64,000 nt of DNA from contig OZ037767.1 in NCBI GenBank assembly GCA_964035545.1, positions 6,960,707 through 7,024,706 on the forward strand, read 5' to 3'. The notes beneath the pieces were generated by a model. That model saw nothing but the letters and a program-made list of their open reading frames with translations, did no database searches and was not told the origin of the DNA. This stretch comes from Bugula neritina (Eukaryota > Animalia > Bryozoa). This document shows, piece after piece, positions 1 through 64,000 of the stretch (its first letter is position 1; each line of letters begins with the position of its first letter). Both the position numbers and the translations under genes were made by a program.

Positions 1-1
1 G

Positions 2-2761
2 GTAGGAGTAACCTGTGACATTGGTAGAATGTTCCATCAGTTTCGGGTTTTTCCTGAACATAGAGATCTCCTCAGGTTTCTTTGGTATGACGAACAGGGA
101 GAGATAGTTCCTTACAGAATGAAAGTGCATCTCTTTGGCGCAACGTCATCCCCCGCATGCACAACATACGGTTTGCGGTCACTCTGTGACACTAGCATCA
201 ACCCAAACACACTTGCTAAATCGTTCATCAGAAACAACTTTTATGTAGATGATGGTTTAATGAGTTTCTCTGATACTGACTCTGCAATTAGTGTGGTCCA
301 AGACGCCATATCCATATGCCAAGAAGGCAATTTACGTCTTCACAAATTCTCATCTAACTCATCTGCTGTTCTCGAATCTATCCCCGCTTCTGAAAGAAAT
401 GTGCAAGACATCCAAACTCTTGAGCCTGATGATGATTCTCAACCCATTGAAAGAACTCTAGGTCTTCTGTGGTCACTCAAATCTGATGCTTTCACATTCA
501 GCTCATCCATCAAGTCAAACCCTAACACTCGTTCAGGTGTTCTCTCTACCATTGCATCCATATTTGATCCTTTAGGCTTCCTCTCCCCATTCATTTTGAA
601 GGGTAAAAATATACTCCAAGATATGTGTAGAATTTCAGCTTCATGGGAGGCAACCCTAGAAGGTGAACTGTTATTACGGTGGGAGAGCTGGAAATCTTCT
701 CTGTCCGATCTCTCCAACATCCACATCAAGAGATGCTACAAACCACATGATTTCGGTGATATCTCCAAAGCAGAAATTCATCATTTCTCCGATGCCAGTA
801 CAGATGGCTATGGTGAAGTCAGCTACTTGAGAGTGGTCAATGCCAAGCACCAAGTCAATGTTTCCTTGCTCATGAGTAAAGGTCGAGTAGCTCCAATCAA
901 ACCCATCACAATCCCCCGCATGGAACTGCAAGCAGCAGTCACCTCAGCACAAGTATCCGGCATTATTAGGTCAGAACTTGGAATGGATGTCACTGAAACA
1001 TTTTGGACTGATTCTCAAGTTGTACTTGGCTATCTCAAAAACACCTCAAAGAAGTTCCATGTATATGTCACAAACAGAATCCAAAAGGTTAGAGACCAGT
1101 CATGTCCAGAAAGTTGGTTTTACGTACCAACAGACCAGAACCCTGCTGACCATGCCTCAAGAGGTCTGACCATTGATCAGCTAAACAAATCCAACTGGTT
1201 CACGGGACCAGATTTTCTCTGGAATGAACCGATAGTAACCCCTGAGCAGCCAACCCCACAAGTTAGAAATGATGACAAAGAGGTCAAGTCACTTGTTACT
1301 TCAACCCATGATACCTCCACCCATCCAACACTTTATCATTTGCTCCATCGCTTTTCCTCCTGGACGACAGCTGTCAAAGTGACAGGACTATTCATTCAGA
1401 AAGCACGCTCTAAGCACATGAAAAGCACTTCTTATGATATAAAATCTGCCTCTGAATCATACATCATCAAATCTGCACAACAGGAGCATCTTCCTGAAGC
1501 TCAATGCCTGAAAGATGGCAAGAAAATCAGTCAAAGCAGCCCTATCTTCAATCTCAGCCCATTCCTTGATTCAAAGGGTATCATGAGAGTTGGAGGTAGA
1601 CTCGATCATAGCGCATTCATTGAGTTCTCAAACAAACACCCAATCATCCTTCCCAAGGCCGGACATTTTACCCAACTTCTTCTTCAGCACTTCCATAACC
1701 AGGCTAAGCATCAAGGTCGTGGAATGACCCTAGCTCAAATGAGATCAGCTGGTTATTGGGTCATAGGTGCTAGACAGCTAGTTACCTCTCTCATCTATCA
1801 TTGTGTGGACTGCCGTCGTGATCGCGGTAAGCCAATCATTCCAAATATGTCTTCACTTCCTGCAGAAAGAGTTACAGAGTCACCCCCTTTCACTTATTGT
1901 GGAGTCGACTGTTTTGGCCCCTTCCAAGTCAAGGATAGACGCACTGAACTGAAACGTTATGGTCTGATGGTCACTTGCTTGGCCAGTCGAGCGGTCCACA
2001 TCGAGCTACTCGATGACATGACTACTTCTTCCTTCATAAATGCCATTCGCAACGTAATTGCTATTCGCGGCCCCATTAGAGAAATCTGGTGTGACCAGGG
2101 TACCAACTTCATTGGCGCTATTCCTGAACTAACTGAGAAAGGTGTCCTGGAGTTTAAGCTAAACCCGCCTGCAGCCAGTCACATGGGTGGCGTCTGGGAA
2201 AGGATGATCCGTTCAGCTAGAAGCATACTTCAACATGTTCTGAGAAAACATGCTGGAAGACTCGACACCAGTAACCTCCGAACCCTCATGTATGAGGTTA
2301 TGGCTATCATAAATTCGAGGCCCCTCTCTACAGTCACTGAAGAGCATCATCCTCTCACTCCAAATCTCCTGCTGACTATGAAGTCAGACATCATTCTTTC
2401 ACCTCCATCTGAATTCACTGACAGTGATATTTACAGCCGCAAGCGCTGGCGTGCGGTGCAGCATCTGGCAAATAACTTCTGGCAGCGTTGGCGCACTGAG
2501 TATTTGTGCTATCTCCAATCTCGCCAGAAATGGGTGAATCAAACAGGCCGAGAAATGAAGACCGGAAACATAGTGATTATTGTGGATGACAATGGTAATA
2601 GAAATGAGTGGTCTATGGGAAAGGTGGTAGAATGTATAAAATCAAAAGACGGTAGAGTCCGATCAGCCAAAATTTTAATTGGTAATAGAAACCAGCCTGT
2701 GAACTCCAAAAAGTACCTACACCGCCCTGTCTCAAAGCTGGTGACACTAATTGAAAACTAA
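2..2761 (+). CDS. pol: BEL/Pao Pol polyprotein, 5'-truncated by window (RT, RNase H/peptidase A17 region, integrase)
   Basis: Frame open from position 2 (VGVTCDIGRMFHQ). RT motifs HLFGATSSP and FYVDD; RNase H HHFSDAS...TIPRMEL...FWTDSQ; integrase HHCC, VDCFGP, CDQGTNF, GGVWERM. Confidence 0.95.
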   Translation, partial: VGVTCDIGRMFHQFRVFPEHRDLLRFLWYDEQGEIVPYRMKVHLFGATSSPACTTYGLRSLCDTSINPNTLAKSFIRNNFYVDDGLMSFSDTDSAISVVQDAISICQEGNLRLHKFSSNSSAVLESIPASERNVQDIQTLEPDDDSQPIERTLGLLWSLKSDAFTFSSSIKSNPNTRSGVLSTIASIFDPLGFLSPFILKGKNILQDMCRISASWEATLEGELLLRWESWKSSLSDLSNIHIKRCYKPHDFGDISKAEIHHFSDASTDGYGEVSYLRVVNAKHQVNVSLLMSKGRVAPIKPITIPRMELQAAVTSAQVSGIIRSELGMDVTETFWTDSQVVLGYLKNTSKKFHVYVTNRIQKVRDQSCPESWFYVPTDQNPADHASRGLTIDQLNKSNWFTGPDFLWNEPIVTPEQPTPQVRNDDKEVKSLVTSTHDTSTHPTLYHLLHRFSSWTTAVKVTGLFIQKARSKHMKSTSYDIKSASESYIIKSAQQEHLPEAQCLKDGKKISQSSPIFNLSPFLDSKGIMRVGGRLDHSAFIEFSNKHPIILPKAGHFTQLLLQHFHNQAKHQGRGMTLAQMRSAGYWVIGARQLVTSLIYHCVDCRRDRGKPIIPNMSSLPAERVTESPPFTYCGVDCFGPFQVKDRRTELKRYGLMVTCLASRAVHIELLDDMTTSSFINAIRNVIAIRGPIREIWCDQGTNFIGAIPELTEKGVLEFKLNPPAASHMGGVWERMIRSARSILQHVLRKHAGRLDTSNLRTLMYEVMAIINSRPLSTVTEEHHPLTPNLLLTMKSDIILSPPSEFTDSDIYSRKRWRAVQHLANNFWQRWRTEYLCYLQSRQKWVNQTGREMKTGNIVIIVDDNGNRNEWSMGKVVECIKSKDGRVRSAKILIGNRNQPVNSKKYLHRPVSKLVTLIEN

Positions 2762-2835
2762 AAAATATATACATATGTATTTAAAGGATAACGAGTAAAA
2801 CTTTGCTGAAAAATTTCTGAAATTTTAGGTGGGAG

Positions 2836-3454
2836 TGTAGTGTCCTTTATAATAAATAGTAAAATTTCATAAATTTGGTTTTATTTAGTTTGCTTACTGA
2901 CACTCTGCTGCCAATTTGTTCATAACTGTCATAATATATATCAATTAGCAATTTAGCATTTACCGACATTGCCACACTGCGTTTGTGTTGTCACATATTC
3001 CAACAGTGATGAATCACCCATCCTTAGTGTACTCTTTAGCACTTGTTTGTCACTGTTTTTTTATCTTCAAGACCATTTTAGTATCACTCGGTGCATTGCA
3101 AGTTTTATTTTGCACTGGCTGCACTCAAAAAACCATGACTAAGAAACTGAGTGCACTAGCTTTACACATGCCGACAAAAACAGTTAAAATACATTTAGCC
3201 AGGACATTATCGTAAGAACCCTCAAGCGTCAAGGTTCCATTCTCATCTACTCTCACATAATATTATAGCTATTTTTACAAACACACGGTATAAAATGTTG
3301 CTTTCTTTATACTACTAACTCTCTCCTAGAAAGGGTGAAAGAGTTTCATGGTGTAAAAGGTGTAAATGGTGTGAACAGTGTAAATCAATAAACTATCTAC
3401 ACTAAAACATACACCCGTATGGAACTTTCATAGCAAACTAGGAGGGCAGTTACA
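2836..3454 (+). repeat. 3' LTR of BEL/Pao element (~619 bp)
   Basis: Starts TGTAG directly after the PPT, contains AATAAA near 3387 and ends ...GTTACA exactly where pPolB-like codons (ATT ATA CAT TAC = IIHY) begin. The partner LTR is not in the window. Confidence 0.8.
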
Positions 3455-4390
3455 ATTATACATTACGAGGCGTTAAAACAATGCCTTATGTATGGCTTAA
3501 AATTAACAAAAATTCATAGAGGTATAACCTTTAATGAATCGAATAAGTTAAAAAAATATATAAAATTAAATACCGAACTAAGAACTTTAGCTCGAAGCGA
3601 TTTTGAAAAAGATTTCTTTAAGCTAATGAATAATTCCGTGTTCGGTAAAACGATGGAAGATATTCGTAATAGAGTTAACGTTAAATTGGTTACTAGCGAA
3701 AGCGAAGCTAAAAAGTTTACTAATCAACCAAACTTTAAAAGCTTCACTATATTTTCCGAAAATTTAATAGCCGTTCATATGAACGTAACTAAATTAAAGT
3801 TTGATAAACCCGTATATTTGGGAGCCGCAATTTTGGATATTAGTAAAATCCTTATGTATGACTTTCATTACGAGTATATTAAACATAAATATAATAATAA
3901 AGCGCAATTATTATTTACGGATACGGATAGTTTAATGTATCACATAAAAACAGAAGATTTTTATAAAGATATATTACCAGATATTGAAAATAAATTTGAC
4001 ACGAGTAATTATCCTAACAATCACTCGTTACCAACGGGTATAAATAAAAAAATAATAGGTATGTTTAAAGACGAAGCCGGCGGTAAACAAATTACGGAAT
4101 TTGTAGGCCTAAGAGCTAAATTATATTCTTACAAGATGGATGATATAGAAGAGAAAAAATGTAAGGGTATTAATAAAATAACTCGTGATAATCGCATAAC
4201 ATTTGATGATTATAAAGAGTGTTTATTAACGCGGCAGAATCAGCTTAGAACAATGAACGTGTTAAGAAGTCATAAGCATACGATGTACGCTGAAACTATA
4301 AATAAAGTAGCTCTGTCGGCCGAGGATGATAAGAGAATTATACTCGAAGACGGTATAACTACAGTCCCTTACGGTTATATAAATGATTAA
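3455..4390 (+). CDS. protein-primed family B DNA polymerase, C-terminal part, interrupted by the BEL insertion
   Basis: Motifs KLMNNSVFGK (motif B), FTDTDS (motif C) and RAKLYSYK. The frame extends 11 codons upstream of the Met at 3488 (IIHYEALKQCL) to the LTR edge. Confidence 0.93.
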   Translation: MIHYEALKQCLMYGLKLTKIHRGITFNESNKLKKYIKLNTELRTLARSDFEKDFFKLMNNSVFGKTMEDIRNRVNVKLVTSESEAKKFTNQPNFKSFTIFSENLIAVHMNVTKLKFDKPVYLGAAILDISKILMYDFHYEYIKHKYNNKAQLLFTDTDSLMYHIKTEDFYKDILPDIENKFDTSNYPNNHSLPTGINKKIIGMFKDEAGGKQITEFVGLRAKLYSYKMDDIEEKKCKGINKITRDNRITFDDYKECLLTRQNQLRTMNVLRSHKHTMYAETINKVALSAEDDKRIILEDGITTVPYGYIND

Positions 4391-4796
4391 AATAAAAAAT
4401 ATAAAATTACCGAATAAAGCTCTATCAAATATTGAATTAGAGTTTACGATTAAAAAGTTAAAAATACCATTTTTTAGAGGAGTATTTTCAAGAAACGATT
4501 TACCCGATAAACCGCGTAAAAAAGAGTGCGGTATATTAAATTTAGACGATTTAATGGGTAACGGTACTCATTGGGTAGCTTGGTATAAAAATAACAATAA
4601 AAAATATTATTTTGATAGTTTCGGATTACATCCACCGCTAGAAATAATGAAATATTTAAAACCGCCTATATTTTATAACACCGAACGAGTACAAGAATTC
4701 GGTACCGTTATATGCGGACACTTGTGTTTATATTGGCTTAAAGAAATGTCTAAACAAGAGTCACCTCAATTAATTATAAATAAATTACTTATATAA
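4383..4796 (+). CDS. adenain-like (adenoviral-type) cysteine protease of Polinton
   Basis: Catalytic pattern GTHW...YFDSFG...Q-x6-CG; overlaps the pPolB stop in a viral-style arrangement. Confidence 0.9.
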   Translation: MIKIKNIKLPNKALSNIELEFTIKKLKIPFFRGVFSRNDLPDKPRKKECGILNLDDLMGNGTHWVAWYKNNNKKYYFDSFGLHPPLEIMKYLKPPIFYNTERVQEFGTVICGHLCLYWLKEMSKQESPQLIINKLLI

Positions 4797-5324
4797 ATGA
4801 GTTCGGTTTATATTTTTGGAAATTCGGCTAAAGCCACTATAATAAATGAAAAACCGTATATTACAAATATCGTAATTCCATCAGAATTTATTTATTACGA
4901 CGGTAGTTCTAGCGGATTCGGAGGTACGTTAATTAAAGATTTTTTAGTTGATGAACCGATTGAAATAACGAATATACTAGTACAATTTTACGGTGAACAA
5001 GCTCACAATACTAAAGAACTTTATTGGACTGATAAGCGAATAGGCTTACAAGTTCGAAATAGCGCTGAAATATTCGGAGTATCCGATGAAAATACTTTTT
5101 ATGATATAAGCGGTAGCGAACATAATCTCCCGTTTAGCGAAATAAGCGTTAATAAAGTTATTGAAGCTAATAAAAACTTTTCAATATCAATAGCGCTATC
5201 AAAAACTTATCCTAGTCATAAACCTAGCGACGTAATTTTAACCGATACTCCCGCTAGTGAAATAACCGCCGCGGCGTTACCTTTTCATTACGTATTAGTA
5301 AAACTTTATTATAATTATAAATGA
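4797..5324 (+). CDS. Polinton hypothetical protein A (175 aa, predicted beta-rich)
   Basis: Starts immediately after the protease stop (TAAATG); clear paralogue of the next ORF. Confidence 0.75.
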   Translation: MSSVYIFGNSAKATIINEKPYITNIVIPSEFIYYDGSSSGFGGTLIKDFLVDEPIEITNILVQFYGEQAHNTKELYWTDKRIGLQVRNSAEIFGVSDENTFYDISGSEHNLPFSEISVNKVIEANKNFSISIALSKTYPSHKPSDVILTDTPASEITAAALPFHYVLVKLYYNYK

Positions 5325-5842
5325 ATATTTATAAATTTAGTAAAGTCGATATAACGACTAATAAAGCGTATATTACGAGTATTATACCTAAACACGAATT
5401 TTATTATTACGAAGATATTAATAGCTTTACGGTAGATTTAATTAATGATTATTTAGTCGATAAATCTATAGAAATAACGCACGCGTTAATACAATTTTAT
5501 AACGAAAGTTCACCTAATAATAAAACGAAAGAATTATATTGGACTGATAAAAAATTAGGTTTACATATTCGTAATAGCGTAAATCCATTTGACGAATCTA
5601 AAGAAAATATATTTTATACTATTAGCGGTGCTGAACATAATGTTCCGTATAGTAAAATAAATATTAATAAAATTGTTAACGCTAATAATAATTTTTCGTT
5701 TACAATAGCTCTTTCGAATAATTATCCGAGTCATAAACCTAATGACGTAATCCTTGTTAATACACCGAGTGAAGACGCTACTAATACACTACCTTTTGAT
5801 TACGTATATTTAAAACTTTATTATAATAGTTTAACTAATTAA
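5321..5842 (+). CDS. Polinton hypothetical protein B (173 aa), paralogue of protein A
   Basis: ATGA overlap with ORF A; shared blocks TKELYWTDK, ISG[SA]EHN, YPSHKP[SN]DVIL, LPFxYVxxKLYYN. Confidence 0.75.
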   Translation: MNIYKFSKVDITTNKAYITSIIPKHEFYYYEDINSFTVDLINDYLVDKSIEITHALIQFYNESSPNNKTKELYWTDKKLGLHIRNSVNPFDESKENIFYTISGAEHNVPYSKININKIVNANNNFSFTIALSNNYPSHKPNDVILVNTPSEDATNTLPFDYVYLKLYYNSLTN

Positions 5843-5855
5843 AAAATTATTATTA

Positions 5856-6050
5856 ATGCTTTCGAGTGATGGTAATATTGTAGAAACGGATATAAATATT
5901 TCAGATCTTATTACAATAAATAATATAAATAATTACGCTATTCCTAAATTACAAGGAGCAGTTGGTAATAAATTAGTTTTATCAACGAATGATGGAGATA
6001 TAACCGAATCTACTGAATCTTTACCAACATTTCCAAGTTATGACGTTTAA
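5856..6050 (+). CDS. short Polinton ORF or remnant with internal repeat (SSDGNIVET / TNDGDITES)
   Basis: Same codon style as the other Polinton ORFs; last ORF before the terminal region. May be truncated. Confidence 0.4.
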   Translation: MLSSDGNIVETDINISDLITINNINNYAIPKLQGAVGNKLVLSTNDGDITESTESLPTFPSYDV

Positions 6051-6242
6051 ACACTAAATTATTATATTCTTAACGTATAATAATTTATTATCTTACTAAT
6101 AGTATCGTATTGTGAGCTAGAACCATCCACCCTAAAAATATTTTTTTTCTTATTTTAAAAAAAATATTTTTCTAAATAAAATTTATAATATTACACTACT
6201 TTTTTATAATATTACACTACTTTTTCATAATATTACTAATAG

Positions 6243-6346
6243 AGTAGTAGCAGGTGGATGCGTCCTGGATCACTCTTCTGACACTGGCGAGTCGAAGACT
6301 CGACGGTGGAAGAAGAGTGAGCCAGGACCATCCACCTGCTACTACT
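6243..6346. repeat. terminal imperfect hairpin of Polinton (104 nt)
   Basis: 6243-6260 pairs with 6329-6346, 6262-6268 with 6322-6328 and 6270-6279 with 6311-6320; apical CGAGTC-GAA-GACTCG. Preceded by subterminal direct repeats tataatattacactacttttt (~6185-6237). Confidence 0.9.
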
Positions 6347-6549
6347 AATGCAAAGTGATAAAGTTGCTTGATTTAAAGAGATGATTACTCCCAGTCAATA
6401 AGATTTCGAAAGTCAGATTGTTAAATTAAGTATGTAATTGAAGAATATTATTGTGACCTAGCTTTATGTTACACGATAGAAGTTTAGTGATGATGTAATG
6501 ATTTCTATTGGATGTCATCAGCTTCTAGTTACAACCTACATGATTTGGG

Positions 6550-6556
6550 TATATAA
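6550..6556 (+). promoter_or_regulatory. TATA box of Kunitz gene copy 1
   Basis: gggTATATAAgg ~115 bp upstream of the ATG, with an inverted CCAAT (ATTGG 6507-6511) upstream; conserved in all four units. Confidence 0.55.
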
Positions 6557-6666
6557 GGATGAAAATTACTGAAGTAGATAGTATAACATTTTAAATTGTT
6601 ACCTAAGATAGTAATATCTACTCTATTGCTATAACTATTTAAAATAAATTAAAAATATCTATAATT

Positions 6667-8456
6667 ATGGACATTTGCATATTTATTGTTTTTATAGCGT
6701 TTATAACCTTGTTGCAAGTGAGGGTTACACAGGGATCTGGTATGTAAACCACATACATTTACTGTTTTTGCTATTGTAAAATTTATATGTAGATTTTATG
6801 TATCAATGTATTACTTCAATGGTGTTAAATAATGTTGAATAACCTGAATGTAAGTTTCATGAGCTTTTATTTCTATGCACTTTGATTACATCATGATTTT
6901 ATGAACTAGGTTTAATGTGTGTATAAAGACATTACCAATTGCCTTGTTAGATATTATTGTATCCCAAGCACTAATATATAATATATGATCTATACCACTG
7001 TATTATATTTAAAGGAAAGAGATGTCTCCAGCCCAAAGATGAAGGAGTCTATCGACCTCATAGTATACAGCTACGCTACTACTATGATGCAATCGGCAGC
7101 AAGCAATGCCACTCCTTCATTTATTACGGGTCAGGAGGAAACAGCAACAACTTCATGTGAGTGTGTTCTTTTATTTCTGCCTCTATACTATTCGTAATTG
7201 TTTGTAAAAATCAGGGTTTTTGAAAATGTAATAATAAATCATATATCATACTTCATGAAAAAATTATATATATATTTAAAATTTCAAAAAGATTATGTGA
7301 AGTGGAATTAAAACATTTAAGTTTTATATATTCCACAAGCTGTATAGGAAGTACTTAACCAAGTTACACATTGGAAATAGTTGTTAAGATTTGGAGTTAT
7401 TGTCTCTAATCATAAAAATCTATTGAGTGCTCATAAGATTCAGAGTTCACAGAGCAGTTGGGACTGAAATAATTTGTATCTTGCTTATGTTCATTCACGC
7501 AACAAACTTATAGAATTTCAGTCCTCCAAAATTCATGGTTATTTTATGCTTTGATATGCAGGTAGAATCACAATGGTTGCAATGCTTTACATTAATGTCA
7601 TGCTTTTTCTAAGTAAAGTGATATTTCATTACAATAGCTTTGAACGAGTCTGTGACAATAAGTGTAGTTACTCTACAGCCTTGTGCGTTCTCCCTAAAGA
7701 GGAGGGAAATGGGAGTGGCCACCATCTCAGGTTCTTCTACAATCCTTCCACCAGAACCTGTGAAAGCTTTTATTATAAAGGCTCCAATGGCAATGCAAAC
7801 AAGTTTCAGTAAGAAAATATTTGACTCCAAATTCATACTTTTAGTTTGAATAAGTCTTATTAAATGACTATATTTTGAATGAAAATCATTCAAAGTAACA
7901 GTTTGGAGATTCAAGTATCATGCATTTGGCATACAACTCCAAACTGTTGATCTGCAAGCCTTCTATAAATCATACATTATTTTCTTTTAGGAGAAAGTCG
8001 GACTGCATCTCTCGGTGCAGGAGTAACTTGAGACAGGTTTGTCACAGCGGACAGCTGAACCTTGACTACTGTTTAACCCACCATCAACCCTGGTATTACC
8101 ACAGTATGTCAGGTAGATGTGAAGTTCTCCGTCAAGGTCGTTGCAATCGGGATGATAATCGATTTGAGTGAGTTTGCAACACTTTAGTAGTTTATGGACC
8201 ATTAGAAGCAGTTTAACTAATTGTGACTTATCTTAATTCTAATATTTATTCAAAATTGTAATTTTCATCTATATATTTTTATACTAAAAATCATTTTTTC
8301 TAGTATAATGCAAAATGCACACACATGCTTTGCTTACATTGATATGATGTGCATGCCTGAATTATTATCTTATTTTAAACTGTTTATGTTCCTGTTTATA
8401 AATGTAGAACTGAAGAAGAGTGTGAATTGACCTGCAACTATCCTACAGATGATTAA
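6667..8456 (+). CDS. secreted triple Kunitz/BPTI-domain protein, copy 1 (203 aa; exons 6667-6739, 7015-7156, 7638-7808, 7991-8167, 8408-8456)
   Basis: GT-AG exons join in frame (612 nt). Signal peptide MDICIFIVFIAFITLLQVRVTQG; K1 RCLQPKDEGVYRPHSIQLRYYYD...CHSFIYYGSGGNSNNF...C-x3-C; K2 CVLPKEEG...RFFYNPSTRTCESFYYKGSNGNANKF...CISRC; K3 CHSG...C...WYY...C...C...NRFETEEECELTC. Confidence 0.9.
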
Positions 8457-10188
8457 CCTGAAGTAGTCGAACTCTATTTATCACATTATAAATATAATTA
8501 CATATTACACATAATATATTGCACATGCAATATAAATAATTAGTATATGCACATAGCATGTGCTAAAGTTGTCATTAACTTATTTTTTACCTTTAGTAAC
8601 ATACTGCTTGCTATAATATTTTTAGACTGACATGTTTTACTACTAACATCATACTATAGTGTTTTTACAATAATCACCTGTTTTCTAGAATGTTTATTGT
8701 ATAAACTTAATAGCCTTTACAACATTCTGAGTCACTAGATTGTTCTGGAAGGACTTGGTTTGTGAGTTTAGTAGTATATAACAGCAATATTGCTGGCAAG
8801 TAAACTTTTACACGTGTATTATATAATCGGTATAATAAGTATAATATATTTAAAATGTTAAACATTTCCTATTTTCTACTGCTGATAAGCTAATTCAGAG
8901 CAAATGTAATCTACTTGAGTAATTTTTTCAAATAAATTCTAGGGCAGAAGATTGTTCTGGAAGGATTTTGCTTACAGTTTTAGTAATATTGAAGCTATAT
9001 ATAAAGTTTGTGGGGTCCATCATGTCATGACTCCTAATCTGTATAAGTAATATAGTATACTTTAAAACACAAAAACCTCTTTCATTCTTTACTAATGCAG
9101 TGCAGTGCAAGTATAATTTACATAACTAACAAGCTATTGATATGCTTCATGAGTCTAAGAAAAGTTTATTTACTTTCAAAAAATTATTCTAAAAAGTTTT
9201 TTGAAGTTGCTTCTAGAAAATGAAAAAGATATTAAAAGGTTCTGAACATCTTTAAAGTTTGAATTTTTAAGAAATAATTTAAAAGCATGATGTCAATTTG
9301 GTGGTGCAAATTTTGCTTGCCAATAATTTCTAGGAATTACAAGAAATGGCTATAATCAAATAATTAATTAAGTTTGCCTATACTAATATGTTTTGACACA
9401 TGAAAATACACTGCAATCAGTCCCTCACACGGTGTTGCAGCTTGATTATTTAATAATTACCAGATGATATAGTCTTAAAAGCTCTATCAGAAACTGATGT
9501 GAAAAGTTGAGTAGTTGGCAAAATAGAGGTAGGTACAGTAATTGAGAAATAGAGAAAAGCCTGTGTTCTAGATTAGAAGTGTAGCATAAGAAGTTATGTT
9601 GCCGCAAGAATTTCAACCCGCACCCCAAACCAAAGTTTAATAATAAAATTGACGAACTCAGGATATCTCAATTTCTCCACTACTGCTCCTAAATTAGGTG
9701 TAAATGCAAATATGATTAAATAATTTTAGCAACATTTTAAAACTTTTATCATCTTCTTAGTAAAAAAGGTAAATACTTATTGTTTTATTCAACGCACATG
9801 CAAGTTTTTTTTTATTATACATGATTTATTTTAATTCAACGCCACAACAACCACTCCTCATATAAAGAATTAACAAAATAATCATTTATGTTCAAAGAAT
9901 AAATTGTATTTGCAAATCTAAGAATGCATCTGAAAGCATAATTGTATAAAAATAGTACCCTACCATTAAAAATACATTGTAACTTGTAATACATTTTAAA
10001 TGATGCAAGCACAAATGAATCTTTTTAAAAATGAGATAAAAATATTTTTGAATAAGTAGCAAAATAGATTCTAATATATCACAGGTTATTGTTCAAAATT
10101 ACGAGCTGTATAAAATGTGGTAGAAAATGTATATACATGTATATCATTATATATAAATATTTCTGAAGAAAAAGATGATGTTTTATTT

Positions 10189-10191
<3 letters not shown>

Positions 10192-10287
<96 letters not shown>

Positions 10288-10291
10288 CATG

Positions 10292-10349
<58 letters not shown>

Positions 10350-10354
10350 TATAT
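10192..10354. repeat. (TA)n microsatellite, length-variable among units (also ~25366-25594, ~40734-40958, ~56080-56190)
   Basis: Direct reading; source of spurious YIYI ORFs. Confidence 0.95.
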
Positions 10355-10455
10355 TAACTGTTCTTGATAAACAGGGTAGAAACTAAAATCAAACAAAACT
10401 TCCCATTCAGCCAGCTAACTAAATAAATATGACAATAGTATGTTACATGTTATTA

Positions 10456-13356
10456 TTAGCAATCTCCATAGAAATCCTGCTCCTTTGCTTCTCTAATTGC
10501 TTTGTTCGTGCAGCACAAGAGCTTTTTAAAATTTTCCATCTTGATTGATTCACAAGAAGTCGCGGAGTTTTCACCGTCTCCACATGTACTTTCAAACTGT
10601 TGAAAAATAACTATTGTAATAGTATTGTACAGTATAGGTTAGAGCGTTTGCAGCTAATAACAACAAAATCATAGGCTCAAACCCCAGTAAAAAACGTCGT
10701 GATGTTAGAAAAAGCATCCAGTCATAACTGCTTCGGTGCCACATATGAATAACTGTCCTTAGCCTGCTTTAAAAAGCCTTTCCATGAGGGATTTCTCACA
10801 GGGATGGTGACTATAAACTTGTGTGAGTTTTATTATCATACAATTTCAATATATCAATAATACAACATATCAACATTCCATAATTTGCAAATTATGAGAA
10901 ACAATAACTTAGTAAATAATTGTAGTACTCTAAAATATTCCATATAAGTGTTGTGTCTGTGTAATGGCCCGTGTGGTGTAATGGCTAGTGTGACCCCTTG
11001 CAAGTTGGAGGTTTTGGGTTCGAATCCCAGTGGAGACAAAATTATTTCATAACAGTATAGTTTCAATCTGCACAGTTCGCACAGTTTGGTCAACACCAAT
11101 TCATTGAGAAAATCAGAGTGAGTTCGGTGCAAATTGATATTTGAATAATTCGCCTTCATTTTACAGCTAATGCCAACAGTTATTCTTCTTTACATGACCA
11201 CTGAAAACATCTTTTTATTTTATAATGATTATGAAATGCTGTCAAATTTTTACAGTTTACCAACTTTATGACAGTGATTATTGGAAAACTGGGAGAATCA
11301 CAAAAATCTGACACAATTGTTGAAAAACTTTCATTTCTATATAATTTAGTTTTTATAATAAGAAAGTTACATTTAATAACCAATATTACGGCATAGAGTT
11401 TGCTAACTTGACTATACTGAGTATTGTGTAACCAAAGACTCGACTATATGGAGGTTGACAAGGTTAACTCAAAGCTTCATTCTGTCCTAAACTCTACTAT
11501 TGACAAGAAAACAATATAACTTACATTACTGCATCTGATAGAAGATGTTGCAGTGTCATCCACTACTCTCTTTAATGAACTAATTCGCTGTTTTAGTACA
11601 TTCACTTTGGAACTGAATTGTGAATTACTGCGTAGCATCGAAGCTAGTCTATTAGTTGGACAGTGAAAGAGGCAATAAATATTCTCCAATTGACGACTGT
11701 AGTTGTTAGTGTGACTGCTCATCTAAAGTTAGTAACATAATTTATAACAGCTGCTGTTGCCTGACGAACATCTATTCTCTTACAATTAAGATTACAATAC
11801 AAAAAGTTTGAATTTAATTCGGACCAGGTATTGCTCAAAATTTACAATTCTTATTGTAGTATGATACCCGCATATAGGCTACAGTTTCTTCAGCTTTTGA
11901 CCTCTGATAAAAATAAACAGCCAACAAACATGAGTAATTTAGTTTGCATTATAAAGTCATAAAATGTTTTCAGTTTTAAGCCTATAATTTAGGTCACTAA
12001 AAATATATCGTTTAGACAAAATTAGAGTCACCATTGAAGTGCAGCAGAAAATTTTTTTTCAGGCTTCTGAAATTTCTGCGCTTTACATAACCATGTTATT
12101 TGCAGTAAGGCAATAATGAATGTCATTTACTTACAATTGCAAAATCCAAGCCCCGACAACTGCTGTAATTGCTAACTCCTCTCTGGCTATTAAACCTTCT
12201 ATACTATTAAATAATTACAAAATACTGTGTGAAAATTGATGAAGCTTAGAATCAACATAACTGCAGTTCTATTGAATTTTAAACATTTTTATTTAATGGT
12301 GCAATAGTTTAATTTAGACAAGTAGATATATATACTATTGCATAGATATAATTCATTACAGTTCATTATATATAGAAGCTTCCATTGAAACAGGAATACA
12401 ACATAATTTATAAAACATTTGCTAGCAGTTGTACTTACATATGGCTCTAAAATATCGTCTTGGAGTATAGAAAGAATAAACTCGTCACTAGTTGTGTAAG
12501 AATCAAATATTGCTCTTCTCGTTCCATTATTGAAATTCTCAAAGAATGGTGAAAATGTTGATGATCTTTTATAGCGATTTCTGCTTTTCAAACTGCTTAA
12601 AAATAGAATTATATAAGGTATATACAATATATTTAAAATTACAAACATAATTCTCTTATTTATAGTTGTTTAAGAATTATAAAAAGTAAAATTTGACTCA
12701 AACTATAAAAAAAAATTGAGCTTGAAAACTTACCTGATCAAATTAGATTCCAGTGGCAATCCATCGAGTAACAATAATTGTACACTCATGCAAAAGTATA
12801 CTTTCAAAATATTCTTCGTTCGTGCTAAAACAAAACGGAAAACGTTTTTAAGCTAATGAACACTGTTCATCGTCAGGTTTCAATTCTTGGTGTTTATATT
12901 TTTGCACTAGCGATGTACTTGGTAAGCCACTGCTGTTAGATTTCAGTAAAATTCATTTTTAAGGAACATACTAAAATTTTAAATTAGCAAATTTTTAAAA
13001 ATCTGGTACTGCTACAATATTAGCTCAAAGATTTTTAAGAAATTTTATAGAGAAAGAACATATATAATAATAATTTATATAGTAATTTAGCATGCTCACC
13101 CTTCTAGCTAGAAGCTGTTAAACTATAGCTATGTTAATATAATTATTGTTAAGATCTATAGTAACCATATTATAAAAATTAATTAAATAAATACACTGCA
13201 TATGTTTTAATGTTTTACTAATAATGCTATGATACTATAACATTTTATTGAATTTATTATTCCTACAAGATTGATTAAAATACCATAAATAAACTTGAGC
13301 TTTCAAGAGGTTAGACATATAAGTAAAAGTATATAAAAATTATTATTCTCACCCAT
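10456..13356 (-). CDS. uncharacterised secreted Cys-rich preproprotein, putative helical-cytokine-like, copy 1 (218 aa; exons 13356-13353, 12824-12734, 12592-12439, 12203-12135, 11722-11525, 10596-10456)
   Basis: Six GT-AG exons join into one 657-nt frame: MARTKNILKVYFCMSVQLLLLDG-LPLESNLISLKSRNRYKR-SSTF...LEPY/YRRF...CRGLDFAI/MSSHT...IYCLFHC...IRCSN/FESTC...LLCCTNKAIREAKEQDFYGDC*. Between copies, indels in exons are in-frame (3 nt) and many changes are synonymous. The gene call is better supported than the cytokine label. Confidence 0.8.
10630..10820 (+). mobile_element. degenerate ~200-bp SINE (also at ~25870, ~41243, ~56463)
   Basis: Homologous to 18107-18315 and 21265-21435; shared core gatgttaggaagggcatccag and tail ggggtttctcacagggatggtgactataaa. 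Confidence 0.6.
10966..11038 (+). other. tRNA-like sequence (SINE head or tRNA pseudogene); also 26185-26257, 41560-41631, 56802-56873
   Basis: A box TGGTGTAATGG and B box GGTTCGAATCC at tRNA spacing; acceptor and anticodon stems pair poorly and differ among copies. Confidence 0.65.
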
Positions 13357-13506
13357 CTTGTTATAAGCAGTCGAAACGTGTTGATATATTTATTATTATT
13401 TAATTTCTAAACTTTTTTATTTAGTAACTAAACTATATTGACACAACAGCTGTTTTAATGTTTACCAATAGTTCAGCAAGTATAAACAAATGAATTGTGA
13501 GTTGGG

Positions 13507-13514
13507 TTTATATA
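13507..13514 (-). promoter_or_regulatory. putative TATA box of the minus-strand secreted-protein gene
   Basis: TATATAAA on the minus strand ~150 bp upstream of the ATG, an Inr-like TCATTT near 13491 and a C/EBP-like TTGCATAA just upstream; all conserved in the four units. Confidence 0.45.
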
Positions 13515-14919
13515 CTCTTTCAATACCTACTCAAATTCACTCACAGCTGACTTATTTATGCAATCAGCATTTTAGACATCAAGTTTGCATAGTTATTTTA
13601 TATTTAGAGTTTGAATCTTCATTTATAGTTTACAAATGTTTAAAATTAATAGTAATTGGAAAATATCTTATTATAAATTAGATAATAGAAATGGGAACAT
13701 TGCCAAAGTTGAAAATTGGACATCCCACATAGTGCAATAATGAAATGATACTTTTCTTGTGTTGCAAAATTTATTTTCACAATTAAATATAAACCCGATA
13801 GCTTCCTGCTAGTACTTTTTACAATGCCCGAGTTTTGCAACATGTCTTTCACAGAAACAATTGTTAATAAAAATATTAACAACAAGTCCATAATATTACA
13901 TGCATCATTTGACCAAAAAAAACATAATTTAAGTATGTGTCTATATGCTGAAAACCAAACTTAAAGTTTTTCTATACAAATTTAACAAACCTCACAAATT
14001 AATGAAACTTAATCTCTCAAAAGGAAAATTGGCAAATTATGTGTCTTTCTAGTGAAAATAACTGCATAAAATGATTTCATTATCGAAAGTTTTGCTGTTT
14101 CTATTAGTTTTATTTAGTTTCTTCTTACAAATCTAATTCTGTTTGCATGCATGTACTAATTAGTGCGTTTTTCACAGTTTATTGAAAACATATAATAAGT
14201 CTCATTGAACAATTTTTTATTAAACAAAAAATAAGTCCAAGTGCATAAACCTAAAAAACTAACAAACAATTTAGACTAAGTGCGTGTTATTGTTTATTTC
14301 TAACGGGCAGCTATATAATCTGTAAATGTATAAGTGCTACATCTTTTACTTCTATAACAATCGCAATGGCATTCATTCTGATTTTATCCTGCACATCTGT
14401 TCACATCCCACAAGGATGGTACATCAAAAAATATGAATTCCACAAATAAAGACATGACCACAATCTGCTATTGAAAGTCACAACACTGGAGCAAAATTGT
14501 ATAACTTTTTAATAGACTATAGCAGCCAGGCTTTGAAGTTATTACGTACTATCTTCTCAGTAATGAAAGGTAAGAGGTGTTCAACCTCCACCATTATTCA
14601 GATTCTCAACTCTGTATTTACTTCAACCATTACTTGCGTACCAACTACTACTCACTAATGGAATTAATTGATCATAAAATATGAGTGGGTATACAATTGA
14701 GAAGCACTTATTTAGTACCTCTGAAAACATAAAATTCTTAATTTATCAAAATAGGAATTAGTCAACCAGTTTCTAAGAACATTTCATTCACATAAAAACT
14801 GTTGCGTTGCCAAGTTGTTGTGAATTTTGGTTAATAACATTTACAATTGCATATTATTAGTGTTAACTTTATTTGACTTGGATCGAGTCATTGATTTAAA
14901 ATGAAGTTAATAAGTCCTT

Positions 14920-15030
14920 GCGTGTGTGTGCGTGTGTGTGCGTGTGTGTGTGTGCGTGTGTGTGTGTGCGTGCGTGTGTGTGCGTGTGCGTTTGTGTGCG
15001 TGCATGTGTGTGCCTGTGTGTGCGTGTAGT
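14920..15030. repeat. imperfect (GT/GC)n microsatellite
   Basis: Direct reading. Confidence 0.9.
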
Positions 15031-17393
15031 GTGATGTGTAGCGTGCATGGTGTGTTTGTTTGTTGCTTAATACACTTGTATACATGTTTTGTATTTTTGA
15101 GCCAATTAACGATACTGAAACTTGTGCAAACAGTTACAGGGAATAAACGTGTACAGACCAACACAGTTTAAAATATATTTTACTGAGGATTTGCTAAATT
15201 TGTTAAAAGATTTTTATTTTGTGGAATTATAAGGTCACGCATTTTGGTGTTGTTTCTCTTTGACTTATTTTGTGTTGAATCAGGTTTACAGCTTTTCAGT
15301 TCAGGACTTCGGAATTATATGCGTCTGACCTTAACAATACTGTACATACTATGAACACTATACATCATCTGCATGTATGGATTGTAATTCTTTGAATTTC
15401 CTGTAAATGAAAGTCAAGGACTACACATTGGTTATTTCCTTTACTGTCACATTAATTTAAATGTAAGGTTTTATGTTACTCATATAGTTTAAATTCTCTG
15501 AATTACATAATGAAAACATGTTTGCCACTTTCTTTTATTTAGTACACAACAAATTTCTTCATTTTTGTCTACTTTATGAAGGAAAAATATTACTGTTGTA
15601 GGGACATTGAACATCTTTGGAATTCCTGACACTATGAAATACCTACAGTTCACGTGAAGGAGAGTATATGGAAAGTAGAGCATAATTACAAACATATAAA
15701 TTATAAACTTATAAATGTGATAATGTTTTAAGAGCAAAATTTAAAAGCTTTTTATTGTTGAATAAATCTGTAAATATTGAAACAGTTGAAGTCGACTTCC
15801 ACATAGAGTGTCAAATGGTCAAAGAATCACTCATTGTTATGTCTCATGCCATTTGCTACTCCCTAACTACCAAATCTGCGGCAAGAGCTACATACATTAA
15901 ACTTTAGTCATATTATATGCAGTCAAACTTAATACTATACTGAAGCAAAAAGTACGTTGACTTAGTTAATTACATTTAGTACCCATGACATGCGAATATA
16001 TACATTAATATGGAGCCTAAAAATACATATGTATATAGCTTATTTCACATGTAAGTCATTCCAAGTAAAAACAATTTAGCTGCTTTAAATGTATTTCCCT
16101 ACTAATCAAAAATATTTATAAGATGAAAGTGTTTTTGTGGTTTGAATGAGAAAGTAATTTAGCCAATAGTAGACCATCTCATTGCCACTCCTACCTTCAC
16201 TGCCATACAGTTGAACTCCATTAATGCTAGTTTTCTGGCACTGTGCCAGCTCAGGAGGAAGCGCTTGGAAAGCTTTAGCTTTGTTAGTACACACTGTTAA
16301 ATTCATTACAGTGCATGAGAAATTGGCATGTTGCCTAAAGCAAAGCCCCTGAAGTCACGAGTCACTATATTGAGCAAACTATAGGTCAAAATAGAGTGGG
16401 TGACCCCAAAAGTAATCGCAGTAAGGAAAATAGTAAATTATTTCCAGATTTATTATTAGGTCAATAGTCTACGATAGCACATATGTAAACAGTTCTAAAC
16501 AAAGATTTTCATAATGGATTAAATGCATTTCAAAGGTCACGCCTAATTTGGCATTTCAATTGAGATTTTCTTAGAAAATCGGGTAATCTTTCACGTGGGT
16601 TAGCAGACGTCAGCAATTCATTCTCAGCTTTTTTTCGTGTTGAATGTTGTTGAATTTCAGGCTTTTAACTCCCAATGCCAATTTCCAGGGTGTATCTCAA
16701 ATTTCATATTTTAGCGTATTTAAGAAGCAAATAAATATTGGAACTCAAAAACATTCTTGCAATAATAAAAAATTAAATGAGAAACACACAATTACATACT
16801 TGTTTCACACCATATTGGAATGTTGTTTGTGCGCAAAAAGAAATATTTTTGACTGTAAAAACAGCGTGTCTATTAATTTCATTATCTAGTTACACTTGAG
16901 GTGGACTTAAACAGTGAAATACTTATATAATAAATCTTTGTATGATGGGGTACCATAAATAAAATAACGAGTCAAAACATTGCGGTCTTTTTAATTGGAT
17001 TTAAAAACTCCCTGCAGTCTTATCAAATATTATTGGCAAGCTTTATTCCGACAGAGTACTCCACCCACAATATTACACAACGTGTCAAAATTTTTATATT
17101 TACAGGAAGCTTATATATTTATTACTTATATTTATTACCTATATGTAAAAGTTTGTCGCTCATTAGCTGCTATTGGATTAGAAATAAGCACCAGCTGTGT
17201 ATCGTTACTTTAGTGAAGGATTACTTAACAATCTGAAAACATAAACCAAGAAACTTTAATGAAGATATTCTTGATAATTTTTAATAACTTAATTTTAGCA
17301 ATTATTTTTTAAGCATATTAGTTAGTTTCTTATTTAATTGATTTAATTATTACTAAATGAACATACACTACATATAATTGATTGATTGATTGA

Positions 17394-17448
<55 letters not shown>

Positions 17449-17471
17449 AAAACAACTGCTTTCCACAAGTT

Positions 17472-17999
<528 letters not shown>

Positions 18000-18106
18000 C
18001 CCTCATCAGCACAGAAAAAAATACCATGGCCCACACCTTTGCCATAGCAGAAACTTATGTTTCAACTAAAGCATATTTAAAAGGTGTGTAAACTCAAGCC
18101 AGAGAG

Positions 18107-18315
18107 GGAGCAGCCATGGCCTAGAAGTACGTTAGATCGTTTGCATAAGGAACACAGAGTCATGGGTTAGAATCCCAGTAAAGGTAATTGGTGATGTTAG
18201 GAAGAGCATCTAGTCAAAATTGCTCCTGTGCCTTGTCTAAATAAGTCTTTAGCTTGATTTAACAAAAACATCTTTTTCTACCAGGGGTTTCATACAGTAA
18301 TGGTGATTATAAACT
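18107..18315 (+). mobile_element. tRNA-derived SINE with target-site duplication
   Basis: B-box-like gggttagaatccc; flanked by duplicated TAAACTCAAGCCA (18089-18101 and 18310-18322); absent from the uninterrupted element at 29709-29974. Confidence 0.7.
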
Positions 18316-19953
18316 CAAGCCATGCAGAGAGTTCAAGTAACTCTAGGAGTCACGAGCTTTGAAAACTGCTAGCAGTTCAAGTTTGTGACCATGGTTAGAG
18401 AGCTCAATCAATGAATGTCATTGTTGAGTATATATATTATATATGTACATAAAATGTATTATGAATTTAAGATAGCCTGGTGTGACAGTTAATTAATGCA
18501 ATAAACTTGTCCGGAGTTGTATTCCCCACTATTAAGGGGTTAAATTCTCAGTAGAAGAGAAGCAAAACAAACCCTGGCCATGTTATAATAATATGTTGTT
18601 GTTCTTCCTGAGCTTAAATAAACTTACGGAAATAGCAGAGTACCATATATAGAATTCAGTTGAAAACAATTTAGTATAAAGGTAATTGACTAGCATTGTA
18701 AACAGCTCAATTATTTCATGGCATTCACAGCGACTACTATTTTTGAGGCCGTTCACTTGTTATTTGAGATCGATTTTCATATGAACTGAAAATGGAACTT
18801 GAGACTACTTGGGTATGCAATCCAAATGCAAAATGTATAAGGGCTAAGGAGATTCCTTTAGAAGATGCTGCCGATCACAGCAAGTTACAAAAAGTATGTT
18901 GGGTCTATTTTCTATTGTGTAAGCATTTTGCATTTCATTGTGTTTATCTTCACATCCCTATAAGTATGATTTTGTAGGCTGTTCCTTAATTTTGAATTTC
19001 CCCTCATTATCTTTAACTTATTCAACTGTTTAGAATTGTTGGAAAGTTGTTACACATTCATGTAAGTGCTATATTATAACAAGTTTGCTGAAATGAAATT
19101 GTGCTTACGGTGTAAACTTACATTGACCATGAAAATCAAGTTGAAAGCTGGGAGGGCGCAACTCTTACATTTTATTAATTTTCTCAGAAATACAGATTAA
19201 TAACTTTTCTACAATCTATTACTTCACTGCAATAAAAGCCTGTAAAGTCAGAAGTTCATGCAAGTAGTAAAAGTTAGAGTGGCAAACACTGACAAAAATT
19301 GTATTAGTTTCGATTTCTAAAAATAAATAAAAGCAGTTTTGACAAAAAAATTATCTATAAAATGTATAAAGAAATAATTAGTAAATGTTAGTCAACACCC
19401 ATTGGTACCTATGTATGGTATACAAAACTTGCTATAGCTCAGTGAATCTCTCTTTATTTGAGAGATTTAGAACGTAATTTATAGGAAATTATGAGATATT
19501 TAAGATTAAAGACCGAGCAATAGATTTACTAAATTTAAAAAAACCAAACAATTTTAAGAAACTCAGTATAATAGAGTTCAAAACAAGAGAGATAACTATA
19601 TGCATTGAAATTAATTGAGCTGTCACTCTTATATCTAGGGTTAATTAGCACTTAGCTACCCACATGATTACAAATTAATTGAGCATATCAGCAATTCAAT
19701 CTCTTTATAATATTATGCAGCCTGCTATACTTTACCAACAAATTCTAAACAACAAATAAATTCTCATTAAAAATTTCCAAAAATGCATCAATAAAACCAT
19801 AAAACTGAATCAAAAACTGCACAAGCAGTCAATAGGTATGTCTGTATAAACAGAATCGGTCGAAATGGCTGGAAACTCAAATCCTGCCAAAATGAATTCA
19901 GAACTTGTTTTCAAAACACTAAAAATAAAAAATATGGAGGTTACTAAAGATTT

Positions 19954-20193
19954 TTAAATCTTTTTTCTTGATAATTTATCACCACGGTTACTTGGTAAAC
20001 GGCCTTGACTCTCATTATTATTAGCTTTTTCCTTATCTGTTAGTTTCTTTCTTGGATAAATGTATGCCTTGATGTAGAAATTGGTGAAGAAGAACAACAT
20101 GGAATACGCCCCATATATTGCACTCCAGATGCAGAAACCATGGTATAATATACCAATAGTGCAGTACACCATGTCTATTAGGAACTGTATCAT
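19954..20193 (-). pseudogene. orphan terminal exon of an ELOVL fatty-acid elongase
   Basis: Acceptor ttttttgttgtag, then MIQF...LFFFTNFYIKAY, typical of the ELO-family C-terminus, with a basic ER-retrieval-like tail (RKKI*). No upstream ELO exons (HxxHH) found in the unit. Confidence 0.75.
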
Positions 20194-21264
20194 CTACAAC
20201 AAAAAATTATAATAATAGATTATCATGTCAAATAATATTCAATATTCTAAAGCATTACATGGAGTTTTAGGCAGACAAATAAATATAAATGTTCTTATAG
20301 CAGCTTTAGGTGTTTGCTATACACCATTTACTAGAAACTACAAAAAAGTTTGCTAAAAAAAAAAAAAAAAACAACAATTGCTTCCCGTCTCCATTACACA
20401 GGTTTACCAGCTCAAATTAAATTTATGTTGGATAAACGAATATATAGAATTTAACTACTGCAAAATTTAAAATCTTTTGTTATAATGCCATTTGTCAGCA
20501 TAGTTCCCTCGAACAGAATTTTAGAGTTATTCTCTCTCCTAGACTAGTATTTACTAGTTACTGCTGTGTGTTACTCTCAAAGCTTAGTCTACAATATTTG
20601 ATAATAAATATGGAGTCACATGCAATTTCTTTTTTTAGTTATCTAGCAAGAATAGGGAGAGAGTATATCTTCACCACCATTTCTTGGTTTACCAATTACT
20701 TGTGAGCCTAGGATAGAGAGTTATTCTCTCCTTGCTACATTAGTTTTCTAGCTTAATTTTAATTTCATGTTGGAGATCAATTAAATTCTGTACATCATAT
20801 AACTCGTGTGAGTGTGTTAAGTTAGGTTATATAAGCCTATATAGCCAAAGAGAAATAATAAACATAAACAACATAATATTCGTATGTAGAAATTAGAACT
20901 CATATATTTAACATCATATATATATTAATTTTTAAAGAGTTATAATACAGATTAAAATTAAGTTTTGCAATATAACAAACTCTTCAGTTTTCAGGTCAAT
21001 ACACATAACAAAATCTTTACCAGTGATGTTTGTTATGACTTGATATTTTTAGTTTTGCTAATTAAATCAAACTTTTACGTTTGAAGTGAACAGGTGCATT
21101 ACAAACACAAAATTCATAACTTTCGTTTAGATTGATGACTCAAAGTCAAATAAAAATACTAACAGCATGCAATTGTAAATGTAAATAACCAAAAGTTTAC
21201 ATATGTAACTTAGACAGCGAAACAGTTTTTACGTAAATCTAATTTTCTTGGAAACTGGTTGACT

Positions 21265-21435
21265 AATGTGCTCTTGGTGTAGTATTAAGAACTAGGTTGT
21301 TTTCAGGTCACTGGTCATTGATGATATTAGGAAGGGCATCCAGCTATAATTGCCCCTGTGCGCCATTTGAATAAGTACTTAGTCTGATTTAACCGAACCC
21401 TTTCCATCAGGGGTTCTTCACAGGGATGGTGAGTT
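21265..21435 (+). mobile_element. degenerate SINE of the same family (also ~36630-36795, ~51990-52155)
   Basis: Core aggaagggcatccagctataa and shared 3' tail. Confidence 0.6.
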
Positions 21436-21898
21436 CTTTTAAAGCATTTAAAATAGTATAGTATATAATAATCCAGTACCTCAATATCTTGCCCAGAAGT
21501 GTCATGCAGTGGTTGAAATTATTTAACAGTATTTAGTCAGCTCAACAAGCATAAATTTAAAATCTTTTACTTTATTAATTATAATATAATGCAAAGTGAT
21601 GAAGTTGCTTGATTTAAAGAGATGATTACTCTCATTCAAGAAGATTTCGAAAGTCAGATTGTTAAATTATGTAATTGAAGATTATTGTGACCTAGCTTTA
21701 TGTTACACGGGAGAAGTTTAGTGATGATGTGATGTTTTCTATTGGATGTCATCAGTTTCCAGTTAAAACCTACATGATTTGGGTATATAAGGATGAAAAT
21801 TACTGAAGTAGATAGTATAACATTTTAAATTGTTACCTAAGATAGTAATATCTACTTTATTGCTAACTATTTAAAATAAATTAACAATATCTATAAGT

Positions 21899-23665
21899 AT
21901 GGACATTTGCATGTTTATTGTTTTCATGGCGTTTACAACCTTGTTTCGAGTGAGGGTTACACTGGGATCAGGTATGTCAACCACAAACATGTACTGTTTT
22001 TGCTATTGTTAAATTTATATGTAGATTTTATGTATCAATGTATTACTTCAATGGTGTTAAAGAATGTTGGATAACCTGAATGTAAGTTCCATGAGCTTTT
22101 ATTTCTACGCACTTTGATTACATCATGATTTTATTAACCAGGTTTAGTGATTGTCTTGTTAGATATTATTGTATCCCAAGCACTAATATATAATATATGA
22201 TCTATACTACTGTATTATATTTAAAGGAAAGAGTTGTCTCCAGCCCAAAGATGAAGGAGTCTATCGACCTCATAGTATACAGCTACGCTACTACTATGAT
22301 GCAATCGGCAGCAAGCAATGCCACTCCTTCATTTTTTACGGGTCAGGAGAAAACAGCAACAACTTCATGTGAGTGTGTTCTTTTATTTCTGTCTCTATAC
22401 TATTCGTAATTGTTTGTAAAAATCAGGATTTTTGAAAATGTAATACCAAATCATATATCATACTTCATGAAAAAATTAAAAATATATTTAAAATTTCAAA
22501 AAGATTATGTGAAGTGGAATTAAAGCATTTAAGTTTTATATATTCCACAAGCTGTATAGGAAGTACTTAACCAAGTTACACATTGGAAATAGTTGTTAAG
22601 ATTTGGAGTTATTGTCTCTAATCATAAAGATCTATTGAGTGTTCATAAGATTCAAAGTTCACAGAGCAGTTAGGACTGAAATAGTTTGTATCTTGCTTAT
22701 GTTCATTTACACAAAAAACTTATAGAATTTCAGTCCTCCAAAATTCATGGTTATTTTATGCTTTGATATGCAGGTAGAATCACAATGGTTGCAATGCGTT
22801 ACATTAATGTCATGCTTTTTCTAAGTAAAGTGATATTTCATTACAATAGCTTTGAACGAGTCTGTGACAATGAGTGTAGTTACTCTACAGCCTTGTGCGT
22901 TCTCCCTAAAGAGGAGGGAAATGAGAGTGGCCACCATCTCAGGTTCTTCTACAATCCTTCCACCAGAGCCTGTGAAAGCTTTTATTATAAAGGCTCCAAT
23001 GGCAATGCAATCAAGTTTCAGTAAGAAAATTTTTGACTCCAAATTCCTGCTTTTAGTTTGAATAAGTCTTATTAAATGACTATACTTTGAATGAAAATCA
23101 TTCAAAGTAACTGTTTGGAGATTCAAGTATCATGCATTTGGCATACAACTCCAAACTGTTGATCTGCAAGCCTTCTAAATCGTACATTATTTTCTTCTAG
23201 GAGAAAGTCGGACTGCATCTCTCGGTGCAGGAGTAATTTAAGACAGGTTTGTCACAGCGGAGAACTGAACCTTGATTACTGTTTAACCCACCATCAACCC
23301 TGGTATTATAACAGTACGTCAGGTAGATGTGAAGTTCTCCATCAAGGTCGTTGCAATCGGGATGATAATCGATTCGAGTGAGTTTGCAACACTTTAGTAG
23401 TTTATGGACCATTAGAAGCAGCTTAACTAATTGTGACTTATTTTTATTCTAATGTTTATTTAAAATTGTAATTTTCATCTATATATTTTATATAAAAAGT
23501 TTTTTTTTCTAGTATAATGCAAAATGCACACACATGCTTTGGTTACATTGATATGTTGAGCATGCCTGAGTTATATTCTTATTCTAAACTGTTTATGTTT
23601 CTGTTTATAAATGTAGAACTGAAGATGAGTGTGAATTGACCTGCAACTATCCTACAGATGATTAA
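21899..23665 (+). CDS. triple Kunitz protein, copy 2 (exons 21899-21971, 22227-22368, 22850-23020, 23201-23377, 23617-23665)
   Basis: Same exon lengths and splice sites, open frame; substitutions include G>E in K1 (GSGEN) and N>I in K2 (NAIKF). Confidence 0.88.
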
Positions 23666-25362
23666 CCTGAAGTAGTTGAACTCTATTTATCACATTATAA
23701 ATATAATTACATATTACACATAATATATGGCACATGCAATATAAATAATTAGTATATGCACATAGCATGTCCTAAAGTTGTCATTAACTTATTTCTTACC
23801 TTTAGTAACATACTGCTTGCTATAATCTTTTTAGACTGACATGTTTTACTACTAACATCATACTATTGTTTTTCTTACAATAATCCCCTGTTTTCTAGAA
23901 TATTTTGTTCTGGAAGGACTTGGTTTACGAGTTTAGTAGTATATTACAGCAATATTGCTAGCAAGTAAACTTTTACACGTGTATTATATAATCGGTATAA
24001 TAAATATAATATATTTAAAATGTTAAACATTTCCTATTTTCTACTGCTGATAAGCTAATTCAGAGCAAATGCAATCCACTTGAATAATTTTTTCAAATAA
24101 ATTTTAGGGCAGAAGATTGTTCTGGAAGGATTTTGCTTACAGTTTTAGTAATATTGAAGCTATATATAAAGTTTGTGGGGTCCATCATGTCATGACTCCT
24201 AATCTGTATAAGTAATATAGTATACTTCTTTAAAACACAAAAACCTCTTTCATTCTTTACTAATGCAGTGCAGTGCAAGTATAATTTACATAACTAACAA
24301 GCTATTGATATGCTTCATGAGTCTAAGAAAAGTTTATTTATACTTTCAAAAAATTATTCTAAAAAGTTTTTTGAAGTTGCTTCTAGAAAATGAAAAAGAT
24401 ATTAAAAGGTTCTGAACATCATTTAGGTTTGAATTTTTAAGAAATAATATAAAACCATGATGTCCATTTGGTGGTGCAAATTTTGCTTGCCAATAATTTT
24501 TTAGGAATTACAAGAAATGGCTATAATCAAATAATTAATTAAGTTTCCCTATACTAATATGTTTTAACACATCAAAATACACTGTAATCAGTCCCTTACA
24601 CAGTGTTGCAGCTTGATTATATTTTAATAATTACCAGATGATATAGTCTTACACGCTCTATCAGAAACTGATGTGAAAAGTTGAGTAGTTGGCAAAATAG
24701 AGGTAAGTACAGTAATTGAGAAATGGAGAAAAGCCTGTGTTCTAGATTAGAAGTGTAGCATAAGAAGTTATGTTGCCGCAAGAATTTCAACCCGCACCCC
24801 AAACCAAAGTTTATTAATAAAATTGACGAACTCAGGATATCTCAATTTCTCCACTACTGCTCCTAAATTAGGTGTAAATGCAAATATGATTAAATAATTT
24901 TAGCAACATTTTAAAACTTTTATCATCTTCTTAGTAAAAAAGGTAAATACTTATTGTTTTATTCAACGCACATGCAAGTTTTTTTTTATTATACATGATT
25001 TATTTTAATTCAACGCCATAAAAACCACTCCTCATATAAAGAATTAACAAAATAATCATTTATGTTCAAAGAATAAATTGTATTTGCAAATCTAAGAATG
25101 CATCTGAAAGCATAATTGTATAAAAATAGTACCCTACCATTAAAAATACATTGTAACTTGTAATACATTTTAAATGATGCAAGCACAAATGAATCTTTTT
25201 AAAAATGAGATAAAAATATTTTTGAATAAGTAGCAAAATAGATTCTAATATATCACAGGTTATTGTTCAAAATTACGAGCTGTATAAAATGTGGTAGAAA
25301 ATGTATATACATGTATATTATTATATATAAATATTTCTGAAGAAAAAGATGATGTTTTATTT

Positions 25363-25510
<148 letters not shown>

Positions 25511-25511
25511 G

Positions 25512-25597
<86 letters not shown>

Positions 25598-25695
25598 CTG
25601 TTCTTGATAAACAGGGTAGAAACTAAAATCAAACAAAACTTCCCATTCAGCCAGTTAACTAAATAAATATGACAATAGTATGTTACATGTTATTA

Positions 25696-27541
25696 TTAGC
25701 AATCCCCATAGAAATCCTGCTCCTTTGCTTCTCTAATTGCTTTGTTCGTGCAGCACAAGAGCTTTTTGAAATTTTCCATCTTGATTGATTCACAAGAAGT
25801 CGCGGAGTTTTCACCGTCTCCACATGTACTTTCAAACTGTTGAAAAATAACTATTGTAATAGTATTGTACAGTATAGGTTAGAGCGTTTGCAGCTAATAA
25901 CAACAAAATCATAGGCTCAAACCCCAGTAAAAAACGTCGTGATGTTAGAAAAAGCATCCAGTCATAACTGCTTCGGTGCCACATATGAATAACTGTCCTT
26001 AGCCTGCTTTAAAAAGCCTTTCCATGAGGGATTTCTCACAGAGATGGTGACTATAAACTTGTGTGAGTTTTATTATCATACAATTTCAATATATCAATAA
26101 TACAACCGATCAACAATAATAATAATTTAGTAAATAATTGTAGTACTCTGAAATATCCCAAATATAGTGTTGTGTTTGTGTAATGGCCCGTGTGGTGTAA
26201 TGGCTAGTGCGACTCCTTGCAAGTTGGAGGTTTCGGGTTCGAATCCCAGTGGGGACAAAATTATTTCATAACAGTATAGTTTCAATCTGCACAGTTCACA
26301 CAGTTTAGTCAACACCAATTCATTGAGAAAATCAGAGTGAGTTCGGTGCAAATTGATATTTGAATAATTCGCCTTCATTTTACAGCTAATGCCAACAGTT
26401 ATTCTTCTTTACATGACCACTGAAAACATCTTTTTATTTTATAATGATTTTGAAATGCTGTCAAATTTTTACAGTTTACCAACTTTATGACAGTGATTAT
26501 TGGAAAACTGGGAGAATCACAAAAATCTGACACAATTGTTGAAAAACTTTCATTTCTATATAATTTAGTTTTTATAATAAGAAAGTTACATTTAATAACC
26601 AATATTACGGCATAGAGTTTGCTAACTTGACTATACTGAGTATTGTGTAACCAAAGACTCGACTATATGGAGGTTGACAAGGTTAACTCAAAGCTTCATT
26701 CTGTTCTAAACTCTACTATTGACAAGAAAACAATATAACTTACATTACTGCATCTGATAGAAGATGTTGCAGTGCCATCCACTACTCTCTTTAATGAACT
26801 AATTCGCTGTTTTAGTACATTCACTTTGGAACTGAATTGTGAATTACAGCTTAACATCGAAGCTAGTCTATTAGTTGGACAGTGAAAGAGGCAATAAATA
26901 TTCTCCAATTGACGACTGTAGTTGTCAGTGTGACTGCTCATCTAAAGTTAGTAACATAATTTATAACAGCTGCTGTTGCCTGACGAACATCTATTCCCTT
27001 ACAATTAAGATAACAATACAAAAAGTTTGAATTTAATTCGGACCAGGTATTGCTCAAAATTTCCAATTCTCATTGTAGTATGATACCTCGCATATACAGT
27101 TTCTTCAGCTTTTGACCTCTGATAAAAATAAACAGCCAAAAAACATGAGTAATTTAGTTTGCATTATAAAGTCATAAAATGTTTTCAGTTTTAAGCCTAT
27201 AATTTAGGTCACTAAAAATATATCGTTTAGACAAAATTAGAGTCACCATTGAAGTGCATCAGAATTTTTTTTTTTTTCAGGCTTCTAAAATTTCTGTGCT
27301 TTACATAACCATGTTACTTGCAGTAAGGTAATAATGAATGCTATTTACTTACAATTGCAAAATCCAAGCCTCGACAACTGCTGTAATTGCTAACTCCCCT
27401 CTGGCTATTAAACCTTCTATACTATTAAATAATTACAAAATACTATGTGAAAACGGATAAAGCTTAAAAGTAACATAGCAGCAGTTCTATTGAATTTTAA
27501 ACATTTTTATTTACTGGTGCAATAATTTAATTTAGACAAGT

Positions 27542-27579
<38 letters not shown>

Positions 27580-28659
27580 ACTTGTCTAAATTAAATTATT
27601 GCACCAGTAAATATATATATATATACTATTGCATAGATATAATTCATTACAGTTCATTATATATAGAAGCTTCCATTGAAACAGGAACACAACATAATTT
27701 ATAAAAAATTTGCTAGCAGTTGTACTTACATATGGCTCTAAAATATCGTCTTGGAGTATAGAAAGAATAAACTCGTCACTAGTTGTGAAAGAATCAAATA
27801 TTGCTCTTCTTGTACCATTATTGAAATTCTCAAAGAATGGTGAAAATGTTGATCTTTTATAGCGATTTCTGCTTTTCAAACTGCTTAAAAATAGAATTAT
27901 ATAAGGTATATACAATATATTTAAAATTAAAAACATAATTCTTTTATTTATAGTTGTTTAAGAATTATAAAAAGTAAAATTTGACTCAAACTATAAAAAA
28001 AATTTGAATTTGAAAACTTACCTGATCAAATTAGATTCCAATGGCAATCCATTGAGTAACGATAATTGTACACTCATGCAAAAGTATACTCTCAAAATAT
28101 TCTTCGTTCGTGCTAAAACACAATGGAAAACGTTTTCAAGCTAATGAACACTGTTCATAGTCAAGTTTCAATTCTTGGTGTTTATATTTTTGCACTAGCA
28201 ATGTACTTGGTAATAAGCCACTGCTGTTAGATTTCAGTAAAATTCATTTTTAAGGAACATATTAAATCTTTAAATTAGCAAATTTTTAAAAATCTGGTAC
28301 TGCTACAATATTAGCTCAAAGATTTTTAAGATTTTAAGAAATTTTATAGAGAAAGAATATATATAATAATAATGTATATAATAATTTAGCATGTTCACCC
28401 TTCTAGCTAAAAGCAGTCAAACTAATGTATAGCTATGTTAATATAACTATTGTTAATATTTATTGTAACCATATTATAAAAATTAGTAAATAAATACACT
28501 GCATATGTTTTAATGTTCTACTAATAATGCTATGATACTATAACATTTTATTGAATTTATTATTGCTACAAGATTGATTAAAATACCATAAATAAACTTG
28601 AGCTTTCAAGAGGTTAGACATATTAGTAAAAGTATATAAAAATTATTATTCTCACCCAT
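25696..28659 (-). CDS. secreted preproprotein, copy 2 (exons 28659-28656, 28112-28022, 27880-27730, 27421-27353, 26941-26744, 25836-25696)
   Basis: Splice sites retained; 3-nt deletion after RYKR; an extra Cys in exon 5 (MLSCNS). Confidence 0.78.
27508..27613. repeat. perfect 106-bp palindrome centred on (TA)n, unique to unit 2
   Basis: tatttactggtgcaataatttaatttagacaagtag(at)n followed by its reverse complement. Confidence 0.9.
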
Positions 28660-29708
28660 CTTGTTATAAGCAGTCGAAACGTGTTGATATATTTATTATT
28701 ATTTAATTTCTAAACTTTTTTATTTAGTAACTAAACTATATTGACACAACAGCTGTTTTAATGTTTACCAATAGTCCAGCAAGTATAAAAAAAATGAATT
28801 GTGAGTTGGGTTTATATACTCTTTCAATACCTACTCAAATATACTCATAGCTGACTTATTTATGCAATCAGCATTTTTTGCAAAAATTTAATTGACTGCG
28901 TTTAAAAATATAAATAACTGACTCAAGACAAAACTCATTTGCACATGCAAGTTTATAGTCTGTAAAAAAGATTGCTAACTTAATATAATGTTAATAATTA
29001 AGCAGCTATATTACAACAGGCAAAAAAATTGGTATGCATGGCTAAAATTAGACATCAAGTTTGCATAGTTATTTTATATTTAGAGTTTGAATCTTTATTT
29101 ATAGTTTACAAATGTTTAAAATTAATAGTAATTGCAAAATATCTTATTATAAATTAAATAATAGAAATGGGAACATTACCAAAGTTGAAATTGAACATCC
29201 CACATAGTGCAATAATGAAATGATACTTTTCTTGTATTGCAAAATATATTTTCACAATTAAATATAAACCTGATAGCTTCCTGCTAGTACTTTCCACAAT
29301 ACCCGAGTTTGACAACATGTCTTTCACAGAAATAATTGTTAATAAAAAAATATCAACGGCAAGTCTATAATATTACATCATTTGACCAAAAAAACACAAT
29401 TTAAGTATGTGTCTATAAGCTGAAAACCGAACTTGGAGTTTTTCTCTACAAATTTAACAAACCTCACAAATTAAAAGAAAAAATTGGCAAATTATGTGTT
29501 TTTCTAGTGAAAATAACTGCATAAAATAATTTCGTTATCAAAAGTTTTGTTGTTTCTATTAGTTTTATTTGGTTTCTTCTCACAAATTTAATTCTGTGTG
29601 CATGCATGTACTAATTAGTGCATTTTTCACAGTTTATTGAAAATATATAATAATTATATATAATAAGTATATATACTTATTATATATACTTATTATACAT
29701 ATATATTA

Positions 29709-29974
29709 CGCTCTCATTTAATGCTCAGCAATGACATTAAATGATTGAGCACTCTCACCATGGTCACAAACTCAAGCTGCTAGCATTTTGCAATGCTCGT
29801 GACTCCTAGGTGACCCCTAGAGTCAATTGAGCACTCTGGCTTGAGTTTACACACCTTTTAAATATGCTTTAGTAAAACTACAAGTTTTACTATTGCGAAG
29901 GTGTGGGCCATGGTACTCTGTTCTGTGCTGATGAGGGGACAAATCCCGAAACAGCTGCTGTCCACAGATTGAGA
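29709..29974 (+). mobile_element. short (TA)n-flanked element family 1 (Penelope pLTR/retrozyme-like); identical copy ~45049-45314
   Basis: ~265 bp between TA-rich runs, absent at this site in unit 1; carries a hammerhead motif at its 3' end. Confidence 0.65.
29922..29968 (+). ncRNA. minimal type I hammerhead ribozyme (family 1)
   Basis: Stem I TCTGTG/CACAGA; CTGATGA; stem II GGGG-ACAAA-TCCC; GAA; stem III ACAG-CTG-CTGT; GTC cleavage triplet (after 29962). Confidence 0.85.
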
Positions 29975-32591
29975 TATATATATATATATATAGTTTAAAT
30001 TCTCTGAATTACATAATAAAAACATGTTTGCCACTTTATTTTATTTAGTACACAACAAAGTTCTTCACTTGTGTCTACTTTATAAAGCTGTTGCTGCTGA
30101 TATACAAATGTCTGCTGCTTAAAACTGAAGAATTTTTAATAAACGAAACCAAATATATAAATATTTTTCAAATTTGCTCCATTTTTTTGTGAAGTTAGTA
30201 TATCAAAAATACAGGTTTAATTAGTGATGATTTTTGCATTACATGCAGCTAAGAACAAAAACAGTGCTTTATTGTAGCAAAATTCTCTCTCTCAGCTTTT
30301 TTTCCTCTATACATATTTATAATCAGCATATGAATATCTGGTCCATGTTTGCATTATTTTATTTGTTTTATTTATAGAAAAAGAAAGCAAAGGCATTCAT
30401 TGTATAGTTAAACTATATTTGGTTGTAAAACAAAATCTTTTGTTGGATTACATAAAATTTACTCAAAATTTAAACTTTTCCGCATGTTGATTTTGCTTCT
30501 TTGCCTGCCAATGCCTCGGTAGTCCTTGAATCCTACAAAAACATTTCTATTAGTGTTCAGGAAACTAGAAAGTGGTTGCAAAATGATTACTGGATGCTAA
30601 TATAGCAAGTGTTTTATGTTTTATAATAAAAATTAGACAATAAAAGTATGTCACAAAACTTATTATATGACTCTATAGACATGAAAAGCTGTGTTTATAC
30701 ATTTACAATGTACATATATCGCAAACCAATTAGAAGTGAAGACTACAGTAGATAAACATTATAAAATAAAGGAAAAATATTACTGTTGTAGAGACATTGA
30801 ACACCTTTGCAATTCCTGACACTATGAAATACCTACAGTTCGTGTGAAGAAGAGTATATGGAAAGTAGAGCATAATTATAAACATATAAATTATAAACTT
30901 ATAAATGTGATAATATTTTTAAGAGCAAAATCTAAAAGCTTTTTATTGTTGGATAAATATCGGTAAATATTGAAACAGCTGAAGTCGACCTCTACATAGA
31001 GTGTTAAATGCTCCAAAGAATCACTCATTGTTATGTCTCATGCCATTTGCTACTCCATAACCACCAAATCTGTGGCAAGATCTGCATAAATTACACTTTA
31101 ATCATATCATATGCAGTCAAACTTAATACTATACTGGAGCAAAAAGTACGTTGATTTAGTTAATAACATTTAGTACCCATGACATGCGAATATATACATT
31201 AATATGGAGCCTAAAAATACATATGTATGTAGCTCATTTCACATGTACGTCATTCTAAGTAAAAACAATTTAGCTGCTTTAAATGTATTTCCCTACTAAT
31301 CAAAAATATTTATAAGATGAAAGTGTTTTTGTGGTCTGAATGAGAAAGTAATTTAGCCAATAGCAGACCATCTTATTGCCACTGCTACTTTCACTGCTAT
31401 ACAGTTGAACTCCATTAATGCTAGTCTTCTGGCACTGTGCCAGCTCAGGAGGAAGCGATTGGAAAGCTTTAGCTTTGTTAGTACACACTGTCAAATTCAT
31501 TACAGTGCATGAGAAATTGGCTTGTTTTAACACAAAGTACTTGAAGTCACGAGTCACTATTGAGCAAACTAAAGGTCAATATAAAGTGAGTGACCCCAGA
31601 AGTAATCCAGTAAGGAAAATAGTAAATTATTTCCAGATTTATTATTAGGTCAATAGTCTACGATAGACCATATGTAAGTCAATCGTTCTAAACAAAGATT
31701 TTCATAATAGATTAAATGCATTTCGGAAGTCACACCTAATTTGGCATTTCAATTGAGATTTTCTTAGAAAATTGGGTAATCTTTCACATGGGTTAGCAGA
31801 CATCAGCAATTCATTCTCAGCTTTTTTGCATGTTGAAAGTATGTTAAATGTTGTTGAATTTCAGGCTTTTAACTCTCAATGCCAACTTCCAGAGCGAATC
31901 TCAAATTTCATATTTTAGCATATCTAAGAAGCAAATAAATATTTGAACTGAAAAACATTCTTGCAATAATAAAAAGTCAAATGAGAAACAAAAAATTACA
32001 TACTTGTTTCACACCATATTGGAATGTCGTTTGTGGGCAGAAAGAAATATTTTTGACTGTAAAAATGTGTCTATTAATTTCATTATCTAGTTACACTTGA
32101 GGTGGACTTAAACAGTGAAATACTTATATAATAAATCTTTGTATGATGGGGTACCATAAATAAAATAACAAATCAAAACATTGCGATCTTTTTAATTGGA
32201 TTTAAACATTTCCTGCAGTCTTATCAAATAATAATGGCAAGCTTTATTCTGACAAAGTACCCCACCCACAATATTACACAACATGTCAAAATCTTTATAT
32301 TTACAGGAAGCTTATATATTTATTACTTATATTTATTACCTATATGTAAAAGTTTGTCCCTCATTAGCTGCTATTGAATTAAAAATAAGCACCAGCTGTG
32401 TATCGTTACTTTAGTGAAGGATTACTTAACAAGCTGAAAATATAAACCGAGAAATTTTAGTGAAGATATTCTTGATAATTTTTAATAACTTAATTTTAGC
32501 AATTATTTTTTAAGCATGTTAGTTAGCTTCTTATTTAATTGATTTAATTATTACTAGATGAATAACATATACTCTGTATAATTGATTCTGA

Positions 32592-32721
<130 letters not shown>

Positions 32722-32771
32722 GTGTATAGTTTACCACTAAAGAGAGCTCAATGCAGTGCAGAGCAGAGTAA

Positions 32772-32957
32772 ATAAAAGTAATGAACGATAAAATTTGATT
32801 TAAAACACTTTATTACTACTAGTTTCATGTGCATAGAATGTACACAATCTTCAGATAAAATGTTAACATTTTATCTGAAGATTGTGTACATTCTATGCAC
32901 ATGAAACTAGTAGTAATAAAGTGTTTTAAATCAAATTTTATCGTTCATTACTTTTAT
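32772..32957. repeat. perfect 186-bp palindrome (93-bp arms) within an insertion in (TA)n; also 48086-48271
   Basis: Centre gtt|aac at 32864/32865; arms are exact reverse complements; absent from unit 1. Confidence 0.92.
32865..32925 (+). ncRNA. minimal type I hammerhead ribozyme (family 2); mirror copy on the minus strand at 32804-32864
   Basis: Stem I AACATTTTAT/ATAAAGTGTT; CTGAAGA; stem II TGTGTA-CATTCTA-TGCACA with a T-T closing mismatch; GAA; stem III ACT-AGT-AGT; GTA triplet (after 32915). Confidence 0.7.
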
Positions 32958-32961
32958 ATAT

Positions 32962-33169
<208 letters not shown>

Positions 33170-35282
33170 CAAAACAGCTGCTGTTCACAAGTTGATGTGC
33201 GTGCGTGCGTACGTGCATGCGTGTGTGCGTGTGTGTGTGTTCCTTCATCAGCACAGAAAAAAGTACCATAGCCCACACCTTCGCCATAGCAGAAACTTAG
33301 TTTCAACTAAAGCATATTTAAAAGGTGTGTAAACTCAAGCCAGAGAGGGAGCAGCGGTGGTCTAGAAGTTAGAGCATTTGCATAGTGGAATCTCAGAAAA
33401 GGTAGTTGGTGATGTTAATATTAGGAAGAGCATCTAGTAAAAATTCCTCCTGTGCCTCATTTAAATAAGTCTTTAGCCTGATTTAACAGAAACATCTCTT
33501 TCCACCAAGGGTTTCTTACAGGAATGGCGATTATAAACTCAAGACATGCAGAGAGCTCAAATAATTCTAGGAGTCACGAGCCTTGAAAAATGCTAGCAGC
33601 TCGAGTTTGTGACCATGGTTAAAGAGCTCAATCAGTGAATGTCATTGTTGAATATATATATTATATATGTACATAAAATTTATTATGAATTTAACATAGC
33701 CTGGTGTGGCAGTTGATTAATACAATGAATTTTTCCGGAGTTGTGTTCCCCACTATTTACGGGTTAAATTCCCAGTAGAAGAGAAGCAAAATAAACCCTC
33801 GCCATGTTATAATAATATGTTGTAGTTCTTCCTGAGCTTACATAAACTTACGGAAGTAGCAGAGTACCATATATAGAATTCAGTTGAAAAAAAATTTAGT
33901 GTAAAGTTAATTGACTAACATTGTAAACAGCTCAATTATTTCATGGCATTCACAGCGACTTAAAAAGTATATCAGTATAATAATATTATAACTATATACA
34001 ACCATAGTTATAAGTAAGGTTGTTATCAAGTAAGGACAATGAAATACTATTTTTGAGGTCGTCTGCTTGCTATTTGAGATCAATTTTCATGTTCACTACA
34101 CTTAAAAATGGAACTTGAGATTTGCACCTTTAAAATAATATGTATGCAATCCAAATGCAAAATAGTCATGGGTTAAAGGGGTTCTTTAAAAGAGGTTACC
34201 TATTACAGTAAATTGCAAAAAGTAAATTAGTCTATTTTCTAATGTGTAAATATCTTGCATTCTATTGTGTTTATCTTCACACCCCAATATAAGGATGATT
34301 TTGTAGGCTGTTCCTTAATTTTAAATTTTCCCTCAATATCTTTAACTTATTCAACTGCTTAGAATTGTTGGAAAGTTGCTACACATTTGTGTAAGTGTTG
34401 TATTATAATAAGTTTGCTGAAATGAAATTGTGCTAACGATGTAAGCTTACATTGACCATGAAAATCAAGTTGAAAACTGGGGGGGGGGCAACTCTTACAA
34501 CATTTTATTAATTTTCTCAGAAATACAGATTAATAACTTTTCTACAATCTATTACTACACTGCAATAAAAGCCTGTAAAGTCAAAAGTTTATGCAAGTAG
34601 TAAAAGTTAGAGTGACAAACACTGACAAAATTTGTATTAGTTTCGATTTCTAAAAATAAATAAAAGCAATTTTGACAAAAAATTATCTATAAAATGTATA
34701 AAGAAATAATGAGTAAATGTTAGTCAACACCCATTGGTACCTATGTATGGTATACAAAACTTGCTATAGCTCAATGAATCTTTCTGCATTTGAGAGATTT
34801 AGAACGTAATTTATAGGAAATTATAAGAGATATTTAAGCTTAAAGACTGAGCAATAGATTTACTAAATTTAAAAAACAAACAAACAATTTTAAGAAACTC
34901 AGTATAGAAGAGTTCAAAACAAGAGAGATAACTATGCAATGAAATTAGTTGAGCTGTCACTCTATCTAGGGTTAATCAGCACTTAGCTACCCACATGATT
35001 ACAAATTAATTGAGCATATCAGCAATTCTGTCTCTATACAATATTATGCAGCTGCTACACTTTACCAACAAATTCTAAACAACAAATAAATTCTCACTAA
35101 AAATTTCCAAAAATGCATCAATAAAACCATAAAACTGAATCAAAAACTGCACAAGCAGCCAATAGGTATGTCTGTATAAACAAAATAGGTCAACATGGCT
35201 GGAAACTCAAATCCTGCCAAAATGAATTCAGAACTTGTTTTCAAACACTAAAAATAAAAAATATGGAAGTTACTAAAGATTT

Positions 35283-35519
35283 TTAAATCTTTTTTCTTGA
35301 TAATTCATCACCACGGTTACTTGGTAAACTGCCTTGACTCCCGTTATTACTAGCTTTTTCCTTATCTGTTGGTTTCTTTCTTGGATAAATGTATGCCTTG
35401 ATGTAGAAATTGGTGAAGAAGAACAGCACGGAAGACCCATATATTGCACTCCAGATGCAGAAACCATGGTATAATATACCAATAGTGCAGTACACCATGT
35501 CTATTAGGAACTGTATCAT
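35283..35519 (-). pseudogene. orphan ELOVL terminal exon, unit 2
   Basis: As above, with a 3-nt deletion (YGSSVL). Confidence 0.73.
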
Positions 35520-37258
35520 CTACAACAACAGATTATAATTATAGATTATAATGTCAAATAACATTCAACATTTTAAAGCATTACATGGAGTTTTAGGCAG
35601 ACAAATACATATAAATGTTCTAGCAGCTTTAGGTGTTTACTATACACCATTTACTAGAAACTACAAAAAAGTTTGCCAAAAAATAAGGAAAAAACAACAA
35701 TTGCTTCCCGTCTCCATTACACAGGTTTTCCAGCTCAAATTAAATTTATGTTAGATAAACGAATATATAAAATTTAACTACTGCAAAATTTATAATCTTT
35801 GGTTATAATGCCATTTGTCAGCATAGTTTCCTCGAACAGATATTTAGAGTTATTCTCCCTCCTAGACTAATATTTACTAGTTACTTCTGTGTGTTACTCT
35901 CAAAGATTAGTCTACAATATTTGATAATAAATATGGAGTCACATGCAATTTCTCTTTTTAGTTATCTAGCAAGAATAGGAAGAGAGTATATCTTCACCTT
36001 CATTTCTTGGTATACCAATTACTTGTGAGCCTAGGATAGAGAGTTATTCTCTCCTTGTTACATGACTTTTCTAGCTTAATTTTAGTTTCATGTTGGAGAT
36101 CAATTAAATTCTGTACATCATATAACTCGTGTGAGTGTGTTAAGTTAGGTTATATAAGCCTATATAGCCAAAGAGAAATAATAAACATAATCAACATAAT
36201 ATTATTATGTAGAAATTAAAACTCATATATTTAACATCATTTATACTAAAAAGGGTGATTATATTTATAATTCAAAATTTGAAAGAAATCAATTAATTAA
36301 ACAGTTATAATACAGATTAAAATTAAGTTTTGCAATATAACAAACTCTTCAGCTTTCAAGTCAATACACATAACAAAATCTTTACCAGTGATGTTTGTTA
36401 TGACTTGATATTTTTAGTTTTGCTAATTAAATCAAACTTTTACGTTTGAAGTGAACAGGTGCATTACAAACACAAAATTTATAACTTTCGTTTAGATTGA
36501 TGACTCAAAGTCAAATAAAAATACTAACAGCATGCAATTGTAAATTTAAATAACCAAAAGTTCACACATGTAACTTAGACAGCGCAACAGTTTTTACGTA
36601 AATCTAATTTTCTTGAAAAATGGTTGACTAATGTGCTCTTGGTGTAGTATTAAGAACTAGGTTGTTTTCAGGTCACTGGTCATTGATGATATTAGGAAGA
36701 GCATCCAGCTATAATTGCCCCTGTGCCCTATTTGAATAAGTACTTAGTCTGATTTAACCTAACCCTTTCATCAGGGGTTCTTCACAGGGATGGTGAGTTC
36801 TTTTAAAGCATTTAAAATAGTATAGTATATAATAATCCAGTACCTCAATATCTTGCCCAGAAGTATCAATAGTTGAATATATTTAACAGTATTTAGTCAG
36901 CTCAACAAGCATAAATTTAAAATCTTTTACTTTAATAATCATAATATAATGCAAAGTGATGAAGTTACTTGATTTAAAGAGATGATTACTCTCATTCAAG
37001 AAGATTTCGAAAGTCAGATTGTTAAATTATGTAATTGAAGAATATTGTGACCTAGCTTTATGTTACACGAGAGAAGTTTAGTGATGATGTAATGTTTTCT
37101 ATTGGATGTCATCAGTTTCCAGTTACAACCTACATGATTTGGGTATATAAGGATGAAAATTACTGAAGTAGATAGTATAACATTTTAAATTGTTACCTAA
37201 GATAGTAATATCTACTTTATTGCTAATTATTCAAAATAAATTAACAATATCTATAATT

Positions 37259-39033
37259 ATGGACATTTGCATGTTTATTGTTTTCATGGCGTTTACAACC
37301 TTGTTTCGAGTGAGGGTTACACTGGGATCAGGTATGTCAACCACAAACATTTACTGTTTTTGCTATTGTTAAATTTATATGTAGATTTTATGTATCAATG
37401 TATTACTTCAATGGTGTTAAATAATGTTGAATAACCTGAATGTAAGTTCCATGAGCTTTTATTTCTACGCACTTTGATTACATCATGATTTTATTAACCA
37501 GGTTTAGTGATTGTCTTGTTAGATATTATTGTATCCCAAGCACTAACATATAATATATGATGATCTATACCACTGTATTATATTTAAAGGAAAGAGGTGT
37601 CTCCATCCCAAAGATGAAGGAGTCTATCGACCTCATAGTATACAGCTACGCTACTACTATGATGCAATAGGCAGCAAGCAATGCCACTCCTTCATTTATT
37701 ACGGGTCAGGAGGAAACAGCAACAACTTCATGTGAGTGTGTTCTTTTATTTCTGTCTCTATACTATTTGTAATTGTTTGAAAAAATCAGGATTTGTGAAA
37801 ATGTAATAATAAATCATATATCATACTTCATGAAAAATTATAAATATATTTAAAAGTTCAAAAAGATTATGTGAAATGGAATTGAAGCATTTACGTTTTA
37901 TATATTCCACAAGCTGTATAGGAAGTACTTAACCAAGTTACACATTGGAAATTATAAATGTCAAGATTTGGAGTTATTGTCTCTTATCATAAAAATCTAT
38001 TGAGTGCTCATAAGATTCAAAGTTCACAGAGCAGTTAGGACTGAAATAATTTGTATCTTGCTTATGTTCATTTACACAACAAACTTATAGAATTTCAGTC
38101 CTTCAAAATTCATGGTTATTTTATGCTTTGATATGCAAGTAGAATCATAATGATTGCAATGCTTTACATTAATGTCATGCTTTTTCTAAGTAAAGTGATA
38201 TTTCATTACAATAGCTTTGAACGAGTCTGTGACAATGAGTGTAGTTACTCTACAGCCTTGTGCGTTCTTCCTAAAGAGGAGGGCAATGGGAGTGGCCATC
38301 ATCTCAGGTTCTTCTACAATCCTTCCACCAGAGCCTGTGAAAGCTTTTATTATAAAGGCTCCAATGGCAATGCAAACAAATTTCAGTAAGAAAATCTTTG
38401 ACTCCAAATTCATACTTTTAGTTTGAATAAGTCTTATTAAATGACTATACTTTGAATGAAAATCATTCAAAGTAACTGTTTGGAGATCCAAGTATCATGC
38501 ATTTGGCATACAACTCCAAACTGTTGATCTGCAAGCCTTCTATAAATCATACATTGTTTTCTTTTAGGAGAAAGTCGGACTGCATCTCTCGGTGCAGGAG
38601 TAACTTGAGACAGGTTTGTCACAGCGGACAACTGAACCTTGACTACTGTTTAACCCACCATCAACCCTGGTATTATAACAGTACGTCAGGTAGATGTGAA
38701 GTTCTCCGTCAAGGTCGTTGCAATCGGGGTGATAATCGATTCGAGTGAGTTTACAACACTTTAGTAGTTTATGGACCATTCGAAGCAGTTTAATTAATTG
38801 TGACTTATCTTAATTCTAATGTTTATTCAAAATTGTAATTTCCATCTATATATTTTTATATAAAAAAATATTTTTTCTAGTATAACGCAAAATGTACACA
38901 CATGCTTTGGTTACATTGATATGATGTGCATGCCTGAATTATATTCTTATTCTAAACTGTTTATGTTTCTGTTTATAAATGTAGAACTGAAGAAGAGTGT
39001 GAATTGACCTGCAACTATCCTACAGATAATTAA
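37259..39033 (+). CDS. triple Kunitz protein, copy 3 (exons 37259-37331, 37590-37731, 38215-38385, 38568-38744, 38985-39033)
   Basis: Same exon structure, open frame, several synonymous changes. Confidence 0.88.
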
Positions 39034-40730
39034 CCTGAAGTAGTCGAACTCTATTTATCACATTATAAATATAATTACATATTACACATAATATATTGCA
39101 CATGCAATACAAAAAATTAGTATATGCACATAGCATGTGCTAAAGTTGTCATTAACTTATTTCTTACCTTTAGTAACATACTGCTTGCTATAATCTTTTT
39201 AGACTGACATGTTTTACTACTAACATCATACTATTGTTTTTTTTACAATACCCACCTGTTTTCTAGAATATTTATTGTATAAACTTAATAGCCTTTACAA
39301 CATTCTGAGTCACAAGATTGTTCTGGAAGGACTTGGTTTACGAGTTTAGTAGTATATTACAGCAATATTGCTATAGCAAGTAAACTTTTACGTGTGTATT
39401 ATATAATCGGTATAATAAATATAATATATTTAAAATGTTAAACATTTCCTATTTTCTACTGCTGATAAGCTAATTCAGAGCAAATGCAATCTACTTGAGT
39501 AATTTTTTCAAATAAATTCTAGGGCAGAAGATTGTTCTGGAAGGATTTTGCTTACAGTTTTAGTAATATTGAAGCTATATATAAAGTTTGTGGGGTCCAT
39601 CATGTCATGACTCCTAATCTGTATACCTAATATAGTATACTTTAAAACACAAAAAACCTCTTTTATTCTTTACTAATGCAGTGCAGTGGAAGTTAAATTT
39701 ACATAACTAACAAGCTATTGATATGCTTCATGGGTCTAAGAAAAGTTTATTTACTTTCAAAAAATTATTCTAAAACGTTTTTTGAAGTTGCTTCTAGAAA
39801 ATGAAAAAGATATTAAAAGGTTCTGAACATCTTTAGGATTTGAATTTTTGAGAAATAATTTAAAAGCTTGCCAATAATTTCTAGGAATTACAAGAAATGG
39901 CTATAATCAAATAATTAATTAAGTTTCCCTATACTAATATGTTTTGACACATCAAAATACTCTGCAATCAGTCCCTTACACGGTGTTGCAGCTTGATTAT
40001 TTAATAATTACCAGATGATATAGTCTTACAAGCTTTATTAGAAACTGATGTGAAAAGTTGAGTAGTTGGCAAAACAGAGTAATTGAAAAATGGAGAAAAG
40101 CCTGTGTTCTAGATTAGAAGTGTAGCATAAGAAGTTATGTTGCCGCAAGAATTTCAACCCGCACCCCAAACCAAAGTTTAATAATAAAATTGACGAACTC
40201 AAGATATCTCAATTTCTTCACTACTGCTCCTAAATTAGGTGTAAATGCAAATATGATTAAATAATTTTAGCAACATTTTAAAACTTTTATCATCTTCTTA
40301 GTAAAAAAGGTAAATACTTATTGTTTTATTCAACGCAACATGCAAGTTTTTTTTTATTATACATGATTTATTTTAATTCAACGCCATAAAAACCACTCCT
40401 CATATAAAGAATTAACAAAATAATCATTTATGTTCAAAGAATAAATTGTATTTGCAAATCTAAGAATGCATCTGAAGGCATAATTGTATAAAAATAGTAT
40501 CCTACCATTAAAAATACATTGTAACTTGTAATACATTTTAAATGATGCAAGCGCAAATGAATCTTTTTAAAAATGAGATAAAAATATATTTGAATAAGTA
40601 GCAAAATAGATTCTAATATATCACAGGTTATTGTTCAAAATCATGAGCTGTATAATATGTGATAAAAAATGTATGTACATGCATATTATTATATATAAAT
40701 ATTTCTGAAGAAAAAGATGATGTTTTATTT

Positions 40731-40800
<70 letters not shown>

Positions 40801-40817
40801 ATATATATATATACATG

Positions 40818-40963
<146 letters not shown>

Positions 40964-41071
40964 ATCATATTAACTGTTCTTGATAAACAGGGTAGAAACT
41001 AAAATCAAACAAAACTTCCCATTCAGCTAGTTAACTAAATAAATATGACAATAGTATGTTACATGTTATTA

Positions 41072-43999
41072 TTAGCAATCTCCATAGAAATCCTGCTCCT
41101 TGGCTTCTCTAATTGCTTTGTTCGTGCAGCACAAGAGCTTTTTAAAATTTTCCATCTTGATTGATTCACAAGAAGCCGCGGAGTTTTCACCGTCTCCACA
41201 TGTACTTTCATACTGTTGAAAAATAACTACTGTAATAGTATTGCACAGTATAGGTTAGAGCATTTGCAGCTAATAACAACAAAATCATAGGCTCAAACAC
41301 CAGTAAAAAACATCGTGATGTTAGGAAAAGCATCCAGTCATAACTGCTTCAGTGCCACATATGAATCACTGTTGTTAGCCTGCTTTAAAAAGCCTTTCCA
41401 TGAGGGGTTTCTCACAGGGATGGTGACTATAAACTTGTGTGAGTTTTATTATTGTACAATTTCAATATATCAATAATACAACAGATCAACAATAAAAATA
41501 ATTCAGTCAATAATTGTAGTACTCTAAAATATTCCAAATAAGTGTTGTGTTTGTGTAGTGGCCGTGTGGTGTAATGGCTAGTGCGACTCCTTGCAAGTTT
41601 GAAGTTTTGGGTTCGAATCCTACTGGTGACAAAATTATTTCATAACAGTATAGTTTCAATCTGCACAGTTCACACAGTTTAGTCAACACCAATTCATTGA
41701 GAAAATCAGAGTGAGTTCGGTGCAAATTGATATTTGAATAATATGCCTTCATTTTACAGCTAATGCCAACAGTTATTCTTCTTTACATGACCACTGAAAA
41801 CATCTTTTTATTTTATAATTATTTTGAAATGCTGTCAAATTTTTACAGTTTACCAACTTTATGACAGTGATTATTGGAAAACTGGGAGAATCACAAAAAT
41901 CTGACACAATTGTTCAAAAACTTTCATTTCTATATAATTTAGTTTTTATAATAAGAAAGTTACATTTAATTACCAATATTACGGCATAGAGTTTGCTAAC
42001 TTGACTATACTGAGTATTGTGTAACCAAAGACTCGACTATATGGAGGTTGACAAGGTTAACTTAAAGCTTCATTCTGTCCTAAACTCTACTATTGACAAG
42101 TAAACAGTATAACTTACATTACTGCATCTGATAGAAGATGTTGCAGTGCCATCCACTACTGTCTTTAATGAACTAATTCGCTGTTTTAGTACATTCACTT
42201 TGGAACTAAATTGTGAATTACTGCGTAACATCGAAGCTAGTCTATTAGTTGGACAGTGAAAGAGGCAATAAATATTCTCCAATTGACGACTGTAGTTGTC
42301 AGTGTGACTGCTCATCTAAAGTTAGTAACATAATTTATAACAGCTGCTGTTGCCTGACGAACATCTATTCTCTTACAATTAAGATTACAATACAAAAAGT
42401 TTGAATTTAATTCGGACCAGGTATTGCTCAAAATTTCCAATTCTTATTGTAGTATGATACCCGCATATAGGCTACAGTTTCTTCAGCTTTTGACCTCTGA
42501 TAAAAATAAACAGCCAACAAACACGAGTAATTTAGTTTGCATTATAAAGTCATAAAATGTTTTCAGTTTTAAGCCTATAATTTAGGTCACTAAAAATATA
42601 TCGTTTAGACAAAATTAGAGTCACCATTGAAGTGCATCAGAAAAATCTTTTTTGAGGCTTCTGAAATTTCTGCGCTTTACATAACCATGTTACTTGCAGT
42701 AAGGTAATAATGAATGTCATTTACTTACAATTGCAAAATCCAAGCCCCGACAACTGCTGTAATTGCTAACTCCTCTCTGGCTATTAAACCTTCTATACTA
42801 TTAAATAATTACAAAATACTGTGTGAAAACTGATAAAGCTTAAAAGTAACATAACAGAAGTTTTGTTAAATTTTAAACATTTCTATTTACTGGTGCAATA
42901 ATTTAATTTAGACAAGTAGATATATATACTATTGCATAAATATAACCTAATACAGTTCATTATATGTAGAAGCTTTCATTGAAACAGGAATACAATATAA
43001 TTTATAGAACATTTGCTGATAGTTGTACTTACATATGGCTCTAAAATATCATCTTGAAGTACAGAAAGAATAAACTCATCACTAGTTGTGTAAGAATCAA
43101 ATATTGCCCTTCTTGTTCCATTATTGAAATTTTCAAAGAATGGTGGAAATGTTGATGATCTTTCATAGCGATTTCTGCTTTTCAAACTGCTTAAAAATAG
43201 AAATGTATATCAGGTATATACAATATAAAAATAGAATTATATAAAGTATATACAATATATTTAAAATTAAAAACATAATTCTTTTATTTATAGTTGTTTA
43301 AGAATTATAAAAAGTAAGATTTGACTGAAACTATAAAAAAAATTTGAATTTGAAAACTTACCTGATCAAATTAGATTCCAATGGCAATCCATTGAGTAAC
43401 GATAATTGTACACTCATGCAAAAGTATACTCTCAAAATATTCTTCGTTCGTGCTAAAACACAATGGAAAACGTTTTCAAGCTAATGAACACTGTTCATAG
43501 TCAAGTTTCAATTCTTGGTGTTTATATTTTTGCACTAGCAATGTACTTGGTAATAAGCCACTGCTGTTAGATTTCAGTAAAATTCATTTTTAAGGAACAT
43601 ATTAAATCTTTAAATTAGCAAATTTTTAAAAATCTGGTACTGCTACAATATTAGCTCAAAGATTTTTAAGATTTTAAGAAATTTTATAGAGAAAGAATAT
43701 ATATAATAATAATGTATATAATAATTTAGCATGTTCACCCTTCTAGCTAAAAGCAGTCAAACTAATGTATAGCTATGTTAATATAACTATTGTTAATATT
43801 TATTGTAACCATATTATAAAAATTAGTAAATAAATACACTGCATATGTTTTAATGTTCTACTAATAATGCTATGATACTATAACATTTTATTGAATTTAT
43901 TATTGCTACAAGATTGATTAAAATACCATAAATAAACTTGAGCTTTCAAGAGGTTAGACATATTAGTAAAAGTATATAAAAATTATTATTCTCACCCAT
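41072..43999 (-). CDS. secreted preproprotein, copy 3 (exons 43999-43996, 43452-43362, 43186-43033, 42797-42729, 42315-42118, 41212-41072)
   Basis: Open frame; processing site changed from RYKR to RYER. Confidence 0.78.
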
Positions 44000-45261
44000 C
44001 TTGTTATAAGCAGTCGAAACGTGTTGATATATTTATTATTATTTAATTTCTAAACTTTTTTATTTAGTAACTAAACTATATTGACACAACAGCTGTTTTA
44101 ATGTTTACCAATAGTCCAGCAAGTATAAAAAAAATGAATTGTGAGTTGGGTTTATATACTCTTTCAATACCTACTCAAATATACTCATAGCTGACTTATT
44201 TATGCAATCAGCATTTTTTGCAAAAATTTAATTGACTGCGTTTAAAAATATAAATAACTGACTCAAGACAAAACTCATTTGCACATGCAAGTTTATAGTC
44301 TGTAAAAAAGATTGCTAACTTAATATAATGTTAATAATTAAGCAGCTATATTACAACAGGCAAAAAAATTGGTATGCATGGCTAAAATTAGACATCAAGT
44401 TTGCATAGTTATTTTATATTTAGAGTTTGAATCTTTATTTATAGTTTACAAATGTTTAAAATTAATAGTAATTGCAAAATATCTTATTATAAATTAAATA
44501 ATAGAAATGGGAACATTACCAAAGTTGAAATTGAACATCCCACATAGTGCAATAATGAAATGATACTTTTCTTGTATTGCAAAATATATTTTCACAATTA
44601 AATATAAACCTGATAGCTTCCTGCTAGTACTTTCCACAATACCCGAGTTTGACAACATGTCTTTCACAGAAATAATTGTTAATAAAAAAATATCAACGGC
44701 AAGTCTATAATATTACATCATTTGACCAAAAAAACACAATTTAAGTATGTGTCTATAAGCTGAAAACCGAACTTGGAGTTTTTCTCTACAAATTTAACAA
44801 ACCTCACAAATTAAAAGAAAAAATTGGCAAATTATGTGTTTTTCTAGTGAAAATAACTGCATAAAATAATTTCGTTATCAAAAGTTTTGTTGTTTCTATT
44901 AGTTTTATTTGGTTTCTTCTCACAAATTTAATTCTGTGTGCATGCATGTACTAATTAGTGCATTTTTCACAGTTTATTGAAAATATATAATAATTATATA
45001 TAATAAGTATATATACTTATTATATATACTTATTATACATATATATTACGCTCTCATTTAATGCTCAGCAATGACATTAAATGATTGAGCACTCTCACCA
45101 TGGTCACAAACTCAAGCTGCTAGCATTTTGCAATGCTCGTGACTCCTAGGTGACCCCTAGAGTCAATTGAGCACTCTGGCTTGAGTTTACACACCTTTTA
45201 AATATGCTTTAGTAAAACTACAAGTTTTACTATTGCGAAGGTGTGGGCCATGGTACTCTGT

Positions 45262-45308
45262 TCTGTGCTGATGAGGGGACAAATCCCGAAACAGCTGCTG
45301 TCCACAGA
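45262..45308 (+). ncRNA. minimal type I hammerhead ribozyme (family 1), unit 3 copy
   Basis: Identical to 29922-29968. Confidence 0.85.
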
Positions 45309-47931
45309 TTGAGATATATATATATATATATAGTTTAAATTCTCTGAATTACATAATAAAAACATGTTTGCCACTTTATTTTATTTAGTACACAACAAAG
45401 TTCTTCACTTGTGTCTACTTTATAAAGCTGTTGCTGCTGATATACAAATGTCTGCTGCTTAAAACTGAAGAATTTTTAATAAACGAAACCAAATATATAA
45501 ATATTTTTCAAATTTGCTCCATTTTTTTGTGAAGTTAGTATATCAAAAATACAGGTTTAATTAGTGATGATTTTTGCATTACATGCAGCTAAGAACAAAA
45601 ACAGTGCTTTATTGTAGCAAAATTCTCTCTCTCAGCTTTTTTTCCTCTATACATATTTATAATCAGCATATGAATATCTGGTCCATGTTTGCATTATTTT
45701 ATTTGTTTTATTTATAGAAAAAGAAAGCAAAGGCATTCATTGTATAGTTAAACTATATTTGGTTGTAAAACAAAATCTTTTGTTGGATTACATAAAATTT
45801 ACTCAAAATTTAAACTTTTCCGCATGTTGATTTTGCTTCTTTGCCTGCCAATGCCTCGGTAGTCCTTGAATCCTACAAAAACATTTCTATTAGTGTTCAG
45901 GAAACTAGAAAGTGGTTGCAAAATGATTACTGGATGCTAATATAGCAAGTGTTTTATGTTTTATAATAAAAATTAGACAATAAAAGTATGTCACAAAACT
46001 TATTATATGACTCTATAGACATGAAAAGCTGTGTTTATACATTTACAATGTACATATATCGCAAACCAATTAGAAGTGAAGACTACAGTAGATAAACATT
46101 ATAAAATAAAGGAAAAATATTACTGTTGTAGAGACATTGAACACCTTTGCAATTCCTGACACTATGAAATACCTACAGTTCGTGTGAAGAAGAGTATATG
46201 GAAAGTAGAGCATAATTATAAACATATAAATTATAAACTTATAAATGTGATAATATTTTTAAGAGCAAAATCTAAAAGCTTTTTATTGTTGGATAAATAT
46301 CGGTAAATATTGAAACAGCTGAAGTCGACCTCTACATAGAGTGTTAAATGCTCCAAAGAATCACTCATTGTTATGTCTCATGCCATTTGCTACTCCATAA
46401 CCACCAAATCTGTGGCAAGATCTGCATAAATTACACTTTAATCATATCATATGCAGTCAAACTTAATACTATACTGGAGCAAAAAGTACGTTGATTTAGT
46501 TAATAACATTTAGTACCCATGACATGCGAATATATACATTAATATGGAGCCTAAAAATACATATGTATGTAGCTCATTTCACATGTACGTCATTCTAAGT
46601 AAAAACAATTTAGCTGCTTTAAATGTATTTCCCTACTAATCAAAAATATTTATAAGATGAAAGTGTTTTTGTGGTCTGAATGAGAAAGTAATTTAGCCAA
46701 TAGCAGACCATCTTATTGCCACTGCTACTTTCACTGCTATACAGTTGAACTCCATTAATGCTAGTCTTCTGGCACTGTGCCAGCTCAGGAGGAAGCGATT
46801 GGAAAGCTTTAGCTTTGTTAGTACACACTGTCAAATTCATTACAGTGCATGAGAAATTGGCTTGTTTTAACACAAAGTACTTGAAGTCACGAGTCACTAT
46901 TGAGCAAACTAAAGGTCAATATAAAGTGAGTGACCCCAGAAGTAATCCAGTAAGGAAAATAGTAAATTATTTCCAGATTTATTATTAGGTCAATAGTCTA
47001 CGATAGACCATATGTAAGTCAATCGTTCTAAACAAAGATTTTCATAATAGATTAAATGCATTTCGGAAGTCACACCTAATTTGGCATTTCAATTGAGATT
47101 TTCTTAGAAAATTGGGTAATCTTTCACATGGGTTAGCAGACATCAGCAATTCATTCTCAGCTTTTTTGCATGTTGAAAGTATGTTAAATGTTGTTGAATT
47201 TCAGGCTTTTAACTCTCAATGCCAACTTCCAGAGCGAATCTCAAATTTCATATTTTAGCATATCTAAGAAGCAAATAAATATTTGAACTGAAAAACATTC
47301 TTGCAATAATAAAAAGTCAAATGAGAAACAAAAAATTACATACTTGTTTCACACCATATTGGAATGTCGTTTGTGGGCAGAAAGAAATATTTTTGACTGT
47401 AAAAATGTGTCTATTAATTTCATTATCTAGTTACACTTGAGGTGGACTTAAACAGTGAAATACTTATATAATAAATCTTTGTATGATGGGGTACCATAAA
47501 TAAAATAACAAATCAAAACATTGCGATCTTTTTAATTGGATTTAAACATTTCCTGCAGTCTTATCAAATAATAATGGCAAGCTTTATTCTGACAAAGTAC
47601 CCCACCCACAATATTACACAACATGTCAAAATCTTTATATTTACAGGAAGCTTATATATTTATTACTTATATTTATTACCTATATGTAAAAGTTTGTCCC
47701 TCATTAGCTGCTATTGAATTAAAAATAAGCACCAGCTGTGTATCGTTACTTTAGTGAAGGATTACTTAACAAGCTGAAAATATAAACCGAGAAATTTTAG
47801 TGAAGATATTCTTGATAATTTTTAATAACTTAATTTTAGCAATTATTTTTTAAGCATGTTAGTTAGCTTCTTATTTAATTGATTTAATTATTACTAGATG
47901 AATAACATATACTCTGTATAATTGATTCTGA

Positions 47932-48035
<104 letters not shown>

Positions 48036-48178
48036 GTGTATAGTTTACCACTAAAGAGAGCTCAATGCAGTGCAGAGCAGAGTAAATAAAAGTAATGAAC
48101 GATAAAATTTGATTTAAAACACTTTATTACTACTAGTTTCATGTGCATAGAATGTACACAATCTTCAGATAAAATGTT

Positions 48179-48239
48179 AACATTTTATCTGAAGATTGTG
48201 TACATTCTATGCACATGAAACTAGTAGTAATAAAGTGTT
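48179..48239 (+). ncRNA. hammerhead family 2, unit 3 copy; mirror copy at 48118-48178
   Basis: Identical to 32865-32925. Confidence 0.7.
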
Positions 48240-48275
48240 TTAAATCAAATTTTATCGTTCATTACTTTTATATAT

Positions 48276-48527
<252 letters not shown>

Positions 48528-50640
48528 CAAAACAGCTGCTGTTCACAAGTTGATGTGCGTGCGTGCGTACGTGCATGCGTGTGTGCGTGTGTGTGTGTTC
48601 CTTCATCAGCACAGAAAAAAGTACCATAGCCCACACCTTCGCCATAGCAGAAACTTAGTTTCAACTAAAGCATATTTAAAAGGTGTGTAAACTCAAGCCA
48701 GAGAGGGAGCAGCGGTGGTCTAGAAGTTAGAGCATTTGCATAGTGGAATCTCAGAAAAGGTAGTTGGTGATGTTAATATTAGGAAGAGCATCTAGTAAAA
48801 ATTCCTCCTGTGCCTCATTTAAATAAGTCTTTAGCCTGATTTAACAGAAACATCTCTTTCCACCAAGGGTTTCTTACAGGAATGGCGATTATAAACTCAA
48901 GACATGCAGAGAGCTCAAATAATTCTAGGAGTCACGAGCCTTGAAAAATGCTAGCAGCTCGAGTTTGTGACCATGGTTAAAGAGCTCAATCAGTGAATGT
49001 CATTGTTGAATATATATATTATATATGTACATAAAATTTATTATGAATTTAACATAGCCTGGTGTGGCAGTTGATTAATACAATGAATTTTTCCGGAGTT
49101 GTGTTCCCCACTATTTACGGGTTAAATTCCCAGTAGAAGAGAAGCAAAATAAACCCTCGCCATGTTATAATAATATGTTGTAGTTCTTCCTGAGCTTACA
49201 TAAACTTACGGAAGTAGCAGAGTACCATATATAGAATTCAGTTGAAAAAAAATTTAGTATAAAGTTAATTGACTAACATTGTAAACAGCTCAATTATTTC
49301 ATGGCATTCACAGCAACTTAAAAAGTATATCAGTATAATAATATTATAACTATATACAACCATAGTTATAAGTAAGGTTGTTATCAAGTAAGGACAATGA
49401 AATACTATTTTTGAGGTCGTCTGCTTGCTATTTGAGATCAATTTTCATGTTCACTACACTTAAAAATGGAACTTGAGATTTGCACCTTTAAAATAATATG
49501 TATGCAATCCAAATGCAAAATAGTCATGGGTTAAAGAGGTTCTTTAAAAGAGGTTACCTATTACAGTAAATTGCAAAAAGTAAATTAGTCTATTTTCTAA
49601 TGTGTAAATATCTTGCATTCTATTGTGTTTATCTTCACACCCCAATATAAGGATGATTTTGTAGGCTGTTCCTTAATTTTAAATTTTCCCTCAATATCTT
49701 TAACTTATTCAACTGCTTAGAATTGTTGGAAAGTTGCTACACATTTGTGTAAGTGTTGTATTATAATAAGTTTGCTGAAATGAAATTGTGCTAACGATGT
49801 AAGCTTACATTGACCATGAAAATCAAGTTGAAAACTGGGGGGGGGGCAACTCTTACAACATTTTATTAATTTTCTCAGAAATACAGATTAATAACTTTTC
49901 TACAATCTATTACTACACTGCAATAAAAGCCTGTAAAGTCAAAAGTTTATGCAAGTAGTAAAAGTTAGAGTGACAAACACTGACAAAATTTGTATTAGTT
50001 TCGATTTCTAAAAATAAATAAAAGCAATTTTGACAAAAAATTATCTATAAAATGTATAAAGAAATAATGAGTAAATGTTAGTCAACACCCATTGGTACCT
50101 ATGTATGGTATACAAAACTTGCTATAGCTCAATGAATCTTTCTGCATTTGAGAGATTTAGAACGTAATTTATAGGAAATTATAAGAGATATTTAAGCTTA
50201 AAGACTGAGCAATAGATTTACTAAATTTAAAAAACAAACAAACAATTTTAAGAAACTCAGTATAGAAGAGTTCAAAACAAGAGAGATAACTATGCAATGA
50301 AATTAGTTGAGCTGTCACTCTATCTAGGGTTAATCAGCACTTAGCTACCCACATGATTACAAATTAATTGAGCATATCAGCAATTCTGTCTCTATACAAT
50401 ATTATGCAGCTGCTACACTTTACCAACAAATTCTAAACAACAAATAAATTCTCACTAAAAATTTCCAAAAATGCATCAATAAAACCATAAAACTGAATCA
50501 AAAACTGCACAAGCAGCCAATAGGTATGTCTGTATAAACAAAATAGGTCAACATGGCTGGAAACTCAAATCCTGCCAAAATGAATTCAGAACTTGTTTTC
50601 AAACACTAAAAATAAAAAATATGGAAGTTACTAAAGATTT

Positions 50641-50877
50641 TTAAATCTTTTTTCTTGATAATTCATCACCACGGTTACTTGGTAAACTGCCTTGACTCCC
50701 GTTATTACTAGCTTTTTCCTTATCTGTTGGTTTCTTTCTTGGATAAATGTATGCCTTGATGTAGAAATTGGTGAAGAAGAACAGCATGGAAGACCCATAT
50801 ATTGCACTCCAGATGCAGAAACCATGGTATAATATACCAATAGTGCAGTACACCATGTCTATTAGGAACTGTATCAT
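50641..50877 (-). pseudogene. orphan ELOVL terminal exon, unit 3
   Basis: As above (YGSSML). Confidence 0.73.
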
Positions 50878-52616
50878 CTACAACAACAGATTATAATTAT
50901 AGATTATAATGTCAAATAACATTCAACATTTTAAAGCATTACATGGAGTTTTAGGCAGACAAATACATATAAATGTTCTAGCAGCTTTAGGTGTTTACTA
51001 TACACCATTTACTAGAAACTACAAAAAAGTTTGCCAAAAAATAAGGAAAAAACAACAATTGCTTCCCGTCTCCATTACACAGGTTTTCCAGCTCAAATTA
51101 AATTTATGTTAGATAAACGAATATATAAAATTTAACTACTGCAAAATTTATAATCTTTGGTTATAATGCCATTTGTCAGCATAGTTTCCTCGAACAGATA
51201 TTTAGAGTTATTCTCCCTCCTAGACTAATATTTACTAGTTACTTCTGTGTGTTACTCTCAAAGATTAGTCTACAATATTTGATAATAAATATGGAGTCAC
51301 ATGCAATTTCTCTTTTTAGTTATCTAGCAAGAATAGGAAGAGAGTATATCTTCACCTTCATTTCTTGGTATACCAATTACTTGTGAGCCTAGGATAGAGA
51401 GTTATTCTCTCCTTGTTACATGACTTTTCTAGCTTAATTTTAGTTTCATGTTGGAGATCAATTAAATTCTGTACATCATATAACTCGTGTGAGTGTGTTA
51501 AGTTAGGTTATATAAGCCTATATAGCCAAAGAGAAATAATAAACATAATCAACATAATATTATTATGTAGAAATTAAAACTCATATATTTAACATCATTT
51601 ATACTAAAAAGGGTGATTATATTTATAATTCAAAATTTGAAAGAAATCAATTAATTAAACAGTTATAATACAGATTAAAATTAAGTTTTGCAATATAACA
51701 AACTCTTCAGCTTTCAAGTCAATACACATAACAAAATCTTTACCAGTGATGTTTGTTATGACTTGATATTTTTAGTTTTGCTAATTAAATCAAACTTTTA
51801 CGTTTGAAGTGAACAGGTGCATTACAAACACAAAATTTATAACTTTCGTTTAGATTGATGACTCAAAGTCAAATAAAAATACTAACAGCATGCAATTGTA
51901 AATTTAAATAACCAAAAGTTCACACATGTAACTTAGACAGCGCAACAGTTTTTACGTAAATCTAATTTTCTTGAAAAATGGTTGACTAATGTGCTCTTGG
52001 TGTAGTATTAAGAACTAGGTTGTTTTCAGGTCACTGGTCATTGATGATAATAGGAAGAGCATCCAGCTATAATTGCCCCTGTGCCCTATTTGAATAAGTA
52101 CTTAGTCTGATTTAACCTAACCCTTTCATCAGGGGTTCTTCACAGGGATGGTGAGTTCTTTTAAAGCATTTAAAATAGTATAGTATATAATAATCCAGTA
52201 CCTCAATATCTTGCCCAGAAGTATCAATAGTTGAATATATTTAACAGTATTTAGTCAGCTCAACAAGCATAAATTTAAAATCTTTTACTTTAATAATCAT
52301 AATATAATGCAAAGTGATGAAGTTACTTGATTTAAAGAGATGATTACTCTCATTCAAGAAGATTTCGAAAGTCAGATTGTTAAATTATGTAATTGAAGAA
52401 TATTGTGACCTAGCTTTATGTTACACGAGAGAAGTTTAGTGATGATGTAATGTTTTCTATTGGATGTCATCAGTTTCCAGTTACAACCTACAGGATTTGG
52501 GTATATAAGGATGGAAATTACTGAAGTAGATAGGATAACATTTTAAATTGTTACCTAAGATAGTAATATCTACTTTATTGCTAACTATTTAAAATAAATT
52601 AACAATATCTATAAGT

Positions 52617-54393
52617 ATGGACATTTGCATGTTTATTGTTTTCATGGCGTTTACAACCTTGTTTCGAGTGAGGGTTACACTGGGATCAGGTATGTCAACC
52701 ACAAACATTTACTGTTTTTGCTATTGTTAAATTTATATGTAGATTTTATGTATCAATGTATTACTTCAATGGTGTTAAATAATGTTGGATAACCTGAATG
52801 TAAGTTCCATGAGCTTTTATTTCTACGCACTTTGATTACATCATGATTTTATTAACCAGGTTTAGTGATTGTCTTGTTAGATATTATTGTATCCCAAGCA
52901 CTAACATATAATATATGATGATCTATACCACTGTATTATATTTAAAGGAAAGAGGTGTCTCCATCCCAAAGATGAAGGAGTCTATCGACCTCATAGTATA
53001 CAGCTACGCTACTACTATGATGCAATAGGCAGCAAGCAATGCCACTCCTTCATTTATTACGGGTCAGGAGGAAACAGCAACAACTTCATGTGAGTGTGTT
53101 CTTTTATTTCTGTCTCTATACTATTCGTAATTGTTTGTAAAAATCAGGATTTTTGAAAATGTAATAATAAATCATATATCATACTTCATGAAAAAATTAT
53201 AAATATATTTAAAATTTCAAAAAGATTATGTGAAGTGGAATTAAAGCATTTAAGTTTTATATATTCCACAAGCTGTATAGGAAGTACTTAACCAAGTTAC
53301 ACATTGGAAATAGTTGTTAAGATTTGGAGTTATTGTCTCTAATCATAAAAATCTATTGAGTGTTCATAAGATTCAAAGTTCACAGAGCAGTTAGGACTGA
53401 AATAATTTGTATCTTGCTTATGTTCATTTACACAACAAACTTATAGAATTTCAGTCCTCCAAAATTCATGGTTATTTTATGCTTTGATATGCAGGTAGAA
53501 TCACAATGGTTGCAATGCTTTACATTAATGTCATGCTTTTTCTAAGTAAAGTAATATTTCATTACAATAGCTTTGAACGAGTCTGTGACAATGAGTGTAG
53601 TTACTCTACAGCCTTGTGTGTTCTCCCTAAAGAGGAGGGAAATGGGAGTGGCCACCATCTCAGGTTCTTCTACAATCCTTCCACCAGAACCCGTGAAAGA
53701 TTTTATTATAAAGGCTCCAATGGCAATGCAAACAAGTTTCAGTAAGAAAATCTTTGACTCCAAATTCATACTTTTAGTTTGAATAAGTTTTATTAAATGA
53801 CTATATTTTGAATGAAAATCATTTAATTCTAAGTAACTGTTTGGAGATCAAGTATCATGCATTTGGCATACAACTCCAAACTGTTGATCTGCAAGCCTTC
53901 TATAAATCATACATTATTTTCTTTTAGGAGAAAGTCGGACTGCATCTCTCGGTGCAGGAGTAACTTGAGACAGGTTTGTCACAGCGGACAACTGAACCTT
54001 GACTACTGTTTAACCCACCATCAACCCTGGTATTATAACAGTACGTCAGGTAGATGTGAAGTTCTCCGTCAAGGTCGTTGCAATCGGGATGATAATCGAT
54101 TCGAGTGAGTTTGCAACACTTTAGTAGTTTATGGACCATTAGAAGCAGCTTAACTGATTGTGACTTATTTTTATTCTAATGTTTATTTAAAATTGTAATT
54201 TTCATCTATATACTTTTATATAAAAAATTATTTTTTCTAGTATAATGCAAAATGCACACACATGCTTTGGTTACATTGATATGATGTGCATGCCTGAGTT
54301 ATATTCTTATTCTAAACTGTTTATGTTCCTGTTTATAAATGTAGAACTGAAGAAGAGTGTGAATTGACCTGCAACTATCCTTCAGATGATTAA
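52617..54393 (+). CDS. triple Kunitz protein, copy 4 (exons 52617-52689, 52948-53089, 53571-53741, 53928-54104, 54345-54393)
   Basis: Open frame; K2 has a Cys>Arg change (STRTRERF instead of STRTCESF). Confidence 0.85.
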
Positions 54394-56077
54394 CCTGAAG
54401 TAGTTGAACTCTATTTATCACATTATAAATATAATTACATATTACACATAATATATTGCACATGCAATATAAATAATTAGTATATGCACATAGCATGTGC
54501 TAAAGTTGTCATTAACTTATTTCTTACTTTTAGTAACATACTGCTTGCTATAATCTTTTTAGACTGACATGTTTTACTACTAACATCATACTATTGTTTT
54601 TTTACAATAATCACCTGTTTTCTAGAATATTTATTGTATAAACTTAATAGCCTTTACAACATTCTGAGTCACAAGATTGTTCTGGAAGGACTTGGTTTAC
54701 GAGTTTAGTAGTATATTACAGCAATATTGCTATAGCAAGTAAACTTTTACACGTGTATTATATAATCGGTATAATAAATATAATATATTTAAAATGTTAA
54801 ACATTTCCTATTTTCTACTGCTGATAAGCTAATTCAGAGCAAATGCAATCTACTTGAGTAATTTTTTCAAATAAATTCTAGGGCAGAAGATTGTTCTAGA
54901 AGGATTTTGCTTACAGTTTTAGTAATATTGAATCTATATATATAAACCTTGTGGGGTCCATCATGCCATGACTCCTAATCTGTATAACTAATATAGTATA
55001 CTTTAAAAGAAAAAAACTTTTTTTATTCTCTACTAATGCAGTGCAGTGCAAGAATAATTTACATAACTAACAAGCTATTGATATGGTTCAAGAGTCTGAG
55101 AAAAATTTATTTATTTTCAAAAAGTATTCTAAACAGTTTTTTGAAGTTGCTTCTAGAAAATGAAAAAGATATTAAAAGGTTCTGAACATCTTTAAGTTTT
55201 GAATTTTTAAGAAATAATTTAAAAGCTTGCCAATAATTTCTAGGAATTACAAAAAATGGCAATAATCAAATAATTAATTAAGCTTCCCTATACTAATATG
55301 TTTTGACACATCAAAATACACTGCAATCAGTGTTGCAGCTTGATTATTTAATAATTACCAGATGATATAGTCTTACAAGCTCTATCAGAAACTGATGTGA
55401 AAAGTTGAGTAGTTGGCAAAATAGAGGTAATTACAGTAATTGAGAAATGGAGAAAAGCCTGTGTTCTAGATTAGAAGTGTAGCTTAAGAAGTTATGTTGC
55501 CGCAAGAATTTCAACCCGCACCCCAAACCAAAGTTTAATAATAAAATTAACGAACTTAGGATATCTCAACTTCTCCACTACTTCTCCTAAATTAGATGTA
55601 AATGCAAATGTGATTGAATAATTTTAGCAACATTTTAAAACTTGTATCATCTTCTTAATAAAATATGTGAATAATTATTGTTCAATTCAGCACAACATGC
55701 AAGTTTATTTCTTATTATACATGACTTATTCGAATTCAAAGCCGCAAAAAAACCCTCCTCATTTAAAAGAAATAACAAAATATTCATTTATAATATTTAA
55801 AAAAATAAATTGTATATTTGCAACTCTAAGAACGCATATCAAATCAAATTACACAAAAAATATGTTGCTATTAAAAATACATAATAACCTATTAAGCTTC
55901 ATGCACAACCGAATCTTTTTAAAAATGAGATAAATACAGTATATCTTTGAATAGTAAAATAGATACTAATATATCAAAGGTTATTGTTTAGAATCACAGT
56001 TATATAATATATGTAGTTTAAAATGTATAAACATATAATTTATATAAATATTTCTGAAAAAAATGATGTTTTATTTT

Positions 56078-56125
<48 letters not shown>

Positions 56126-56140
56126 TTATATATATTATAG

Positions 56141-56193
<53 letters not shown>

Positions 56194-57505
56194 TCTATTA
56201 ACTTCTCTTGATAAACAGGGTAGAAACCAGTTAACTAAATAAATATGACAATCATATATAAAAGAAAAATCATATGTTACATGTTATTATTAGCAATCTC
56301 CATAGAAATCCTGCTCTTTTGCTTCTCTAATTGCTTTGTTCGTGCAGCACAAGAGCTTTTTGAAATTTTCCATCTTGATTGATTCACAAGAAGTTGCGGA
56401 GTTTTCACCGCCTCCACATGTACTTTCAATATACTGTTGAAAAATAACTATTGTAATAGTATTGTACAATATAGGGTAGAGCGTTTGCAGTTAGTAACAA
56501 CAAAGTCATAGGCTGGAACCCCAGTAAAAACATCGTGATGTTAGGAAAAGCATCCAGTCATAACTGCTTCGGTGCCACATATGAATAACTGTCCTTAGCC
56601 TGCTTTGAAAAGCCTTTCCATCAGGGGTTTCTTATAAGAATGGTGACTATAAACTTGCGTGAGTTTTATTATCATACAAGTTTTTTATATCAATAGTACA
56701 GCAGATCAACATTTCATAATTTGCAAACTATGAGAAACAATAATTTAGTCAATAATTGTAGTACTCTAAAATATTCCAAATAAGTGTTGTGTCTGTGTAG
56801 TGGCCGTGAGGTGTGATGGCTAGTGCGACTCCTTGCAAGTTAGAGGTTTCATGTTCGAATCCCAGTGGGGACAAAATTATTTCATAACAGTATAGTTTCA
56901 ATCTGCACAGTTTACACAGCTTTTTAGTCAACACCAATTTATCAAGAAAATCAGAGTAAATTTGGAACAATTTGATACTTGAATAATTCATCTTCATTTT
57001 ACAAGTAATGCCAACAGCTGTTATTCTTTACATGACCACTGAAAACTTTTTATGTTTAATAATGATTTTAAAATGCTGTCAAACTTTTACAGTTAACCAA
57101 CTTTATGGCTGCGATCAATGGGAGACTGGGGGAATCATAAGAACTGACACAAGCTGAAAAAATTTATTTTATATTATACTTTAAGTTTTTTTAATGAGAA
57201 AGTTATATTTCATAACTAATATTATGGCATAGAGTTTGCTAACTTGACTCGCAAAATCTGCTGCTATACTGAATGTTGTGTAACCAAAGACTATATGGAA
57301 GTTGACCAGTGTTAGTCAATATATATTATATATAAATGTTTCTGAAAAAAATAATTGTTTTATTTTACTATATATATATATCTAGGCTCATAAATAGTTT
57401 GCATTACCTGTTCTTGATAGACAGGGTAGAAACCGAGATCAAACAAAGCTTCACATTCAGCCAGTTAACTAATTGACAAGTAAACAATATAACTTACATT
57501 ATTGC

Positions 57506-57702
57506 TGTTGTAATATTTACACAGTTTATGTAAACTTGGAGTTACCTTTTCTTGATGTTTTAGCTGATCAATTATTATTCTGTTTTTGTAAAAGATAGTC
57601 ACTTCCTGTTTGGCAAACTGCAGTGCTTGATTAAAATAAACTGAAGATTAAAACTAATCCACTAATAATTGCTAGATAAATAGACATCTAAAGAATAAAA
57701 CA
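57506..57702 (+). repeat. 5' LTR of Gypsy element
   Basis: Direct repeat of 61453-61649. Confidence 0.95.
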
Positions 57703-57713
57703 TGGTGGCAGCG
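57703..57713 (+). other. primer binding site, tRNA-Leu type
   Basis: TGGTGGCAGCG directly after the 5' LTR is complementary to the 3' end (...CGCTGCCA-CCA) of eukaryotic tRNA-Leu(AAG/TAG). Confidence 0.8.
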
Positions 57714-57736
57714 TAATTTAATGGTTAGTTTAAAAG

Positions 57737-60700
57737 ATGGAAGGCATTTCACCACCTGGACAATTGAATTTAAGGGCAGAAGATTTGTCAGGAGAATGGC
57801 GGCGTTGGATTAGGTCATTTGAGGATTATTTGCTAGCAATAGACCTAACTGCTAACTCAAGAGCCGCAGAAAAAAGGAAATTAGCCTTATTCAGACATTG
57901 TGGTGGTGAAGATGTACGTGAAATTTATTCTCAAATGGAATTTAATCTAGAGGTTAGTGGAGAAATTACTGAAATTGAGGAAGGGGTTGCTGGGAGAAAG
58001 CTAGAAGATGTAATTAGGCGTTTTCATGAGTACTGTAATCCTCGCACTAGTATTGTGCTGAATAGATTTCAATTTCACAACAGTAGCCAAAGTGGAGATA
58101 CAATAGATGTATACTTAATGAAATTGCGAAGGCTGGCGGAAGGCTGTGAATTTGGCAATCAAAGAGATTCATTGATAAGAGATAAACTGCTTTTTGGAAT
58201 TGATGATTTTAATGAAAGAGAAAAATTAATGAAAGAGGTTGATGAAAAACTAAGTTTAGACTTTGTGATTAAGTCACTGAGAGTAGCTGAGAAATCTACA
58301 AGGCCTAAAGCGATAACGCTACCAGACCCCAAACCCGAAGAAGTCAATGCAGTACAAAATGTTGATAATAGGAAGTCAAGAATTCCTTCTGAGGTTACTT
58401 ATGATAAACGTTCCAAGAACCGATGTGAGCATTGTGGGAAAAACCATTACAAAAGTCAGAGATGTCCAGCTTATGGAACTAAATGTGCGAAATGCAATCA
58501 ATTCAACCACTGGGCCAGAGTGTGTAGGAATTTGAATAAAGTCAATGAAGTACAGCCAGAAAAGGGTGACACAGATTTTTATTTAGGAGAGACACATCAC
58601 ATTAACTCCATAGGTTCTCAATCCTGGTACACCAATCTCAGAGTAAGCACCAACAAACACAAAGGACAAAGGATCAAATTTAAATTAGATACTGGTGCGT
58701 CTCTTAGTGTATGTGGTCCACATCATGTCTCAGGGGAGCTAATCTCAACTAGCAAAAAATTGTACGGCCCAGGGCAGACACTTTTGACATGTTTAGGAAC
58801 AATAAAGTGCCAGATAACATCAAAGAATGAGCGCATAAATGAAGACCTTTATGTTATTCAAGATCAAACCACACCATTGCTTAGCCGTAGTGCATGTGAG
58901 AAATTAAACCTCATCTCTGTGGATTCATCTCAATGCCAAATAGAGAATGTGTGTGTTGATGAGAAGCTGTTCCAAGGATTGGGCAAAGTAAATACAGAGC
59001 ATGTCATTACGTTGAAAGGAGATGCTAAACCATTTGCTATCCATGTTCCCAGACCCATACCTTTTCCTAGAAGAAAGTTAGCAGATGAAGCATTGATGAA
59101 AATGATTGAGGATGGAGTAATTGTTAAAGTTGATGAACCTACTCCATGGGTGGCACCTATGGTAGTAGTTCCTAAACCTGGCCAAAACAAGGTGAGAATT
59201 TGCACAGATTATACCGAGTTAAACAAGCATATTTTGAGAGAGTTCCATCCCATGGCAACAGTAGATAGCAGCTTAGCTCAATTAGGACAAGGACAAATTT
59301 TTTCCAAGATTGATGCAAACAGTGGTTTTTGGCAAATTCCTTTAAGCGAAGAATCTAGCAAACTAACAACGTTTCTGACTCATTCTGGACGATATCGCTA
59401 TTTGCGACTGCCTCAAGGCCTATGCAGTGCTCCAGAAATTTTTGTTGCTGAAATGAACAATATTTTGAAGGATGTTGATGGTGTGGTTATACATATGGAT
59501 GACATACTGGTTTTTGGTGAGAGCAAGGAGCAACATGACACAAGATTGCAAATAGTGTTGGAAAAACTTAAAGCTTCAGGCATTACGCTCAATAAAGACA
59601 AATGTAAATTTGGAGTACCATCTGTTAATTTTCTTGGTTATGTCATAGATCAGTCTGGTATACATGTTGGCCCTCGAGTTCAAGGAATAGTAGATTTTCC
59701 TACTCCGAAAAATGTAACTTCAGTACGAAGTTTTCTTGGAATGGCCAACCAGTATGCTAAGTTTTCCGAGGAATTAGCTGCTGTGAGTGAACCAATTAGA
59801 ATGCTGTTGAAGAAAGATGTTCCATGGCACTGGTCCAGCAAACAAGAAAACTCCTTCACGAGGATAAAAGAAATATTTCAAAATGCACCAGTTTTAGCAG
59901 TCTATGATGTAGACAAAGACACCATAATCACAACAGATGCTAGCAATGCAGGTCTAGGAGCAACACTCTGTCAAATTCAACAGGATGGCTCTCGGCGCTT
60001 GATATCTGCTGCAAGTCGATCTTTAACAGAGACCGAAAAGCGTTATGCAGCCATAGAAAAAGAAAGTTTAGCAGTCTGTTGGGCTATGGAAAAGTTTTCT
60101 CCATATATACTAGGTATGAAGAATGTGGTTATTGAAACTGATCACCGTCCACTAGTTACTTTGTTTGGGAATATCTTTCTAGACAGGCTTCCACCAAGAA
60201 TTCAAGGGTTTAAACTTAGACTTCAAAGATTTCAGTATACTATCAGACATGTGAGGGGGTCTAAGAATGTTGCAGCTGATGCTCTCTCCAGGTATAACAC
60301 TGCTGAAGCGAACGAGATTGATGCAGCAAGAGAAATGGAAATTGAACTTTATATTGATAACATCTACCAACATGGATCTGATAGCAGGTTGGAGCAGCTT
60401 CGATTAGAACAACATGAAGATGAAATACTGTCAAAAGTAATCAAATTAGTAGAAAATGGATGGCCAGGGTATTTGTCCACTGAAGATGTCCTTCTGAAGC
60501 CCTATTTTGAAAGAAGATCTCTTTTAACAATAAACAAAGGATTCTTGACACTTGGCAATCGTTTGGTAATACCGTTAGCTCAAAGAGAACAGGTGTTGCA
60601 AGATATACATAGAGGACACTTGGGCATTACAAAATGTCAAGCACGGGCTAGAGATGGCGTGTGGTGGCCTTCTATGTCAAAGGCTATTGAGGCTATGATC

Positions 60701-61021
60701 AGCAATTGTGCTGAATGCAAAATCCATGCAGCTAAAATTACAGAGCCATTACGTCCTTCTGCAACTCCAGATAGACCTTGGCAACACCTTAGCACCGATT
60801 TGTTGACTTATAAAGGCCAAGTATATCTTCTGGTTATTGATAATTATTCAAGGTATCCTGAACTTGCCTTGCTGGGAAACTCTGACTTTTCTTCAAGTAA
60901 AGTAATAACACACCTAAAATCTATTTTTTCACGACATGGCATACCTGAAATACTATTGTCAGATAACGGCCCACAATATGCAAGTGCAGAATTTAAACAT
61001 TTTTCTGTCGAGTATGGATAA
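57737..61021 (+). CDS. Gypsy gag-pol polyprotein, integrase truncated by internal deletion
   Basis: Gag zinc knuckles CEHCGKNH..C and CAKCNQFNHWARVC; protease LDTGAS; RT HMDD; RNase H TTDAS/YAAIEKE/ETDHRPL; integrase HHCC, STDL, SDNGPQY, then a stop. The integrase tail continues in another frame at ~61021-61343. Confidence 0.92.
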   Translation: MEGISPPGQLNLRAEDLSGEWRRWIRSFEDYLLAIDLTANSRAAEKRKLALFRHCGGEDVREIYSQMEFNLEVSGEITEIEEGVAGRKLEDVIRRFHEYCNPRTSIVLNRFQFHNSSQSGDTIDVYLMKLRRLAEGCEFGNQRDSLIRDKLLFGIDDFNEREKLMKEVDEKLSLDFVIKSLRVAEKSTRPKAITLPDPKPEEVNAVQNVDNRKSRIPSEVTYDKRSKNRCEHCGKNHYKSQRCPAYGTKCAKCNQFNHWARVCRNLNKVNEVQPEKGDTDFYLGETHHINSIGSQSWYTNLRVSTNKHKGQRIKFKLDTGASLSVCGPHHVSGELISTSKKLYGPGQTLLTCLGTIKCQITSKNERINEDLYVIQDQTTPLLSRSACEKLNLISVDSSQCQIENVCVDEKLFQGLGKVNTEHVITLKGDAKPFAIHVPRPIPFPRRKLADEALMKMIEDGVIVKVDEPTPWVAPMVVVPKPGQNKVRICTDYTELNKHILREFHPMATVDSSLAQLGQGQIFSKIDANSGFWQIPLSEESSKLTTFLTHSGRYRYLRLPQGLCSAPEIFVAEMNNILKDVDGVVIHMDDILVFGESKEQHDTRLQIVLEKLKASGITLNKDKCKFGVPSVNFLGYVIDQSGIHVGPRVQGIVDFPTPKNVTSVRSFLGMANQYAKFSEELAAVSEPIRMLLKKDVPWHWSSKQENSFTRIKEIFQNAPVLAVYDVDKDTIITTDASNAGLGATLCQIQQDGSRRLISAASRSLTETEKRYAAIEKESLAVCWAMEKFSPYILGMKNVVIETDHRPLVTLFGNIFLDRLPPRIQGFKLRLQRFQYTIRHVRGSKNVAADALSRYNTAEANEIDAAREMEIELYIDNIYQHGSDSRLEQLRLEQHEDEILSKVIKLVENGWPGYLSTEDVLLKPYFERRSLLTINKGFLTLGNRLVIPLAQREQVLQDIHRGHLGITKCQARARDGVWWPSMSKAIEAMISNCAECKIHAAKITEPLRPSATPDRPWQHLSTDLLTYKGQVYLLVIDNYSRYPELALLGNSDFSSSKVITHLKSIFSRHGIPEILLSDNGPQYASAEFKHFSVEYG

Positions 61022-61452
61022 GCTTAAACCTGAACTCCCTGACCATGACTTATTCAAAAGGAGCAACGATCAGTATAAAGAGAAAATGAAAGAAAATCAT
61101 GACAAAAATCCTAAAGTGCGCCCCCTTTTGCCAGTAAATAAAGGAGACAATGTGATGGTGAGAGATATGCAAAGAGAAGGCTATGCTGCCTCTTCTTCAG
61201 ACAATATTACTCGTCGAACAAATGTCATGACTGACACTGGACCTTTAATACGTAACAGAGCTGATATAACTAATATCCCAACACGATGTTCTGAGCGAAC
61301 CAGAAAAGTGCCACGCTACTTAACAGATTTTGATTGTACATAATTTATTATCCACGCCTGTAGTATAAGTTGCACTTGATTTAATTACTGTTGTCAAACC
61401 GTTTCTTTTGTGTGTTTTTTTTTGTTGTTGTAGCCTGAAACTAAAGAGGGGA

Positions 61453-61649
61453 TGTTGTAATATTTACACAGTTTATGTAAACTTGGAGTTACCTTTTCTT
61501 GATGTTTTAGCTGATCAATTATTATTCTGTTTTTGTAAAAGATAGTCACTTCCTGTTTGGCAAACTGCAGTGCTTGATTAAAATAAACTGAAGATTAAAA
61601 CTAATCCACTAATAATTGCTAGATAAATAGACATCTAAAGAATAAAACA
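61453..61649 (+). repeat. 3' LTR of Gypsy element
   Basis: Follows the PPT; direct repeat of 57506-57702. Confidence 0.95.
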
Positions 61650-64000
61650 ATTGCATCGGATAGAAGATGTTGCAGTGCCATCCACTACTGTCTTTAATGA
61701 ACTAATTCGCTGTTTTAGTACATTCACTTTGGAACTAAATTGTGAATCACTGCGCAACATCGAAGCTAGTCTATTAGTTGGACAGTGAAAGAGGCAATAA
61801 ATATTCTCCAATTGATGACTGTAGTTTCCAGTGTGACTGCTCATCTAAAGTTAGTAACATAATTTATAACAGCTGCTGTTGCCTGATGAACATCTATTCC
61901 CTTACAATTAAGATTACAATACAAAAAGTTTGAATTTAATTCGGACCAGGTATTGCTCAAAATTTACAATTCTTATCATATAGTATGATACCCCTCATAT
62001 ACAGTTTCTTCAGCTTTTGACCTCTGATCAAAATACACAGCCAACAAACATGAGTAATTTAGTTTGCATTATGAAGTCATAAAATTTTTTCAGTTTTAAG
62101 CCTATAATTTAGGTCGCTAAAAATATATCGTTTAGACAAAATTAGAGTCACCATTGAAGTGTATCAGAAATTTTTTTTTTTTGAGGTTTCTGAAATTTCT
62201 GTGCTTTACATAACCATGTTACTTGCAGTAAGGTAATAATGAATGTCATTTACTTACAATTGCAAAATCCAAGCCCCGACAACTGCTGTAATTGCTAACT
62301 CCTCTCTGGCTATTAAACCTTCTATACTATTAAATAATTACAAAATACTGTGTGAAAACTGATAAAGCTTAAAAGTAACATAACAGCAGTTCTATTAAAT
62401 TTTAAACATTTTTATTTATTGGTGCAATAATTTAATTTAGACAAGTAGATATATATACTATTGCATAAATACAACCTAATACAGTTCATTATATGTAGAA
62501 GCTTTCATTGAAACAGGAATACAATATAATTTATAGGACATTTGCTGGCAGTTGTACTTACATATGGCTCTAAAATATCGTCTTGAAGTACAGAAAAAAT
62601 AAACTCGTCACTAGTTGTGTAAGAATCAAATATTGCCCTTCTTGTTCCATTATTGAAATTCTCAAAGAATGGTGAAAATGTTGATGATCTTTTATAGCGA
62701 TTTCTGCTCTTCAAACTGCTTAAAAGTAGAAATATATAAGGTATATACAATATATTTAGAATTAGAAACATAATTTTCTTATTTATAGTTGTTTAAGAAT
62801 TATAAAAAAAATTGAACTTGAAAACTTACTTGATCAAATTAGATTCCAGTGGCAATCCATCGAGTAACAATAATTGTACACTCACGCAAAAATATACTCT
62901 CAATATATTCTTCGTTTGTGCTAAAACACAATAAAAAACGTTTTCAAGCTAGTGAATATTATTCATCGTCAAGTTTCAATTCTTGGTGTTTATATTTTTG
63001 CACTAGCAATGTACTTGGTAAGCCACTGCTGTTAGATTTCAGTAAAATTCATTTTTAAGAAACATACTAAAATTCTAAATAAGCAAATTTTTAAAAATCT
63101 GGTACTGCTACAATATTGACTCAAAGATTTTTAAGATTTTAAGAAATTTTATAGAGAAAGAAAATATATAATAATAATTCATATAATAATTTAGCATGCT
63201 CACCCTTCTTTTAGCTAGAGGTAGTCAAACTAATGCATAGCTATGTTAATATAATTTTTGTTAATATTTATTGTAACCATATTATAAAAATTAATTGAAT
63301 AAATACGCTGCATATGTTTTAATGTTCTACTAATAACGCTATGATACTATAACATTTTATTAAATTTATTATTGCTACAATGTTGAATAAAATACCATAA
63401 ATAAACTTGAGATTTCAAGAGGTTAGACATATAAGTATAAAAAAACAAATTAGTATTCTCACCCATCTTGTTATAAGCAGTCGAAACTAGTTGATATATT
63501 TATTATTAATATATGATTCCTAAACTTTCTTATTTAGTAACTAAACTATATTGACACAACAGCTGTTTTAATGTTTACCAATAGTCCAGCAAGTATAAAC
63601 AAATGAATTGTGAGTTGGGTTTATATACTCTTTCAATACCTACTCAAATGTACTCATAGCTGACTTATTTATGCAATCAGCATTTTTTGCAAAAATCTAA
63701 TTGACTGTGTTTAAAAATATAAATAACTTACTCAAGACAAAATTCATACGCACATGCAAGTTTCTAGTCTGTAAAAAAGATTGCTAAACTAATATAATGT
63801 TATTAATTAAACAGCTATATTACAACAGGCAAAAAAATTGGTATGCATGTCTAAAATTAGACATCAAGTTTGCATAGTTATTTTATATTTAGAGTTTGAA
63901 TCTTCATTTATAGTTTACAAATGTTTAAAATTAATAGTAATTGCAAAATATCTTATTATAAATTAAATAATAGAAATGGAAACATTGCCAAAGTTGAAAA

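Follow-up and report, generated by a model that had tools for sequence, protein, structure and literature searches.

A spliced reading frame lies on the minus strand of a stretch of the Bugula neritina genome, and the question is whether it is a real gene and, if so, what kind of protein it specifies. An initial annotation had proposed a hidden gene for a four-helix-bundle (class I) cytokine or hormone. We analyzed the window, i.e., the whole stretch of 64,000 nt, together with genome and database searches. The preferred answer, to which we give a probability of roughly 60%, is a real protein-coding gene found only in the bryozoan lineage and encoding a 219-aa secretory precursor. It has four paralogues in tandem; a retroelement has recently disrupted one of them, and the other three are intact.

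Gene model and tandem copies

The gene model is located on the chromosome-scale contig C3, with copy 1 at 6,971,162–6,974,062. It has six exons with GT..AG at every splice site, a coding length of 660 nt (219 codons plus stop) and intron phases of 1,2,0,0,0; the minus-strand structure that had been proposed, including the ATGG first exon, was present as described (Table 1). The 4-nt coding part of exon 1 is a modelled feature, and the predicted start codon depends on it. Upstream of exon 2 there are 24 candidates of the phase-1 ATG..GT type, of which ATGG/GTGAGA alone has a good donor. Were exon 2 to be trans-spliced, M14 would become the first ATG and the signal peptide would disappear. M14, the first in-frame ATG in exon 2, was rejected as the start, since no signal peptide would result and copy 4 has GTG at this position. 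The stretch of copy 1 from the TATATAAA box to the ATG (13500–13357), presumed to be the 5′UTR, contains no ATG, and the TATA box and the 5′UTR are near-identical across all four copies. An element expected about 30 nt past the stop was found, as ATTTATTTA, at ~31 nt. The Rfam search of the whole window and the tRNA search of the gene region gave no match. In a genomic DNA run (X1; DNA, not RNA), the contigs spanned the introns and showed no intron-skipping joints, and a highly repeated SINE was present.

Each unit of the tandem array contains one copy of the gene, with the ATGs at 13356, 28659, 43999 and 63466. The DNA identity between the units is 90–97%, non-coding DNA included, and the paralogues are 3–9% diverged. 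The GT..AG sites are kept in all copies, and all ten splice sites are preserved in each of them. In a six-frame search of the whole 216-Mb genome, exons 3, 5 and 6 were found in exactly four copies, all inside the window; given their absence elsewhere, the reading of the 15.3-kb unit as a mobile element was rejected. The four gene copies are parts of a segmental tandem duplication and not independent gene duplicates. Kunitz-type protease-inhibitor exons are also present in each unit.

The copies differ in several details. Copy 2 has one Ser codon missing just past RYKR (exon 27883–27730) and an additional, tenth Cys (S139C). Exon 5 of copy 4 is split in two (61844–61650 and 57505–57498), and its exon 6 gains 3 nt at the start. 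This split contradicts the statement in the initial annotation that only in-frame indels separate the copies: the insertion in exon 5 is a 4,144-bp LTR retroelement (57506–61649). It has two 197-bp LTRs, a 5-bp target duplication (GCAAT) and a 1094-aa ORF whose domains are RT, RNase H and integrase. The two LTRs are 100% identical, and therefore the break is very recent.

Table 1. Positions of the gene copies and associated features in the window.
Feature	Position	Strand	Description
Tandem array	6346..64000	.	~15.3-kb units from near 6346, 21587, 36947 and 52305; one gene copy each
Copy 1 exon 1, coding part	13353..13356	-	ATGG, then donor GTGAGA; Kozak-like context acaagATGG
Copy 1 exon 2	12734..12824	-	91 nt; remaining signal-peptide-like N-terminus (MARTKNILKVYFCMSVQLLLLDG...) and propeptide start; next intron phase 2
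Copy 1 exon 3	12439..12595	-	157 nt; propeptide end with RYKR, NGT glycosylation motif, proposed helix A
Copy 1 exon 4	12135..12203	-	69 nt, 23 aa; YRRFNSQRGVSNYSSCRGLDFAI; proposed AB loop
Copy 1 exon 5	11525..11722	-	198 nt, 66 aa; proposed helices B and C
Copy 1 exon 6	10456..10596	-	141 nt including TAA stop; Cys-rich loop, amphipathic helix D, C-terminal Cys
TATATAAA box	13507..13514	-	~150 nt upstream of copy 1 ATG; identical in 4/4 copies
Copy 2, intact	25696..28659	-	exons 28659-28656, 28112-28022, 27883-27730, 27421-27353, 26941-26744, 25836-25696
Copy 3, intact	41072..43999	-	exons 43999-43996, 43452-43362, 43189-43033, 42797-42729, 42315-42118, 41212-41072
Copy 4, disrupted	56290..63466	-	exons 63466-63463, 62920-62830, 62718-62562, 62326-62258, 61844-61650 + 57505-57498, 56433-56290
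LTR retroelement	57506..61649	+	4,144 bp, inside copy 4 exon 5, 6 nt before the exon's donor

Coding status and selection

In the four copies, the proposed frame had 0 stops and a synonymous fraction of 0.50, and the five other frames had 38–90 stops and synonymous fractions of 0.19–0.40. The codon changes comprised 22 synonymous and 23 non-synonymous ones, in line with the many synonymous changes that had been claimed, where 26% synonymous was expected from the intron mutation spectrum (binomial p = 7.7e-4). The same spectrum predicted ~76 exon changes among the copies, and 45 were seen. From this shortage and the synonymous excess, omega was therefore estimated at ~0.4; the pairwise dN/dS among the copies was 0.18–0.26. 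Variable sites made up 7.0% of the exons versus 12.0% of the introns (Fisher p = 2e-4). Only two small exon indels were found, both of 3 nt, versus ~8 expected, and among the 28 intron indel events just 6 were multiples of three. Exon 4 has no amino-acid change across the four copies, and the last 30 residues of exon 6 are invariant in all of them. The variable exon sites are distributed 14/12/20 over the three codon positions, an unevenness that is not significant. The open frame, the synonymous excess and the indel depletion support the earlier claim of a real spliced coding gene, and the reading of these sequences as coding for protein is well supported. Purifying selection acts on the gene with only moderate strength, and copy 4 has already been broken.

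The putative secretory precursor and its alternatives

The precursor would consist of an N-terminal signal peptide, a propeptide of ~15–20 residues ending in a proprotein-convertase motif, and a mature chain of ~177 aa, predicted to be N-glycosylatable, Ser/Asn-rich and largely helical, with 9 Cys. The signal peptide, with an n-region of MARTKNILK and an h-region of VYFCMSVQLLLL, and its cleavage site were read by eye. Downstream of this segment lies a basic motif for cleavage, of the form R-x-K/R-R or R-x-x-R. In copy 1, RYKR ends at codon 42, and the remaining chain of 177 aa contains 9 Cys, which agrees with the initial annotation. Across the array these claims held in part: RYKR occurs in copies 1, 2 and 4, but copy 3 has RYER, in which R-x-x-R is still satisfied, and the count of nine Cys is exceeded in copy 2. 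Exons 3–6 are Ser/Asn-rich and Leu-poor (Ser 15.5%, Leu 7%). AF2 was run on isolated exons as single sequences, and it predicted helices at residues 16–33 and 37–45 of exon 3 (pLDDT 62) and at 5–20, 26–31 and 34–60 of exon 5 (pLDDT 69); these coincide with the proposed segments A, B and C, at low confidence. Insulin-like, saposin-like and PLA2-like Cys patterns were compared by eye and rejected, as their spacing did not fit.

We propose that the protein enters the secretory pathway, that a furin/PC-type convertase may cut the precursor after R42, and that the product may be released as an extracellular helical protein stabilised by disulfides. Because the Cys count is odd, a disulfide-linked dimer is suggested. 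Outside the cell, the protein could be a ligand of the hormone type or a soluble effector of some other sort. The reading as a secreted pro-protein is plausible from these sequence features.

With exon 5 as the query, HMMER against 1.84 billion protein representatives brought up repeat-protein artefacts alone (P0001 and P0002), and no predicted protein of any species, B. neritina included, matched the gene. Exons 3–6, searched singly against Pfam at E ≤ 1, matched no cytokine family, among them IL6, Hormone_1, Leptin, IL2, IL4, GM_CSF, EPO_TPO, CNTF and LIF_OSM, and gave only sub-threshold noise (Med9, SGS and SCRG1). No relative and no cytokine was found among the PDB sequences with exons 3, 5 and 6 (E ≤ 10), or in the ESM Atlas with exons 5 and 6, where no cytokine cluster appeared; the JGI metagenome scan also gave no relative. 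Atlas matches of exon 6 to a ‘Vps4_C fragment’ (score 0.94) were rejected, with merely 160 shared features and no Pfam support, and are probably look-alikes among short C-terminal helices. No clear match to another known family emerged, exon-wise, from Pfam, PDB or the 1.84 billion proteins.

The alternative that survives best, in our view an unlikely one, is that the product is a secreted effector and not a ligand, for example an antimicrobial/defence protein or a matrix/adhesion protein in an animal that lives in colonies and whose surface is fouled, with amplification in a fast-evolving tandem array. Diversifying selection is common in tandem effector arrays, whereas the omega of ~0.25–0.45 indicates constraint here. 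The youth of the tandem paralogues (3–9% diverged), their restriction to one lineage, with no homologues found in the 1.84 billion proteins or the metagenomes, and the Kunitz-type exons in each unit are consistent with an effector. The layout fits as well: many toxin and antimicrobial precursors of invertebrates are likewise secreted, contain Cys and have a short, KR-terminated propeptide. However, the whole 15-kb unit is duplicated, so that the orphan gene is not necessarily what drove the amplification. The repeats or low complexity typical for matrix and adhesive proteins are absent from the sequence, and 177 aa is long for an antimicrobial peptide.

Quite improbable is a non-functional origin, in which the frames would be open by chance or the locus would be a decaying, unexpressed relic that was carried along when the 15-kb unit was copied. 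Just one of the six frames keeps all 219 codons open throughout the four copies; the synonymous excess (p = 8e-4) and the depletion of substitutions and indels in the exons, with both exon indels being 3 nt, argue for function; and no copy has lost any of the ten splice sites. Such an origin would suit a gene that is known from the genome sequence alone and has no matching predicted protein among the 1.84 billion representatives, as well as a duplication that takes in all the non-coding DNA, the lack of a significant codon-position bias of the variable sites, and a start codon that hangs on the modelled 4-nt exon. It would also suit the broken copy 4, but the identical LTRs make that break very recent.

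Comparison with cytokines and other known systems

The proposal of a class I cytokine or hormone, in which the mature chain would form an up-up-down-down four-helix bundle and act through a Domeless/gp130-type receptor and JAK/STAT signalling, is the least probable of the alternatives, and we consider it very doubtful. Compared with the class I helical cytokines and hormones (IL-6/G-CSF, GH/prolactin, leptin and IL-2/IL-4/GM-CSF), the chain is alike in its size (~177 aa) and predicted secretion, in the predicted helices with long-short-long connections, and in its C-terminal Cys, as leptin also ends in Cys. The AF2 helices coincide with the proposed A, B and C, and the spacing suits the topology: A and B are far apart, with exon 4 and the beginning of exon 5 between them, B and C are close together, and C and D are separated by a long stretch rich in Cys. 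The mature-region phase-0 introns and the very short phase-1 first coding exon, on which the initial annotation had drawn, are real features shared with class I genes; nevertheless, they are not family-specific, and such intron phases and helix spacing are common to many unrelated genes for secreted helical proteins. Of the four segments described as amphipathic, D alone had a helical hydrophobic moment above that of shuffled controls (p = 0.004); p was 0.10 for the exon of A and 0.15 for that of B/C.

No similarity to class I cytokines was detected by sequence or profile, in Pfam (E ≤ 1), in the PDB sequences or as an Atlas lead. The chain is Ser/Asn-rich and Leu-poor, whereas helical cytokines are typically Leu-rich, and it is unusual for class I members to have nine Cys and a propeptide cut by a convertase. 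In the exon-wise six-frame search of the genome, STAT_bind was found at two loci (42 bits) and the JAK-type FERM_F2 domain at one (35 bits), which fits the cytokine proposal; Jak1_Phl and the receptor domain IL6Ra-bind gave no match in this search, which is weak, so that their absence does not follow. Ligands of the IL-6 type are known only from vertebrates, although receptor-like genes extend to molluscs (PMC13203501). The prior for an orphan helical protein being a JAK/STAT ligand is low. If the chain were nevertheless a four-helix cytokine, its importance would be far greater, with JAK and STAT present in the genome. It would then be a candidate for the first helical JAK/STAT cytokine of a lophotrochozoan, diverged beyond detection by sequence, with an added convertase propeptide and a Domeless/gp130-like receptor, a prospect to which we give very little credence. 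To our knowledge, no JAK/STAT ligand is known in lophotrochozoans.

Drosophila Unpaired (Upd1–3) are the known invertebrate JAK/STAT ligands and, as far as we know, occur solely in arthropods. Like the orphan protein as predicted here, they are secreted, glycosylated, predicted to be helical and too divergent for sequence search, in an animal with JAK and STAT. On the other hand, the Upd proteins have about double the length, are basic and associate with the matrix, and no similarity to them was detected.

Two other kinds of system are also among the closest. Convertase-processed invertebrate precursors (prohormones, toxins and antimicrobial peptides) share the signal peptide, the short propeptide with KR or R-x-x-R, the Cys-containing chain and the tandem arrays. 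The orphan precursor differs from them in its much longer mature chain, single product, lack of an amidation signal and lack of a known Cys framework. It would represent an uncharacterised lineage-restricted family of secreted proteins, in a phylum with scant molecular biology, and its use lies in the annotation of the Bugula neritina genome. With orphan families in segmental tandem duplications, the gene shares the lack of a homologue in 1.84 billion proteins, the four copies in one 60-kb array and the moderate purifying selection. Nothing separates it from this class, which is a descriptive and not a functional family, and within it the locus is a clean case of a selected orphan gene in a young segmental array.

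Exon structure and selection on the reading frame

The initial annotation had proposed a six-exon gene on the minus strand, and all six exons were present in copy 1, the first of four tandem paralogues, in window DNA of about 29% G+C. Every intron is bounded by GT..AG with phases 1,2,0,0,0, and the coding total of 660 nt gives 219 codons and a stop. The furin-type motif RYKR ends at codon 42, and the remaining 177 residues contain nine Cys. For the start codon, each upstream ATG that was open as far as a phase-1 GT, within 1.8 kb, was surveyed, and the ATGG exon followed by GTGAGA was the sole candidate with a good donor. This ATG is preceded by A at -3 and followed by G at +4. A TATATAAA box is conserved upstream, and ATG is absent from the 144 nt preceding the start, up to just downstream of the box. 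Trans-splicing of exon 2, should it occur, would give a different start and alter the signal peptide. After the stop, a ATTTATTTA element occurs in all copies, and no canonical AATAAA was found within about 600 nt.

Positions of features in the window
Feature	Position	Strand	Details
E1	13356-13353	-	4 nt coding; ATGG, donor GTGAGA
E2	12824-12734	-	91 nt
E3	12595-12439	-	157 nt
E4	12203-12135	-	69 nt
E5	11722-11525	-	198 nt
E6	10596-10456	-	141 nt, TAA stop
TATATAAA box	13514-13507		
Intron 5 repeat, copy 1	about 10608-11127		
tRNA-like stretch	near 10975-11040		
(TA)n tracts	10192-10354, 25366-25594		past 3' end of gene copies
LTR retroelement, copy 4	57506-61649		4,144 bp; pol-type ORF on +
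BEL/Pao-type ORF	29-2761	+	910 aa
Microsatellite	17473-17998		(GT)263 adjoining (AT)25
Elongase-like open frame	19957-20193	-	
Kunitz/BPTI-like exons	22187-23378	+	three exons
Kunitz exons, some Cys lost	22187-22369, 22767-23021	+	
Kunitz ORF matching PF00014	22785-23024	+	E=3.8e-10

The introns are common to all copies, and exons and introns could therefore be compared directly. Variable sites made up 7.0% of the exons versus 12.0% of the introns (Fisher p=2e-4; four copies). Among 28 intron indels, 6 were multiples of three; the exons, the retroelement aside, had two indels, both of 3 nt, where about 8 were expected from the intron density. Against the majority codon, 22 changes were synonymous, 23 non-synonymous and none a stop, while the intron substitution spectrum applied to the exons predicted 76 changes in all with 26% synonymous (synonymous excess p=7.7e-4; omega about 0.4). 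dN/dS between copy pairs was 0.18-0.26. Across all copies the proposed frame is free of stops, and its synonymous fraction is 0.50; over the same columns the five other frames contain 38-90 stops, with fractions between 0.19 and 0.40. No amino-acid changes among the copies fall in exon 4 or in the last 30 residues. The codon-position split of variable sites (14/12/20) is a weaker point, not being significantly uneven. Taken together, the exon/intron variation, indels, dN/dS, synonymous excess and open frame point, well ahead of any other reading, to a coding gene under selection, and the earlier claim of real coding status is well supported.

Contigs of the sequencing run covered introns and exons alike without an intron-skipping joint, and the run is therefore genomic DNA. 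A very highly repeated element lies in intron 5 of copy 1, seen in the contigs at about 10608-10919, with word depth up to 330,000 in this run versus about 200 nearby. It is probably a tRNA-derived SINE, because it adjoins a tRNA-like stretch, at which ARAGORN made no tRNA calls.

The tandem array

Self-comparison of the window revealed units of about 15.3 kb in tandem, starting near 6346, 21587, 36947 and 52305, with identity of 90-97% across both coding and non-coding DNA. Each holds one gene copy (ATGs at 13356, 28659, 43999 and 63466). Whole-genome six-frame searches of the 216,009,554-bp assembly with exons 3, 5 and 6 found exactly these loci and no further one. Copy 2 lacks one Ser codon directly after RYKR and has gained one Cys, copy 3 has RYER in place of RYKR, and exon 6 of copy 4 begins with three extra bases. 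The initial annotation, which described only in-frame indels among the copies, had overlooked an LTR retroelement inside exon 5 of copy 4, six bases before the donor; copy 4 is therefore broken as assembled. Its LTRs, 197 bp each, match at 100% identity; the target duplication is the 5-bp GCAAT, and a 1094-aa ORF encodes RT, RNase H and integrase domains. It is young, and the interruption is very recent.

Other features accompany the array. Three Kunitz/BPTI-like exons, on the strand opposite to the gene, recur in each unit; one ORF, the only one of the three that was scored, matches PF00014, and two of the three exons have lost some canonical Cys, which suggests a multi-Kunitz gene or its relic, co-duplicated with the six-exon gene. 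Each of these neighbours aside, an open frame weakly matching the C-terminal end of ELO/GNS1 fatty-acid elongases, at an E of 0.006 that is below the cut-off, might represent the final exon of a further gene within the unit. A perfect microsatellite inside each unit accounts for the GC-skew spike at 16-18 kb, and long (TA)n tracts come after every gene copy on its 3' side. Immediately before the first unit is an ORF identified from its Pao-type retropepsin, integrase zinc-binding and DUF5641 domains as a BEL/Pao retroelement pol.

Relatives and predicted fold

Relatives were sought with individual exons as queries. Exon 5 against 1.84 billion protein representatives returned just two repeat proteins, summing weak partial matches. 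There were no matches at threshold in Pfam (exons 3-6), and none in PDB sequences (exons 3, 5 and 6), in the ESM Atlas (exon 5) or in a metagenome scan. Exon 6 matched short 'Vps4_C' helix fragments in the ESM Atlas, which shared too few features to be trusted. As far as these searches can see, the family is an orphan.

Four amphipathic helical segments had been proposed, A in exon 3, B and C in exon 5 and D in exon 6. Folded alone, exon 3 gave helices at 16-33 and 37-45 (pLDDT 62.3) and exon 5 at 5-20, 26-31 and 34-60 (pLDDT 68.9), and A, B and C are thus predicted, at low confidence, to be helical. Compared with 2000 shuffles, the helical hydrophobic moment stood out solely for D (p=0.004), with p=0.10 for exon 3, which holds A, and p=0.15 for exon 5, which holds B and C. 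Exons 3-6 encode 15.5% Ser, 8.6% Asn and 8.6% Arg, with 7% Leu, 3.7% Ala and 2.7% Val, a polar composition for a packed helical bundle.

A probable secretory precursor and the cytokine reading

The gene probably encodes a bryozoan-restricted secretory precursor with a signal peptide and a short propeptide cut at R-Y-K/E-R. The mature protein of about 177 aa would be glycosylatable, disulfide-bonded and, by prediction, mostly helical, acting extracellularly as a hormone-like ligand or other soluble effector. Because the Cys count is odd, it hints at a covalent dimer.

The initial annotation, whose observation was largely right, proposed the mature chain as a candidate four-helix class I cytokine or hormone, which we regard as a long shot. 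In its favour, the B. neritina genome contains a STAT and a JAK-type FERM_F2 domain, and IL-6-type ligands are not known outside vertebrates while receptor-like genes extend to molluscs (PMC13203501). A weak search of the genome for the cytokine-binding module gave no matches. The helix spacing also suits a cytokine, but exon-by-exon searches found no profile similarity to cytokines, the composition is Leu-poor, and amphipathicity was not demonstrable in three of the four segments. It is, moreover, unusual for class I cytokines to have a convertase propeptide and nine Cys. The intron phases and the tiny first exon are as described and suit the class, but they also occur in many secreted-protein genes. 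The gene itself is an ordinary but clean orphan.
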